From the NCBI GenBank assembly GCA_050173015.1, contig JBFXLE010000021.1, positions 19,978-75,725 on the forward strand: DNA of 55,748 bases. Direction: 5' to 3'. Below are positions 1 through 55,748 of this stretch, piece by piece (within the stretch, counting starts at the first letter, position 1; every line of letters starts with the position of its first letter). A program made the translations under genes and the position numbers. The notes beneath the pieces were generated by a model, which worked only from the letters and a program-made list of their open reading frames with translations, was not told where the DNA came from and ran no database searches. The DNA comes from Calditrichaceae bacterium (lineage in GTDB: Bacteria > Calditrichota > Calditrichia > Calditrichales > JBFXGD01).

Positions 1-2
1 CC

Positions 3-926
3 GGACAGGACTGGAATTCATCTGTAGGTGTTCCGACCGGCTGGAATTACTGGTTACCGCCGGTTGGTGGAAATGACGGTGAACTGGCCAATGGTTATGA
101 GAATACGGTAATAACGGATGAAGAATCCCATACCGGTTTATACTCATTAAAGCTGGATCTGCCTTTTGACCGCGCCCCGCATGACGGCTGGATTGGCACA
201 AGAAGATATTTATTGAACACAGAAGATGCTCCATCTAAAACGGAATCGATCATGGATGTTTCCGAATTGAACGGCATCAGCGCCGGAGACTTACTGAGAA
301 TTAGCGTTTGGATCAAAGCCAGTGATCTGGTGCCCGATTCCGCGGCTGCATATCCCGGTACCTGGTCGGTGGGCATTACACCGATATTCCATAGCGGCTA
401 CTTAAGTAACGATTCCTATGATGAAATCGGCGCGCAGGATCTGGTGTTCAAATTCCCCGCCGTGACATCCTTCGGCTGGACGAAATATTATGTGGATGTA
501 AAAGTTCCGGCTGACGCGAATGCAAAAGCGCTGTCAGTAAGAATTCATCCTTATGCCAGGTTTACCGGAACCATCTATTTTGATGATGTAGAGGTGGAGG
601 TTCTGGGTGTAACGGATATAGAAGACGGAATAGTCAATGGCTTACCTAAAACGTATGAGCTGCGTAATAACTATCCAAATCCTTTCAATCCAACTACAAC
701 GATCGGCTATGTGTTGCCGCGTTCGGAAAAGGTTACGATTGAGATCTATAATATCATCGGGCAGCGTGTCCGCACATTGATTAGTTCTGTGCAACAAGCC
801 GGTGATCACGAAGTGACCTGGAATGGACGGGATGAGACAGGAAGAATGGTTGGAAGTGGAATTTATTTCTACAGACTAAAAGCCGGTGATACATCCATAA
901 TTAAAAAGATGACATTGCTTAAATAA
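3..926 (+). CDS. Secreted carbohydrate-binding-domain protein with FlgD-Ig/T9SS-like C-terminal sorting domain (5' truncated by window)
   Basis: The frame is open from position 3 (GQDWNSSVGVPTGWNYW...) into the listed 213..926 ORF. CBM4/9-like features (HTGLYSLK, GTIYFDDV). C-terminus has NYPNPFNPTT...WNGRDETG..VGSGIYFYRL...KKMTLLK. Confidence 0.75.
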   Translation, partial: GQDWNSSVGVPTGWNYWLPPVGGNDGELANGYENTVITDEESHTGLYSLKLDLPFDRAPHDGWIGTRRYLLNTEDAPSKTESIMDVSELNGISAGDLLRISVWIKASDLVPDSAAAYPGTWSVGITPIFHSGYLSNDSYDEIGAQDLVFKFPAVTSFGWTKYYVDVKVPADANAKALSVRIHPYARFTGTIYFDDVEVEVLGVTDIEDGIVNGLPKTYELRNNYPNPFNPTTTIGYVLPRSEKVTIEIYNIIGQRVRTLISSVQQAGDHEVTWNGRDETGRMVGSGIYFYRLKAGDTSIIKKMTLLK

Positions 927-934
927 TTTTTTAA

Positions 935-966
935 CCGGGGCATCATTATCTGATGCCCCGGATTTT
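935..966 (+). terminator. Stem-loop (intrinsic terminator or mRNA-stabilising hairpin)
   Basis: Perfect 11-bp stem CCGGGGCATCA/TGATGCCCCGG with a 5-nt loop, followed by ATTTT, just after the stop at 926. Confidence 0.65.
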
Positions 967-1049
967 ATCTTATTTGATGTTCATCCGAGAAAAAGTTAAT
1001 GAGATCATTGAGTTTATATTGGGCAACAATCGTTTAAAGGTGACATAAA

Positions 1050-3740
1050 ATGTCTGTAAAGCAATTAGCTTCAAAAATCCTTGTAAAATATATTTGGCTG
1101 ATATTGCTGTTTGTCAATATGAGTTTTTCCGGAACAACAGGTAAAATAGCCGGCCGGATAATCGACTCGACTACAGGTGAACCCCTTGCAGCGGCTAATA
1201 TTGTATTGGCAGAAACGGTTTTAGGGGCAACGGCTGACTTAGATGGATATTATTTTATTATCAATATTCCTCCGGGCAAATATCAGGTGGAAGGGCATTA
1301 TATCGGATATCAATCTTATATTATTACAGATGTGAAAGTATCGGTTGATCAAACAACCAGGATAGACATTGAACTACGTCCAGAAATGCTGGAGGGTGAA
1401 ACCATCGAGGTTGTGGCGGAACGACCGATCATTCAGAAAGATCTGACCTCATCGCTCTCTAAGGTCGGTGGAGATGAAATTGTTCTTTTACCGATCGAGA
1501 ATGTTGAAAGTATTGTTAATCTGCAGGCGGGAGTCGTCGATGGCCACTTCAGAGGAGGAAGAAAAAACGAGGTTAAGTATCTAATAGATGGAATTTCTGT
1601 CAATGATGCATTCTCGGGTGATTTCTCTCTCCAGGCGGACTTAAACAGCATTCAGGAAGTCCAGGTTTTAAGCGGAACATTTAATGCGGAATATGGAGAA
1701 GCTTTGTCCGGGGTTGTCAATCAGGTGACCAAAACCCCGGGAAACAAATATGAAGGAGAGATTTCTGTCTATTCGGGAGATTATTTCTCTGCGCGGGATC
1801 AATATTATCAAAATATCGAATCCCTGAGTCCCACAGATATCAGTGATTTTCAGGGGAGTGTCAGCGGCCCGGTGCCGGGGACAAAAGGCAATTTAAAATT
1901 TTTCTTATCGGGTAGATATAATTATAACGATGGGTATCTTTATGGTAAAAGGATGTTTAATCCTTCCGATTCATCAAATTTTTCGGCGAACGATCCTGCT
2001 GATTGGTATGTTGGGGCGACGGGGGACAATGAATATGTTCCAATGAATTTTTCGGAAACAGCAAGCTTACAGGGAAAACTTTATATACGGGTAGGCGAGG
2101 CGAAATGGCTGGTCCTGCAAGGGCTGTACCAAAAGAATGATTACCGCGACTATAATCATACTTACAAACTGAATCCAGACGGAGATTACAAAAATTTTGA
2201 AGAAGGTTATCTGGGAAGCATTAGTTATACGCACGTTCTTAATCCTTCGACATTTATTGATTTTAAAAGTTCGGCTTTTGTGTCAAACTCCGAAGAATAT
2301 GCTTTTGAAGATCCGTTGGACTCCAGATACGTGAATCCCGAACGAAAAAGAGATGTGAGCGGGGCGGCATTTCTCACAGGCGGTACCGAGAACTGGCATT
2401 TTTATCACCAAACCAGTACTTTTACCGGAAAAGTCGATTTAACTTCACAAATTAATCATATTCATCAGATCAAAAATGGTGTCGAAGTACAATATCATAG
2501 CCTTGAATACGAAGATTATCAAACACATATAGATGCTTCAAGCAATTTTCAACCACAATTACCTGTTCCGGGAAGTTTTGATTATAATACATACGCCAAT
2601 AATCCATATCAATTGGCCGCGTATTTACAGGACAAAATTGAGTTAGATTACCTGATTGTCAATGCGGGGATTCGGTTTGATTATTTCGAACCGGACGGTA
2701 AAACCCTTAAGGACCCCAATAATATTGCCGCTCTTGACAGTCAGGCGCCGCCGTATGCGGATACATTATTTAATGATGCTTCCGCCAAATATCAGTTTAG
2801 TCCCAGGATGGGTATTTCTTATCCTATCTCAGATGGCGGGGCTATTCATATATCCTATGGCCACTTTTTCCAGATGCCTTCATTCGATTATTTGTATCGA
2901 AATCCCAATTTCAGAATTCCGTTAACAGGTGATTTCCCCGAACAGGTAGGAAACGTGATCGGAAATGCCGATCTGGAACCGGAAAGAACCACGATGTACG
3001 AAATCGGATTACAACAGCAGTTATCTTCCTATATAGGACTTTCTGTAAGCGCTTATTACAAGGATATCCGAAATCTGATCGGACAGGAGATCTATATTAA
3101 AAATGATTTCCGGAAATTCGGACAATATGTTAATCGCGACTACGGTTCGGTAAAAGGTGTGACCATTGCTTTTGAAAAAAGATTTAGCGGTGGATTTTCA
3201 GCCAATGTGGATTACACTTACCAGATTGCCAAGGGGAGCGCGTCTGATCCGAATGATGAATTTAACAAGGCCCAGGCAAGTCCGCCGATAGAAAGTAACA
3301 AACAGCTTGTCTCACTCGACTGGGATCGCAGACATTCTCTAAACTTCACTGTCACAACGGGTATTCCGGGTAAGTTTATATCAAGTTTCGTCGGTAAATT
3401 CGGCTCGGGAATGCCCTATACCCCCTCTATTCAAAATCAACGAACCGGTTTGGAAAATAGTGATAACAGACCGTCTTATTTTAACATAGATCTTTATATG
3501 ACAAGGTATTTTAAGATATATAATCATGATTTATCGGTATTCCTGAAAATCTATAATTTGTTTGATACTGAAAATGAAGTCGATGTTTTTACGGATACCG
3601 GCCGGGCCGGTTATACTCTTGAATTGACCAGGGCGCAGGAAGAGCCCCGCGGAGTGAATACCCTAAGTGAATATTATACGAGGCCGGATTATTATTCGGA
3701 GCCCAGGAAAGCAATATTGGGATTCACATATTCATTCTAA
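1050..3740 (+). CDS. TonB-dependent receptor with N-terminal carboxypeptidase-regulatory-like domain
   Basis: Signal peptide; GTTGKIAGRIID..TGEPL; plug motif HFRGGR..EVKYLIDG; GTFNAEYG; NADLEPERT; C-terminal F. Confidence 0.93.
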   Translation: MSVKQLASKILVKYIWLILLFVNMSFSGTTGKIAGRIIDSTTGEPLAAANIVLAETVLGATADLDGYYFIINIPPGKYQVEGHYIGYQSYIITDVKVSVDQTTRIDIELRPEMLEGETIEVVAERPIIQKDLTSSLSKVGGDEIVLLPIENVESIVNLQAGVVDGHFRGGRKNEVKYLIDGISVNDAFSGDFSLQADLNSIQEVQVLSGTFNAEYGEALSGVVNQVTKTPGNKYEGEISVYSGDYFSARDQYYQNIESLSPTDISDFQGSVSGPVPGTKGNLKFFLSGRYNYNDGYLYGKRMFNPSDSSNFSANDPADWYVGATGDNEYVPMNFSETASLQGKLYIRVGEAKWLVLQGLYQKNDYRDYNHTYKLNPDGDYKNFEEGYLGSISYTHVLNPSTFIDFKSSAFVSNSEEYAFEDPLDSRYVNPERKRDVSGAAFLTGGTENWHFYHQTSTFTGKVDLTSQINHIHQIKNGVEVQYHSLEYEDYQTHIDASSNFQPQLPVPGSFDYNTYANNPYQLAAYLQDKIELDYLIVNAGIRFDYFEPDGKTLKDPNNIAALDSQAPPYADTLFNDASAKYQFSPRMGISYPISDGGAIHISYGHFFQMPSFDYLYRNPNFRIPLTGDFPEQVGNVIGNADLEPERTTMYEIGLQQQLSSYIGLSVSAYYKDIRNLIGQEIYIKNDFRKFGQYVNRDYGSVKGVTIAFEKRFSGGFSANVDYTYQIAKGSASDPNDEFNKAQASPPIESNKQLVSLDWDRRHSLNFTVTTGIPGKFISSFVGKFGSGMPYTPSIQNQRTGLENSDNRPSYFNIDLYMTRYFKIYNHDLSVFLKIYNLFDTENEVDVFTDTGRAGYTLELTRAQEEPRGVNTLSEYYTRPDYYSEPRKAILGFTYSF

Positions 3741-3767
3741 AGTATGCCAAAATACGGAGGCGACGAG

Positions 3768-6700
3768 GTGTTTCATAATTGTAAAATTTCAAAATTCGCA
3801 ATCTTTGTCTCGATACTGGTTCTGATGGTTTTTTTTATTCCGGATGGGAATGCTCAGAAAATACCTGATTGGAACAAAGGTGATCACAATCAGACCAAAA
3901 AAGGAATCATGGATGGCAATCTGGTTGAAACCGTCTATTATAATTTTGGTGAAGTGGCTGACTGGTTAAACGAACCGAGCAGAAGCGGCGTCTGGCCTAA
4001 AGGTACCAATCACACTTATCTGGATGGTGTGGCCATTATTGTCCAGGCTGAAACGGAAGATCCGCAGGGTAATTTGATTCATCCGCTCGAAACAAATTAT
4101 TATGAATATACAAGATATAATCCATCCACCGGTGTCACCTATGGTTGGTGGCCTTTACCGGGATATGCAAATCCATATCAATCAAGTCCGGCTCAAAGCA
4201 ACAAGTCAAGTACCTGGCCGATTACCTGGCCTGATCGTTTATCTGACTGGGACGGGGCATGGAATGGTTTTTTTGGCAAGGGGAAATTAAACGCAGATCT
4301 TGAAACCTTTTTCGTTTTCGATGATAATGAGGACAGAGAATATATTCTGAAAAATAATTTTTATCCCGATCAGAATGATTTGACCCGCGGTGGTCTGGGT
4401 GTACAGGTAAGAGCGAGGGGATTCCAGTGGTCACAGGTTTTGGCTGAAGATGTGATCTTTTGGTATTATGAAGTGACCAATATGAGTACTACGGATTATA
4501 GGAAGACGCTTTTCGCGCAATACGTTGACTGGGGAATCGGAGGTCATGATAATTCATCAAATAACGCGGGGGATTATGATGATATTCTGGATATCTCCTA
4601 TGCATGGTCAACGGTATCCTTTGGTAGTCCCGGGAACTGGAGTCCGGTCGGGTTGTCAGGGTACGCATTTCTTGAAAGCCCCGGAATTTCTGATGATTTC
4701 AGGGACAATGATCAGGACGGATTGACCGATGAGCGCCGGGATAATGAAGCTACCGAATTTATACGATTTCCGTCTGATGACAGTTATTTAACGGACGTTT
4801 TCAGAGATACCACTAACTTCAAAAATTTTTATGGATACTCCTGGAAACCGCATTGGGATGCAGATGAGAATGCAAGTTGGCGATCATTTACAGATGTAAA
4901 TGAAAATGGTGTTCCCGATGAAGGTGAACCCTTAAACGATGATGTCGGTTCGGATGGACTTGGTCCTTTTGACAGCCAGTATTCAGGACCGGATACGGAT
5001 GGATCGGAGGCAAATGGACGTCCGGATCAGGGGGAACCAAATTTTGGCTTCCTGGACAAGGATGAATCGGATCAGCTTGGTTTGACAGGATTTTTGATTT
5101 TCCCTGTTCATACACCATATGATCTTGACAATGACGAAGAAAACTGGCAGGCTCTTTCTTCATTACCGGCTCCACATGGTCAGTCTCTTGTCGGGGTGAA
5201 TCTCGCGAATTTCTTTTCCAGTTATTTATTCCATTTGAATGGCCGAAATACGTACGGGGAGGAAACCGGTGAAACAGAAAGGTTTTCTATGGCCCTGATA
5301 TTCGGTATTGATAAAAGTGATATTTTCAGAAGAAAAAAGACGGTTCAGCAGATCTATAACGCGAATTATCAGTTCGCCAAACCGCCTGAGAAACCCATTG
5401 TGAAAGCGATTCCGGGCGATCAGCGAGTCACGTTGTACTGGGATGACCGCGCGGAGAGTACATTTGATGCGTTTTACCAAAAATATAATTTTGAAGGTTA
5501 TCGTATCTATCGAAGCACAGAAGCTAATTTTATTGAAAATAAAGTCATAACGGATGCTTATGGGAAATCCACATTCAGAAAACCGATTGCTCAGTTTGAT
5601 CTTGTTGATGGGGTGCAGGGACTGCATCCTATTGATGTAAACGGCGCCATGTTTGATTTGGGTACGGATAGCGGCCTGCGCCATTCTTATATTGACAGTA
5701 CCGTTCAAAATGGTCAGACCTATTATTACGCGGTTGTCGCTTATGACCAGGGATATACATCTACCTCCGTAGAAGGGGTGTTTCAGGGAATCCCTCCATC
5801 AGAGACTGCGAGTATCATTAAACTTGATATTAGCGGAAATATTGAGACGGATATAAACACAGCAGTGGTCACGCCTCGCGCTCCGGCAGCCGGTTACGTC
5901 CCACCGGAAATAGATTTAATTGAAAAAAGCGGACTAGGTACAGGAAAAATTGAAATCAATGTTCTCGATCCTGATTCGTTGAAGAATCAGCATGTTTATC
6001 GTTTGGAATTTGAAAATAATTCTCCGTTTCAAAATAATCCGAATCCGGTGTACAGACTGGTTAATTACAGCATGGACGATACGCTTGTCAGTAATAAAAC
6101 CCTTGAGAGCGAAGATATTCAAACACCGGTTTTTGATGGATTTGCGGTGGATATCAAAAATGATGCTAATGTTGTGATAAATCAGTCGGAGACGGGTTGG
6201 AAAACCGGTAATACAACCTACATAACACAGGTTGGATTTGATTCACGCTATGCCGCCGCGTACCAAACTAAAAGAGTCAATTATCCCGCGGATTTTGAGA
6301 TACAGCTCGTGGACAAAGGAATGGGGGATTTATCATTCCCCGCCACCAGTTTCAGTAAACCATTGCCGTCGAATATATTCATCAAAAATCTTACGGAAGA
6401 AACGGATCATTTTCAGTTTATCTTCCGGGATAATGATAAAGACTCCACTTTCAGTGTCGGTGACGCGATTTTTCTTGTAAGCGGAGATTCACTCTCGAAA
6501 AGAGCCACATCCTTTACAGATTTACGTGTGATGTGGTCTGTCTCTTTGATTAAGGATACCACTTTAGCCGAGTCAGAACAGAAAGCGCCAAAACCGGGTG
6601 ATGTATTCGTTATAAAAACCAAAAAGCCGTTCAGGACCAATGAGCACTTTGAGTTCACCACGACCGGGCCCTCCTTCAGCCGTGGAAAAGCAGGCTCAGA

Positions 6701-7013
6701 TCTTGACAAAATCGCGGTTGTTCCGAATCCTTATATCGGCGCGGCTTCATGGGAGCCAACAACGACAAGTGTGGGCAGAGGAGAGCGGCGCGTCTTTTTT
6801 ATCCATCTGCCTGCTGTTTGCACGATTCGAATTTATACAATCAGCGGTCACCTGGTAAAAACCCTTGAACATAACAGTACGGTCAGTGACGGTCAGGAAT
6901 CGTGGAATCTAATTACACGAGACGGGATGGACCTGGCGTTTGGCGTATATGTTTTTCATGTGGATGCGCCGGGTATTGGCACAAAGATTGGCAGATTTGC
7001 CGTCATAAAATAG
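3768..7013 (+). CDS. Large secreted protein of unknown function (acidic Ca-binding-like repeats, Fn3-like region, T9SS-like CTD)
   Basis: GTG at 3768 follows GGAGG (3756-3760); the ORF track starts at ATG 3744. Signal peptide; DNDQDGLTDE and DVNENGVPDEGE repeats; C-terminal VVPNPY...IRIYTISG.LV..WNL...A.GVY. Confidence 0.8.
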   Translation: MFHNCKISKFAIFVSILVLMVFFIPDGNAQKIPDWNKGDHNQTKKGIMDGNLVETVYYNFGEVADWLNEPSRSGVWPKGTNHTYLDGVAIIVQAETEDPQGNLIHPLETNYYEYTRYNPSTGVTYGWWPLPGYANPYQSSPAQSNKSSTWPITWPDRLSDWDGAWNGFFGKGKLNADLETFFVFDDNEDREYILKNNFYPDQNDLTRGGLGVQVRARGFQWSQVLAEDVIFWYYEVTNMSTTDYRKTLFAQYVDWGIGGHDNSSNNAGDYDDILDISYAWSTVSFGSPGNWSPVGLSGYAFLESPGISDDFRDNDQDGLTDERRDNEATEFIRFPSDDSYLTDVFRDTTNFKNFYGYSWKPHWDADENASWRSFTDVNENGVPDEGEPLNDDVGSDGLGPFDSQYSGPDTDGSEANGRPDQGEPNFGFLDKDESDQLGLTGFLIFPVHTPYDLDNDEENWQALSSLPAPHGQSLVGVNLANFFSSYLFHLNGRNTYGEETGETERFSMALIFGIDKSDIFRRKKTVQQIYNANYQFAKPPEKPIVKAIPGDQRVTLYWDDRAESTFDAFYQKYNFEGYRIYRSTEANFIENKVITDAYGKSTFRKPIAQFDLVDGVQGLHPIDVNGAMFDLGTDSGLRHSYIDSTVQNGQTYYYAVVAYDQGYTSTSVEGVFQGIPPSETASIIKLDISGNIETDINTAVVTPRAPAAGYVPPEIDLIEKSGLGTGKIEINVLDPDSLKNQHVYRLEFENNSPFQNNPNPVYRLVNYSMDDTLVSNKTLESEDIQTPVFDGFAVDIKNDANVVINQSETGWKTGNTTYITQVGFDSRYAAAYQTKRVNYPADFEIQLVDKGMGDLSFPATSFSKPLPSNIFIKNLTEETDHFQFIFRDNDKDSTFSVGDAIFLVSGDSLSKRATSFTDLRVMWSVSLIKDTTLAESEQKAPKPGDVFVIKTKKPFRTNEHFEFTTTGPSFSRGKAGSDLDKIAVVPNPYIGAASWEPTTTSVGRGERRVFFIHLPAVCTIRIYTISGHLVKTLEHNSTVSDGQESWNLITRDGMDLAFGVYVFHVDAPGIGTKIGRFAVIK

Positions 7014-7034
7014 TGTTATCGAGGAAATACTGAA

Positions 7035-8081
7035 TTGAGGTCATCGATGAACAGGAAAATAATAATTGCAATAATTGTATTGATCACGACGGGAGTCTCC
7101 GCGGTTTTTCCGTCGGATAACAATGTCTCTAAAGTTGGCACATCCGCCGCGACGTTTCTGGAGATCCCTGTGGGAGCGAACGCCGTCGGCATGGGCGGAG
7201 CATATGTAAGTATTGCGAATGACGCGAGCGCTTTGTACTGGAATGTTGCCGGGATTACAAATTTGGAGAAGAAAGAAGTCCTGGCAGTTCATAGTGACTG
7301 GATTGCTGATACGAATTTTGATTTTGCCGCACTTGTTTTGCCGCTCGGAAAGTACGGAACATTCGGGTTGAGCATAACTTCTTTAACCATGAGCGATATG
7401 CAAGTGAGAACCGTTGACAAACCCGAAGGTACAGGCGAATTTTTTGACGCGAGTGACCTGAGTGTGGGCGCTTCCTATGCCTTTAAGCTAACCGACAGGT
7501 TTTCTATAGGTTTTACGGGGAAATATATTCAGGAAAAAATCTGGCACATGACCGCCAGTGCGGTGGCCATTGATATCGGTACGCTATTCAGAACGGATCT
7601 TTTCAACGGGATGACCATAGGCGCTTCAATTTATAATTTTGGAACATCGATGACTCTGGACGGAAGAGATACAAGAACATTCGGAAGAATTGATGATACG
7701 AAACTGGGTTCCAACGAGAATATTCCGCAAAACATTGAAATGGATTCCTGGGATTTACCGCTGAATATTCAGATTGGTGTATCTACATCTCTGATCCGGT
7801 CAAACGAATATCAGGTAACTGTTGCTCTTGATGCGGTTCATCCCAGTGATAATTATGAAAGCGTCAATATTGGGACAGAGTTTTCTTATGCAAATCTCTT
7901 CTTTTTACGCGGAGGGTATAGTGAACTTTTCCTTGATGACGCGGAAGGCGGCTTATCGTTAGGCGTGGGTGTGGTTACCGGTATGCTCTTTAGCAATGCG
8001 AAAATCAAATTTGATTACGCGTTCAGGGATATGGGAAGGCTGGATAATACTCAGTTATTCTCATTGGGAGTAGTATTTTAA
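7035..8081 (+). CDS. PorV/PorQ-family (UPF0164) outer-membrane beta-barrel
   Basis: KVGTSAATFLEIPVGA..VGMGGAYV..ANDASALYWN.AG motif; LRGGY; C-terminal F. Confidence 0.85.
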   Translation: MRSSMNRKIIIAIIVLITTGVSAVFPSDNNVSKVGTSAATFLEIPVGANAVGMGGAYVSIANDASALYWNVAGITNLEKKEVLAVHSDWIADTNFDFAALVLPLGKYGTFGLSITSLTMSDMQVRTVDKPEGTGEFFDASDLSVGASYAFKLTDRFSIGFTGKYIQEKIWHMTASAVAIDIGTLFRTDLFNGMTIGASIYNFGTSMTLDGRDTRTFGRIDDTKLGSNENIPQNIEMDSWDLPLNIQIGVSTSLIRSNEYQVTVALDAVHPSDNYESVNIGTEFSYANLFFLRGGYSELFLDDAEGGLSLGVGVVTGMLFSNAKIKFDYAFRDMGRLDNTQLFSLGVVF

Positions 8082-8159
8082 ATCACAAGAAGGCAAACAT
8101 CCAATTCAAGATGTAATATATAGGTTGAATCAGACACAATTAATAATCGAAATTGAATT

Positions 8160-9755
8160 ATGAGTTTCCCAAAATATTTTAAATTAATTTTGCTCGTATC
8201 CGCGATGATGGTTTCCGCGCTCGCCTATGGGCAGGAATCCGAGTTCAGCAGGGTTACTAAATTACCAAATCCGGACTTTGATAACACGGTTGTGGCGAAG
8301 GTAGCGGATTTGGAAATAACATCATCGGAATTTGTTTTAAATTATGAATTTGGACCATCTTTCCTGAAAAGGCAGAAGGACTCCAAACGCAGATACCTGG
8401 AAATAATGATTTATGAAAAATTGCTGGCGCTGAAAGGGTATGAAGCGGGATTGCTGGATTTGCCTTCTGCTCAAAGATCGTTTAGGGAAATTCACAACGA
8501 TCTTATAACAGAAGAATTCTATAAAGATGAAATATTGAGCAGAGTCAATTTAACTCAAAAAGAAATTGATAAAGGAGTAACGAAAAGTCAGATAGAGGTT
8601 GAGCTAAAATGGTTGTATTCAAATGATCCTGAAGTCATTCTGACATTAATGAATAAATTGAATTCCGGCACTCCATTTGACAGTTTGTTCAAACAACAAA
8701 TTTCAGATTCTGTAAAATCAGAAGACCGTCAATGGAGAACAAATCTATTTAAACTTCAGCAACAAAATCCTGAACTATATTCGATAGTGGACACATTAAA
8801 AATAAGACAATTTTCCAATCCGATAAAAACCGGTGACGGATGGTACATCGTCCTTGTAAATAATATTGTGAAAAACGTCATCATAGGGGAAGCGGGATAT
8901 CAGGACCAATACCACAAGGTAAAAAAGCTGATAACAAAACAAAAATCGGATAGTCTGTCCGATGAGTATGTCAGAGAAATGATGATTGAACACGATCCTG
9001 TAATAGACAGGCAGAATTTTAACATACTTAGAGCAAAAATCGGTAAAGAATTCTTACGTCCGGAAAAATTTTCAGATTGGGATCTGCCGGACTCAACGGG
9101 AAATGCAGAATTATCTGACAGCATGTTTGTAAAATTATGGCGAGACAGTGTACTGGTAAGTTATAAGAGTGGATCTGTTACCATTGGTGAATTTTGGGAT
9201 TGGTATGAAATCCGAAAGCAATACTTGAAATTCAATACAAATACACGGGAAAGTTATTTTGTATCCGTACAACAATCTATCTGGCGTATGTTGAGAGACA
9301 AGATATTGATTGAACGCGCTCAAGCAGCAGAAATATCCAAATTGGAAATCGTAAAGATTCAGGAAAAATGGTGGCGGGATAAAATCGTTTATAGCGCAAT
9401 GAAAGAGAAAATCGCCGCTTCTATTGATATTACCGAAGAGAGATTAATTCAATTTTATAATGATAATTTACATAATTATAAAGGAAAAAATGGTCATATT
9501 TTACCATTTGAGAAAGTTAAAAATAATGTAAAAAGTGAATATTACCGTGAAGAATACATGGCAAAATTAATTCGTGAAATTCAGAAGTTAAAACAAAAAT
9601 ACAGAATTTCGGTTAACGATGAAGTACTGGCAAATACTAAGGTCGAAGACGAAGAAAATCCCAAAACAATCGATGTTTACACGGTTAAAAAAGGAGGCAC
9701 CTTACCCAGACAGCCATATCCGACGATAGACTGGGAGTGGCAGTCATGGTATTAA
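8160..9755 (+). CDS. SurA/PrsA-like periplasmic chaperone (degenerate parvulin PPIase)
   Basis: Signal peptide; VVAKVAD.EIT..EF; FSNPIKTGDGWYIV; LPFEKVKNNV helical chaperone pattern. Confidence 0.6.
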   Translation: MSFPKYFKLILLVSAMMVSALAYGQESEFSRVTKLPNPDFDNTVVAKVADLEITSSEFVLNYEFGPSFLKRQKDSKRRYLEIMIYEKLLALKGYEAGLLDLPSAQRSFREIHNDLITEEFYKDEILSRVNLTQKEIDKGVTKSQIEVELKWLYSNDPEVILTLMNKLNSGTPFDSLFKQQISDSVKSEDRQWRTNLFKLQQQNPELYSIVDTLKIRQFSNPIKTGDGWYIVLVNNIVKNVIIGEAGYQDQYHKVKKLITKQKSDSLSDEYVREMMIEHDPVIDRQNFNILRAKIGKEFLRPEKFSDWDLPDSTGNAELSDSMFVKLWRDSVLVSYKSGSVTIGEFWDWYEIRKQYLKFNTNTRESYFVSVQQSIWRMLRDKILIERAQAAEISKLEIVKIQEKWWRDKIVYSAMKEKIAASIDITEERLIQFYNDNLHNYKGKNGHILPFEKVKNNVKSEYYREEYMAKLIREIQKLKQKYRISVNDEVLANTKVEDEENPKTIDVYTVKKGGTLPRQPYPTIDWEWQSWY

Positions 9756-11056
9756 TAGAAAACCGGAAAACTGGATTTATTAAAACAGGGTTTATATTCT
9801 TGTTTGCGATGCTCAGCATCGTTTCCTGCGGCAAGTCCGGACAAAATCATGAAAAGTTAATCTATTGGTCAGCCAATAATCCGTATGAAATTGAATTTGC
9901 CCGCAAAATTGTAAAAGAATGGAATATGAATAATCCCAATATTCCCGTCCAGTTTCAACCGGTGCCCGAAGGTCGTTCGAGTGAAGAGATTATTTTAGCC
10001 GCTGTGGTCGGCAAAACAACCCCTGATATTTATTCCAATATGTGGCAGGGTGACGTTGAAAATTATGCCCAGGCGGGCGTTCTTGTTCCGCTTGATACCA
10101 TTCCGGGATTTCTGGATTCGCTTTACGCGCGATCCGATAGTGCTGTTGTGGATGAAGTGACATCAAATGACGGCCACATTTATCAAATCCCCTGGAAAAT
10201 AAATCCGATCATGTTGATATATAACCAAAAAATGCTGAAGAAGATCGGTTATGAAAATCCGCCATCGACTTATTCTGATTATTTTGCGGCGGCGGAAAAA
10301 ATTAAAGAAGACATTAATCATGACGGTTATGTGGATCGCTGGATCGGTTATTCAGAAATTCTGGTCACATGGTGGCAGAGACTATTCGATTTTTATCCGA
10401 TTTATCTGGCCGCATCCGGCGGGGGAAAATTGGTCGACGGGAATGATGTTGTATTTGATAACAAACATGCCGTTGATACATTTACATTTCTGAGAACTTT
10501 GTACGAAAAACAATATTTTGCGAGAGAGATGCTTTCCGCAAGACAGGATGTGTTTTTAGGAGGGATCATCGCCACGCGTTTTACCGGTCCGTGGGAGATT
10601 ACCCACGCGGAAAAATTCAAACCTGAAGGATTTGAGTACTCATTTGCGCCACTGCCGGTTCCGGACAATCATGAAGGGGATGCCTACACTTATGGTGATC
10701 CCAAAAATCTTGTGATATTTAATACCTGTCCTCAGCCGGAGACGGCGGTTAAATTTTTAAATTTTATGGTAAACCGTCAAAATGATCTTCGCTTCCTTCA
10801 AATGACCAATCAGTTGCCCAGAAGAAAGCGTTTGTTTGAAGATGCGGCTTTTTCGGAATATTTCAAAAATAACCCAAAGATGATTCCATTCGCGCGTCAG
10901 TCTAGATTTGTAAAAGGAACAGATTCGAGTCCTGTTTTGAGAGAAATATTTGATCTTATTTCCATGGAATATGAAGCCTGTGTTATTTACGGCACCAAAA
11001 CACCGGAGCAGGCGGTCCGGGATGCAGCCGATGCCGCGAGATTATTAGTGAATTAA
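9737..11056 (+). CDS. Sugar ABC transporter substrate-binding lipoprotein
   Basis: Lipobox IVSC; TTPDI; DGHIYQIPW; YNQKML; FTGPW; adjacent to two permeases. Exact start uncertain. Confidence 0.92.
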   Translation: MAVMVLIENRKTGFIKTGFIFLFAMLSIVSCGKSGQNHEKLIYWSANNPYEIEFARKIVKEWNMNNPNIPVQFQPVPEGRSSEEIILAAVVGKTTPDIYSNMWQGDVENYAQAGVLVPLDTIPGFLDSLYARSDSAVVDEVTSNDGHIYQIPWKINPIMLIYNQKMLKKIGYENPPSTYSDYFAAAEKIKEDINHDGYVDRWIGYSEILVTWWQRLFDFYPIYLAASGGGKLVDGNDVVFDNKHAVDTFTFLRTLYEKQYFAREMLSARQDVFLGGIIATRFTGPWEITHAEKFKPEGFEYSFAPLPVPDNHEGDAYTYGDPKNLVIFNTCPQPETAVKFLNFMVNRQNDLRFLQMTNQLPRRKRLFEDAAFSEYFKNNPKMIPFARQSRFVKGTDSSPVLREIFDLISMEYEACVIYGTKTPEQAVRDAADAARLLVN

Positions 11057-11082
11057 TTTAAACTTATAACCAGAACCGAAAA

Positions 11083-11943
11083 ATGACTAAAAAAAAATTA
11101 ACGCCTTATTTATTCGTTTCACCCTATATTATTCACTTTTTAGTGTTTGTTGCTTTTCCTGTCCTTTTTTCATTTTTTCTGATGTTCCATAAATGGAATA
11201 TCATAGCTCCCATGAAATTTGTCGGATTGCAGAATTTTTATCATTTAATTAATGATATTTACTTCTTTAAATCGTTGATAAATACATTTGTTTTCCTTGC
11301 CATTCACATACCGACACAAATCATAGTTGCCCTATTTTTGGCGGAAATGCTGAATCAGAGTATTAAAATGCTGGGATTTTTCAGGGCGGCGTATTTTCTG
11401 CCCGTGATAATTTCCGGTGTTGTGGTTACGATTGTTTGGCAGCAGCTTTATGGGTTTGATACGGGAGTATTTAACCGTATCCTCACATCGATCGGTATTG
11501 AAAAGATTGGCTGGCTGACCGATCCGAAGATCGCGATGCCTTCTATCGCTCTGATGGCCACATGGAAAAATGTCGGTTTATATGTGATATTGTTTCTTGT
11601 CGGTTTACAGAGTGTTCCGCGGCACTATTATGAAGCGGCGGATATTGATGGCGCGAGCCACTGGCAGAAATTCAGATTTATTACGCTTCCGGCTATCAAT
11701 CCCACCATTTTTATGGTTGTTGTACTTTCGACAATTGGCGGCTTCTCATTGTTTATTGAACCGTATATTATGACCGGAGGCGGTCCTTTAAGCAGCACGC
11801 TTTCGGTTGTGCTCTATATTTATAAACAAGGATTTTTTTATTATCACATGGGATACGCGGCAACTCTGGGTTTTGCCTTTTCGGCGCTTATTATGGTAGT
11901 GGTGGTTTTACAGCGAAAATACATTGAAAAGGATGACAATTAA
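11083..11943 (+). CDS. Carbohydrate ABC transporter permease (MalF-like)
   Basis: Multiple TM segments; EAA loop YEAADIDGASHWQKFRFITLP. Confidence 0.95.
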   Translation: MTKKKLTPYLFVSPYIIHFLVFVAFPVLFSFFLMFHKWNIIAPMKFVGLQNFYHLINDIYFFKSLINTFVFLAIHIPTQIIVALFLAEMLNQSIKMLGFFRAAYFLPVIISGVVVTIVWQQLYGFDTGVFNRILTSIGIEKIGWLTDPKIAMPSIALMATWKNVGLYVILFLVGLQSVPRHYYEAADIDGASHWQKFRFITLPAINPTIFMVVVLSTIGGFSLFIEPYIMTGGGPLSSTLSVVLYIYKQGFFYYHMGYAATLGFAFSALIMVVVVLQRKYIEKDDN

Positions 11944-12757
11944 TAATATGAAAAAGTGGGTGATATACGGGGTCCTGCTCCTTGGCGCGCTTATGTTCAT
12001 CTATCCGTTTTTCTGGATGATGAGCGCCTCTTTGGCGATGGAAAGCGAGATAGCAAATCTGAATTTTCTGCCGGCGCAGATCACTTTCAAAAATTATGTG
12101 CAAATGTTTGCCAAGATACCGATTGGAAGAGCTTTTTTTAACAGTCTGTTTGTAACGGTTTCCGTAACATCAGGCGTGCTTTTTTTTAGCTCGATGGTGG
12201 GATACGCGATTTCAAGAATGGAATTTCGCGGAAAGAATCTTATATTTTATGTCATTATTTTTACGATGACACTGCCTTTTCAGATCACGCTGATACCACA
12301 ATACATATTAATAGTAAAATTGTGTATGGTTGATACATACTGGGCGCTGATTATTCCATATTTCATGAATGCTCTGGGCATTATCATGTTCCGTCAATAT
12401 TTTAAAAGTATTCCGCAGGATCTTATCGATGCCGCTCGTATTGATGGTTGTGGTGACTTTACTATCCTATTCCGGATTCTCTGGCCAAACTCAATTCCGG
12501 CTTTGGTGACAGTCGGTATATTAACCTTCATGGCCACGTGGAATGAAGTGCTATGGCCCTTAATTGTCATTCGTGAAGAAAATCTGATGACCATGCCTCA
12601 GCTGGTTACTCTTTTTGCGGTCGGCGGCCGCGCCGAATCTCAATTGGGTGTTAAATTGGCTGCCGCGACGCTGCTGGCTCTACCGATCCTGCTGGCGTAT
12701 TTATTTTTCCAGAGATATTTCATCCAAAGCATGGTTTCGACCGGCATGAAAGAATAG
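11924..12757 (+). CDS. Carbohydrate ABC transporter permease (MalG-like)
   Basis: FRQYFKSIPQDLIDAARIDG; WNEVLWPL; FFQRYFIQ. The true start may be a downstream ATG. Confidence 0.95.
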   Translation: MKRMTINNMKKWVIYGVLLLGALMFIYPFFWMMSASLAMESEIANLNFLPAQITFKNYVQMFAKIPIGRAFFNSLFVTVSVTSGVLFFSSMVGYAISRMEFRGKNLIFYVIIFTMTLPFQITLIPQYILIVKLCMVDTYWALIIPYFMNALGIIMFRQYFKSIPQDLIDAARIDGCGDFTILFRILWPNSIPALVTVGILTFMATWNEVLWPLIVIREENLMTMPQLVTLFAVGGRAESQLGVKLAAATLLALPILLAYLFFQRYFIQSMVSTGMKE

Positions 12758-12854
12758 CATTCAGCATGAGTATTCAGGAGTCTGGAAAGGCTTTTGAACC
12801 AAACATGAAAGAGTTTATGTGATCACTAAATTAATTGTTAAAAGGAAGTCATAG

Positions 12855-14102
12855 ATGATTGAACGAAAATCGCTGCAATTTAAAGCAAATTATAAGAAAG
12901 TTTTATGTCAGTTTTTTGAGCCGGGCGATGAAAAGAGATTCCGTCAAATTATTGACAGAATCATGGGATTGACGGATAAACAAACCGCAGACTATTTGGA
13001 GCAGGTATTTCAGGAATTTAGTTCCAGGCATAAGAATTTTAGTGAGATATTAATAAATCATTATAACCGTGTCTCTTATCTGATTGAAAATAGCGAAAAT
13101 TTGAATAAAAACAGAAAATTATTGATAGGAAGCTACTTCAGCAAAGAGTATTCCATCGAGGCCGCCGCGCTTTTTAATCCTTCCATGACTCCGCATCCCG
13201 ATCAGAGTAATCTGAAACCGGGGAATAAACGTTTCATAATGAGCTTCAGGGCGACCGGTGAAGGGCATATCTCCAGTGTTGAATTTGTGAGTGGAATCGT
13301 CGATCAGAATGGAAACATCTCTGTTGATCCCATTAGCAAATATTGCGTGAATCCCCAAAAAACCGAACTGCGGGATGATATTGTCCAAATGACATTTAAT
13401 TCGTCGGATTCTGTTTCAGAAAGAGTTTTGTTCCCAAACACTCCTGACGAAAGTAATGGAATCGAGGATGTAAGGCTGGTTCGTTTTGTTGAAGGCGATG
13501 ATAATGTGACCTATTACGGCACATACACCGCCTATAACGGAACAGAAATAAAACCGAAATTAATTGAAACCAAGGATTTTGTTACCTTTAAAATGCGTCC
13601 GCTTACCGGAAAAGCGGCTGTTAACAAAGGAATGGCTCTATTTCCACGGAAAATTAATGGTAAATATGCCATGGTTTCCCGTCAGGATGGAGAAAATATT
13701 TTGATTATGTTTTCCGATGATTTACATCGGTGGGATGAATCTCAAATTATGCAGGAACCGGTGTATCCCTGGGAATTTATCCAGCTTGGCAATTGCGGTT
13801 CACCGGTTGAGACGGAAGCGGGATGGATATTACTCAGCCACAGTGTCGGACCAATGAGAAAATATGTGATCAGCGCCTATCTGCTGGATCTAAATGATCC
13901 GTCAAAAGTGATCGGCCGGCTGGAAGAACCGCTGATCAGTCCGGATGAGAATGAACGCGAAGGGTACGTTCCCAATGTGGTTTATTCATGTGGAGGAATG
14001 ATAAATGATGATACATTGATCATTCCTTATGCCATGTCAGACTATGCCTCCGGTTTTGCGTCTGTCGGTGTCGGGAAACTACTATCCGGTATGAAAAAAT
14101 GA
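12855..14102 (+). CDS. GH130-family mannoside phosphorylase/hydrolase (long form)
   Basis: ALFNPS; GIEDVRL; YGTYTAY; NKGMALFP.KING; GYVPNVVYSCG. Confidence 0.88.
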   Translation: MIERKSLQFKANYKKVLCQFFEPGDEKRFRQIIDRIMGLTDKQTADYLEQVFQEFSSRHKNFSEILINHYNRVSYLIENSENLNKNRKLLIGSYFSKEYSIEAAALFNPSMTPHPDQSNLKPGNKRFIMSFRATGEGHISSVEFVSGIVDQNGNISVDPISKYCVNPQKTELRDDIVQMTFNSSDSVSERVLFPNTPDESNGIEDVRLVRFVEGDDNVTYYGTYTAYNGTEIKPKLIETKDFVTFKMRPLTGKAAVNKGMALFPRKINGKYAMVSRQDGENILIMFSDDLHRWDESQIMQEPVYPWEFIQLGNCGSPVETEAGWILLSHSVGPMRKYVISAYLLDLNDPSKVIGRLEEPLISPDENEREGYVPNVVYSCGGMINDDTLIIPYAMSDYASGFASVGVGKLLSGMKK

Positions 14103-14172
14103 GCGACATAAAAAGATTTTAAACTTTAATAATAGATCTAATTATTGAATTACTTTAGTCGGAGAAACAAAA

Positions 14173-15084
14173 ATGCCGGTAATAAGATATACACATAATC
14201 CAATATTAACTAATAAGAATGTGCCGTTTAAAGTCAATAGTATTTTTAACGCGGGAGCAGTTAAATATAAGGGACAATATCTGCTGTTATGCAGAGTGGA
14301 GATGCCGGTGGGAAGGTCTTCGCTTGTGCTGGCGAGGAGTAAGGATGGTGTGGAATTTAAGGTGGATCCCCAGCCCTGTCTGAAGCCGGAGGATCATAAT
14401 GAATTCAGGGAATATGTAGAGTGGGGAATTGAGGATCCGCGGATTACCAGGATCGGTGAAAAATATTATATACTGTACACCGGATATTCCAAACATCAAC
14501 CGGTGGTAATGCTGGCTGATACAAAGGATTTTGAAAAATTTAATCTGCATGGGCCTGTGTCTGAACCCTCCAATAAAGACGCGGTACTTTTTCCCGAAAA
14601 AATTGACGGGTATTACTGGAAGATCGACAGACCTTCATTCGGAATGTCCGGCGGAAGTATGTGGATCAACCGGAGTAATGATTTATTACACTGGGGAGGA
14701 TACCGTTTTCTGATGGAAGGGACTCCCGGCAGCTGGGAGCAGGATAAAGTCGGGGCTTCCACTCAGCCGGTTAAAACGGATCAGGGCTGGCTGCTTTTAT
14801 ATCATGGGGTCCGCAGTTTCGGAGTTTCCACACTTTATAAGTTAGGAGCGCTACTTCTGGATCAGCATGAACCGTGGAAAATTATCGGTAAAAGCACGGG
14901 ACCCATTCTTTCTCCGGAGACGGAATATGAACGTATAGGCGATGTGGGGAATGTGGTATTTTCAACCGGTTGGATTATAGAAGACAGTGGAGATGTAAAA
15001 ATATATTATTCAGGAGCGGATCAAAATATCTGTTTAGCCACGACCACGGTGAAAGAACTTCTATCCACCTGTGAATCAAAATAA
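14173..15084 (+). CDS. GH130-family beta-mannoside phosphorylase
   Basis: RY..NPIL; NSIFNAGAV; GIEDPRIT; NKDAVLFPEKIDG; DRP; YHGV; GDVGNVVF; YYSGAD. Confidence 0.9.
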   Translation: MPVIRYTHNPILTNKNVPFKVNSIFNAGAVKYKGQYLLLCRVEMPVGRSSLVLARSKDGVEFKVDPQPCLKPEDHNEFREYVEWGIEDPRITRIGEKYYILYTGYSKHQPVVMLADTKDFEKFNLHGPVSEPSNKDAVLFPEKIDGYYWKIDRPSFGMSGGSMWINRSNDLLHWGGYRFLMEGTPGSWEQDKVGASTQPVKTDQGWLLLYHGVRSFGVSTLYKLGALLLDQHEPWKIIGKSTGPILSPETEYERIGDVGNVVFSTGWIIEDSGDVKIYYSGADQNICLATTTVKELLSTCESK

Positions 15085-15119
15085 TTAAACATTATTAAAA
15101 ACCTTATCCGGAGATATTC

Positions 15120-16421
15120 ATGAATAATGGTCAGGTATTTCGCTTCATTATTTCTGGTTTTTGTTTGTTTACACTACTACTTGTCACGAATAGTTGCGCC
15201 AATAAAGAGAAAACTCTTGTAAACACTGCCCATCTGGATCATTTGTATGATGAAGTTGAAATAATGGGGAAGAAGGTCGGAATCATACATATTTACAGCG
15301 AATATCCCGACTACAAAGTCGTCGAAGCTCCGGGAGAGGGGATCGCCTGTGTGGATGATGTGGCGCGGGCGGCGGTATTTTATCTGCGTCATTACCAATA
15401 TACCGGAACGAAAACAAGCCTTGCCAAAGCGGAAAAACTGCTGGATTTTATTTTACTAACACAGGCTGATAACGGTTATTTTTATAATTTTATCAACAGC
15501 CGGCATGAAATCGATTCACTAATCAATAACAGCCGACCGCGAGCGGACTGGTGGTCGTGGCGCGCTTTGTGGGCGATGGGAGAAGCCTATCCGTTTTATC
15601 TGAATCATAACAGATCTTTCGCGGATACCCTTGAAAAGAGAATCAGAAAAGTAACCCGGAATATTGATGAATTTCAAAGGCAATATCCGAAGACGGCTGT
15701 TGTGCAAAATAAGGAGTTACCTACCTGGCTGCCCTATGAATATGCCGCCGATCAGGCCGGAACATTACTTTTAGGATTGATTCCCTACTACCGGGCGTCC
15801 GGTGACACCCTTGCCGGAAAGATTATCGAATTACAAAGCAGGGGAGTGGTCATGTTGCAGTCCGGGGATTCGCTTACCTTCCCGTTCGGGGCATTTCTCA
15901 GCTGGAAAAATCATTGGCACGGTTGGGGAAATAATCAGGCCTATGCGTTGCTTGATGCCGGAGATGTCCTAAAAGAATTTGATTTTAAAGAAGCCGCGTT
16001 AAGAGAATTGGACGGATTCTATCCCTGGCTTGTTGATAAAGGCTACCTGAAAAGTTTCAGTGTCGGGAATGATTCGGGAAAAAATACTCCCGCTGAAATA
16101 CAGCAATTTGAGCAGATTGCTTACGCGGTCAGACCAATGGTATTTGCTAATATCAAGGCATATATCATGACCGGTGATAAACGATATTCAAGTCAGGCTT
16201 TGGAAATGACAGAATGGTTATTGGGGAAGAACATCGCGAATGCGCCGCTGTATGATCCCGAGACAGGAAGATGTTTCGACGGTATTGACAACAGCGAGAA
16301 GCTTAATATGAATTCCGGTGCTGAGTCAACCATAGAAGCGCTTCTCACTATACTGGAGATTGAGCAACATCCGGATCTGAGGCAAGAACTGTTTGCTTAC
16401 TATAAAAAGAGAAACAATTGA
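15120..16421 (+). CDS. Putative (alpha/alpha)6 glycoside-active lipoprotein, unknown family
   Basis: Lipobox TNSC; ACVDDVARA, FYNF, FEQIAY, GRCFDG and NSGAESTIEAL motifs like six-hairpin-type proteins; sugar-locus context. Confidence 0.6.
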   Translation: MNNGQVFRFIISGFCLFTLLLVTNSCANKEKTLVNTAHLDHLYDEVEIMGKKVGIIHIYSEYPDYKVVEAPGEGIACVDDVARAAVFYLRHYQYTGTKTSLAKAEKLLDFILLTQADNGYFYNFINSRHEIDSLINNSRPRADWWSWRALWAMGEAYPFYLNHNRSFADTLEKRIRKVTRNIDEFQRQYPKTAVVQNKELPTWLPYEYAADQAGTLLLGLIPYYRASGDTLAGKIIELQSRGVVMLQSGDSLTFPFGAFLSWKNHWHGWGNNQAYALLDAGDVLKEFDFKEAALRELDGFYPWLVDKGYLKSFSVGNDSGKNTPAEIQQFEQIAYAVRPMVFANIKAYIMTGDKRYSSQALEMTEWLLGKNIANAPLYDPETGRCFDGIDNSEKLNMNSGAESTIEALLTILEIEQHPDLRQELFAYYKKRNN

Positions 16422-16564
16422 TGATAAGCAATTATAAATTGGCGATTCCGGCTTTCCGGTAATAATAGGTTGGATATCGCTTCTGTATGCGACAGTATTG
16501 TTCATTTCATCTGGATTAATAAAACAAAACGACACTCTAAATTTATTTCAACGTTGGAATATGC

Positions 16565-19060
16565 ATGAAAACAATATATAGTTTGCATCAAAATTGGATT
16601 CTAAAAAAGAAACAGGCTCCAAAAAGTAAATCGGAAAATTTATCAAACAATAATACTCTTCCCGAAGGCGGCATCCCCGCAGAGGTTCCGGGCACAGTTC
16701 ATACGGATTTACTGAATGCAGGTCTGATCAAAGATCCCCACTATGCGGATAATGAGTTATCTTTAGAATGGATTGCCGAAAGTGAATGGATTTATGAAAA
16801 ATATTTTGATTTTCCGGAAAATATGTCGGTTCAAAAACCCGTATATTTGATTTTTGAAGGACTGGACACCATAGCAGATGTGTATCTGAATGATAAACTT
16901 ATCCTGAATGCCCGGAATATGTTCAAATCACATCGGATAGAAATCGGAAAAATTCTTAAAGCCCAAAAAAATCATCTCAAAATCTTATTTAATTCGCCTA
17001 TGATAAGCGGGCAGGAACTGGAAGAAAAATACGGGAAATTGCCGGTGGCTCTCAATTCTTCAAGAGTGTATCTGAGAAAGGCGCAATATTCATACGGCTG
17101 GGATTGGGGACCATCCTTTTGCACCTCGGGAATTTGGAGACCGGTATATCTGCTGCAGCCGGATAAAGCCGTCATTGAAAATATCGATTTCAACACGATT
17201 TCTTTAGAGAAAAATACCGCGCTGATAAAGGTATATGTCGAGTTGAAAAGTGAAGTTAAGGAAATTAAAGGGTACCTGAATATCAAATTGTGGGATGATG
17301 AGAAAACGATCGAAAAACATGTGATATTAAGTAATTCCCTAAATTCTGAGATTGATTTAAAGGTGCTTAATCCGGCGCTTTGGTGGCCCAATGGTTCCGG
17401 GGACGCGCATCTGTATAATTTAGAAATCACCTTAAAAGATGAATCGGGCAAAGTTCTTGATAATCTTAAGAAAAAGGTCGGTATCCGCATCATTGAATTA
17501 CAAACAGAGGAAAATAAAAAAAATGTTTTCCGCTTTGTTGTTAACCACCAAAAAATTTTCATGAAGGGAGCAAACTGGATTCCGGCAGATTCATTTTTAC
17601 CCCGGATTCCTGATGGCAAATACAGGAAACTGCTTCAATTGGCCGCTTCGGCAAACATGAATATGATCCGCGTTTGGGGCGGAGGCATTTATGAAAATGA
17701 CTGTTTTTATGAATATTGTGATGAGATGGGAATCATTGTCTGGCAGGATTTTATGTTCGCCTGCGCGGCTTATCCTGAACATGAATCATTTTTAAATGAA
17801 GTCAGAGAAGAGGCGGCTCAAAATATAAAACGGCTGCGATCTCATCCGTCTCTCGGGATTTGGTGTGGAAATAACGAAAATGAATGGATCTGGTATCAGG
17901 GGCAATCCAAACCTGTTATTGAAATGCCCGGTTATAAAATATATCACACAATTTTACCGGACCTATTGAAAAAGCTGGATCCACACACCGCCTACTGGCC
18001 TTCATCCCCGTTTGGGACCGGGGACGATCCCAATGATATGTCAAGCGGAAATCGTCACCAGTGGGATATCTGGAGCCGGTGGATAGATTATACGGAAGTG
18101 AAAAAAGATAAAAGTTTATTTGTGACCGAATTCGGATTTCAGGGCCCCGCAAATTATCATACTTTCAAAAAAGTGATACCCGATTCCGAATTACACCCGC
18201 AAAGCCGGATTTTCGAATTTCATAATAAACAGATCGAGGGGCCTGAGCGTGTCATGCGGTTTTTATCAGGGCATTTGCCGGTTTCAACGGATTTAGCGGA
18301 CTTTATTTATCTCGCCCAGCTTAATCAGGCATTGGCGCTTAAAACCTGTCTTTCTCATTGGCGTCTGAGATGGCCGGAAACAGCGGGATCGGTTATATGG
18401 CAATTAAATGATTGCTGGCCGGTCACCAGCTGGGCATTAATCGATTCGGAACTACGGCCGAAAACATCCTTTTATTTTGTCAAAAATATTTTCTCTCCGG
18501 CAGTGATCGCTTTTCAGCAAAATGAACAGGAAGTAGATATCATATTATCAAATCTTTCTGATCGTAAAGTTGAAGGTACCCTGGAAGTCGCGCGTATTAC
18601 ACTGCCTGGCGGTGAAATTTCTGAAATAAACAAAATCCCCGTGAGCTGTCCGGAGGCTATCAACGAAGTTGTCATGAGTCTCATATGGAGCGAGACGATG
18701 GAAAACGGGAATTCAATCCTGGTGGCCACCTTGTCTGATCATTCAGGAACAATGATCAGTCGCGATATTTTTTCATCGCTGCGATTCAAACATTTAAAAC
18801 TTCCTGAGCCTGAATTGATGATTCGTTCGGGTGATAAAGATCGGGGTCATGAAGACAAAATTGTCATCAGTAGCAGAAAAGCGGCACTGTTTGTTAATTT
18901 AACGCATCCGGAAGCGTATTTCTCCGATAACGGATTAATCATTTTACCCGGTGAAGAATATGTTCTGGATATAACATATCATTCGGAAGGGACGAAAATC
19001 AATCCGAAGGAGATTGAAATGTATTCCCTTAATAATTATTTATCTACCGGTCAAAATTGA
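16565..19060 (+). CDS. GH2 beta-mannosidase
   Basis: LRKAQYSYGWDWGP; KGANWIP; NMIRVWGGGIYE; VWQDFMFAC; WCGNNE (acid/base); FVTEFGFQG (nucleophile); WQLNDCWP. Confidence 0.93.
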   Translation: MKTIYSLHQNWILKKKQAPKSKSENLSNNNTLPEGGIPAEVPGTVHTDLLNAGLIKDPHYADNELSLEWIAESEWIYEKYFDFPENMSVQKPVYLIFEGLDTIADVYLNDKLILNARNMFKSHRIEIGKILKAQKNHLKILFNSPMISGQELEEKYGKLPVALNSSRVYLRKAQYSYGWDWGPSFCTSGIWRPVYLLQPDKAVIENIDFNTISLEKNTALIKVYVELKSEVKEIKGYLNIKLWDDEKTIEKHVILSNSLNSEIDLKVLNPALWWPNGSGDAHLYNLEITLKDESGKVLDNLKKKVGIRIIELQTEENKKNVFRFVVNHQKIFMKGANWIPADSFLPRIPDGKYRKLLQLAASANMNMIRVWGGGIYENDCFYEYCDEMGIIVWQDFMFACAAYPEHESFLNEVREEAAQNIKRLRSHPSLGIWCGNNENEWIWYQGQSKPVIEMPGYKIYHTILPDLLKKLDPHTAYWPSSPFGTGDDPNDMSSGNRHQWDIWSRWIDYTEVKKDKSLFVTEFGFQGPANYHTFKKVIPDSELHPQSRIFEFHNKQIEGPERVMRFLSGHLPVSTDLADFIYLAQLNQALALKTCLSHWRLRWPETAGSVIWQLNDCWPVTSWALIDSELRPKTSFYFVKNIFSPAVIAFQQNEQEVDIILSNLSDRKVEGTLEVARITLPGGEISEINKIPVSCPEAINEVVMSLIWSETMENGNSILVATLSDHSGTMISRDIFSSLRFKHLKLPEPELMIRSGDKDRGHEDKIVISSRKAALFVNLTHPEAYFSDNGLIILPGEEYVLDITYHSEGTKINPKEIEMYSLNNYLSTGQN

Positions 19061-19138
19061 TCATCCTGTACGGTATGATCCGTAAAGGTTGAAAGTTGAA
19101 GAAAAGTCATCGTAATCTTATCAAAAGGGAAACGTGAA

Positions 19139-21727
19139 TTGAAGCGTTCGTATCTATCATTTTATCGGCTGGGTAGTTTACTTCTAATCTCATGCTTATT
19201 TGGATTCATCTCATGTGGACAGAAAGAGGAGAGCCCTGAACTTGAAATAGAGTTCGATGGTAAACATGGCGCGCAAATAGAAGTTGGCAGCCCTTACGCG
19301 GGGATAGAAATCCATCACAGCTCACCCATGTTGAACAGGATCAGCTTTTTTTATCCAAAAGCTAACAGTCTGGATCTTAGTGAAGATTACTGGAAAAGGG
19401 ATCAGTCGCATATTCTGTTCTTAGGGATAAAGGATGGGGAAAACCCCGGGAAATGGATCGGCCTGGAACCATATAAATCAAGACAAACGCCCTATTCGGT
19501 TATTTTAGAAAAAGATGAGATTGATCTGGGTGTGAAGGTAAGTTATGAATTTTGCGGCACTAAACCCGCTATCATGGCGACTTTTGAGATAAAAAATCTC
19601 TCGGGTGAAAAAAAGAATATTGAATTTTATACTCACTTAGACGCGACATTAAAGACTAGCCATTCGTATAAGAAGAAGGATAAAGCCTGGACGGAGTCTG
19701 ACTCATCCGGTTCGGTGATCTATATTAATTATGATGATTCCGAGACAGGAAACGCTCAAATCTTTGTCGCGAACGCCGGCGAAAAACCCATTGGTTTTAC
19801 TACAGATAGTGAGTCAATCGGATTTCCGTTCTCGGGGAAAAACAGATGGAAAAATGAAAATTTACCATTACAGGGTGATCTGATCAGCAGAAATAATCCC
19901 GGAAAAGCGGCGGCGATATTTGAATATAGAAAAGCTCTTGATCCGGACGGCACTCTAAACGTCGTTCAGATAATCGGCTCATCCGCCATGGATGAAGGGC
20001 GGGAAATTGTAGATTATCTGATAAATAATTATCCGAATGAAATAAATGATTATAAAAATTTCATTCTTGATAAGGTCGATGATATGGGTATTCTGGAGAC
20101 AGGTGACAAATCCCTTGATATGACGGCGCGATGGTCAAAAGAAATTCTGGCTGTCAACGCTCATTATCTGGATGATGAAATAGTGCCGATGCCCTGTCCC
20201 GCGGAATACAATTTTTATTTTACCCATGACGCGTTAAAAACCGATCTGGCCGCGGTCAATTTTGATATTGAGCGTGTAAAAAATGATCTTCTTTATATCG
20301 CTGAGCATGCGAATGATGACCATATTATTCCGCACGCCTATTATTGGAAAGATGACCGGTATGTTACGGAATATGCCGGACCAGATAACTGGAATCATTT
20401 CTGGTTTGTGATTGTCTCTGCCGGTTATCTCAGGCATTCCAATGATTTAAATACTTTGAACAACCTGTATCCGCTTATTGAAGAAAGCATCGTTCAGACG
20501 CTTATCAACAAAAATGATGATGATTTAATGTGGGCATACCGGCCGGATTGGTGGGATATTGGCAGGAATTTTGGAGCGCGCTCCTATATGACCATTCTCG
20601 CGATCCGGGCGATTCAGGATTATATTTATATATCCACGGTGCTGGATAAGAATTTAAACGAATTATTGTCTCTTGAAAAACTGACAGAAAGAATGCGCGA
20701 CCAATTGTCATCGCGTTTATGGGATGACCGATCAAACTACTTAATGAATTACTATGAGGACGGCACTCTTGATAAACATTACTACATCGGTTCTCTATTG
20801 GCTGCGCACTTCGGCAGCATCGATCAGGAAAAAATTTCTTTAATGGCAAAATCCGCCGGCGAAAATCTTCTTGATGAAAAGTTGGGCATTTACAATGCAT
20901 TCCCTATGGATTTCCACCTTTTAAAAGATTATCTAAAGTTCAGCGGCAATGAGGCGGGTGACCCGTTTATTTATATGAACGGCGGGATCTGGCCTCATGG
21001 AAACGCCTGGTATGCTCTGGCGCTTTCTGCCGCCGGTGAAGCGGATAAGTCTCTCGATTTTATAAGAAATACAATGACTATAAATGGCATCATGAATAGT
21101 CCCAACGGTCAGCCGGCAATGTATGAATATCGCAACAGTAATCATACTGATTCTTCGCTCTACGGCAAAGTAGACAAACCACAGTTTTTATGGGCGGGCG
21201 GATGGTATCTCTATAGTTTGTATAATCTTTTGGGCAAAAGCGAAAACAGCTGGAATATTTCCTTCGTGCCAAATTCGGTGAAAGCCCTGAGTAATAGCCG
21301 CTACAGTATCATTATTGATGGTAAACAGGTCGTTGTAGATAATGACGGATCAGCTGAATTTATTCATTCAATACACGCGGATGGCAAAATACGGCCATCA
21401 GCGGTGGTACCGGTCAATATGGCATCCGTGAAAAATCTGAAGATCAGATACGGTTCTCCTGAAGCCCCATATCTGGCGAGTACCAATTCGATTTTGAACA
21501 GGATTGCGTACGACGCGCGTTTAAAAGAGTTAGAAATAGTACTAAAGGCATTTGATGGACATGTGAATGAAAGTGTCATCATCTCTCCATTCACCCCGGT
21601 TAAAGTTCAGTTAAACGGGCAGGAAGATGCAGTCAATTATAACCCGGAAATGATCGGCGATACTTACAAAATACGTTTCGGTTTTGAACATCATTCGGGA
21701 TATGATACTCTCATAGTAAAATTTTAA
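19139..21727 (+). CDS. Putative (alpha/alpha)6 glycoside hydrolase-like lipoprotein
   Basis: Lipobox FISC; beta-rich N-terminal half; C-terminal YFTHD, PDWWD, YMNGGIWPHGNAWYAL and EY motifs resembling GH63/debranching-type barrels. Confidence 0.6.
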   Translation: MKRSYLSFYRLGSLLLISCLFGFISCGQKEESPELEIEFDGKHGAQIEVGSPYAGIEIHHSSPMLNRISFFYPKANSLDLSEDYWKRDQSHILFLGIKDGENPGKWIGLEPYKSRQTPYSVILEKDEIDLGVKVSYEFCGTKPAIMATFEIKNLSGEKKNIEFYTHLDATLKTSHSYKKKDKAWTESDSSGSVIYINYDDSETGNAQIFVANAGEKPIGFTTDSESIGFPFSGKNRWKNENLPLQGDLISRNNPGKAAAIFEYRKALDPDGTLNVVQIIGSSAMDEGREIVDYLINNYPNEINDYKNFILDKVDDMGILETGDKSLDMTARWSKEILAVNAHYLDDEIVPMPCPAEYNFYFTHDALKTDLAAVNFDIERVKNDLLYIAEHANDDHIIPHAYYWKDDRYVTEYAGPDNWNHFWFVIVSAGYLRHSNDLNTLNNLYPLIEESIVQTLINKNDDDLMWAYRPDWWDIGRNFGARSYMTILAIRAIQDYIYISTVLDKNLNELLSLEKLTERMRDQLSSRLWDDRSNYLMNYYEDGTLDKHYYIGSLLAAHFGSIDQEKISLMAKSAGENLLDEKLGIYNAFPMDFHLLKDYLKFSGNEAGDPFIYMNGGIWPHGNAWYALALSAAGEADKSLDFIRNTMTINGIMNSPNGQPAMYEYRNSNHTDSSLYGKVDKPQFLWAGGWYLYSLYNLLGKSENSWNISFVPNSVKALSNSRYSIIIDGKQVVVDNDGSAEFIHSIHADGKIRPSAVVPVNMASVKNLKIRYGSPEAPYLASTNSILNRIAYDARLKELEIVLKAFDGHVNESVIISPFTPVKVQLNGQEDAVNYNPEMIGDTYKIRFGFEHHSGYDTLIVKF

Positions 21728-21766
21728 TGAAAGTAAATCCGGCCTTTATGCGGAGTAAGGAGAAAT

Positions 21767-24700
21767 ATGAAGATAAATCTGATTAAGATTTTGCCATATA
21801 TGTTAACGGTATTTTTCGTTACCGGTATTTCTCAGCAGATTCAGATCAGCCGGATCGAACTCATGCCCAATCAACCTTCTCCGTATAAAATGCGGGATTG
21901 GAAAAAAGTGACCGCGGGATATGACAGTCTTGTTTTTGATTTTAACCGGTCGGGAGAATATTTACCCCTGATTTGGTGGAATGAAAACACGGTGAATTAT
22001 CCTGAGCAGATTAGTTTTGGTTTGCACACCGTTGTAGGAACCAATTATCCGGAATCTTCTGAAGCCATTAATGTTTTGCCGGCGGTGATCGGCGCCACGC
22101 TGTCAGGAATTGATAAAAGCAGTCAGGATGGCCGGAACTGGGTTTTGATGTGCGAAGAATTTTTTAACAACAGGCCGGAAGAAAATGTGTATTTAAATCT
22201 TCCTGTGACAGAGAGCGGAGATGACTGGTGGTACGCGACCATGCCGAATGTGTTCTTCTATCAGTTGTATGACCTTTATCCAAATACCGGACATTTTAAT
22301 GAACAATTTATAAAAGTCGCGGATCAATGGCTGGCGTCGCTGAAGGCGATGGGAGGCCGCACCACTCCATGGAAAAAACCATACATGTACTACCGGGGCT
22401 GGTATTTATCCACTATGACACCCTATGCCTCCGGCGTGCCTGAACCGGAAGCGGCAGGAGCTCTTTCGTGGATTCTATATAACGCGTGGACCGAGAGCGG
22501 CGATGAGAAATACAGAATCGGCGCCGAATGGGCGATGGAATATCTGAACGGCCTCAGCGCGAATCCCTCTTACGAGCTTCAGTTATCTTACGGAGCCTAC
22601 ACGGCCGCGCGCATGAATGCCGAATTGGGTACCGGTTATGACACCGGGAAAATATTGAACTGGTGTTTTAATGTCGGACCGCTCAGAAGTTGGGGCGCCA
22701 TCGTCGGTCAATGGGGAAATTATCGCGTTGACGGTTTAATCGGCGAAGTAAATTACAGCAACGACTACGCCTTTGCCATGAATACATTTGAGCAAATAGG
22801 CGCTCTGGTTCCTTTAGTGAGATATGATGACCGATTCGCTCGGGCAATCGGAAAGTGGGTGCTTAACGCGGCAAATTCGGCGCGGTTATTCTATACAAAT
22901 TACCTCCCTGACCAAAATCAGGACAGTGAACAATGGGCGCGTCAATATGACCCGAATTCCTATATTGCTCATGAGGCGCTCAGACAATCGGAATTTGCAG
23001 CCAGCCCATATGCCACAGGGGACGCGATCTCAGGAGGGTGGGGAAAAACAAATCTGGCGTTATACGGATCCTCGCATGTCGGGATTGCCGGCGGTATCAT
23101 CGATACTACAGAAATTCCGATGATTCTGAAACTGGATTTGCTGAAAACAGATTATTTTCATCAGTCCGCGTACCCGTCCTTCTTGTTTTATAATCCTTAC
23201 AGCGAAGAGAAAACCGTCACGCTGGACGTCGGAGCGGAGACGGCGGACCTTTATGACGCGGTGTCAAACAGATTTATCCAATACTCCGTTAGCGGACAAA
23301 CCAATCTTGCCATTCCGGCGAATCAGGCGATCATCACCGTGATTGTTCCGGCAGGGGGGCAGCTGACCTATGAACTTGATAAAATGCTGGTGAACGGCGT
23401 TGTGGTTGATTTTATGTCCGGGCAAGCCGTTAATAACCATCCGCCGAGAATAAAAAGCCTTGATACAAAATCCTATACTATTCCCAAAAATGAAATTATC
23501 TCTGTTTACTGCGCGGCGGAAGATATTGATCAGGATAGTATAGCGTATGTCTGGAAAGCCAATTCGGTTACACTTAATGAAGACAGTTCTCAAATAATCT
23601 GGCAGGCGCCGGACTCCGTGGGGCAATTTATCATCACCTGTATGGCGGGTGACGGTTCCGGCGGGATTGACAGCGCGTCCATTATACTGAATGTGATCGA
23701 ATTTATTAATAACGCTCCCAAAATAACCGCTCTTTCCGCCGATCCGTTGAAAGTTGATCTGGAAGGTGTTTCACAAATTCTGTGCGCGGCGGCTGACGAG
23801 GATGGTGACAAGCTGGAATATATCTGGAGCTCAGGCGCGGGCCTGTTAAATGTGAATGATTCCGTAGCCACATGGCAGGCACCTGCTTCCGAAGGTGAGT
23901 ACATGATCCGCTGTGAAGTGCGCGACAGGCGGGGCGGAAGCGTACTGGACAGTGTCGGGGTGCTCGTCAGGGATTATTCCGCGGTTCAGACCGGGGATAT
24001 GGTGGGATACTATCCGTTTACGGGGAATCCGGATGATCAGAGCGGTTTCGGGAATCATGGAATCGTTCACGGCGCGCTGCTTACGGCTGATAAATTTGGA
24101 GATCAGAATAAGGCTTACCGGTTTGACGGTATAGATGATTTTATAGAAGTCGCGAATCATCCTTCCCTGAATTTTACGCAGGCAATCACGGTCAGCTTCT
24201 GGATCAGGATCAGTGAATTTTATATAAGGGAAGCCTATCCGCTTTCACACGGAAATTGGGAGAATCGCTGGAAAATATCCGTTACCGATAAAAAAATTAG
24301 ATGGACGATAAAAACCGATCAGGGAGTCAAAGACCTTGATTCTAAAAAAGAACTTCAGCAGGATGTATATTATCAGGTGACGGCGGTATATGACGGGGCG
24401 TATCTTGAGATTTATGTAAATGGGGAAATGGAGAGTTTTACGGCCTGGTCCGGTCCTCTGCTGTCCACAAACTATAATTTAACCATCGGACAGGTACTTC
24501 CCGATAATAAAAATTACAATTTTAAAGGTATTCTGGACAATATCAGGATATACAATTACGCTTTACCGCATAATGAAATTCAGAATTTGTACAATGAATA
24601 CACCCCACTCCCCGGCGATGAGGAACCGGAAGGAATAAACGGGTATATTTTAAATCAAAGCTATCCAAATCCATTTAATCCGCGGACAACCATCAGATTT

Positions 24701-24916
24701 TATCTGCCCCAAAGGCAAAATGTGAAGATCACCATCTTCGATATTAACGGAAAAATTCTCCGGAAGCTGACAGATGAATCTTACCAATCGGGTTGGCATC
24801 GTATTGTCTGGGATGGAACCAACGAAAATAGACAGGATGTTTCCAGCGGAATTTATATTTATAAAATAAAAAGCGGAGATTTTATCGAATCAGGTAAAAT
24901 GATCAAAATCAAATGA
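21767..24916 (+). CDS. Secreted multidomain protein: unknown N-terminal domain, two Ig-like repeats, LamG/concanavalin domain, FlgD/T9SS-like CTD
   Basis: Signal peptide; repeats NHPPRIKSL... and NNAPKITAL...; YYPFTGN.DDQSG, FDGIDDFI and FKGILDNIRIYNYAL (LamG); SYPNPFNP CTD. Confidence 0.75.
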   Translation: MKINLIKILPYMLTVFFVTGISQQIQISRIELMPNQPSPYKMRDWKKVTAGYDSLVFDFNRSGEYLPLIWWNENTVNYPEQISFGLHTVVGTNYPESSEAINVLPAVIGATLSGIDKSSQDGRNWVLMCEEFFNNRPEENVYLNLPVTESGDDWWYATMPNVFFYQLYDLYPNTGHFNEQFIKVADQWLASLKAMGGRTTPWKKPYMYYRGWYLSTMTPYASGVPEPEAAGALSWILYNAWTESGDEKYRIGAEWAMEYLNGLSANPSYELQLSYGAYTAARMNAELGTGYDTGKILNWCFNVGPLRSWGAIVGQWGNYRVDGLIGEVNYSNDYAFAMNTFEQIGALVPLVRYDDRFARAIGKWVLNAANSARLFYTNYLPDQNQDSEQWARQYDPNSYIAHEALRQSEFAASPYATGDAISGGWGKTNLALYGSSHVGIAGGIIDTTEIPMILKLDLLKTDYFHQSAYPSFLFYNPYSEEKTVTLDVGAETADLYDAVSNRFIQYSVSGQTNLAIPANQAIITVIVPAGGQLTYELDKMLVNGVVVDFMSGQAVNNHPPRIKSLDTKSYTIPKNEIISVYCAAEDIDQDSIAYVWKANSVTLNEDSSQIIWQAPDSVGQFIITCMAGDGSGGIDSASIILNVIEFINNAPKITALSADPLKVDLEGVSQILCAAADEDGDKLEYIWSSGAGLLNVNDSVATWQAPASEGEYMIRCEVRDRRGGSVLDSVGVLVRDYSAVQTGDMVGYYPFTGNPDDQSGFGNHGIVHGALLTADKFGDQNKAYRFDGIDDFIEVANHPSLNFTQAITVSFWIRISEFYIREAYPLSHGNWENRWKISVTDKKIRWTIKTDQGVKDLDSKKELQQDVYYQVTAVYDGAYLEIYVNGEMESFTAWSGPLLSTNYNLTIGQVLPDNKNYNFKGILDNIRIYNYALPHNEIQNLYNEYTPLPGDEEPEGINGYILNQSYPNPFNPRTTIRFYLPQRQNVKITIFDINGKILRKLTDESYQSGWHRIVWDGTNENRQDVSSGIYIYKIKSGDFIESGKMIKIK

Positions 24917-24970
24917 TATTTACAATAATGATCATTTCAAATAGAAAAATGGTTTAGAGAGAGGGAAAAG

Positions 24971-26065
24971 ATGGCGGAAGTTCGGTTAAAAAATGTCACA
25001 AAGATTTATGATAAAAATGTGATAGCGGTAAAAAATACCAATCTTGAAATCAATGACGGTGAATTTGTCGTACTCGTGGGACCATCCGGCTGCGGCAAAT
25101 CAACTCTTTTGCGTATGATCGCCGGACTTGAAGAAATTAATGAGGGCGTCGTTGAAATTGATAACCGGGTAGTGAATGACACTCCGCCAAAAGATCGAGA
25201 TATAGCAATGGTGTTTCAGAATTACGCGCTCTACCCGCATATGACCGTCTTCGATAATATGGCTTTTGGATTGAAGCTAAGAAAATTCCGTGAATCCGAT
25301 ATAAAGGAAAGAGTAAATGAAACGGCTGATTTGTTGGGTCTGAGTAATTTTCTGGACAGGAAACCAAAGGCTCTTTCCGGCGGGCAAAGACAAAGAGTCG
25401 CTTTGGGCAGGGCTATAGTCAGAAAACCAAAAGTATTTTTATTTGATGAGCCGCTAAGTAATCTGGACGCGAAATTAAGGGTTCAGATGAGAATTGAAAT
25501 CACCAAATTGCATCAGAAACTGGGTACAACAATGATTTATGTAACCCATGACCAGATAGAGGCAATGACCATGGGTAACCGTATCGTTGTCATGAAAGAC
25601 GGGGTTATTCAGCAGGTCAATACACCAATTAATATTTATAATCACCCCGCAAATGAATTTGTCGCCGGATTTATTGGAAGCCCGGCAATGAATTTTATGA
25701 CCGGAGAGCTCATACAAACCGGAGTCTTCTCTTTTGGAACGGATCGATTTTCATTCAATTTATCAGAAACATTAATTTCAAAATTGGCTGGATTTGCCGG
25801 CAAAAAATTAATACTGGGAATCCGTCCGGAGCATATAAAAATTATCCGGAAACCGGACTCTGAAAAGGATGCGTTAAAGGCGGTTGTTGAAGTGGTTGAA
25901 CAGATGGGAAGCGAGACCAATGTCTATCTGAAAGCAGGTGAAATTTCACTAACGCTAAGAACACCGGAAAACGTAGATGTGAAGGTTGGCGACCGGGTCA
26001 GCCTATTTTTTACGCCGGACAAGATGCACTTTTTTGAGTATGACAGCAGGGAAGCGGTCATTTAA
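24971..26065 (+). CDS. Sugar ABC transporter ATP-binding subunit (MalK/MsmX/UgpC family)
   Basis: GPSGCGKST; AMVFQNYALYPHM; LSGGQRQRVALGRA; DEPLSNLDAKLR; YVTHDQ; TOBE tail. Confidence 0.96.
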   Translation: MAEVRLKNVTKIYDKNVIAVKNTNLEINDGEFVVLVGPSGCGKSTLLRMIAGLEEINEGVVEIDNRVVNDTPPKDRDIAMVFQNYALYPHMTVFDNMAFGLKLRKFRESDIKERVNETADLLGLSNFLDRKPKALSGGQRQRVALGRAIVRKPKVFLFDEPLSNLDAKLRVQMRIEITKLHQKLGTTMIYVTHDQIEAMTMGNRIVVMKDGVIQQVNTPINIYNHPANEFVAGFIGSPAMNFMTGELIQTGVFSFGTDRFSFNLSETLISKLAGFAGKKLILGIRPEHIKIIRKPDSEKDALKAVVEVVEQMGSETNVYLKAGEISLTLRTPENVDVKVGDRVSLFFTPDKMHFFEYDSREAVI

Positions 26066-26300
26066 ATCATTAAATGCATCTTCTTAAGCCCTTTTCACGT
26101 GGCTGCACATATTAATACATTCCGGCGGTATCATTCGCTCCAATAATTGATCTTGATTCTTTTAAGAATATTTATTATTAATCATATAATCCTGACGACG
26201 GGAATCAACCTTTTTCCCGTCAATAATTTCAGGATCGATACCCTTGTCCTACTGATCTGCAAAATAGATCTTTTGTTATCATTAAACACAAAATACCTGC

Positions 26301-26450
26301 CGGGAGCGTTCAATTTTGGCCGGGAATGTATAAATATACAGCGGGGAGCCCAAAACAATGACGGGAGCGTATAAATATACAACGACAAGGGTAAAAGTTG
26401 AGCGGGATGCATAAATATACAGCGGGGAAGCCATAATCTGTACCGGGAGA
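26301..26450. repeat. Degenerate tandem repeat, ~20-21 bp period
   Basis: CGGG(A/G) recurs at 26301, 26321, 26342, 26362, 26403, 26423 and 26444. ATAAATATACA occurs at 26330, 26371 and 26411. Confidence 0.65.
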
Positions 26451-26487
26451 TGGAAATCCGCAGTGAATTATTCCTCAATCTCGCCGC

Positions 26488-27102
26488 ATGATTTTGAATC
26501 CTGAAAAGGATAAAATGGAAAAGAAATATAAAAATACATATCGAATCGATTCGGCCCGTTTACGTTGTTGGGATTATGGGTGGAACGGTGCCTATTTTGT
26601 GACCATTTGTACGAATAAACGAATTTGCTATTTTGGCCGTGTTGCATGTGGAGAAATGAATTTGTCAAATATTGGAAAAATCGCCAATGAATGTTGGTGG
26701 GACATTCCCAAACATTTTCCATTTGTGATATTGGATGCGTTTGTGGTGATGCCAAATCATGTTCATGGGATAATCATCATAAATAAATCGAATGACGGGA
26801 AAAATTTAGTTTTAGAGACGCAAAATCTTGCGTCTCTAAAACAACAATCGAAAAATCCCGGAATTCCGGTAAATAAATTTGGCGCGCAATCAAAAAATCT
26901 GGCATCGATTATTCGCGGGTACAAAATTGGTGTTACAAAACAGGCGCGAATTCAGATACGCGAATTTGGTTGGCAACCAAGGTACTACGACCACATAATC
27001 CGCGACGAAATATCCTATAGTCGTATGAGACAATATATAAGTACCAATCCAAGGCGATGGCGGGAGGACTGCTTTAATGGGATAATACAGTCTGAGCCAT
27101 GA
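26488..27102 (+). mobile_element. REP-associated tyrosine transposase (RAYT, Y1 HUH family)
   Basis: S.RL..WDY...GAYFVTICT; FVVMPNHVHGII (HUH); LASIIRGYK; WQPRYYDHIIRD; YI..NP..W..D. Start may be the later ATG (MEKKYKN). Confidence 0.9.
26811..26840. repeat. REP-like palindrome inside the RAYT coding sequence
   Basis: TTTAGAGACGCAA-AATC-TTGCGTCTCTAAA: perfect 13-bp inverted repeat with a 4-nt loop, translated as LETQNLASLK. Confidence 0.75.
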
Positions 27103-27181
27103 TAATAACGATTAAATGATGAATGTGATTAGAACCTGGAAATCAGAGCATTCATCTAATCAAAAGAATCACAGTTCAGAC
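27090..27181. repeat. ~92-bp imperfect inverted-repeat element (MITE/REPIN-like)
   Basis: Ends GTCTGAGCCATGAT ... ATCACAGTTCAGAC (11/14 complementary), with inner GATTA(A/G)ATGA...TGATT arms. Confidence 0.55.
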
Positions 27182-27274
27182 TTTTCCACCTTTTTGTAAT
27201 TGGAATCCGCATGCCGTTTTGTTAAATTTCAATCAAAATCCAAAGGTTTGAGTCCTTTAATCAAGGTTGGTGAT

Positions 27275-28072
27275 TTGAAAAACAACGGCATTGTCTTTGA
27301 TATAAAAAAATACGCCATTCATGACGGGCCAGGTATTCGTACTACCGTTTTTCTTAAAGGATGTCCGCTTGACTGCCACTGGTGTCATAACCCTGAAAGC
27401 AGGGAGTTACAACCTGAAAAAGGAGGATCGTCACGGCCCAGAAACGCCTCCTCGCTGCTCTATAACCCCGAAAATCTGATCGGCAGAGAAGTGACCGTCG
27501 ATGAAGTCTTGCGCGAAATCGAGAAGGATATCATCTTCTATGATGAATCGGGCGGGGGCGTGACCTTTTCCGGGGGTGAGCCGATGATCCAGACTGATTT
27601 TCTGCTTGATCTGCTTATAGCGTGTAAAAAAAGGGGAATTCATACCGCGGTGGATACTTCAGGCCATGCGGTATTTGAGCTGTTTGAAAAAATAATTCCT
27701 TATACGGATCTGTTTCTTTACGACATCAAGCTCATTGACGATTCAGCGCATAAAAAATACACCGGCGTTTCGAATGAACTGATTCTTAAAAACGCGCGGC
27801 GTCTTTCCGAAAACGGGGGAAAATTATCCATCCGCATTCCGCTGATACCGGAAATTACCGATACAGAATCCAATATCGGGGAAATAATCGGGTTCATATC
27901 GACGCTTAAAAAGATTGAATCGATCGATTTGTTGCCCTATAACGCCATCGCGGAAAGCAAGTATCATCGACTCGAAAAGGAATTCCGTAGCGGGAGTTTG
28001 CGGGCGCAGTCTAAAGAAAAGATCGGGCAACTAAAAAAAATGTTTAAAGATCATGGTTTTGAAGCTGTTTAG
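27275..28072 (+). CDS. Glycyl-radical enzyme activating enzyme (radical SAM)
   Basis: GIVFDIKKYAIHDGPGIRTTVFLKGCPLDCHWCHNPES (CxxxCxxC); GGVTFSGGEP; IHTAVDTSG. Likely TTG start at 27275; the ORF track starts at 27200. Confidence 0.93.
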   Translation: MKNNGIVFDIKKYAIHDGPGIRTTVFLKGCPLDCHWCHNPESRELQPEKGGSSRPRNASSLLYNPENLIGREVTVDEVLREIEKDIIFYDESGGGVTFSGGEPMIQTDFLLDLLIACKKRGIHTAVDTSGHAVFELFEKIIPYTDLFLYDIKLIDDSAHKKYTGVSNELILKNARRLSENGGKLSIRIPLIPEITDTESNIGEIIGFISTLKKIESIDLLPYNAIAESKYHRLEKEFRSGSLRAQSKEKIGQLKKMFKDHGFEAV

Positions 28073-28080
28073 GGGGATTC

Positions 28081-30441
28081 ATGACAGAACGAGTCAAAAA
28101 ACTTAGAGAACAATCATTAAACGCAATTCCAAAAATATCCGAAGAGCGTGCGGTTCTCCTGACAGAGTTTTATAAAAGCGGACAGGCGGATCGTGTGTCT
28201 GTTCCCGTGGCCAGGGCGCTTGCCTTTAAATACCTTCTTGAACACAAAACGATTTGCATTAGTGAAAATGAGCTGATCATCGGCGAACGCGGACCCGGGC
28301 CAAAAGAGACACCCACCTATCCGGAAATTTGTACCCATACACAAAAAGATCTGGATATTCTTCACAACAGGGAAAAGATATCATTTCGATCAACGGATAC
28401 AACAAAGCAGCTCTTGACTGAATCCGTTTTACCGTTCTGGAAGGGGCGTTCCATACGTGACCGTATTTTTGAGAATGTGGAACAGGAATGGATAAATGCC
28501 TATGAAGCGGGCGTTTTTACCGAATTTATGGAACAGCGGGCGCCAGGACATACGGTACTGGATGATAAAATCTACAAAAAAGGTATGCTGGATTTCAAAA
28601 AGGATATCAAAAACAGTTTACAGAATCTGGATTTCTTCTCCGATCCGCAAGCCATGGAAAAACGGGAAGAACTAAAGGCGATGGATTTGGCGGCCGACGC
28701 TTTGATCATGTTTGCCAAAAGACACGCCGAAAAAGCAAAACAACTTGCTGTAGAAACAACTGATCCAACCAGAAAAAAAGAACTCGAAATGATTGCCGGA
28801 GTCTGTGAACGTGTTCCCGCTCACGCGCCCGGTACTTTGTGGGAAGCGTTGCAATATTATTGGTTCGCGCATCTGGGGGTTATCACGGAACTGAACACCT
28901 GGGATTCGTTTAATCCGGGAAGACTGGATCAGCATCTGTATCCTTTTTATAAAAATGATATTGACAGTGGAAGGCTGAGTGAAGAACAGGCGGAAGAACT
29001 GCTTCAGACCTTCTGGATTAAATTTAATAATCAGCCCGCGCCGCCGAAAGTCGGAGTCACCGCGCAGGAAAGTAATACCTATACGGATTTTTGTCTCATC
29101 AACATCGGTGGAGTAAAACAAAATGGAGACGACGCGTCCAATGAACTCTCTTATAAACTACTGGATGTTATCGAGGAAATGCGTCTTTTACAGCCCAGCT
29201 CCATGGTTCAGATCAGCAAGAAAAATCCGGACCGGCTGCTAAAAAGGGCGTTAAAAATAATCGGCACCGGCTACGGACAGCCGTCTATTTTTAACACGGA
29301 CGCCATTATTCAGGAGATGATCCGGCAGGGGAAGAATCTATTTGACGCCAGGAACGGAGGCGCGAGCGGCTGTGTTGAAACCGGCGCGTTTGGAAAAGAA
29401 TGTTATATTCTCACCGGATACTTCAACCTTGTAAAAGTGCTCGAGATTACCCTCCATAACGGAATCGACCCCCGGACGGGTAAACAGACAGGACTAGTGA
29501 CCGGAAACGCGGAAGAATTTGAATCCTTCGATGATTTATTTGACGCGTTTAAAAAACAGCTCAACCATTTTATCGATATAAAAATAAAAGGCAATCTCAT
29601 CATTGAACAATTGTACGCGAAATATCTGCCGGCGCCGTTTTTATCCATTCTTGTTGATGACTGTATATTAAACGGAAAAGACTATAACGCGGGTGGCGCG
29701 CGCTATAATACATCCTATATTCAGGGCGTGGGAATCGGTACCATAACCGATTCGCTGTCGGCCATAAAATATATGATTTATGATAAAAAAAGAATGCGTT
29801 TCGCCGATTTTATCGCCGTTTTGGATGAGGATTTTGCAAGTAATGAACAACTGCGCAAGGATCTCCTCAACGAACCTCCTAAATATGGGAATGATGATGA
29901 TGCTGCCGATGAAATCATGAAACGGGTTTTTGAAGCATATTTTGATGCCGTTGACGGGCGTCCGAATGCCAAAGGCGGACAGTTCAGGATCAATCTTCTT
30001 CCAACTACCGTTCATGTCTATTTCGGCAGTGTGGCGGGTGCGACCCCCGACGGCAGAAAAGCGGGACAACCGTTGTCGGAAGGGATCTCACCCGTTCAGG
30101 GAGCCGACAGCAACGGTCCCACAGCCGTGATTAAATCAGCGGCAAAGATCGATCATCTCCGAACGGGCGGAACGCTGCTGAATCAGAAATTTACACCTCA
30201 GATCATGGAGACAGAAGAAGGAATTGATAAGGTTGCCGGACTGGTACGATCCTATTTCCGAATGGACGGGCATCATATTCAGTTCAATGTGGTGACGGCG
30301 GAAACGCTCAGAAAAGCACAGGCGGAACCGGAAAAATACCGGGATTTGATCGTGCGTGTCGCGGGATACAGCGATTATTTCGTTGATCTGGGAACCGATC
30401 TGCAAAATGAAATCATAAAAAGAACAGAGCAGGCTATCTAA
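28081..30441 (+). CDS. hypD: trans-4-hydroxy-L-proline dehydratase (glycyl radical enzyme)
   Basis: FTEFMEQRAPGHT; WDSFNPGRLDQH; FNNQPAPPKVG..ESNTYTDF; SGCVE Cys loop; YILTGY; LLPTT.H.YFG; RVAGYS Gly loop. Colinear with C. difficile HypD as I recall it. Confidence 0.88.
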   Translation: MTERVKKLREQSLNAIPKISEERAVLLTEFYKSGQADRVSVPVARALAFKYLLEHKTICISENELIIGERGPGPKETPTYPEICTHTQKDLDILHNREKISFRSTDTTKQLLTESVLPFWKGRSIRDRIFENVEQEWINAYEAGVFTEFMEQRAPGHTVLDDKIYKKGMLDFKKDIKNSLQNLDFFSDPQAMEKREELKAMDLAADALIMFAKRHAEKAKQLAVETTDPTRKKELEMIAGVCERVPAHAPGTLWEALQYYWFAHLGVITELNTWDSFNPGRLDQHLYPFYKNDIDSGRLSEEQAEELLQTFWIKFNNQPAPPKVGVTAQESNTYTDFCLINIGGVKQNGDDASNELSYKLLDVIEEMRLLQPSSMVQISKKNPDRLLKRALKIIGTGYGQPSIFNTDAIIQEMIRQGKNLFDARNGGASGCVETGAFGKECYILTGYFNLVKVLEITLHNGIDPRTGKQTGLVTGNAEEFESFDDLFDAFKKQLNHFIDIKIKGNLIIEQLYAKYLPAPFLSILVDDCILNGKDYNAGGARYNTSYIQGVGIGTITDSLSAIKYMIYDKKRMRFADFIAVLDEDFASNEQLRKDLLNEPPKYGNDDDAADEIMKRVFEAYFDAVDGRPNAKGGQFRINLLPTTVHVYFGSVAGATPDGRKAGQPLSEGISPVQGADSNGPTAVIKSAAKIDHLRTGGTLLNQKFTPQIMETEEGIDKVAGLVRSYFRMDGHHIQFNVVTAETLRKAQAEPEKYRDLIVRVAGYSDYFVDLGTDLQNEIIKRTEQAI

Positions 30442-30455
30442 AAAAAGGAACCCTT

Positions 30456-31847
30456 ATGTTTGAAGCTAAAATTTACAGTAACCGCAGGAATCAGCTTAAA
30501 AAGCAGGTGAAATCCGGTGTATTGTTGTTTTTGGGAAATGATGAGAGTCCGATGAATTACCCGGATAACGCTTATACTTTTCGCCAGGATAGCTCATTTT
30601 TATACTACTGGGGACTCGAATCTCCGGGATTGGCGGCGGTTATCGATCTGGATGAAAACCGTGAAATCCTGTTTGGATACGATTTTACCGTTGACGATAC
30701 TGTCTGGATGGGCCCGCAGCCATCACTCACAGACCGCGCCGCTCTCGCCGGTGTCAAAGAGGCGAAACCGAGCACGAAACTGGATGAATATATCCGCGGC
30801 GCCATAAAATCGGGGAGAAGAGTGCACTTTTTGCCTCCCTACCGGGCTGAAAATCGACTCAGACTCTCAAAATTGACCGGTATCCGGCCTGATACATTGA
30901 ATCATTATGTTTCTGAAGAACTGATCCGGGCGGTTGTCGGACAACGTTCCGTGAAAGCTGATGAAGAAACAGAACAGATAGAAAAAGCTCATGATATCGC
31001 TTATCAGATGCAAACCACCGCGATGAAAATGACCCGGCCGGGATTGTACGAGCGTGATATTGTGGGGGCCATGACCGGTATCGCGAACGCCATGGGATCG
31101 GGTATTTCCTTTCCGGTGATTTTTTCCATCCATGGTGAAACGCTTCATAACCATCATCATGAGAACAAGATGTCGGACGGCAATTTGGTGGTCAACGATT
31201 CCGGAGCGGAATCTATTCTGCACTACGCGAGTGACATCACCCGAACATTTCCGGTGAACGGAAAATTTTCAGAAAGACAAAAAGAAATCTATTCCATTGT
31301 TTTAAACGCCCAGATGAGCGCCATAGACGCGATTAGACCGGGTGTCCTTTACAGAGATGTGCATTTGATGGCCGCCAAAGTCATCGCCGGCGGACTGAAA
31401 GATCTTGGTCTGATGAAAGGGGATACGGATGAGGCCGTAAAAAACGGCGCGCATGCGTTGTTTTTTCCGCATGGTTTAGGTCATATGATGGGTCTGGATG
31501 TTCATGATATGGAAGATCTCGGTGAAAACTATGTCGGTTATGATGAATCTGTCACACGAAGTAAACAATTCGGTCTGGCCTATCTTCGTCTGGCTAAAAA
31601 ACTTATCGCGGGAAATGTTTTAACCGTGGAGCCGGGTATTTATTTTATTCCGGAGTTGATTCGTCAGTGGAAAGCGGAAAAGAAATTAGTTAAATTTCTG
31701 AATTATGACAAAATTGAATCCTATATCGGATTTGGCGGGATCCGCATCGAAGACGATGTTCTCGTAACCGAAAGTGGCCGAAGAGTATTCGGCAAACCGA
31801 TCCCAAAAACGATCGATGAAGTGGAAGCCGCAGTTTCAAAGAAATAA
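30456..31847 (+). CDS. pepP: Xaa-Pro aminopeptidase (M24B, aminopeptidase P)
   Basis: YTFRQDSSFLYYWG N-domain; TLHNH; D.GAE...YASDITRTFP; FPHGLGHMMGLDVHD; TVEPGIYF; GIRIEDD. Confidence 0.88.
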   Translation: MFEAKIYSNRRNQLKKQVKSGVLLFLGNDESPMNYPDNAYTFRQDSSFLYYWGLESPGLAAVIDLDENREILFGYDFTVDDTVWMGPQPSLTDRAALAGVKEAKPSTKLDEYIRGAIKSGRRVHFLPPYRAENRLRLSKLTGIRPDTLNHYVSEELIRAVVGQRSVKADEETEQIEKAHDIAYQMQTTAMKMTRPGLYERDIVGAMTGIANAMGSGISFPVIFSIHGETLHNHHHENKMSDGNLVVNDSGAESILHYASDITRTFPVNGKFSERQKEIYSIVLNAQMSAIDAIRPGVLYRDVHLMAAKVIAGGLKDLGLMKGDTDEAVKNGAHALFFPHGLGHMMGLDVHDMEDLGENYVGYDESVTRSKQFGLAYLRLAKKLIAGNVLTVEPGIYFIPELIRQWKAEKKLVKFLNYDKIESYIGFGGIRIEDDVLVTESGRRVFGKPIPKTIDEVEAAVSKK

Positions 31848-31936
31848 CGGTCAACCAAAATTGAGTTTTTTTATTAGTACAGCAGAATATGACGCTAAAA
31901 AGTTCATGAGACAAGTATTTAGGGCGGGGATGAGTA

Positions 31937-33118
31937 ATGTTAATACAGGAAAAAGTCAATCAGGCCAAAGGCATTCTAAAAGAATTTAAGGTGGATTGCT
32001 GGATCACTTTCGCCAGAGAGAGTCAAGTAAACGGGGACCCGACTCTGGCCTTTCTGATCGACGCGGATATCACATGGCATTCGGCCTTTATCGTCACTTC
32101 TTCCGGTGAGACCCGGGCGATAGTCGGGCTGTACGATCAAAAAACGGTTGAGGAGACCGGCGCGTATGATGAGGTGACAGGATTTGTGGAGGGCATAAAA
32201 GAACCGCTTCAGAAATATCTGAAAAATTTAAATCCTCGTCAGATCGCGATAAATTATTCGGAGGGAAGCGAAATTTGTGACGGTTTGACCCACGGAATGT
32301 ATCTTACACTTTACGGGTATCTCAAAGAGATCGGTTTTGCGGACAGGCTTATTTCAGCCGAGCAAATCGTTTCGGCGCTGAGACAGCGTAAGACGAAAAC
32401 GGAACTGGATTATATGAAGGAAGCCATCCGGATCACGGAGAATATATTTGGAAGTGTAAAGGAATTTATTAAACCCGGAGTAACGGAGAAGGAAATCGCC
32501 GCGTTTATGAAGGAGGAAGTAAAAAAGGCCGGTGTTGGATTCGGTTGGGAAGAATCGGTTTGTCCGGCTGTTTTTACCGGCCCTGAAACGGCGGGAGCTC
32601 ATTACGCGCCATCGGACAGAAAAGTGGAGCGGGGACATATTTTGAATATGGATTTTGGCGTCCGGTACAAAGGTTATTGCTCCGATATGCAGCGGACTTT
32701 CTACATCTTAAAGGATGGAGAAAATAAGGCGCCTTACGAAGTGCAAAAGGGATTTGATACCATAGTACAGGCGATCGAATCTTCAAAACTGGCGATGAAA
32801 CCCGGAGTCTTGGGAAAAGATATCGATTCCGTCGCGCGGAGTATCGTAATCCAAAATGGATACAACGAATTTCCTCACGGTTTGGGTCACCAGGTGGGCC
32901 GTTTTTCTCACGACGGCACGGCATTGCTCGGCCCCGCATGGGAAAAATACGCCGGAAAACCGTTCTATGCGCTTGAAGAAGGAATGGTCTTTACGATCGA
33001 GCCAAGGCTCACCGTGGAAGGAAGGGGTGTGGCAACCATAGAAGAGATGGTTCTTGTCACGAAAAACAGCTGTGAATATCTTTCCCGGCCGCAAAAAGAA
33101 ATAATTTTGATCAAATGA
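31937..33118 (+). CDS. M24-family Xaa-Pro peptidase (prolidase-like)
   Basis: MDFGV..KGYCSDMQRT; FPHGLGHQVG...HD; FTIEP; IEEMVLVT. Confidence 0.88.
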   Translation: MLIQEKVNQAKGILKEFKVDCWITFARESQVNGDPTLAFLIDADITWHSAFIVTSSGETRAIVGLYDQKTVEETGAYDEVTGFVEGIKEPLQKYLKNLNPRQIAINYSEGSEICDGLTHGMYLTLYGYLKEIGFADRLISAEQIVSALRQRKTKTELDYMKEAIRITENIFGSVKEFIKPGVTEKEIAAFMKEEVKKAGVGFGWEESVCPAVFTGPETAGAHYAPSDRKVERGHILNMDFGVRYKGYCSDMQRTFYILKDGENKAPYEVQKGFDTIVQAIESSKLAMKPGVLGKDIDSVARSIVIQNGYNEFPHGLGHQVGRFSHDGTALLGPAWEKYAGKPFYALEEGMVFTIEPRLTVEGRGVATIEEMVLVTKNSCEYLSRPQKEIILIK

Positions 33119-33260
33119 TATGGTTGAAACGCCGCGACAGAAGTTTCAACAATGTAAAAATACCGGCGCGGCGTAAGATTATCAATATCCGTTACGATAT
33201 GGACGATAAGAGAGAAGCTGAAGATCCTGAAAAGTTGATTAAAAAAGGAAGATCAATTTA

Positions 33261-34457
33261 TTAATAAATCTCCTCGTAAATCCGGATAATATCATCAATA
33301 CCGGCAGTTCTTGGATTTGTCAGTATGCTTCTGTCGGCCAAAGCGTTTTCAGCCATCATCCGGAAATCCGCTTTTTCGGAACTGATCTCACTCAATCTGG
33401 TCGGTAATCCGATCTCTATGATAAGATTCTGCACCGCGTCAATCCCCTTAAAGGCGGCTTCTTTTATAGAGAACTGTTCCGTTTTCTCGCCAAAAGCCCC
33501 CGCTATATCCGCTATTCGCTCAGCGCGAACCAATAAGTTGAACCGCATTACAGCAGGCAAGACCAACGCAATCGACATTCCATGGGGAATTTTATATTTT
33601 GCCCCAATTTGATGCGCCATGGCATGAGCCAAACCGAGACCGGCATTTGAAAACGCCATTCCGGCCATATATGACGCAATGGCCATTTTATGACGGGCCT
33701 TTTCATTACTTCCGTATCCCACCGCCGTCGGCAGATATTCGCCAACGAGACGGATTACCCGGTGCGAAAGCGCTCTGGCGAGGGTACATGAACTTCTGGC
33801 CAAGTAGGCCTCTATCGCGTGCGAAAGTACATCGATACCTGTCATCGCTGTTATTTTCGGGGGGATACCGAGAGTGAGCCTCGGGTCAATAAACGCCATA
33901 TCAGGAATGATATAAGGATGATCGATTAACATCTTTCTGTAGGTATCTGTATTGGTGATAACACTAATGGCGGTTACCTCGGATCCGGTTCCTGCTGTGG
34001 TCGGCACTGCCGCGAGTTTCAGGCGTTCATTTTTAATGTTTTCAGCGACGAAGGCACCGGGATTTGTTGAAAATACGGCAATCGCCTTTGCCACATCGAT
34101 AGGGGAGCCGCCTCCAAATCCCAGAATAAAATCACAGTTTTCATCTTTGACTTTGCTGATCCCTTCTGACAATATCTTATCTGTTGGATCAGATTGCACT
34201 TTGTCGAATACAATATATTTAATATTCTGTCGATTAAAGGAACGCAGCAACGGAGCCATAAGATTCATTTCCACCATGGATTTATCCGTTACGATCAGAA
34301 CTTTTTCCGGACTGTATTTGGCAATTTCCCCACCGATTTTGCTAGAAATACCATCGCCTACCAATGTATTTGGCGGCACTCTGAAATGAAATGAATTATC
34401 CACAGAAACTTCATCTATTGTTTGAAGTATAATTTCATTGATCAGATTTTCATCCAT
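33261..34457 (-). CDS. eutG: Iron-containing alcohol dehydrogenase, EutG-like
   Basis: GGGSPIDVAK; PTTAGTGSEVT; D..SHAIE; AGLGLAHAMAHQ.G...IPHG. F.VPP.TL.G and AVGYG segments resemble enterobacterial EutG. N-terminal amphipathic extension MDENLINEIILQTIDEV. Likely ATG at 34457; the ORF track starts at 34472. Confidence 0.78.
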   Translation of the reverse strand: MDENLINEIILQTIDEVSVDNSFHFRVPPNTLVGDGISSKIGGEIAKYSPEKVLIVTDKSMVEMNLMAPLLRSFNRQNIKYIVFDKVQSDPTDKILSEGISKVKDENCDFILGFGGGSPIDVAKAIAVFSTNPGAFVAENIKNERLKLAAVPTTAGTGSEVTAISVITNTDTYRKMLIDHPYIIPDMAFIDPRLTLGIPPKITAMTGIDVLSHAIEAYLARSSCTLARALSHRVIRLVGEYLPTAVGYGSNEKARHKMAIASYMAGMAFSNAGLGLAHAMAHQIGAKYKIPHGMSIALVLPAVMRFNLLVRAERIADIAGAFGEKTEQFSIKEAAFKGIDAVQNLIIEIGLPTRLSEISSEKADFRMMAENALADRSILTNPRTAGIDDIIRIYEEIY

Positions 34458-34505
34458 AATAACTACCTGCATTTAGTGAATAATCGAAAAATAACATTAA
34501 AAAGC

Positions 34506-34521
34506 CACAAAATTCGTGCCA
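34506..34521 (-). promoter_or_regulatory. Putative sigma54 (-24/-12) promoter for eutG
   Basis: Minus strand reads TGGCAC-GAATT-TTGTG: consensus -24 and spacing, but the -12 GC is replaced by GT. A second similar site, TGGCAT-CGTTT-TTGTT, lies at 34569-34554. Confidence 0.5.
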
Positions 34522-34628
34522 TTTTTTGGATGCCCGAAACACATGCATCTTTCAACAAAAACGATGCCATAATATTACCACTTTATCGGGGAAATGGACG
34601 AGAAGACCGCGAACTGATCATAATTACA

Positions 34629-34658
34629 GAAATGTGGCATGGGGAATAAATGTGGCAC
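34629..34658. promoter_or_regulatory. Putative enhancer (bEBP-binding) site upstream of eutG
   Basis: Direct repeat AAATGTGGCA at 34630 and 34648. The whole block closely matches the reverse complement of 39492-39518. Confidence 0.55.
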
Positions 34659-35033
34659 CCATATCATTAAAAAAATAACAAACAGGTGCGCGTTACAGAT
34701 TAATTAAAAGATACTAAGGAAAATATATTGAACGGACCTGTTGGAAAATATCGTATGGACCTTCAGAAAACTTATTTGCTTTTAATTCGTTTTACTTTAG
34801 AGAATTTAATTAGTAATTTACTGTTTAAGATCTTTAAAACTGTATTTGAGATTGATTGGCTTGGCTGTACGGCGATGACTGAATAATCTCTTAAAATGCG
34901 TTTAGGAGATGTTATCCGACAAATTTAATCAGGCAGCAGTGCAATTGTGGATTGTCGCGGAACAAGGATTTAAAGTTGTCCTTCAGTAAAAGTTGCCGCT
35001 GTGCGCTTTTTGAAACTAAATCAGCAATGGATT

Positions 35034-36083
35034 ATGTTTAAAAATAGAAATTTTGCCACTTTACTTAGTTTTTTGATTTTAACGGGCAGCGCCGTTATTT
35101 TTATCGGTTTGTTTACCTATAATTACTATGAATCAAAAAACATGCTTCTTGAAAATGCGAAAGAAAATGCGCAAAACATAACGGCCTCCTCTGTTCACGA
35201 AATTGAAAAAATCCTACTCTCACTGACAAAAATCCCTGATAACATGGCTTTCGTTTTAGAAAATTCTTCGTTCTCTGAAGATAAATTACATCTGTTTTTA
35301 AGATCGGTTGTGGACAATAACAATGAAGTTTACGGCAGTTGTATCGCGTTCGAGCCGCATGCGTTTAATAAGGACTCTGTTTATTTCGCGCCGTATTATT
35401 ATAAAACCAGGAACAGCCTCGGTTATTCAAATCTGGATAAGGACTCCTATCAATATATAAACTGGGACTGGTATAAACTACCAAAACAGCTTGGCCGCGC
35501 GGTCTGGAGTGAACCCTACTATGATGAGGGCGGCGGCAATATCATGATGGCTACATATTCCGTCCCGTTTTTTCAGACAATAAATGGTCAGAAGCGGATA
35601 AAAGGTATAGTGACTATTGATATCTCTCTTTCCTGGTTAAAAAATATTGTTTCTTCAGTTAAGTTGTTTGAGAGCGGATACGCTTTCTTGATATCAAAAA
35701 GCGGAAAATTTATTACCTATCCGCAGGAAGATTACATTTTAAATAAGGACATTTTTAGTATTGCCCGCGATCAAAATTCAGAGGCTCTGTCAGAAATCGG
35801 GAAAGATATGATTCAGGGTAGAAGCGGTTTTGCTCCTGTGGAGGATGGTGTTTTTGGAACCAAAAGCTGGGTATTTTATAATCCGTTACCGTTGACCAGC
35901 TGGTCGATGGCGGTTGTGTTTTCCGAAGATGAATTATTCGCGGATATATACCGTTTATACTGGGCGATCGCGCTGATCGGTATTTCGGGTCTGTTAATTC
36001 TCTTTATAATCGCATTCCAGGTTTCAAGATCAATAACAGGTCCCTTACAGGATCTGGTGCAAGAAACAGATCGTATTGCTTAG
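35034..36083 (+). CDS. Membrane-anchored dCache_1 sensor protein lacking a cytoplasmic output domain
   Basis: TM1; AFEP.AF..YFAPYYY; WDWYKLPK..AVWSEPYYD; GIVTIDISL; GYAFLISKSGKFITYP; TM2; ends at ITGPLQDLVQETDRIA* (first HAMP helix). Start ATG 35034 or GTG 35001. Confidence 0.8.
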   Translation: MFKNRNFATLLSFLILTGSAVIFIGLFTYNYYESKNMLLENAKENAQNITASSVHEIEKILLSLTKIPDNMAFVLENSSFSEDKLHLFLRSVVDNNNEVYGSCIAFEPHAFNKDSVYFAPYYYKTRNSLGYSNLDKDSYQYINWDWYKLPKQLGRAVWSEPYYDEGGGNIMMATYSVPFFQTINGQKRIKGIVTIDISLSWLKNIVSSVKLFESGYAFLISKSGKFITYPQEDYILNKDIFSIARDQNSEALSEIGKDMIQGRSGFAPVEDGVFGTKSWVFYNPLPLTSWSMAVVFSEDELFADIYRLYWAIALIGISGLLILFIIAFQVSRSITGPLQDLVQETDRIA

Positions 36084-36107
36084 CATCAACATTGAAGGAA
36101 TTAAGTT

Positions 36108-37895
36108 TTGAAATTAGTCCGGATCAGCAGGGAAAAAGGTATAACTCTCAGGGTTATTTTAACTTTTGTCATCTTTAGCGCATTATGGATTCTTATCTCG
36201 GAAGCAGTGCTCTCGGTGCTGCAAATCGACCTTAAAGGGTACATCCTTTTCGATACGGTAAAGAACCTCTTCTTTGTCATCATAACATCCATTTTACTTT
36301 ATATACTTATTTATCAGAATCTTCTTGTCATCCGAAAATCACACATTGCTATCCGGAAATCGCGTTTAATCTATCAAACTTTTTTTGAGAATACGGGAGC
36401 GGCAACAATTATTGTCAGGGAAGATTTATCCATATCACTGGCTAATTCAGAATTTGTCAGACTTTCGGAGTATGCAAAAGCAGAAATTGAAGAGAAGATG
36501 AAACTTCCTGAATTCATTGTTGAAAGTGACTGGGTGTCAATCGGCGAATATTTACTGGAACAGACAAAACAGGAAAATTCGGTCCCAAAAAGTTATGAAA
36601 CGAGAATGATAAGTAAGTCCCTAAAAATTCGGGATATCCTTTTGAATGTGGCTTTAATTCCCGGGACAGGCAGACAGGTTGTATCTTGTCTGGATATTAC
36701 CGATCTGAAACGCACCGAAGAAGCTTTAAGAAAGAGCGAAGCTAACAACCGGGCGCTATTGAATGCTATTCCTGACCTGATGTTTCGTTTTCATAAAGAT
36801 GGAACATTTCTTGAATATGGTGTCAAAAAAACGGAAGAACTGCTCCTGGGTCCGGATAACTTTCTTGGGAAAAAAGTGATTGACGTGCTTCCGGCAGAAC
36901 TGGTCGACAAAACCATGTATCATATAAATCAAGCCCTTAAAGATAATAATGTCCAGGTCTTTGAATACCAGATTCCTTTAAAGGGAAAGATAAATTATTT
37001 TGAAAGCAGATTAATCAAATGCGCGGAAGACGAGGTTTTAGCCATCGTCAGAAACTTTACCGAGAGGGTCAAGGCTCAAAGATTAGCTGAACTCAGGCAA
37101 AAAGAACTGATGCAGGCGGATAAAATGGCTACACTTGGGGTTCTGGTCTCAGGAATGGCGCATGAAATCAATAACCCAAATAATTATATACACCTGAACG
37201 GTAAAATACTTTCGAAAGTTTGGGATGATATCGGACCCGTATTAAGAAATTATTATGAATCTAATGGAGACTTTGCCCTGGCCGGTATGCCATACACCAA
37301 GGCGCATCCAAAAATCGCCCAGCTGATCACCGGCATCTCTGAAGGCGCGATGCGTATTCAGAGAATCGTTCAAAGCTTAAAAGATTTTGCCCGTAAAGAT
37401 GAAGGCGATCTGAATCAGAAAGTGAACATTAATAAAGTCATTGAGTCGGCGATTGTGATTATGAATAATCTAATCCGAAAGTCAACCAGTGTATTTAATA
37501 TGGAATACCAGGAGAATCTTCCCCTGGTGCGCGGTAATTTTCAGCAACTCGAACAGGTTATTATCAACCTGATTACAAATTCCTGCCAGGCCATACAGAA
37601 TAAAAGCGGAGGAATAAAGGTAACAACTTTTTACGATGATAAAAATGATAATGTGATCATTAAAATTATTGATGAAGGCCCCGGCATTTCAAAGAAGCAC
37701 CTGAAGAGAATCATGGATCCCTTCTACACAACTAAGCGTCATTCCGGGGGAACAGGGCTTGGGCTTTCAATCTCCTACAATATTATCAGAGAACATGATG
37801 GTGATTTGATATTTGATTCCCAGCAAAAGTCGGGGACCACAGCAACCATTATTTTACCCAAATACAAAGACGTTCTGAATCAAGAGGTTAAATGA
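36108..37895 (+). CDS. Sensor histidine kinase (2 TM, PAS-PAS, HisKA, HATPase; NtrB-like)
   Basis: H-box GMAHEINNP; N-box QVIINLITNS; DEGPGI; DPFYTTK; GTGLGLSISY; PAS termini DITDLK and NFTERVK. Confidence 0.93.
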   Translation: MKLVRISREKGITLRVILTFVIFSALWILISEAVLSVLQIDLKGYILFDTVKNLFFVIITSILLYILIYQNLLVIRKSHIAIRKSRLIYQTFFENTGAATIIVREDLSISLANSEFVRLSEYAKAEIEEKMKLPEFIVESDWVSIGEYLLEQTKQENSVPKSYETRMISKSLKIRDILLNVALIPGTGRQVVSCLDITDLKRTEEALRKSEANNRALLNAIPDLMFRFHKDGTFLEYGVKKTEELLLGPDNFLGKKVIDVLPAELVDKTMYHINQALKDNNVQVFEYQIPLKGKINYFESRLIKCAEDEVLAIVRNFTERVKAQRLAELRQKELMQADKMATLGVLVSGMAHEINNPNNYIHLNGKILSKVWDDIGPVLRNYYESNGDFALAGMPYTKAHPKIAQLITGISEGAMRIQRIVQSLKDFARKDEGDLNQKVNINKVIESAIVIMNNLIRKSTSVFNMEYQENLPLVRGNFQQLEQVIINLITNSCQAIQNKSGGIKVTTFYDDKNDNVIIKIIDEGPGISKKHLKRIMDPFYTTKRHSGGTGLGLSISYNIIREHDGDLIFDSQQKSGTTATIILPKYKDVLNQEVK

Positions 37896-39322
37896 TGAAA
37901 AATGTAACTTTCCCCCAGAATCCGGTGCTGCTTGTTGATGATGAAGAACAGTTTTTAATCAGCGCGGGGATGATGCTTAGTTCACATGGGGTAACCAATG
38001 TCCTGGAGTGTAATGACAGTACCAAAGTGATGGGGATACTGCAAAAAAATAATATATCAACGATTGTGCTCGATGTATTCATGCCCAATATATCAGGATT
38101 AGAATTACTTGATAAAATATGTCAGGATTTTCCAGAAATTCCAGTGATTATGCTTACCGCGGTTAATGAAGTGAATACAGCCGTACAATGTATGAAATCA
38201 GGGGCGCTTGACTACATCGTGAAGCCGGTAGATGACACGCGACTCATAACGGCCATAAAAAGGGCGGTGGAACTAAGGCAGGTCAGAAACGAAAACACGC
38301 GTCTAAAAAAATATTTGCTATCGGATGAGCTTGAACATGAATCGGCTTTTGAAAAGATAATCACACAAAATTCAAATATGCATTCCATTTTTAAATATGT
38401 GGAAGCCATAAGTTATACAAATCTTCCGGTACTGATCACAGGAGAGACAGGGGTTGGAAAGGAACTCTTATCCCGGGCGATCCACACGGTCAGCGGCAGG
38501 GAGGGGGCATTCGTTCCCGTAAATGTGGCCGGCGTAGATGATAATTTGTTTTCAGATACACTCTTCGGTCACAAAAAGGGGGCATTTACCGGAGCGGAAA
38601 TGGAACGTAAGGGATTAATTGAGAAAGCATTTGGCGGTACATTATTTCTGGACGAAATTGGCGATCTCAGCTATGAATCCCAGATAAAACTCTTACGTTT
38701 ACTTCAGGAAGGCAAATATTATCCTATCGGTTCGGATATGCCTAAATTATCGGATGCCCGGATCGTGGTGGCGACCAATGCCGATCTTTCGATAAATATT
38801 AACGATGGAAAATTTAGAAAAGATCTTTACTACCGGCTGCAAACACATCATCTGCACATTCCGCCTTTACGTGACAGGAAGGATGACCTACCTGTTCTGG
38901 TGGATCATTTTTTGGAAAAAGCCGCGAAAAACTTAAAGAAAAAAAAGCCAACCGTTCCCAAAGAATTATTCATTCTGCTGCGTAATTATAATTATCCGGG
39001 AAATATACGTGAATTGGAAGGGATGATTTTTGACGCGCTCAGCCGCCATAAAGCGGGAATTTTATCACTGGAACCATTCAGAGATAAACTTTTACCAATA
39101 AATGGTGAAAGTCTGATTGTAAGGGATACAGAATTCTCCGGTGTTCCGGAGAATGATAAAGGCGTTGTGTTCCCGGATCAGCTGCCGACAATAAAAGAGA
39201 TAGAGCAGGAATTGATTGACGAAGCTCTGAAGAGATCTTCAGGGAATCAGACGATAGCCGCGAGAATACTCGGTATTTCCAGGAGAGCTTTAAATAATCG
39301 TCTTCATCGCTCATCTGAATAA
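37892..39322 (+). CDS. Sigma54-dependent response regulator (REC-AAA+-Fis HTH, NtrC family)
   Basis: LLVDDE and LDVFMP receiver motifs; GETGVGKE; GAFTGA; FLDEIG; FRKDLYYRL; YPGNIREL; GNQTIAARILGISR. Confidence 0.96.
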   Translation: MMKNVTFPQNPVLLVDDEEQFLISAGMMLSSHGVTNVLECNDSTKVMGILQKNNISTIVLDVFMPNISGLELLDKICQDFPEIPVIMLTAVNEVNTAVQCMKSGALDYIVKPVDDTRLITAIKRAVELRQVRNENTRLKKYLLSDELEHESAFEKIITQNSNMHSIFKYVEAISYTNLPVLITGETGVGKELLSRAIHTVSGREGAFVPVNVAGVDDNLFSDTLFGHKKGAFTGAEMERKGLIEKAFGGTLFLDEIGDLSYESQIKLLRLLQEGKYYPIGSDMPKLSDARIVVATNADLSININDGKFRKDLYYRLQTHHLHIPPLRDRKDDLPVLVDHFLEKAAKNLKKKKPTVPKELFILLRNYNYPGNIRELEGMIFDALSRHKAGILSLEPFRDKLLPINGESLIVRDTEFSGVPENDKGVVFPDQLPTIKEIEQELIDEALKRSSGNQTIAARILGISRRALNNRLHRSSE

Positions 39323-39491
39323 AACTGTCCACAATAGTCTCATTACTTTTAAATGATAGACTTTCATAATTCATCATTTCAAAAGCATAATAAAAGTGTT
39401 GATTAATACTATCTGCTTCCTGTTTGTGATCAACATTACCTGCCTGAAAGTATTCCTGAAAGTTCAATTTTGATCGTGGCGGATTAAAAGA

Positions 39492-39518
39492 GTGCCACAT
39501 TTCTTCCCATGCCATTTC
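39492..39518. promoter_or_regulatory. Putative enhancer (bEBP-binding) site upstream of the eut operon
   Basis: GTGCCACATTTCTTCCCATGCCATTTC. Its reverse complement matches 34629-34658. A further inverted half-site, AGAAAAGTGGCACC, is at 39585-39598. Confidence 0.55.
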
Positions 39519-39665
39519 CATGTATATCTCATTTAAGTCCATTATAATAAGATGTTTAAATTAGTATAATTGAAAAAGCGCTTCAGAAAAGTGGCACCTT
39601 GTTACGGTTTTTCAGGTATGGGTTAAATCATTGTAAACACGCGATATACATACATTTTAAATTGA

Positions 39666-39681
39666 TGGCATCTTCTTTGCT
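39666..39681 (+). promoter_or_regulatory. Sigma54 (-24/-12) promoter
   Basis: TGGCAT-CTTCT-TTGCT has GG-N10-GC spacing. It lies about 45 bp upstream of ATG 39726 and directly downstream of a sigma54 activator gene. Confidence 0.8.
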
Positions 39682-39725
39682 TTAACGAAGGCGTTCAGGC
39701 ATTCACTCAAAGCAGAAAATTCAGT

Positions 39726-40136
39726 ATGGACAGAAATTATATTCTTGTAGTAGATGATGAATTAAACACTCTTAATTCTCTGGAATTCATTTTGGAAGCA
39801 GCGGGTTATGAAGTCGCACTCGCGACAAATTGTCAGGAAGCACTATTGATATTGATAGCTGCGAGCGACACGAATCATCCGGTGGAACTGCTGATATTGG
39901 ACGTTGAAATGCCGGGATTAACAAGTATCGAATTTGTAAAAGAGCTGACGCGGCTCAATATTTCAATCCCGATATTTTTAATTTCGGGTTATGGACATAA
40001 TGAACAAATAAGCGAATTGCTAAAACTGGGATGTATCGCCTACTTCCAAAAGCCATTTGATGAAAAGGCCCTTTTATTACTAATAGACGATTTTTTTAGA
40101 AAACAAAGAAACGAAAAAATTCCAATACATAGATAA
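39726..40136 (+). CDS. Single-domain response regulator (CheY-like receiver)
   Basis: ILVVDDE; LILDVEMPG; ISG; QKPF; no output domain. Confidence 0.9.
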   Translation: MDRNYILVVDDELNTLNSLEFILEAAGYEVALATNCQEALLILIAASDTNHPVELLILDVEMPGLTSIEFVKELTRLNISIPIFLISGYGHNEQISELLKLGCIAYFQKPFDEKALLLLIDDFFRKQRNEKIPIHR

Positions 40137-40215
40137 GAAGAAACAGATCTAAATGAAGATTCAATTATTTCAAACTTTTAATTTTTCCTAGTTAAACCAC
40201 AAAACGGAGGTTCAA

Positions 40216-41454
40216 ATGATTCAAATTAGTCGATCCCGTTCATTTATGCTGATGCTTTTTCTGGCATCCTCGGTATTTTTTACGAGTTGTCAGTCGACAG
40301 CGCAGAATATTAAATTGAGCGGAAACTGGAATCCGGATGTTAAAGCGCGTCTGGAAGCAAAAATAGCAGCCAATGCTAATCAGGGAAAAATTTGTGTTTT
40401 TGATTTTGACAACACAACAGTCAGCAGAGACATAGGTGAATCCACAATGGCAGCGATGATCGAAGCCGGTGTCCTGACCAAGGAAAAGTATAATAAGGGA
40501 GTTACTCCGGAATACTTCGTTCTTGATGGAAAAAAGGTAACCATGGAAGGATCAGGAAGTCTCGCGGATTATTATGAAGATTTTCTTTCAGCGACCAAAC
40601 ATCACGAATTAGAATCAACTCCCTACGAGAATGGCTATGGATGGGTTGTCCAAATCATGGCGCCGATGTCACCAGCGGACTGGATTCCCTATACTGAAAA
40701 GGCGTACAGCAACGGTATTGGCGCGCAGGATATGAATGCCGTTGATCTTAAGGAAACAAAAATTAACGGATATCGTCAACCATTTTTCTATCCTGAAATG
40801 GTTGATCTTTATGGTGTGCTTCTGAAAAACGGATACAAAGTTTATGTTTCGTCAGCCAGCAATGTTCATACCGTAAGATGGATGGTCAAAAAATATCTCA
40901 ATCCCGCCATTCAGGAATTACACGGCAAAGATCTCAGCGTACCGCCGGAAAATGTCATCGGTGTCAGTTGTCTTATGGTTGACGACCGCACAGGTGAATT
41001 GTGCAAAGATCCTTATCTGGTCAGAGAAAACAAAAAATACGCTGATATGGATATGGAAGAACTTTCACACTATCATTTAACAACACAGATTTGCCATCCG
41101 ATGAACGGATATTTTGGAAAATATGCGAATATCATGAAATATATCTCTCTGGAAAGACCATTTCTTATCGGTGGTGACAGCTCCAATGACCTTCCAATGA
41201 TGAATATGGCTGAGAACAGAATTTGGGTTACACGTCTTGAAAAAATGGGATATCAGGAAACTCTGGTAAAACAAATTGAAAACGCGCTTCCTGGCGAATG
41301 GTTTATTCAGCCGGCTCTTTATAAGAAAAGCCCCGGATTTGTTTCTTCACAAGCGGATCTGGATAAGAAATTTGAAGCAAAACCTGAAGCAAAAGCGACA
41401 CCGGATGAAGTTATAAAATTTCTGCAGAGCAAAGGACAGCTGGTTAATTTCTAA
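40216..41454 (+). CDS. HAD-superfamily phosphatase lipoprotein, phosphorylcholine/phosphoethanolamine phosphatase (PchP)-like
   Basis: Lipobox FTSC; motif I VFDFDNT preceded by IAANANQG; motif II VSSAS; PENVIGV; motif IV GGDSSND. Pattern resembles Pseudomonas PchP as I recall it. Confidence 0.72.
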   Translation: MIQISRSRSFMLMLFLASSVFFTSCQSTAQNIKLSGNWNPDVKARLEAKIAANANQGKICVFDFDNTTVSRDIGESTMAAMIEAGVLTKEKYNKGVTPEYFVLDGKKVTMEGSGSLADYYEDFLSATKHHELESTPYENGYGWVVQIMAPMSPADWIPYTEKAYSNGIGAQDMNAVDLKETKINGYRQPFFYPEMVDLYGVLLKNGYKVYVSSASNVHTVRWMVKKYLNPAIQELHGKDLSVPPENVIGVSCLMVDDRTGELCKDPYLVRENKKYADMDMEELSHYHLTTQICHPMNGYFGKYANIMKYISLERPFLIGGDSSNDLPMMNMAENRIWVTRLEKMGYQETLVKQIENALPGEWFIQPALYKKSPGFVSSQADLDKKFEAKPEAKATPDEVIKFLQSKGQLVNF

Positions 41455-41522
41455 ACAAGAGAAATTAACAAAGTGTATTAATCACTGATGTATTTAATTA
41501 TATTTTAATCATGAGGAGTTAG

Positions 41523-42602
41523 ATGATGTTAAGAAGATTTTCAACCATGAGTATGGTGTTGTTGTTTGTTCTCATGAGTACGAACCTTTTTGCCGGTAAA
41601 ATTAATGATGATTTTAGCCTTTCCACAACAATGCGCTACCGCTATTGGGTTAATGACGGAATGATGAACGGAACGGGAAATGAATTCAAATTTGATCGTG
41701 CTTATATTACCATGAAATACAAATTGGCAGATGATATAAAAGCGCGTTTTACGGTAGATTTTACTCACAAAAACAGATATGATACCGGTTATTATCCGGA
41801 TGGAACATCTTACAAAAAATTGATCAACGAAGGAACCCGTTCGAGAATTAAGTATGCATATCTTGAATTCAAAAACTTTCTCGGAGTTGATAATGTCGAT
41901 ATGATCTTCGGTAACTATGAACAACCGGGACCACAGAGTTATCACGGCACGATTGAAAACAGCTGGCTTGACCGGTACACTTATGATAATGCCGTTGCTT
42001 TCCCGGAAGGTTTCAGTTCAGCGGTGACAGGTCTTATGGCCACCTATAACCTGCCGAACAAATTGGGCTACACACGTTTAGCTCTCTCAAACAAAAATAC
42101 CTATAACTATGCCGGCGACGACAACAAAGCCAAAAATATCGGTTTTGATCTCTGGCTGCACCCGGTCGAAGGCTTCACGGTATTTGGTTGGGGAATTATG
42201 GATTATATGTATTCAGGTAATAATGAAGAACATAACGATGCTTTTGGCGGCGGTATTGAATACGCTGTTGCCGATAAGTTTGACGCCGGTGTTGAAGTTG
42301 ATTTTGGACGTTCTACAATTAAGAACGCCGCGGGCGATACGCCATCCGGTATTTCATATATGGGCTATGTAAACTATGATTTAAACCCGAATTTAATGCT
42401 GCTTGCTCAGGCCGGTATTCATGATGCTGATTCAGATGTTGATGATGATGAAATCACAATGATTCTTGGTGGTGTCAATTACAAAATCGTCGGCAGTTGC
42501 ATGTTGATGTTCAACGCGAAAGCAGAAAATTACAAACCTGCACCAGGCGCGGATTCTGAAATGGATATGACTTATATTACACAGTTACTGATCGAATTCT
42601 AA
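41523..42602 (+). CDS. Outer-membrane porin (OprO/P-like beta-barrel)
   Basis: RBS GAGGAG; signal peptide ending LFA; FKFDRAYIT, RFTVD and IKYAYLEF motifs; alternating beta strands; C-terminal F. Confidence 0.75.
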   Translation: MMLRRFSTMSMVLLFVLMSTNLFAGKINDDFSLSTTMRYRYWVNDGMMNGTGNEFKFDRAYITMKYKLADDIKARFTVDFTHKNRYDTGYYPDGTSYKKLINEGTRSRIKYAYLEFKNFLGVDNVDMIFGNYEQPGPQSYHGTIENSWLDRYTYDNAVAFPEGFSSAVTGLMATYNLPNKLGYTRLALSNKNTYNYAGDDNKAKNIGFDLWLHPVEGFTVFGWGIMDYMYSGNNEEHNDAFGGGIEYAVADKFDAGVEVDFGRSTIKNAAGDTPSGISYMGYVNYDLNPNLMLLAQAGIHDADSDVDDDEITMILGGVNYKIVGSCMLMFNAKAENYKPAPGADSEMDMTYITQLLIEF

Positions 42603-42627
42603 CAACGGAACCGGGGGATTATAAAGG

Positions 42628-42669
42628 CTTTCCCCATGGTTTAACCGCTATGGGGAAAGTTTTTGTTTT
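42628..42669 (+). terminator. Intrinsic terminator between porin and eutA
   Basis: Stem CTTTCCCCAT/ATGGGGAAAG (10 bp perfect) followed by TTTTTGTTTT. Confidence 0.75.
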
Positions 42670-42741
42670 AATTTCAAAATAAGATGATTTAAAAAAATTA
42701 CGCAGGCGCCGGCCTGCTTTAGTTTAGAAATCAGGGAAAAA

Positions 42742-44181
42742 ATGACGGATAAGATTAAAACAATTACCAGCGTAGGAATCGATATAGGGACAACTACGAC
42801 ACAGGTCATTTTTTCATCGTTGCAATTAATGAATCGCGCGCCGGTGACGCAGGTTCCAAGGTATGAATTTATTGATCGGACTATTATTTTTGAGAGTCCT
42901 GTCTATTTCACGCCGCTTTCAGATGACGATACGATCGATGAGATCAATCTTCTGGAGATCATTAAAAAGGAATACGCCAGTGCCGGATTCTCTCTCTCTG
43001 AAATTGAAACCGGCGCGATAATAATAACGGGAGAAACGTCAAAAGCGGCCAATGCAAGAGCGGCTTTGATCAATCTTACTGAAAGTCTTGGTGATTTTGT
43101 TGTGGCGACAGCAGGACCTCATCTCGAATCTATTATCGCCGGAAGGGGCGCCGGGAGTGATGTGTTTTCGGAGAAAAATTTAACCAGGGTACTCAATATA
43201 GATATCGGTGGCGGAACTTCGAATTATGTGGTCTTTAATAATGGTCGTGTCGAAGATACCGCTTGTCTCAATGTGGGGGGAAGACTGATTGAACTTAACA
43301 ATGATGGCGGGATAAAAAAAATACATCAGCCGGCACTTACTCTTATCAGAGAACTCATTCCGCAATTTAAAGAAAATTACAGCGTTTTATCCCGGGCGGA
43401 TATTCAGCTTATTGTGGATAAAATGGCTGATTTGATCATGGAGTGCGCCCAGGGAAGCCCGTCTCCTTTGGGAAAAAAACTATTAATGACAGAACCTTTG
43501 AAAAATAATGATGAATTTAAATATATATCTTTTTCGGGTGGGGTGGGAGATTGTATGTATCACCCGGAAAACTGGGAGGATCATTCCGGAAAGTACGGAG
43601 ATATTGGTCCGATGCTGGCAAAATCGTTGCTTGCACATCCCTATTTGCAAAAGCTAAATATCCTACAGCCAAAACAGACAATAAGGGCGACAGTAATCGG
43701 AGCGGGCGCGCACACTCTTTCTTTAAGCGGGAGCACAATCTGGCTGCAGTCGGATCGACTGCCAATGCGCAATCTGCCCGTGGTTTTTCCGGTTATCAAT
43801 TGGAAAGAAGATGCTCCTGAACTGAGCGAGGCTATCCTTTCAGGGCTCAAACGCCAGGATTTGGATCCCGCGGTTGATGAGTATATCATTTATCTTTCTG
43901 ATGAAATGCCCGTTAAGTATAAATTTATCGCCCAGTCGGCAAAAGAGCTGGGAGTATTCTTTAAAACGCATACTAATGCGGAGATTCCTGCCTTGATTAT
44001 GTGTAATAGTGATATTGGAAAAGTAATGGGCATGGAACTGGCTCCATTGATTTTACCCAAAAAACTGGCTGTAATCGATGAAGTGAATCTGAAAGAGGGA
44101 GATTATGTAGATATCGGAAAAAGTTATTTCGGCGGGGAAATCGTTCCATTAACGATAAAATCGCTGGCTTTTCCGGCTTAA
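42742..44181 (+). CDS. eutA: Ethanolamine ammonia-lyase reactivating factor
   Basis: SVGIDIGTTTTQVIFS; GAIIITGE; GDFVVATAGPHLES; NIDIGGGTSN; TIRATVIGAG; VPLTIKSLAF. Confidence 0.96.
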   Translation: MTDKIKTITSVGIDIGTTTTQVIFSSLQLMNRAPVTQVPRYEFIDRTIIFESPVYFTPLSDDDTIDEINLLEIIKKEYASAGFSLSEIETGAIIITGETSKAANARAALINLTESLGDFVVATAGPHLESIIAGRGAGSDVFSEKNLTRVLNIDIGGGTSNYVVFNNGRVEDTACLNVGGRLIELNNDGGIKKIHQPALTLIRELIPQFKENYSVLSRADIQLIVDKMADLIMECAQGSPSPLGKKLLMTEPLKNNDEFKYISFSGGVGDCMYHPENWEDHSGKYGDIGPMLAKSLLAHPYLQKLNILQPKQTIRATVIGAGAHTLSLSGSTIWLQSDRLPMRNLPVVFPVINWKEDAPELSEAILSGLKRQDLDPAVDEYIIYLSDEMPVKYKFIAQSAKELGVFFKTHTNAEIPALIMCNSDIGKVMGMELAPLILPKKLAVIDEVNLKEGDYVDIGKSYFGGEIVPLTIKSLAFPA

Positions 44182-44199
44182 ATTTCACAGGAGAAATAA

Positions 44200-45561
44200 A
44201 TGAAATTATCAGCACAAGTCTTCGGCACTACTTACCAATTCAGAGACGTGAAGGACGTTCTCGCTAAGGCGAATGAACATCGTTCCGGAGATGTGTTGGC
44301 TGGAGTTGCTGCAGCCAGCTCTCAGGAAAGGGTGGCTGCGAAATATGTTCTAAGCAATTTGACCCTGGCTGACCTGAGAAACAATCCGGTTGTGTCTTAT
44401 GAGAAAGACGCGGTGACAAGAATTATTCAGGATGCCGTAAATGAACGTATTTATGAGTCAATCAAAAACTGGTCGGTTTCAGAGCTTCGTGAATATATAT
44501 TGAGCAATGAAACGACACTCGAAGATATTCAGCGTTTGCGAAAAGGGCTGACTTCGGAAATCGTCGCGGCGGTCGCTAAAATAATGACGAATCTCGATTT
44601 GATGATCGGAGCCAAAAAAATGCCGGTCATCGCGAAAGCCAACTCTACGATCGGGCTGCCGGGTACATTCGGATGCCGGCTTCAGCCAAACGACACCCGG
44701 GATGATGTAAAAAGTATTGCCGCGCAAATCTATGAAGGTCTTTCTTACGGCGCGGGCGATATTTTAATCGGAATTAATCCGGTGATCGATACACCTGAAA
44801 ATATTCATAAGTTATTGGATCTCACTAATGATATCATGGAAAAATGGTCCATTCCCACTCAGAATTGTATTCTGGGTCACGTGAGTAACCAGGTCGAAGC
44901 GATCAAAAAAGGCGCGCCCGCCGGGTGTATATTCCAAAGTCTGGCCGGTTCTGAAAAAGGTTTGAAGGAATTTGGTGTTACTGTCCAGATGCTGGAAGAA
45001 GCCTATGCGGTGGGAAAAGAATATTGCCGTATCGCCGGATCGAATATGATGTATTTTGAAACAGGTCAGGGATCAGAACTTTCAGCGAATGCGCATTATA
45101 ATTCAGATCAGGTAACAATGGAAGCCCGCTGTTACGGACTGGCTAAACATTTTGACCCGTTTCTGGTAAATACCGTAGTAGGATTTATCGGGCCGGAGTA
45201 TTTGTACGACAGTCGTCAGATTACAAGAGCCGGTTTGGAAGATCATTTTATGGGAAAACTAACCGGAGTATCAATGGGCGCGGACGCCTGCTACACCAAT
45301 CATGCCAATGCCGATCAAAACAGCATGGATAATCTGATGGTGGTTCTGGCGAGCGCGGGTATCAATTATGTAATGGGTGTTGCCGCGGCAGATGACATCA
45401 TGCTGAATTATCAGTCTACGAGTTTTCATGATACTGCCTCGGTGAGACAGCTTATGGGTTACAAACCGAGTCCGGAATTTGAAAAATGGTTAGAGAAAAT
45501 GGGCATTTGGGAGAATGGAAATCTGACTCCTAAGGCCGGTGATCCCTCAATTTTCTTTTAA
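44200..45561 (+). CDS. eutB: Ethanolamine ammonia-lyase large subunit
   Basis: VLAKANE.RSGD.LAG; RLQPNDTRDD; MYFETGQGS; NTVVGFIGPEYLY; CYTNHA; DIMLNYQ. Confidence 0.98.
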   Translation: MKLSAQVFGTTYQFRDVKDVLAKANEHRSGDVLAGVAAASSQERVAAKYVLSNLTLADLRNNPVVSYEKDAVTRIIQDAVNERIYESIKNWSVSELREYILSNETTLEDIQRLRKGLTSEIVAAVAKIMTNLDLMIGAKKMPVIAKANSTIGLPGTFGCRLQPNDTRDDVKSIAAQIYEGLSYGAGDILIGINPVIDTPENIHKLLDLTNDIMEKWSIPTQNCILGHVSNQVEAIKKGAPAGCIFQSLAGSEKGLKEFGVTVQMLEEAYAVGKEYCRIAGSNMMYFETGQGSELSANAHYNSDQVTMEARCYGLAKHFDPFLVNTVVGFIGPEYLYDSRQITRAGLEDHFMGKLTGVSMGADACYTNHANADQNSMDNLMVVLASAGINYVMGVAAADDIMLNYQSTSFHDTASVRQLMGYKPSPEFEKWLEKMGIWENGNLTPKAGDPSIFF

Positions 45562-45576
45562 AATATAGGTGGAGCA

Positions 45577-46473
45577 ATGGATAATAAAAAAATTCAGGAT
45601 ATTGTAGATGTTGTTCTTGCAGAGTTGAAGGTTCAGGAGAATAAACCGGCAACAAAGGAATCAACATCACCAGAAAAAACAGTGGTAGATCCGGTTGGTT
45701 CCGTTTCCGATGGAGTCCTTCCTGAGCTTGGCAGCGATGAATTCAAAAATTGGATCGGTGTGCAAAATCCGCATAATGAAAAAGCGCTAAAAGATTTACG
45801 CGCATCGTCTGTCGCCAGAGTATGTGTCGGTCGCGCCGGGGCGAGATTAAGAACAAATACGCTGCTCCGTTTCCTGGCGGATCATTCGCGGTCGAGAGAT
45901 ACGGTATTTAAAGAAGTCCCGCAGGAATGGATTGAAAAAAGCGGGATGTTTATGGTTCAAACTCAGGTGAAAGATAAAGATGAATATCTTACCAGACCGG
46001 ATAAAGGGCGTCGTCTTCAGGAAGAGGCAACAAAAACCATTCTTGAAAAATGCCAGAAAAATGTCCAGGTGCAGGTTGTTCTTTCGGACGGATTGAGCAC
46101 GGACGCCTTAACAGCCAATTTTGATGAAATTCTGCCGCCGTTACTGAATGGATTGAAAACAGCCGGATTAAACGCCGGGATACCTTTCTTTGTAAAGTAT
46201 GGCAGAGTTAAGATGGAAGACGAAGTTGGCGAATTACTCGGCGCCGATGTGGTTGTCCTCCTCGTTGGTGAAAGACCCGGACTTGGACAGTCAGAGAGTT
46301 TGAGTGCTTACATTGTTTATAAGCCGACTGTAGAAGGTACAGTGGAATCTGATCGTACCTGTATTTCAAATATTCACAACGGGGGTACACCGCCGGTCGA
46401 AGCGAGCGCCGTGATTGTAGATACAGTCAAACGCATGATAGAACAAAAAACCAGCGGTATCAATTTACGATAA
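45577..46473 (+). CDS. eutC: Ethanolamine ammonia-lyase small subunit
   Basis: N-terminal encapsulation peptide [59 protein letters not shown]. Confidence 0.97.
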
Positions 46474-46498
46474 AATCTATTAATCGGGAAAGAATATT

Positions 46499-47158
46499 AT
46501 GGCTATTTTAGATGAAATCAGAGCAAATGTGCTCGCAGTTCGTTTAATCGCGTCTGTTGATAGAGGATTTGCGGAAAAATTATCATTAAAACCGGATCAA
46601 AGATCTCTGGGGCTGCTGACCTGTGATATAGATGACGCCTGTTATGTCGCGATTGATGAGGCGACCAAAAAAGCGGAAGTGGAGGTCGTTTATGCCAAAT
46701 CTTTTTATGCCGGCGCGGCTCACGCGAGCGGACCGCTTTCCGGTGAAATTATCGCTATGCTGGCGGGACCGACGCCCGGAGAAGTTAGGGCCGGACTGGA
46801 TGCCGCGATCGATTACATCAAAACGGATGCCATCTGGTATTCGGCAAACGAAGCGAATTCGCTGGCTTTTTTCCCGCATCTGATTGCGCGCACGGGAACT
46901 TATCTGTCCAAGGTGGCCGGAATAGATGAAGGTTCCCCTTTGGCATATTTAATCGCGCCGCCCCTTGAAGGCACATACGCGATAGATGCGGCTTTAAAGG
47001 CAGCGAACGTGGAAGTGAAAGAATGGTTCGCCCCGCCGTCAGAGACAAATTTTACCGGTGCGCTGATGACGGGTACCCAGGCGGCATGCCAGGCGGCATG
47101 TGACGCTTTTCGTGATGCAGTGTTGTCAGTAGTGCGGAATCCTATACAGATTGGATAA
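46499..47158 (+). CDS. eutL: BMC-T shell protein
   Basis: DEATKKA.VEVVYAKSFYAGA; TGTYLS; LAYLIAPPLE; PPSETNF. Confidence 0.96.
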   Translation: MAILDEIRANVLAVRLIASVDRGFAEKLSLKPDQRSLGLLTCDIDDACYVAIDEATKKAEVEVVYAKSFYAGAAHASGPLSGEIIAMLAGPTPGEVRAGLDAAIDYIKTDAIWYSANEANSLAFFPHLIARTGTYLSKVAGIDEGSPLAYLIAPPLEGTYAIDAALKAANVEVKEWFAPPSETNFTGALMTGTQAACQAACDAFRDAVLSVVRNPIQIG

Positions 47159-47160
47159 GA

Positions 47161-47721
47161 ATGCTTAGCTCATATGGATTTATCGAGACAAGGGGATTGA
47201 CAGCAGCGATTGAAGCCGCTGACGCCATGGTTAAGGCCGCAAAAGTACATATAATCAAGGTTAAAAAAAGCGGTGGCGCATTGGTCACAATCATTGTCGA
47301 GGGAGATTTGGCCGCATGTCAGGCGGCGGTAGATGCCGGTAAAAGCGCCGCTCTGTGTATCGGCAAAGTTGTTTCGCATCATGTGATTGCGCGTCCCTTA
47401 GATGACACCGAATATTTGGTTAGGCAACTGTTAACAGGGAACTTGATGGGACGGGGACAACAGGGAATTACCAGTAGGAACAAGACCCGGAATCCAAAAA
47501 AAGTGAAGCGAGCCAATAAGATACCGGCAGCAGGAATGAAGCCCGACGATTCTCAAAAAATATTGGCTTTACTTAAGTCGGATCAAACAGGTCTGACTCT
47601 GCAGGAGATATCAGACAAGCTTGGAGTAACTTTAACGGAAGTCCGTAAGGTCATCAAAAAATTAGTTGATACAAAAATGATTGAGAAAGTTCATCAGAAA
47701 TACTACCTGATGGAAAACTAA
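47161..47721 (+). CDS. eutK: BMC-H shell protein with basic linker and C-terminal winged-HTH (EutK-like)
   Basis: GFIETRGL.AAIEAADAMVKAA...HVIARP BMC domain; K/R-rich linker; ILALLK...GLTLQEISDKLGV...VRKVIKKL HTH; positioned after eutL. Confidence 0.78.
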   Translation: MLSSYGFIETRGLTAAIEAADAMVKAAKVHIIKVKKSGGALVTIIVEGDLAACQAAVDAGKSAALCIGKVVSHHVIARPLDDTEYLVRQLLTGNLMGRGQQGITSRNKTRNPKKVKRANKIPAAGMKPDDSQKILALLKSDQTGLTLQEISDKLGVTLTEVRKVIKKLVDTKMIEKVHQKYYLMEN

Positions 47722-47722
47722 T

Positions 47723-48499
47723 ATGAAGCTGATCATCATTATCAATAATAAAGGCGGGGTGGGTAAAACCACCAGCGCGGTGAATATCGCCTCCCGGTTT
47801 GGTCAAATGGGTAAAAAAACCCTGCTGGCTGATATTGATCCTTCTTCGAGCGCGTCAAGTCACCTTGGTCTTATTAAACAAGACTCAGAATTTAATACGA
47901 TCTGTGATTATCTGATAAACAAGGAAGATAACATAAAAGATTATATTCAAAAAACGGAATTTAAAAATTTATGGTGTCTACCTTCAGAACCGGCTTTAAG
48001 TGATTTTTATGATGAATTACAGCAGGATGAAAAAATATCGTTCTTCATAAAAAAAGAAGATATCCCTGCTGAATTTGAATATGTAATTTTTGATTGTCCG
48101 CCCAATATGGGTTCTTTGTCACTCAACGCGCTTGCGGTTTCAGACTATGCTCTTATCCCGGTGCAAGCTCAATATATAGCGCTTTCGGGGTTGGAACTCA
48201 CATTGAGTTTGCTTGAAAAAGTTAGACGGAGAGTTAATCCTGAAATTAAGATTCTTGGTCTGTTTGGAACACATTTTGACAAGAGAACAAAAGTTTCGGT
48301 CCAGGTGATGGAACAACTCAGGAGCCGATTCGGTGAGCAGGTTTTTAATTCGGTCATCGGGATCAACAGTAAACTGAGTGAGGCATACAATCAAAAAATG
48401 CCTGTTTCCTATCTTGACAAACGCGCGAGCGGAAGCAGGGACTATGAATTACTGTCGAAAGAAATCATTAAACGCGTGAGGGAAGATGAAAGACATTAA
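47723..48499 (+). CDS. ParA/Soj-family ATPase
   Basis: Deviant Walker [18 protein letters not shown]; Walker [34 protein letters not shown]. Confidence 0.93.
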
Positions 48500-48842
48500 C
48501 GATTTATCCGGGAAAGAACGTATCATTCAGGAATACGTCCCGGGAAAGCAGGTCACTCTTGCTCACATGATTGCTCATCCGGGTGAAGATCTCTGCAAAA
48601 AAATTGGAGTACCTTATGTAAACGCGATCGGAATAATGACGCTCACACCGGGTGAGACAGCGATTATCGCCGGAGATATAGCTCTTAAAGCGGCCAGCGT
48701 GGACATTGGTTTTCTGGACCGGTTTACCGGCGCCCTGGTCTTCTACGGAGAAGTGGGAGCGGTTGAAGAAGCTCTGATCTCTGTAAATCAAGTACTGAAC
48801 AACATTTTGGGATATACCCCATGCGAGGTTACAAAAACCTGA
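48486..48842 (+). CDS. eutS: Circularly permuted BMC-H shell protein
   Basis: [46 protein letters not shown]. Confidence 0.96.
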
Positions 48843-49300
48843 TGAAGAAGAAACCGGATAATTTTATACTGATAGGAACAACCGGCGTTGGCAAATCAAC
48901 TCTGTTTAATGCTTTGCTAAACCGGGATGAAGAAGTGATCAAAACACAGGCCATGGTCTATCATGATGAACAGACCATCGATACTCCGGGAGAATATCTT
49001 GATAATCCCAGATTATACACAGCTTTGATCTCAACGATGACCACGATCGATACCATTTTATATGTGCATCAAAGTAATGTGGTCGAGCATAAAATGCCTC
49101 CGGGCCTGTTTACAATTTATAATAACCGGGTCATTGGTGTCATTTCAAAAATTGATCTGCCTGACGCCCGGGTGGAAGAAGTCCGGGAATTGCTGAAGGA
49201 GTATGGTATCATAGAAAATATATTTGAAGTTTCAGTTCTGGATGGCAGAACGATAGCTAAACTTAGAAAATACCTCATAGAGAGAAATCATATAAACTAG
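48842..49300 (+). CDS. eutP: EutP/PduV-family P-loop NTPase
   Basis: G.TGVGKSTL; KTQA; IDTPGEY; SKID. ATG at 48842 overlaps the eutS stop. Confidence 0.92.
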   Translation: MKKKPDNFILIGTTGVGKSTLFNALLNRDEEVIKTQAMVYHDEQTIDTPGEYLDNPRLYTALISTMTTIDTILYVHQSNVVEHKMPPGLFTIYNNRVIGVISKIDLPDARVEEVRELLKEYGIIENIFEVSVLDGRTIAKLRKYLIERNHIN

Positions 49301-49313
49301 AGTGGGTTTAGAG

Positions 49314-50039
49314 ATGAAAAAATTGATCACCGCGTCAAAAATCAGACAGGTAAAAACAGAGGGGATTAAGGAAATCCTGGCGTCAAAAGACGATTCTATT
49401 ATAACCCCTGAAGCGAAAGATCTTGCAAAAAAGCTCGGAATAAGGATTTTAGAAAAAGAGAATAACTCAAAGCCGGCTGTTAAGAAATCCGCTAATCTTT
49501 CCGCTACGGCGAATATTGATGAAAATCTTGTAAGACAGGTGACGGTTGAAGTGATTAAAAAGTTGCCGGCAGATCGAAGAGATCCCGAGAAAATTAAAGA
49601 AATTGTGCTGGCGGTACTCCAAAACAAAAAATCTGATACGTCTCCTGAAATTCAGCAAGTCAGCGAGCGAAAAGTTGATTCTTCCGGCATTATTTTGATC
49701 AGGGGACAGTCTGTCAAGCTTGAACGATTCGAAGACGCTGGACCAGAGAAAAATATCAGATTAGCTGATGTGGTTACCCATGAAGACGGTTCTCCCATCG
49801 CCGCGGGTATTATGGAATGGAAAAAAGAATCTTTCCCATGGACGCTTACTTACGATGAAGTTGATATCGTTCTTGAAGGTACTCTTTCAATAACGATTGA
49901 TGGCAGGACCTTTGAAGGACATGCGGGGGACATGTTCTACATCCCAAAGGGAAGCAGCATAATCTTCGGAACGCCGACGAGAACGAAGGTATTTTATTCC
50001 ACATATCCGGCAAATTGGGCACAATTGGCAAAAGGTTGA
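49314..50039 (+). CDS. eutQ: Cupin-domain ethanolamine utilisation protein
   Basis: MKKLITA; IITP.AKD; FPWTLTYDEVDIVLEG; GD..YIPKGSSI.FGTP; YPANW. ATG at 49314; the ORF track gives GTG 49302. Confidence 0.93.
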   Translation: MKKLITASKIRQVKTEGIKEILASKDDSIITPEAKDLAKKLGIRILEKENNSKPAVKKSANLSATANIDENLVRQVTVEVIKKLPADRRDPEKIKEIVLAVLQNKKSDTSPEIQQVSERKVDSSGIILIRGQSVKLERFEDAGPEKNIRLADVVTHEDGSPIAAGIMEWKKESFPWTLTYDEVDIVLEGTLSITIDGRTFEGHAGDMFYIPKGSSIIFGTPTRTKVFYSTYPANWAQLAKG

Positions 50040-50044
50040 TAATT

Positions 50045-50866
50045 ATGAGTCAAAAATTTATTACAGAGCTGTGGCTGCGTGATAATTTCAGCCTGGGGCA
50101 CGGAACGGAACTCAATCTTCCCAGAGAATCAAAACTTACACCATCCGCGCATCAGTTACTGCAGGAGAGAAGAATAAAAGTGAAGTTTGTTGATGATGAG
50201 GGGCGGGTTTATCTTCCGGCAAAAGATGACAGTAATGTGTCTTCGGAGCAGCCTGTACATCCATTGACCGGTGGGACAAAACGTCCGGACAACGAATGTT
50301 CGTTGTGCGGCCAGCATATTGAAAATAAACCCGATACGATGACGCACCTGGATAAGGACACGCTTGTTCCAAAAAATAACTCTCGTCTGAAGCTAAGGGG
50401 TAAACTGGATACTATTATTGCCTACACGGTTCTGTTGCAGAATGAATTTGATCCTGATGATAAATACCCGGTGCTGAACAGATATCTCGCGGACATCCGT
50501 TCATATCTGGGCAATATTCTGAAAGCAGAAGTCACAGGGGAAGAATTGTCCCCGGTTTCTATCGGAGATATGGATGAAGAAGTTATTCATGCGATTTCAC
50601 ATAATCCTTTAAAATATCTCGGGCATGACCATATCGTCCCATGCAAAGATCATGGCGTTCGGGTGGCGCGTCTTAATTATCTGCGCGCGCTGGTACGGGA
50701 AGCAGAAGTCATCGCCGCTGATTTATTTATTGATGAATTATTCCGTGTTTCAAGAAAGGATTTAATGAAGGGTTTAAACAGGTCAAGCAGCGCGATCTAT
50801 GTATTAATGATGATGACACTAATGGCTGAAAAGGGCAAAGTTGCCGAGAAACCGGAGGCGCGTTAA
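50045..50866 (+). CDS. eutT: EutT-type ATP:cob(I)alamin adenosyltransferase
   Basis: FITE.WLR; LTPSA; H-X12-CxxC; KPDTMTHL...LVPK; RGKLD; SHNPLKY; LN.LRA..RE.E; LNR.SS. ATG at 50045. Confidence 0.93.
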   Translation: MSQKFITELWLRDNFSLGHGTELNLPRESKLTPSAHQLLQERRIKVKFVDDEGRVYLPAKDDSNVSSEQPVHPLTGGTKRPDNECSLCGQHIENKPDTMTHLDKDTLVPKNNSRLKLRGKLDTIIAYTVLLQNEFDPDDKYPVLNRYLADIRSYLGNILKAEVTGEELSPVSIGDMDEEVIHAISHNPLKYLGHDHIVPCKDHGVRVARLNYLRALVREAEVIAADLFIDELFRVSRKDLMKGLNRSSSAIYVLMMMTLMAEKGKVAEKPEAR

Positions 50867-50868
50867 CA

Positions 50869-51843
50869 ATGGCCATTCTTGATAATTTTGCGGCAAGATG
50901 CCGTCAAAAACCAAAAACCATAATCTTTCCGGACGCATCGGATATCCGGGTCATTGAAGCGGCAAGAAGACTGATTGATGAAAAATTGGCTGATCCGGTA
51001 CTCGTTGGAAGTCCGTTTGGCATCAGAGAAGAAGCGGACAAGGCAGGATTGTCAACCCGGGGAATGAAAATAATAGCGCCTCATCAGGATGAAAAATATA
51101 AGGAATATGCAGAAAAATATTATGATCTGAGAAAAGAAAAGGGAGTGACCGGATATGACGCGGAAGAAGTCATGAGAAATCCACTCTATTTTTCAGCAAT
51201 GTATGTACGTGATGGCCGTTCTGATATATGCGTCGGAGGCAATCAGTCAACAACGGCTGATGTTCTTCGGGCCGCGATTCAGATTATCGGTGTGGCAGAA
51301 GGCATCAAAACAGTGTCCAGTTTTTTTCTGACGATTCACCCTGACGGGCAGCAGGTTTTCGCATTCGCGGACTGCGCGGTTATACCGGAACCTACATCGG
51401 AACAGCTCGCGGAGATCGCGGTCACCACAGCTGAGAATTATTTAAATCTGACCGGGATTTCCCCAAAAACAGCGATGCTGTCTTTCTCAACCAAGGGGAG
51501 CGCGACACATCCTGCAATTGAAGAAGTTCAGGTCTCGGTGGAGATGGCGAAAAGATTGAAACCGGATTTGATCATCGACGGTGAAATGCAATTTGACGCC
51601 GCCTTGATTCCGGCGGTTGCAAAAATGAAAGCGCCGGGGAGTCCACTGGAAGATGGAGCGAATGTTTTTATTTTTCCGTCACTGGAAGCCGGAAATATCG
51701 GTTACAAAATTGCTCAGAGGCTCGGCGGATTTAAAGCGTTGGGGCCTATGATTCAGGGATTAAAAAATCAGATGCACGATTTATCAAGAGGGTGTAGTGT
51801 TCAGGATATTATGGATGTCTCTTTAACAGCATCCTGTATGTAG
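50869..51843 (+). CDS. eutD: Phosphate acetyltransferase
   Basis: FPDA.D.RV; TADVLRAAIQIIG; FADCAVIPEP; MLSFSTKGS; DGEMQFDAA; GNIGYK; DLSRGCS. Confidence 0.92.
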   Translation: MAILDNFAARCRQKPKTIIFPDASDIRVIEAARRLIDEKLADPVLVGSPFGIREEADKAGLSTRGMKIIAPHQDEKYKEYAEKYYDLRKEKGVTGYDAEEVMRNPLYFSAMYVRDGRSDICVGGNQSTTADVLRAAIQIIGVAEGIKTVSSFFLTIHPDGQQVFAFADCAVIPEPTSEQLAEIAVTTAENYLNLTGISPKTAMLSFSTKGSATHPAIEEVQVSVEMAKRLKPDLIIDGEMQFDAALIPAVAKMKAPGSPLEDGANVFIFPSLEAGNIGYKIAQRLGGFKALGPMIQGLKNQMHDLSRGCSVQDIMDVSLTASCM

Positions 51844-51880
51844 GAATATCAATTTTTAAGTAGTGATCAGGAGAATTTTT

Positions 51881-52168
51881 ATGGAAGCATTAGGCATGAT
51901 AGAAACCAGGGGATTGGTTGGTTTGATCGAAGCATCGGATGCCATGGTCAAAGCCGCCAGGGTTAAATTAGTCGGTTACCAGCAGATTGGCGGCGGACTG
52001 GTCACCGCTCTGGTCCGTGGAGATGTTGCCGCGTGTAAAGCCGCAACAGATGCCGGGGCTGCCGCGGCGGAAAGAGTCGGTGAACTTGTCGCGGTACATG
52101 TTATTCCCCGTCCTCACGGTGATCTCGAAGATATTTTTCCGATTAAGATGAACGGTGAAATCATATAA
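51881..52168 (+). CDS. eutM: BMC-H shell protein (copy 1)
   Basis: [35 protein letters not shown]...[13 protein letters not shown]...[10 protein letters not shown]. Confidence 0.94.
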
Positions 52169-52209
52169 ATTGAAATATCAGAAACACATTTATTTTTAAG
52201 GAGAACAAA

Positions 52210-52497
52210 ATGGAAGCATTGGGTATGGTTGAGACAAAAGGCCTGGTTGGATTAATCGAGGCTTCTGACGCGATGGTAAAGGCAGCGAGAGTAAAGCTGG
52301 TCGCTTATCAACAGATTGGCGCGGGATATGTAACGGCATTAGTCCGCGGAGATGTGGCGGCATGTAAGGCAGCGACCGATGCCGGCGCCGCTGCGGCAGA
52401 ACGTGTGGGTGAATTGGTCGCGGTACATGTCATTCCCCGTCCTCATGGTGATCTTGAAGACATTTTCCCGATTAAACTGAGCGGTGAAATTAAATAA
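52210..52497 (+). CDS. eutM: BMC-H shell protein (copy 2)
   Basis: Protein nearly identical to copy 1; AAGGAG RBS. Confidence 0.94.
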
Positions 52498-52548
52498 ATA
52501 TTAACAAAACTATTTCCTGAATATCAGGATCGTTTGTAAGGAGAAACA

Positions 52549-52839
52549 ATGGAAGCATTAGGATTAATTGAGACAAAGGGGCTTGTAGGATTGATCGAAG
52601 CCTCGGATGCGATGGTAAAGGCCGCAAGAGTGGAATTAGTGGCATATCAGCAGATAGGCGCCGGATATGTGACCGCCATGGTTCGCGGCGATGTCGCGGC
52701 GTGTAAAGCGGCAACAGACGCCGGCGCGGCGGCCGCGGAACGTGTAGGTGAATTGGTTTCAGTACATGTGATACCGCGTCCCGCAGGTGATTTGGAAGAT
52801 GTTTTTCCGATTAAGCTGAAAAAGAAATCCGGTAAATAA
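52549..52839 (+). CDS. eutM: BMC-H shell protein (copy 3)
   Basis: Protein nearly identical to copies 1 and 2; AAGGAG RBS; basic tail KLKKKSGK. Confidence 0.94.
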
Positions 52840-52990
52840 CCGATTCCGCTTTCTTTAATGTTGCATGTTGAAATAAGTGAAAGCGGATTGCTCAATCCGG
52901 GAAAAGGGCATTAGTCTCAATTGTAGTAAACCAGATGGTGTTCCTGTTTTTCGGATAGGGTCTATTATTCATTAATAAAAAGAATGTATC

Positions 52991-53290
52991 ATGGAATTAG
53001 CAAAAGTTATCGGAAACGTAGTTTCCACGGTTAAGATAGAAAGTTTGACAATAGGTAAATTGCTGTTAGTGCAGTTTGTAGGCGAAAATGGCGAGGCCGT
53101 CGGGCCTCCTTCAGTCGCGCTTGACACTATCGGAGCCGGGGAAAACGAGTATGTGATTCTTGTTCGCGGAAGTTCCGCGAGGGTCGCTCTTGACAACCGT
53201 TCATCTGTAGATCTGACTGTTGTCGGAATAGTAGATACGGTTGTTTCTGCCGGTAAGTATATCTATGACAAAAAATCAGACAAGCAATAG
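52991..53290 (+). CDS. eutN: BMC-P vertex pentamer (EutN/CcmL)
   Basis: M.LAKVIGNVVST.K; VALD.IGAG..E.V....GSSAR; D..VVGIVD. Confidence 0.95.
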   Translation: MELAKVIGNVVSTVKIESLTIGKLLLVQFVGENGEAVGPPSVALDTIGAGENEYVILVRGSSARVALDNRSSVDLTVVGIVDTVVSAGKYIYDKKSDKQ

Positions 53291-53305
53291 TGAGGTTTAG
53301 AGAAA

Positions 53306-54715
53306 ATGGAATACTCTTCGCAGGATGTCGCCCGTATTGTTGAGACGGTGATTCAGAAACTGGATAGTAAAAATAACATGACCGGAAGCGGTCACCTGCC
53401 CGCGGGAATATTTGAAACATTGGATGATGCGGTATCGGGCGCAGCAAAAGCGCAAAAAAAGATTCGTAATCTTGAATTACGTTCAAAAATTATCCAGGCC
53501 ATTCGTGTTGCCGGAAAAGCGCATGCTAAGGAGTTAGCAGAACTTGCGGTTCAGGAAACAGGAATGGGACGTGTGGATGATAAGATACAGAAGAATCTAT
53601 CTCAGGCTGAAAAAACACCAGGCGTTGAGGACATCAGCCCTCAGGCGTTGTCTGGTGATCACGGCCTGACTCTGACCGAAAATGCTGCCTGGGGTGTTAT
53701 CGCTTCAGTCACGCCTTCGACAAATCCCGCAGCGTCAATAATCAACAACTCGATCAGTATGATATCCGCGGGAAACTCGATTGTTTTTGCGCCGCATCCC
53801 TCAGCAAAAAAAGTCAGTCAGAGAGCGATTACTATATTGAACGAAGCCGTTGTAAATGCCGGCGGGCCGGCCGATTTAATGACCTGTGTCGCTGAACCAA
53901 CGATTGAAGTTGCCCAGCAGTTATTCAAATATCCGGGAATCGGATTGCTTGTGGTCACCGGCGGTGAAGCAGTAGTAGAGGCGGCAAGAAAATCAACAGA
54001 TAAGCGGCTTATCGCTGCAGGCGCCGGAAATCCGCCGGTGGTGGTTGATGAAACAGCAGATATTCCCAACGCCGCGAAATGCATCGTTTACGGGGCGTCA
54101 TTTGATAACAATATTATATGCGCTGATGAAAAGGAAATTATTGCGGTCCATTCGATTACAGATCAGCTAAAAGAAGAAATGGTGAAAAATAAGGCTTACG
54201 AATTGTCGCAAAGCCAGGCTGAAGATGTAGCGCGCGCGATTCTTATAGATTATCCCGGGCCAAATCCAAAGATTAACAGAAAATGTGTCGGCAAAGACGC
54301 GGCGGTAATCGCGAAGGCCGCCGGTATTGATGTTCCGGAAGACACCCGCCTGCTGTTTGCGGAAACGGATAAAAATCATCCCTTCGCGCGGATCGAATTA
54401 ATGATGCCGGTGATCTCGGTAATAAGGGCTCAGAATGCCGATCAGGCAATCGATTATGCTGTAGAACTTGAGCGTGGATTACATCACACGGCAGCCATGC
54501 ATTCAAAAAATATTGATAATCTGCACAGAATGGCCAATGAAATCGATACGAGCATTTTTGTGAAAAACGGGCCATGTCTCGCGGGTCTCGGTTTTGGCGG
54601 AGAAGGTTGGACAAGCATGACAATATCGACGCCCACAGGTGAAGGCGTCACCAGCGCGAAATCATTTGTACGTTTACGCCGCTGTGTTATCGTCGATCAT
54701 TTCAGAATTGTATAA
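53306..54715 (+). CDS. eutE: CoA-acylating acetaldehyde dehydrogenase
   Basis: Encapsulation peptide QDVARIVETVIQKL; ETGMGRV.DK; PSTNP; VTGG; GAGNPPVVVDETAD; SFDNNIICADEK; TPTGEGVTSA. Confidence 0.95.
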   Translation: MEYSSQDVARIVETVIQKLDSKNNMTGSGHLPAGIFETLDDAVSGAAKAQKKIRNLELRSKIIQAIRVAGKAHAKELAELAVQETGMGRVDDKIQKNLSQAEKTPGVEDISPQALSGDHGLTLTENAAWGVIASVTPSTNPAASIINNSISMISAGNSIVFAPHPSAKKVSQRAITILNEAVVNAGGPADLMTCVAEPTIEVAQQLFKYPGIGLLVVTGGEAVVEAARKSTDKRLIAAGAGNPPVVVDETADIPNAAKCIVYGASFDNNIICADEKEIIAVHSITDQLKEEMVKNKAYELSQSQAEDVARAILIDYPGPNPKINRKCVGKDAAVIAKAAGIDVPEDTRLLFAETDKNHPFARIELMMPVISVIRAQNADQAIDYAVELERGLHHTAAMHSKNIDNLHRMANEIDTSIFVKNGPCLAGLGFGGEGWTSMTISTPTGEGVTSAKSFVRLRRCVIVDHFRIV

Positions 54716-54810
54716 TTTTGACAGATGAACAGAAATGATGTAACAGAATAAGCAATTTTAATAATACGATTGATAATCATTTGAATTTTTAATTCGGGTT
54801 TAATCACAGG

Positions 54811-55748
54811 ATGAATGAGTCAGAAAAAAAACAAATTTTAGATAAAATACGTCTCGCCGGAGTAGTTGGCGCCGGCGGAGCGGGATTCCCGACGTATAAA
54901 AAACTGGACGCGTCCGTAGAGCATATTATCGCGAATGGCGCGGAATGCGAACCGCTGCTGTACAAAGACAGAGAGGTTATGCTGCGCGAGCAAGATGCTT
55001 TATTTAACGGACTGCTCCATATGCAAAAACTCACCGGCGCGGAGAAAGTCACGATCGTAGTGAAGAAAAAGAACAGCGATCTCGTGGAAATGTTGCGTCC
55101 ACAGGCAGATAAACTTGGTTTTCAGATATTTGTTTACGATGATGTTTATCCTGCCGGGGATGAATATGTTCTGGTGTATGAAATCACCGGAAGAAGAATT
55201 CCTCCCGGCGGGATCCCGCTCCAGGTAGGATGTCTCGTTGACAATGTGGAAACGATCATCAATATCGCGCATGCCATAGAAGGACGTACACTTACTGAGA
55301 AATATATTACAATTACCGGCGCGGTAAAGAACGCTATCACGACAAAAGTTCCCATCGGAACCAGTTTCAAAGATTGCATAGAAGCGGCGGGTGGATTGAC
55401 GGTCGATAATCCCGCGGTTATTACGGGCGGTGTGATGATGGGAAAAGTGGAATTCGATTTATCCCTTCCCGTTTCGAAAACTAACGGAGGGCTGATCGTT
55501 TTCCCGGACGATCACTATCTGATTAAACGAAAAACGGCTTCGAAGGAATCCTACACCCGAATCGGGCACGGTCAATGCGATCAATGCTCCATGTGCACAG
55601 AACTTTGTCCACGGTATATTATGGGGTATCCGATTGAACCGCATAAAGTGATGCGGAATTTGCTGATGACCGGTGAGGCAAAAGAACGGATGAGTCTGTG
55701 GGCTCAGTACTGTTGTGAATGCAATGTGTGTTCCTATATCGCCTGTCC
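54811..55748 (+). CDS. PduS/RnfC-like flavo-iron-sulfur protein (cobalamin reductase-like), 3' truncated by window
   Basis: Absent from the ORF track because no stop falls in the window. Read directly: MNESEKKQILDKIRLAGVVGAGGAGFPTYKK...NGAECEPLL.KD...YPAGDE...GGVMMG...CDQCSMCTELCP...CCECNVCSYIAC. Confidence 0.88.
   Translation, partial: MNESEKKQILDKIRLAGVVGAGGAGFPTYKKLDASVEHIIANGAECEPLLYKDREVMLREQDALFNGLLHMQKLTGAEKVTIVVKKKNSDLVEMLRPQADKLGFQIFVYDDVYPAGDEYVLVYEITGRRIPPGGIPLQVGCLVDNVETIINIAHAIEGRTLTEKYITITGAVKNAITTKVPIGTSFKDCIEAAGGLTVDNPAVITGGVMMGKVEFDLSLPVSKTNGGLIVFPDDHYLIKRKTASKESYTRIGHGQCDQCSMCTELCPRYIMGYPIEPHKVMRNLLMTGEAKERMSLWAQYCCECNVCSYIAC

Follow-up and report, generated by a model that had tools for sequence, protein, structure and literature searches.

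The eut locus analyzed here raises the question of why a ParA-family ATPase should be encoded among the genes of a catabolic microcompartment, and of which protein might serve as its partner. In the window, by which we mean the whole 55,748-nt stretch of Calditrichaceae DNA under analysis, parA lies directly behind a gene for a shell protein that ends in a winged helix, and the preliminary description of the locus proposed that these two genes make up a positioning system devoid of McdB, in which the shell protein would itself act as activator or nucleoid tether of the ATPase. To our knowledge, the McdAB system of carboxysomes is the one positioning system whose workings have been established to date, and we know of no explanation for the role of the EutK helix-turn-helix tail offered since its structure was reported. 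The answer put forward in this work, to which we assign a probability of roughly 0.6, is that the EutK-type protein and the adjoining ParA constitute an McdB-less organelle-positioning module with a shell-integrated adaptor.

The layout of the locus (Table 1) is as first described. The TAA stop of the EutK-type gene (47719-47721) is followed by a single base and then by the parA ATG at 47723, and the parA stop codon (48497-48499) falls 14 nt inside eutS. The eutL/eutK/parA/eutS arrangement is not an assembly artefact. Its junctions are bridged by contigs of other public runs; a 5498-nt contig of run X4 covers 46499-47925 (eutL/eutK/parA), and the parA/eutS/eutP junctions are also bridged in X4, at 48009-49151. 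Neither parB nor any unassigned plus-strand ORF of at least 50 aa appears in the ORF list between 42742 and the end of the window, in keeping with the earlier statement that parA is flanked by neither parB nor a small McdB-like ORF. A scan for sigma-54 promoters returned 35 matches against 36.8 expected, so that the count carries no meaning. An oligo-dT RNA library (X14) contains two 151-nt contigs from this region (47446-47596 and 47607-47757), which show no transcription, since DNA can be present in oligo-dT libraries. Run X2 yielded no contigs that could be placed on the window.

Table 1. Features of the eut locus, in positions of the window
Feature	Position	Strand	Basis
eutA	42742-44181	+	ORF list
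eutB	44200-45561	+	ORF list
eutC	45577-46473	+	ORF list
eutL (BMC-T), upstream neighbor of the EutK-type gene	46499-47158	+	NCBIfam EutL equivalog, 353.7 bits vs cut-off 198
EutK-type shell protein, 186 aa	47161-47721	+	BMC-H + basic linker + winged helix
BMC-H domain, residues 4-79	47170-47397	+	PF00936, 91.2 bits, E 4e-26
Lys/Arg/Pro-rich disordered linker, residues 96-128	47446-47544	+	AlphaFold2 pLDDT <50
EutK_C-type winged helix, residues 130-183	47548-47709	+	Three helices + beta hairpin, pLDDT ~90
ParA-family ATPase, 258 aa	47723-48499	+	Pfam AAA_31, E 4.5e-45
Deviant Walker A KGGVGKTT, residues 10-17, signature lysine K10	47750-47773	+	Translation
ParA R188	48284-48286	+	phmmer alignment to T. 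thermophilus Soj
ParA K217	48371-48373	+	phmmer alignment to T. thermophilus Soj
eutS, downstream neighbor of parA	48486-48842	+	NCBIfam EutS, 178.2 bits vs cut-off 123
eutP (EutP/PduV GTPase)	48821-49300	+	ORF list, Pfam
eutQ	49302-50039	+	Pfam EutQ at residues 96-240

Judging by its architecture, the 186-aa product of the upstream gene is a true EutK-type shell protein. The BMC-H domain, basic linker and winged helix noted at first reading are all recovered: beyond the Pfam BMC match, winged-helix families match residues ~125-184 (Pfam; HTH_11, E 1e-06), the AlphaFold2 model has a mean pLDDT of 80.4, and the best Foldseek matches of the BMC-H domain are EutM/PduA (TM by target 0.87-0.9), with K25, the edge lysine position of BMC-H, invariant in 26/26 relatives. 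As a 26-member family these proteins align with E. coli EutK over 163 columns (hhalign probability 99.85%, E 7.7e-31), and the tail alone aligns with the E. coli EutK tail over 55 columns (95.6%, E 1.2e-8). It is on hhalign that the homology of the tail to EutK_C rests. PF16365 matches 16/26 tails at E<=0.01 (best 4.6e-6), the tail of the present protein scores 17.6 bits, under the 27.5-bit cut-off, and HTH_IclR, an ordinary DNA-binding winged-helix family, matches 19/26 tails. The NCBIfam EutK equivalog NF012010 gives 107 bits against a cut-off of 218, which makes this protein a distant member of the EutK architecture, not an equivalog of enterobacterial EutK. The closest ESM Atlas clusters are EutK (scores 0.85-0.89; a lead only), and Foldseek with the whole model returned only BMC-H shell proteins, hence being uninformative on the tail.

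The Lys/Arg-rich stretch of the preliminary description corresponds to residues 105-120 of the linker. Over residues 93-127 the net charge is +10 in this protein and +4 to +21 in 25/26 relatives, with one at 0, and the linker varies in length without conservation of sequence among the 26. Among the 32 tail matches (single-stretch, 165-292 aa) of a profile search against 1.84 billion representatives, an N-terminal BMC domain is present in 27; by this count, the winged-helix tail appears nearly confined to BMC-H proteins. A word-based search with the tail returned just three near-identical proteins, and a cluster look-up of ten tail-bearing representatives gave one organism name, Caldithrix abyssi.

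The product of parA scores above the Pfam cut-offs for AAA_31/PF13614 (154.2 bits, residues 1-177) and CbiA/ParA PF01656 (75 bits, E 6.8e-21, residues 4-228). Its PDB matches include ParA 8ray (E 1.1e-49), T. thermophilus Soj (E 2.6e-39) and McdA 6noo (E 5.8e-11), the Soj/ParA matches ranging from E 1e-49 to 6e-31, and AlphaFold2 predicts alternating strands and helices (pLDDT 86.9, pTM 0.89). The signature-lysine Walker A singled out before lies within a segment, N8-S18, that is invariant in 26/26 relatives. The same holds for the basic residues that had been proposed to be kept at Soj DNA-binding positions: R188 of DKRT and K217 of NSKLSEA, aligned by phmmer with the arginines of DGRT and NVRLAEA in T. 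thermophilus Soj, are invariant in 26/26 relatives, and the residue is identical to R188 in 91% of 23 other ParAs. We take these positions to be the DNA-binding positions of Soj, and DNA binding by the present ParA is predicted only.

The concern that this ATPase might group with chromosomal Soj is met by its phylogeny. In a tree built without McdA reference sequences, 28 BMC-linked ParAs form one clade (SH-aLRT 99, stem length 1.0), apart from the Soj of the genome analyzed here. The chromosomal Soj+ParB pair of this genome is encoded separately (C17:83997-85617), and its Soj is 38% identical to the ParA of the EutK pair and falls in a different clade. As far as sequence comparison goes, the ParA of the pair is Soj-like, of a separate BMC-linked clade and distinct from chromosomal Soj. 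Within this clade the branch of the eut-locus ParA has a length of 0.45 and joins, with weak support (91), the copy of one other genome instead of the other copy of its own genome; the base of the EutK tree is unresolved, and the eut copy may stem either from an old duplication or from a transfer within the order.

A main result of the comparative analysis concerns the joint occurrence of both genes in 86 genomes of the phylum, where the ParA clade was called at E<=1e-60 and the EutK-type tail at E<=1e-6. Both are found in the identical set of 35 genomes, all of one order, and they adjoin on the same strand at 37/37 places (coordinate comparison), neither occurring alone in any of the 86. The EutK-ParA adjacency is beyond chance, and conservation across BMC loci, suggested beforehand as a check, is borne out. 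Of 24 loci measured, 10 have a spacer of -4 nt between the stop codon of EutK and the start of ParA, and 21 have one of <=15 nt. BMC genes are present in 61/86 genomes. Among the 39 genomes of the order, 35 have BMC genes and the pair, two have BMC genes without the pair (G024, G037), two have neither (G011, G015) and none has the pair without BMC genes; in those four genomes the best ParA-profile matches reach just 154-208 bits. Since the 35 genomes are kin, with perhaps one or two origins behind the association, namely this order and the metagenome contig L040, these counts overstate independent support, and 24 BMC-bearing genomes of sister orders carry neither gene, which counts against a general need for the pair.

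The usual setting of the pair is the head of a MIC-type BMC locus, in the order EutK-ParA-EutQN-pta-eutM. Such a locus headed by the pair is present in 34 other genomes. Two copies occur only in both genomes of the present genus (G000, G038), in which the second copy, between eutL and eutS, is specific to this genus. Hence, the original view of the pair as an eut module stands insofar as the pair does reside in an eut operon, but its usual home is the MIC-type locus and the eut copy is a genus-specific second one. Outside the order, a metagenome contig (L040, GC 58%) has the pair standing ahead of eutM genes, and its ParA carries the source label Bacteroidetes MAG; this contig represents a second lineage with the EutK-ParA pair. 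A metagenome scan with the ParA alignment found BMC genes nearby in 2/80 among the matches listed (L040, L041), the remaining listed loci being generic ParAs because one search pattern was the Walker A motif, and a genome-collection scan with the single protein yielded nothing beyond a nearly identical MAG contig and the Soj of a Lachnospiraceae origin region (L002), both of them uninformative.

The ParA dimer with ATP was modelled together with EutK residues 88-186, using our own unpaired alignments. The complex score, which is the model's own confidence, was 0.65 (runs 0.65, 0.65, 0.63) as opposed to 0.02 for the best of three controls, a prediction that favors the proposed partnership. The same mark is reached by 58/80 solved complexes and 2/110 mismatched pairs, counts that hold only roughly, since our own alignments were used and ATP was included. 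The runs share >=40% of contacts, with a partner pLDDT of >=63. In the model, the winged helix is predicted to dock across the partner-binding surface of the ParA dimer through its recognition helix and wing (residues 147-148, 158, 162-163, 166, 169-170, 175-178, 180 and 182). On one ParA subunit it contacts helix 60-65 and helix 92-101, and on the other helix 131-139 and the end of helix 155-170; the helices contacted are named as ParA partner surface in portions of a preprint (10.64898/2026.10.19.760177). The tail contacts include four of the five invariant tail residues (R162, K166, D170, E175) together with K176, and the interface residues of the winged helix are conserved above the rest of the domain (0.69 vs 0.46, permutation p 0.003). 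On the other hand, conservation at the ParA interface does not exceed that of the remaining protein (0.73 vs 0.71, p 0.37), and only 3/16 clade-specific positions fall among its 19 residues (hypergeometric p 0.10), both of which count against the contact. The model has no confident ParA contact on the basic linker, and the proposed activating peptide is therefore unsupported; this linker is internal, not N-terminal as is usual for ATPase-stimulating peptides. Thus, of the suggested linker and helix-turn-helix contacts, the winged helix is docked in the model but the linker is left without a confident one.

Adjacency, clade and complex model together lend in silico support to EutK as the ParA partner of a two-gene module. 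With the pair always adjacent and the model docking the tail on the ATPase, the shell itself probably carries the spacing adaptor. In the mechanism that we propose, the EutK-type protein would tile into the microcompartment shell via its BMC-H domain, from which its attachment is inferred, and would display the flexible basic linker and winged helix on the shell exterior. The dedicated ParA, as an ATP dimer, would bind nucleoid DNA non-specifically in the manner of Soj, and the shell-borne winged helices would dock across the dimer where ParB, MinE and similar partners act, with the linker or the winged helix presumably stimulating the ATPase. The many tails of a compartment would deplete ParA locally and the compartment would follow the ParA gradient, a diffusion ratchet as in McdAB/carboxysomes that would keep compartments separate and away from the poles and ensure their inheritance at division, so that the pair would position them. 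That the EutK-type winged helix is specifically a ParA-docking, not a DNA-binding, domain, and the shell protein itself the adaptor of the ParA motor, is a more tentative proposition, to which we give somewhat less than even odds.

DNA binding by the tail may involve the very face that is docked on ParA in the model, and it is conceivable, if rather unlikely, that the winged helix and linker bind DNA, a role also put forward for EutK of E. coli and Salmonella, and tether the compartment to the nucleoid directly, with ParA acting alongside through another shell surface or an unseen partner. Such a tether would agree with the matches of the tail to DNA-binding winged-helix families, with the positive charge of nearly all linkers, with the absence of a confident linker contact from the complex model and with the effect of EutK on compartment distribution in Salmonella, where no ParA adjoins it (passages of PMC12487888). 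Nonetheless, the predicted ParA contact takes up the recognition helix and wing, invariant residues included. E. coli EutK, without a ParA neighbor, retains G144 and R162, while K166, D170 and E175 of the tails are replaced there by E, S and R (hhalign alignment), so that three of the invariant contact residues differ there, and tail and ParA are never apart in the 86 genomes. A role of ParA in compartment assembly or quality control, in which it would prevent the aggregation of sheets and nascent compartments or time shell closure, seems distinctly improbable. McdAB is described as an anti-aggregation system in parts of PMC8359340, and the pair heads an operon of shell and enzyme genes, but the Soj-type R188 and K217 are invariant and Pfam reveals no membrane-targeting or other extra domain in the 258-aa protein.

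The partner of ParA might also be sought in the protein of ~100 aa encoded after parA in 23/28 MIC-type loci (of the other five, three end at parA and two have no match), which would then fill the McdB/ParB role. Its gene is often only -4 to 26 nt from parA, it has conserved N-terminal Lys residues, and ParA partners are usually encoded downstream (MacCready review PMC8262871). However, the 24-member family of this ORF matches residues 5-108 of the eutQ product of the present locus (hhalign 99.5%, E 5e-23) and E. coli EutQ 1-99 (98.4%, E 9.1e-15), the N-terminal ~105 residues of the eutQ product being its counterpart. By homology, the small ORF of the relatives encodes the N-terminal shell-cargo linker of EutQ as a protein of its own; the Salmonella EutQ N-terminal region is described as a shell-cargo linker in passages of PMC12487888, which locates it inside the shell. 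The family is moreover folded and helical, unlike a disordered protein that ends in an aromatic residue, for which reasons it was rejected as McdB; it is missing after parA in L040, and eutS and eutP intervene between parA and eutQ in the window. A partner role for it is therefore very improbable, and the claim of an McdB-less system holds for the present locus, with no McdB-like ORF, but its relatives do have a small ORF, albeit a EutQ-N one. The N-terminus of the EutT-like protein (50015-50866) was also considered as a EutQ-N relative and dismissed (hhalign E 0.034, probability 1.5%). Finally, parA holds the position of eutR in E. coli and the tail is a winged helix, from which it could be argued that winged helix and ParA replace EutR in transcription control of the BMC operon (cf. 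type Ia partition operons). This we consider extremely improbable, given that the locus comes with regulators of its own, of the two-component, sigma-54 type, immediately upstream (Pfam), that the helix-turn-helix is fused to a shell protein in most profile matches, that ParA has no N-terminal HTH extension in the 26-member alignment and that this genome has the pair at the head of another BMC locus as well.

The module of EutK-type protein and ParA, if borne out, would stand for a class of organelle-positioning systems without a separate partner protein, and ParA docking would be the first function for the EutK tail. Two recent Salmonella eutK studies show mislocalization and offer no mechanism, for which the pair supplies a concrete candidate. 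It may explain the polar pile-up in Salmonella eutK mutants, if the EutK tail there uses the nucleoid or another ParA-like protein. The predicted interface names specific tail residues, and a compact two-gene module could accompany synthetic shells so that these stay dispersed in their host.

Among known systems, EutK of Salmonella and E. coli is homologous to the protein analyzed here and shares its two-domain architecture and its place after eutL, although the E. coli linker is shorter (hhalign alignment). Enterobacterial eutK is followed by eutR, as previously stated and as seen in E. coli K-12, whereas here it is followed by parA. In Salmonella delta-eutK cells, Eut compartments are polar and static according to parts of PMC12487888, where a ParB-like role of EutK in BMC partitioning is already suggested, and bipolar aggregates in the same mutant have been likened to those of mcdA/mcdB mutants (10.64898/2026.10.07.757396). 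Salmonella EutK influences positioning without an adjoining ParA, which counts against the proposed pairing. In the Pdu system, PduK is reported as a minor shell protein whose C-terminal extension prevents polar Pdu aggregation (passages of PMC12487888 and PMC13052382). The window, too, encodes a EutP/PduV GTPase, but the tail of PduK is no winged helix and involves no ParA, and for PduV, a Ras-like GTPase, another mechanism has been proposed. Deletion of ParA or MinD in Salmonella left Pdu compartments in place (PMC12866334), which counts against a ParA requirement. According to portions of three surveys (Axen 2014 PMC4207490; MacCready 2021 PMC8359340; PMC13052382), ParA (PF01656) belongs to the ancillary families of BMC loci, 'mcdAB-like genes' occur in the vicinity of EUT and PDU operons, and Caldithrix abyssi has a MIC locus with AldDH, pta and PduS; these portions of text make no mention of a link between ParA and a winged-helix shell protein or of a EutK-ParA pair.

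With ParABS (Soj/Spo0J) the pair shares the ParA fold and motifs, the basic residues at Soj positions and a partner, here a proposed one, that carries an HTH, and the contact is predicted on that side of the dimer where ParB and MinE act. The cargo of ParABS is DNA, whereas here it would be a protein shell, with no parS and no ParB domain, and in ParABS it is an N-terminal peptide that touches ParA, as opposed to the helix-turn-helix itself in our model. The McdA/McdB systems, both beta (Synechococcus elongatus) and alpha (Halothiobacillus neapolitanus), likewise place a ParA-family ATPase in a microcompartment operon, and the mechanism that we propose matches theirs, with a ParA on the nucleoid and a cargo-bound partner. 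McdB, usually encoded directly behind mcdA, is small and largely disordered; its N-terminus is charged and an aromatic residue stands at its C-terminus. No ORF for such a partner occurs in the present locus. Like the present ParA, the alpha and beta type-2 McdA carry the signature lysine (parts of PMC8359340), yet in sequence the present ParA is far closer to Soj than to the McdA of known structure. The cargo here would be a catabolic metabolosome instead of a carboxysome, and in place of McdB we propose a shell protein bearing a folded winged helix as the adaptor.

The ethanolamine-utilisation (eut) microcompartment operon of the window is complete, as judged from the ORF map and from Pfam and NCBIfam matches. 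The junctions noted in the preliminary description are exact: one nucleotide separates the stop codon of the EutK-type gene from the parA ATG, and parA and eutS share 14 nt. The genes of the compared E. coli K-12 locus run eutS-P-Q-T-D-M-N-E-J-G-H-A-B-C-L-K-R, and the window order (A-B-C-L-K, parA, S-P-Q-T-D-M-N-E) amounts to this order cut and rejoined. The two eut blocks thus stand in another order than in E. coli K-12, and parA is therefore found at their joint, where it holds the place that eutR occupies after eutK in E. coli. The operons differ also in eutM, with one copy in E. coli K-12 and three here. An assembly artefact can be ruled out: near-identical sequence is present in runs of several studies, and contigs from another study's run bridge both eutL-eutK-parA and parA-eutS-eutP.

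Coordinates of the features discussed (window positions unless a contig is named)
Feature	Position	Strand	Remark
NtrC-type sigma-54 activator gene	37892-39322
sigma-54-type promoter-like site	39666-39680	+
response-regulator gene	39726-40136
HAD-like putative lipoprotein	40216-41454
OmpL-like beta-barrel porin	41523-42602
eutA	42742-44181	+
eutB	44200-45561	+
eutC	45577-46473	+
eutL	46499-47158	+
EutK-type BMC protein	47161-47721	+	186 aa
ParA	47723-48499	+	258 aa
eutS	48486-48842	+
eutP	48821-49300	+
eutQ	49302-50039	+
cobalamin adenosyltransferase	50015-50866	+
pta	50869-51843	+
eutM x3	51863-52839	+
eutN	52991-53290	+
aldehyde dehydrogenase	53306-54715	+
RnfC/PduS-like gene	after 54715	+	cut by window end
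PduT-like tandem-BMC gene	C14:461-1102		start of contig C14
second microcompartment locus	C1:82531-90411		first part also in L008:4532-12001
ParA-family gene	C7:109620-111889
locus of EutK-type/ParA pair, metagenome	L040:3466-8468		GC 58%

The RnfC/PduS-like gene is interrupted by the end of contig C21 (window 55748); a possible continuation of the locus is contig C14 of the same genome, which opens with a PduT-like tandem-BMC gene and, next, a gene for a membrane protein. Upstream, the sigma-54-like site has one mismatch to TGGCAC-N5-TTGC, in a window where matches to this motif are at chance level (35 observed against 36.8 expected). It lies 46 nt 5' of the response-regulator gene, itself 5' of the eut genes, and the NtrC-type activator is encoded a short way upstream. 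The putative lipoprotein and the porin, both with weak Pfam matches below cut-offs, are encoded between these regulators and eutA, and may have a part in ethanolamine uptake or release.

By profile comparison, the 186-aa shell protein is a real EutK, a distant member of that architecture. In Pfam, residues 4-79 match the BMC domain and residues from about 125 to 184 match winged-helix families. An AlphaFold2 model built on an alignment of 26 relatives shows a confident BMC-H domain (1-92) and a confident winged helix (130-183) of three helices and two strands, joined by a segment that is disordered (96-128, pLDDT below 50). With hhalign, the family profile covers 163 of the 166 residues of E. 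coli EutK (99.85%, E 7.7e-31) and the tail alone matches the E. coli tail over 55 columns (95.6%, E 1.2e-8). Pfam EutK_C is matched by 16 of the 26 tails at E<=0.01, the window tail reaching 17.6 bits, under the 27.5-bit cut-off, and the whole protein scores 107 bits against the 218-bit cut-off of the NCBIfam EutK equivalog. The tail profile retrieved 328 proteins at E<=0.001 from 1.84 billion representatives; an N-terminal BMC domain was found in 27 of the 32 matches scanned (single-stretch, 165-292 aa), and the winged helix is therefore almost confined to shell proteins.

The adjacent ATPase carries a deviant Walker A motif with the signature lysine and matches AAA_31 and CbiA/ParA in Pfam. 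Among solved structures it is closest to ParA 8ray (E 1.1e-49) and to Soj from T. thermophilus and from H. pylori; a solved McdA is matched at only E 5.8e-11. The basic residues previously noted at Soj positions are borne out, since R188 and K217 align with basic Soj residues, at positions that bind DNA in Soj, and are invariant in relatives. The source genome holds four clear ParA-family genes, and a fifth match (26% identity) lies inside a 766-aa frame on contig C13. Besides the window gene, these are a copy on contig C1 (57% identity to the window ParA), a Soj beside a classic ParB on C17 (38%) and a gene on C7 (33%) that may encode a ParC-type chemotaxis-cluster positioning ATPase. The last has a CheW-like gene two genes away; the four ParA-type proteins of this genome thus appear to serve different cargos. 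A tree of 51 sequences was built by the quick IQ-TREE method from 26 BMC-linked ParAs, two other paralogues of this genome, one Lachnospiraceae Soj and 22 metagenome ParAs hand-picked for full-length match among the 80 matches listed. The BMC-linked ParAs (n=28) form one clade (SH-aLRT 99, stem length 1.0) and the Soj of the same genome falls outside it; the window ATPase is not the chromosomal Soj, and its placement points to a Soj-like ParA in a clade of its own.

The distribution of the pair alters one element of the original description. The pair inside the eut operon is real, but eut is not its usual home, which is a locus of the type found on contig C1. There, a BMC-H-linker-winged-helix protein precedes and overlaps parA by 4 nt, and after parA come a 100-aa ORF for a free-standing EutQ N-terminal protein, pta, two eutM and aldehyde dehydrogenase, EutJ-like, PduS/RnfC-like and PduT-like genes. 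Neither a signature enzyme nor a BMC-P gene was found in this locus, and the EutN-like genes away from it are on contigs C11 and C3. It is a 'metabolosome with incomplete core' (MIC), the kind of locus that PMC4207490 reports in Caldithrix abyssi. Of 86 genomes of the phylum, 35 have the ParA clade (E<=1e-60), all of one order (the source genome and 34 of 38 others); none of the 47 genomes of other families has it. A tail-only profile (E<=1e-6) recovers exactly the same 35 genomes. Adjacency is conserved throughout: when coordinates were compared, the tail was directly 5' of ParA on the same strand in 37 of 37 places, both halves of the EutK-type protein preceded ParA in all 29 retrieved loci (tblastn), and, of the 24 pairs whose spacer could be measured, 10 had one of -4 nt and 21 had one no longer than 15 nt. 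Two pairs, one per locus type, occur only in the source genome and in the other genome of the genus, G038.

BMC genes are found in 61 of the 86 genomes. Within the order, 35 genomes have BMC genes and the pair, two (G024, G037) have BMC genes without it, none has the pair without BMC genes, and two have neither (G015, and G011 at 64% completeness); the top ParA-profile matches of these four reach only 154-208 bits. Of the 47 genomes in other orders, 24 carry BMC genes and lack both halves of the pair, and the module is therefore a lineage trait and not a general microcompartment requirement. Since the genomes are kin, these counts reflect long retention after few origins, not 37 independent events. 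One further lineage is represented by metagenome contig L040, a relative of higher GC that has the EutK-type/ParA pair and in which two eutM directly follow ParA, then aldehyde dehydrogenase, EutJ-like and RnfC-like genes; an EutQ N-terminal ORF and pta are absent after ParA. The L040 ParA has the same sequence as a protein whose source label is Bacteroidetes MAG, and two ParAs 43-50% identical to it (P0284, P0288) carry the source label Ignavibacteria.

An ORF of about 90-120 aa lies 3' of parA in 23 of 28 MIC-type loci (tblastn); of the remainder, three stop at parA and two have no match. This candidate McdB is rejected, as it is homologous to the N-terminal region of EutQ (hhalign, 98.4% and E 9.1e-15 against E. 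coli EutQ residues 1-99; 99.5% and E 5e-23 against the N-terminal part of window EutQ), the segment described as a shell-to-cargo link in Salmonella EutQ (residues 1-99; PMC12487888). Hence the lack of a flanking McdB-like partner, first remarked for the window, is true of the whole family.

A complex of two ParA, two ATP and EutK-type residues 88-186, each protein with a supplied alignment, was modelled, and the prediction supports tail-ParA binding, with a score of 0.65 (runs 0.65, 0.65 and 0.63) against 0.02 for the best of three controls. Of 80 solved complexes, 58 reach this score mark, as do 2 of 110 mismatched pairs; the counts are only rough because supplied alignments were used and a small molecule was included. 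Runs share at least 40% of contacts, and partner pLDDT is at least 63. Modelled tail contacts (147-148, 158, 162-163, 166, 169-170, 175-178, 180, 182) include K176 and four of the five residues invariant in the 26 relatives (R162, K166, D170 and E175, the fifth being G144), and within the winged helix the interface positions are better conserved than the others (0.69 against 0.46, permutation p 0.003). Speaking against the contact, interface positions of ParA are not conserved beyond its other residues (p 0.37) and comprise only 3 of 16 clade-specific positions (p 0.10). The ParA contacts span the modelled dimer, with 52, 61-62, 65-66 and 91-103 on one subunit and 131, 134 and 166-171 on the other. 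In the AlphaFold2 model these elements are helix 60-65 in the strand 2-3 insert, helix 92-101, helix 131-139 after Walker B and the end of helix 155-170; a recent preprint (10.64898/2026.10.19.760177) assigns ParB and MinE action to a surface made of the beta2-beta3 insert of one subunit and core helix 4 of its partner subunit. In E. coli, where EutK lacks an adjacent ParA, the protein keeps G144 and R162, but E, S and R replace K166, D170 and E175; these differences, from one sequence, fit a specialised tail-ParA contact.

The sequence observation of the preliminary description is thus confirmed, and its interpretation, with the above corrections, is supported in silico. We put at roughly 60% the probability that the shell-borne EutK-type tail and ParA form an McdB-less compartment positioning system. 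In such a system, the BMC-H domain would place the EutK-type protein in the shell and the winged-helix tail would be displayed on the exterior; BMC-H termini face the cytosol in solved shells. ParA-ATP dimers would coat the nucleoid, tails would bind across the dimer and, directly or via the basic linker, elicit ATP hydrolysis and release, and the compartment would move towards higher ParA, away from its neighbours. The main rival, which we regard as unlikely, is that tail and linker tether the compartment straight to DNA, with ParA acting through something else. The linker varies in sequence and length (17-71 residues), but its basic character is kept in 25 of 26 relatives (net charge +4 to +21). 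In the model the winged helix is confidently in contact with ParA and the linker has no confident contacts.

The positioning reading would reduce two questions, the long-standing one of the EutK tail and that of metabolosome positioning, to a few well-defined experiments. Parts of it have precedents in the portions of the literature consulted: the occurrence of ParA genes at BMC loci (PMC4207490), genes termed 'McdAB-like' in the neighbourhood of further BMC operons, including EUT (PMC8359340, PMC8262871, PMC13052382), and the involvement of Salmonella EutK in distributing compartments, with a suggested ParB-like action (PMC12487888; 10.64898/2026.10.07.757396). A whole-word search joining EutK, ParA, microcompartment and positioning found PMC12487888 alone, and the main text of a BMC catalogue (PMC8217296) mentions neither EutK nor the protein ParA. 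Figures and supplements aside, the accessible texts described neither a conserved pairing of EutK and ParA genes, nor a shell protein as ParA adaptor, nor contact between ParA and the winged helix of EutK; the Caldithrix ParA may appear in Figure 8f of PMC8359340, Datasets S1/S2 of PMC4207490 or the supplements of PMC8217296. The logic proposed here is that of McdAB, but with a shell subunit in the place of McdB.
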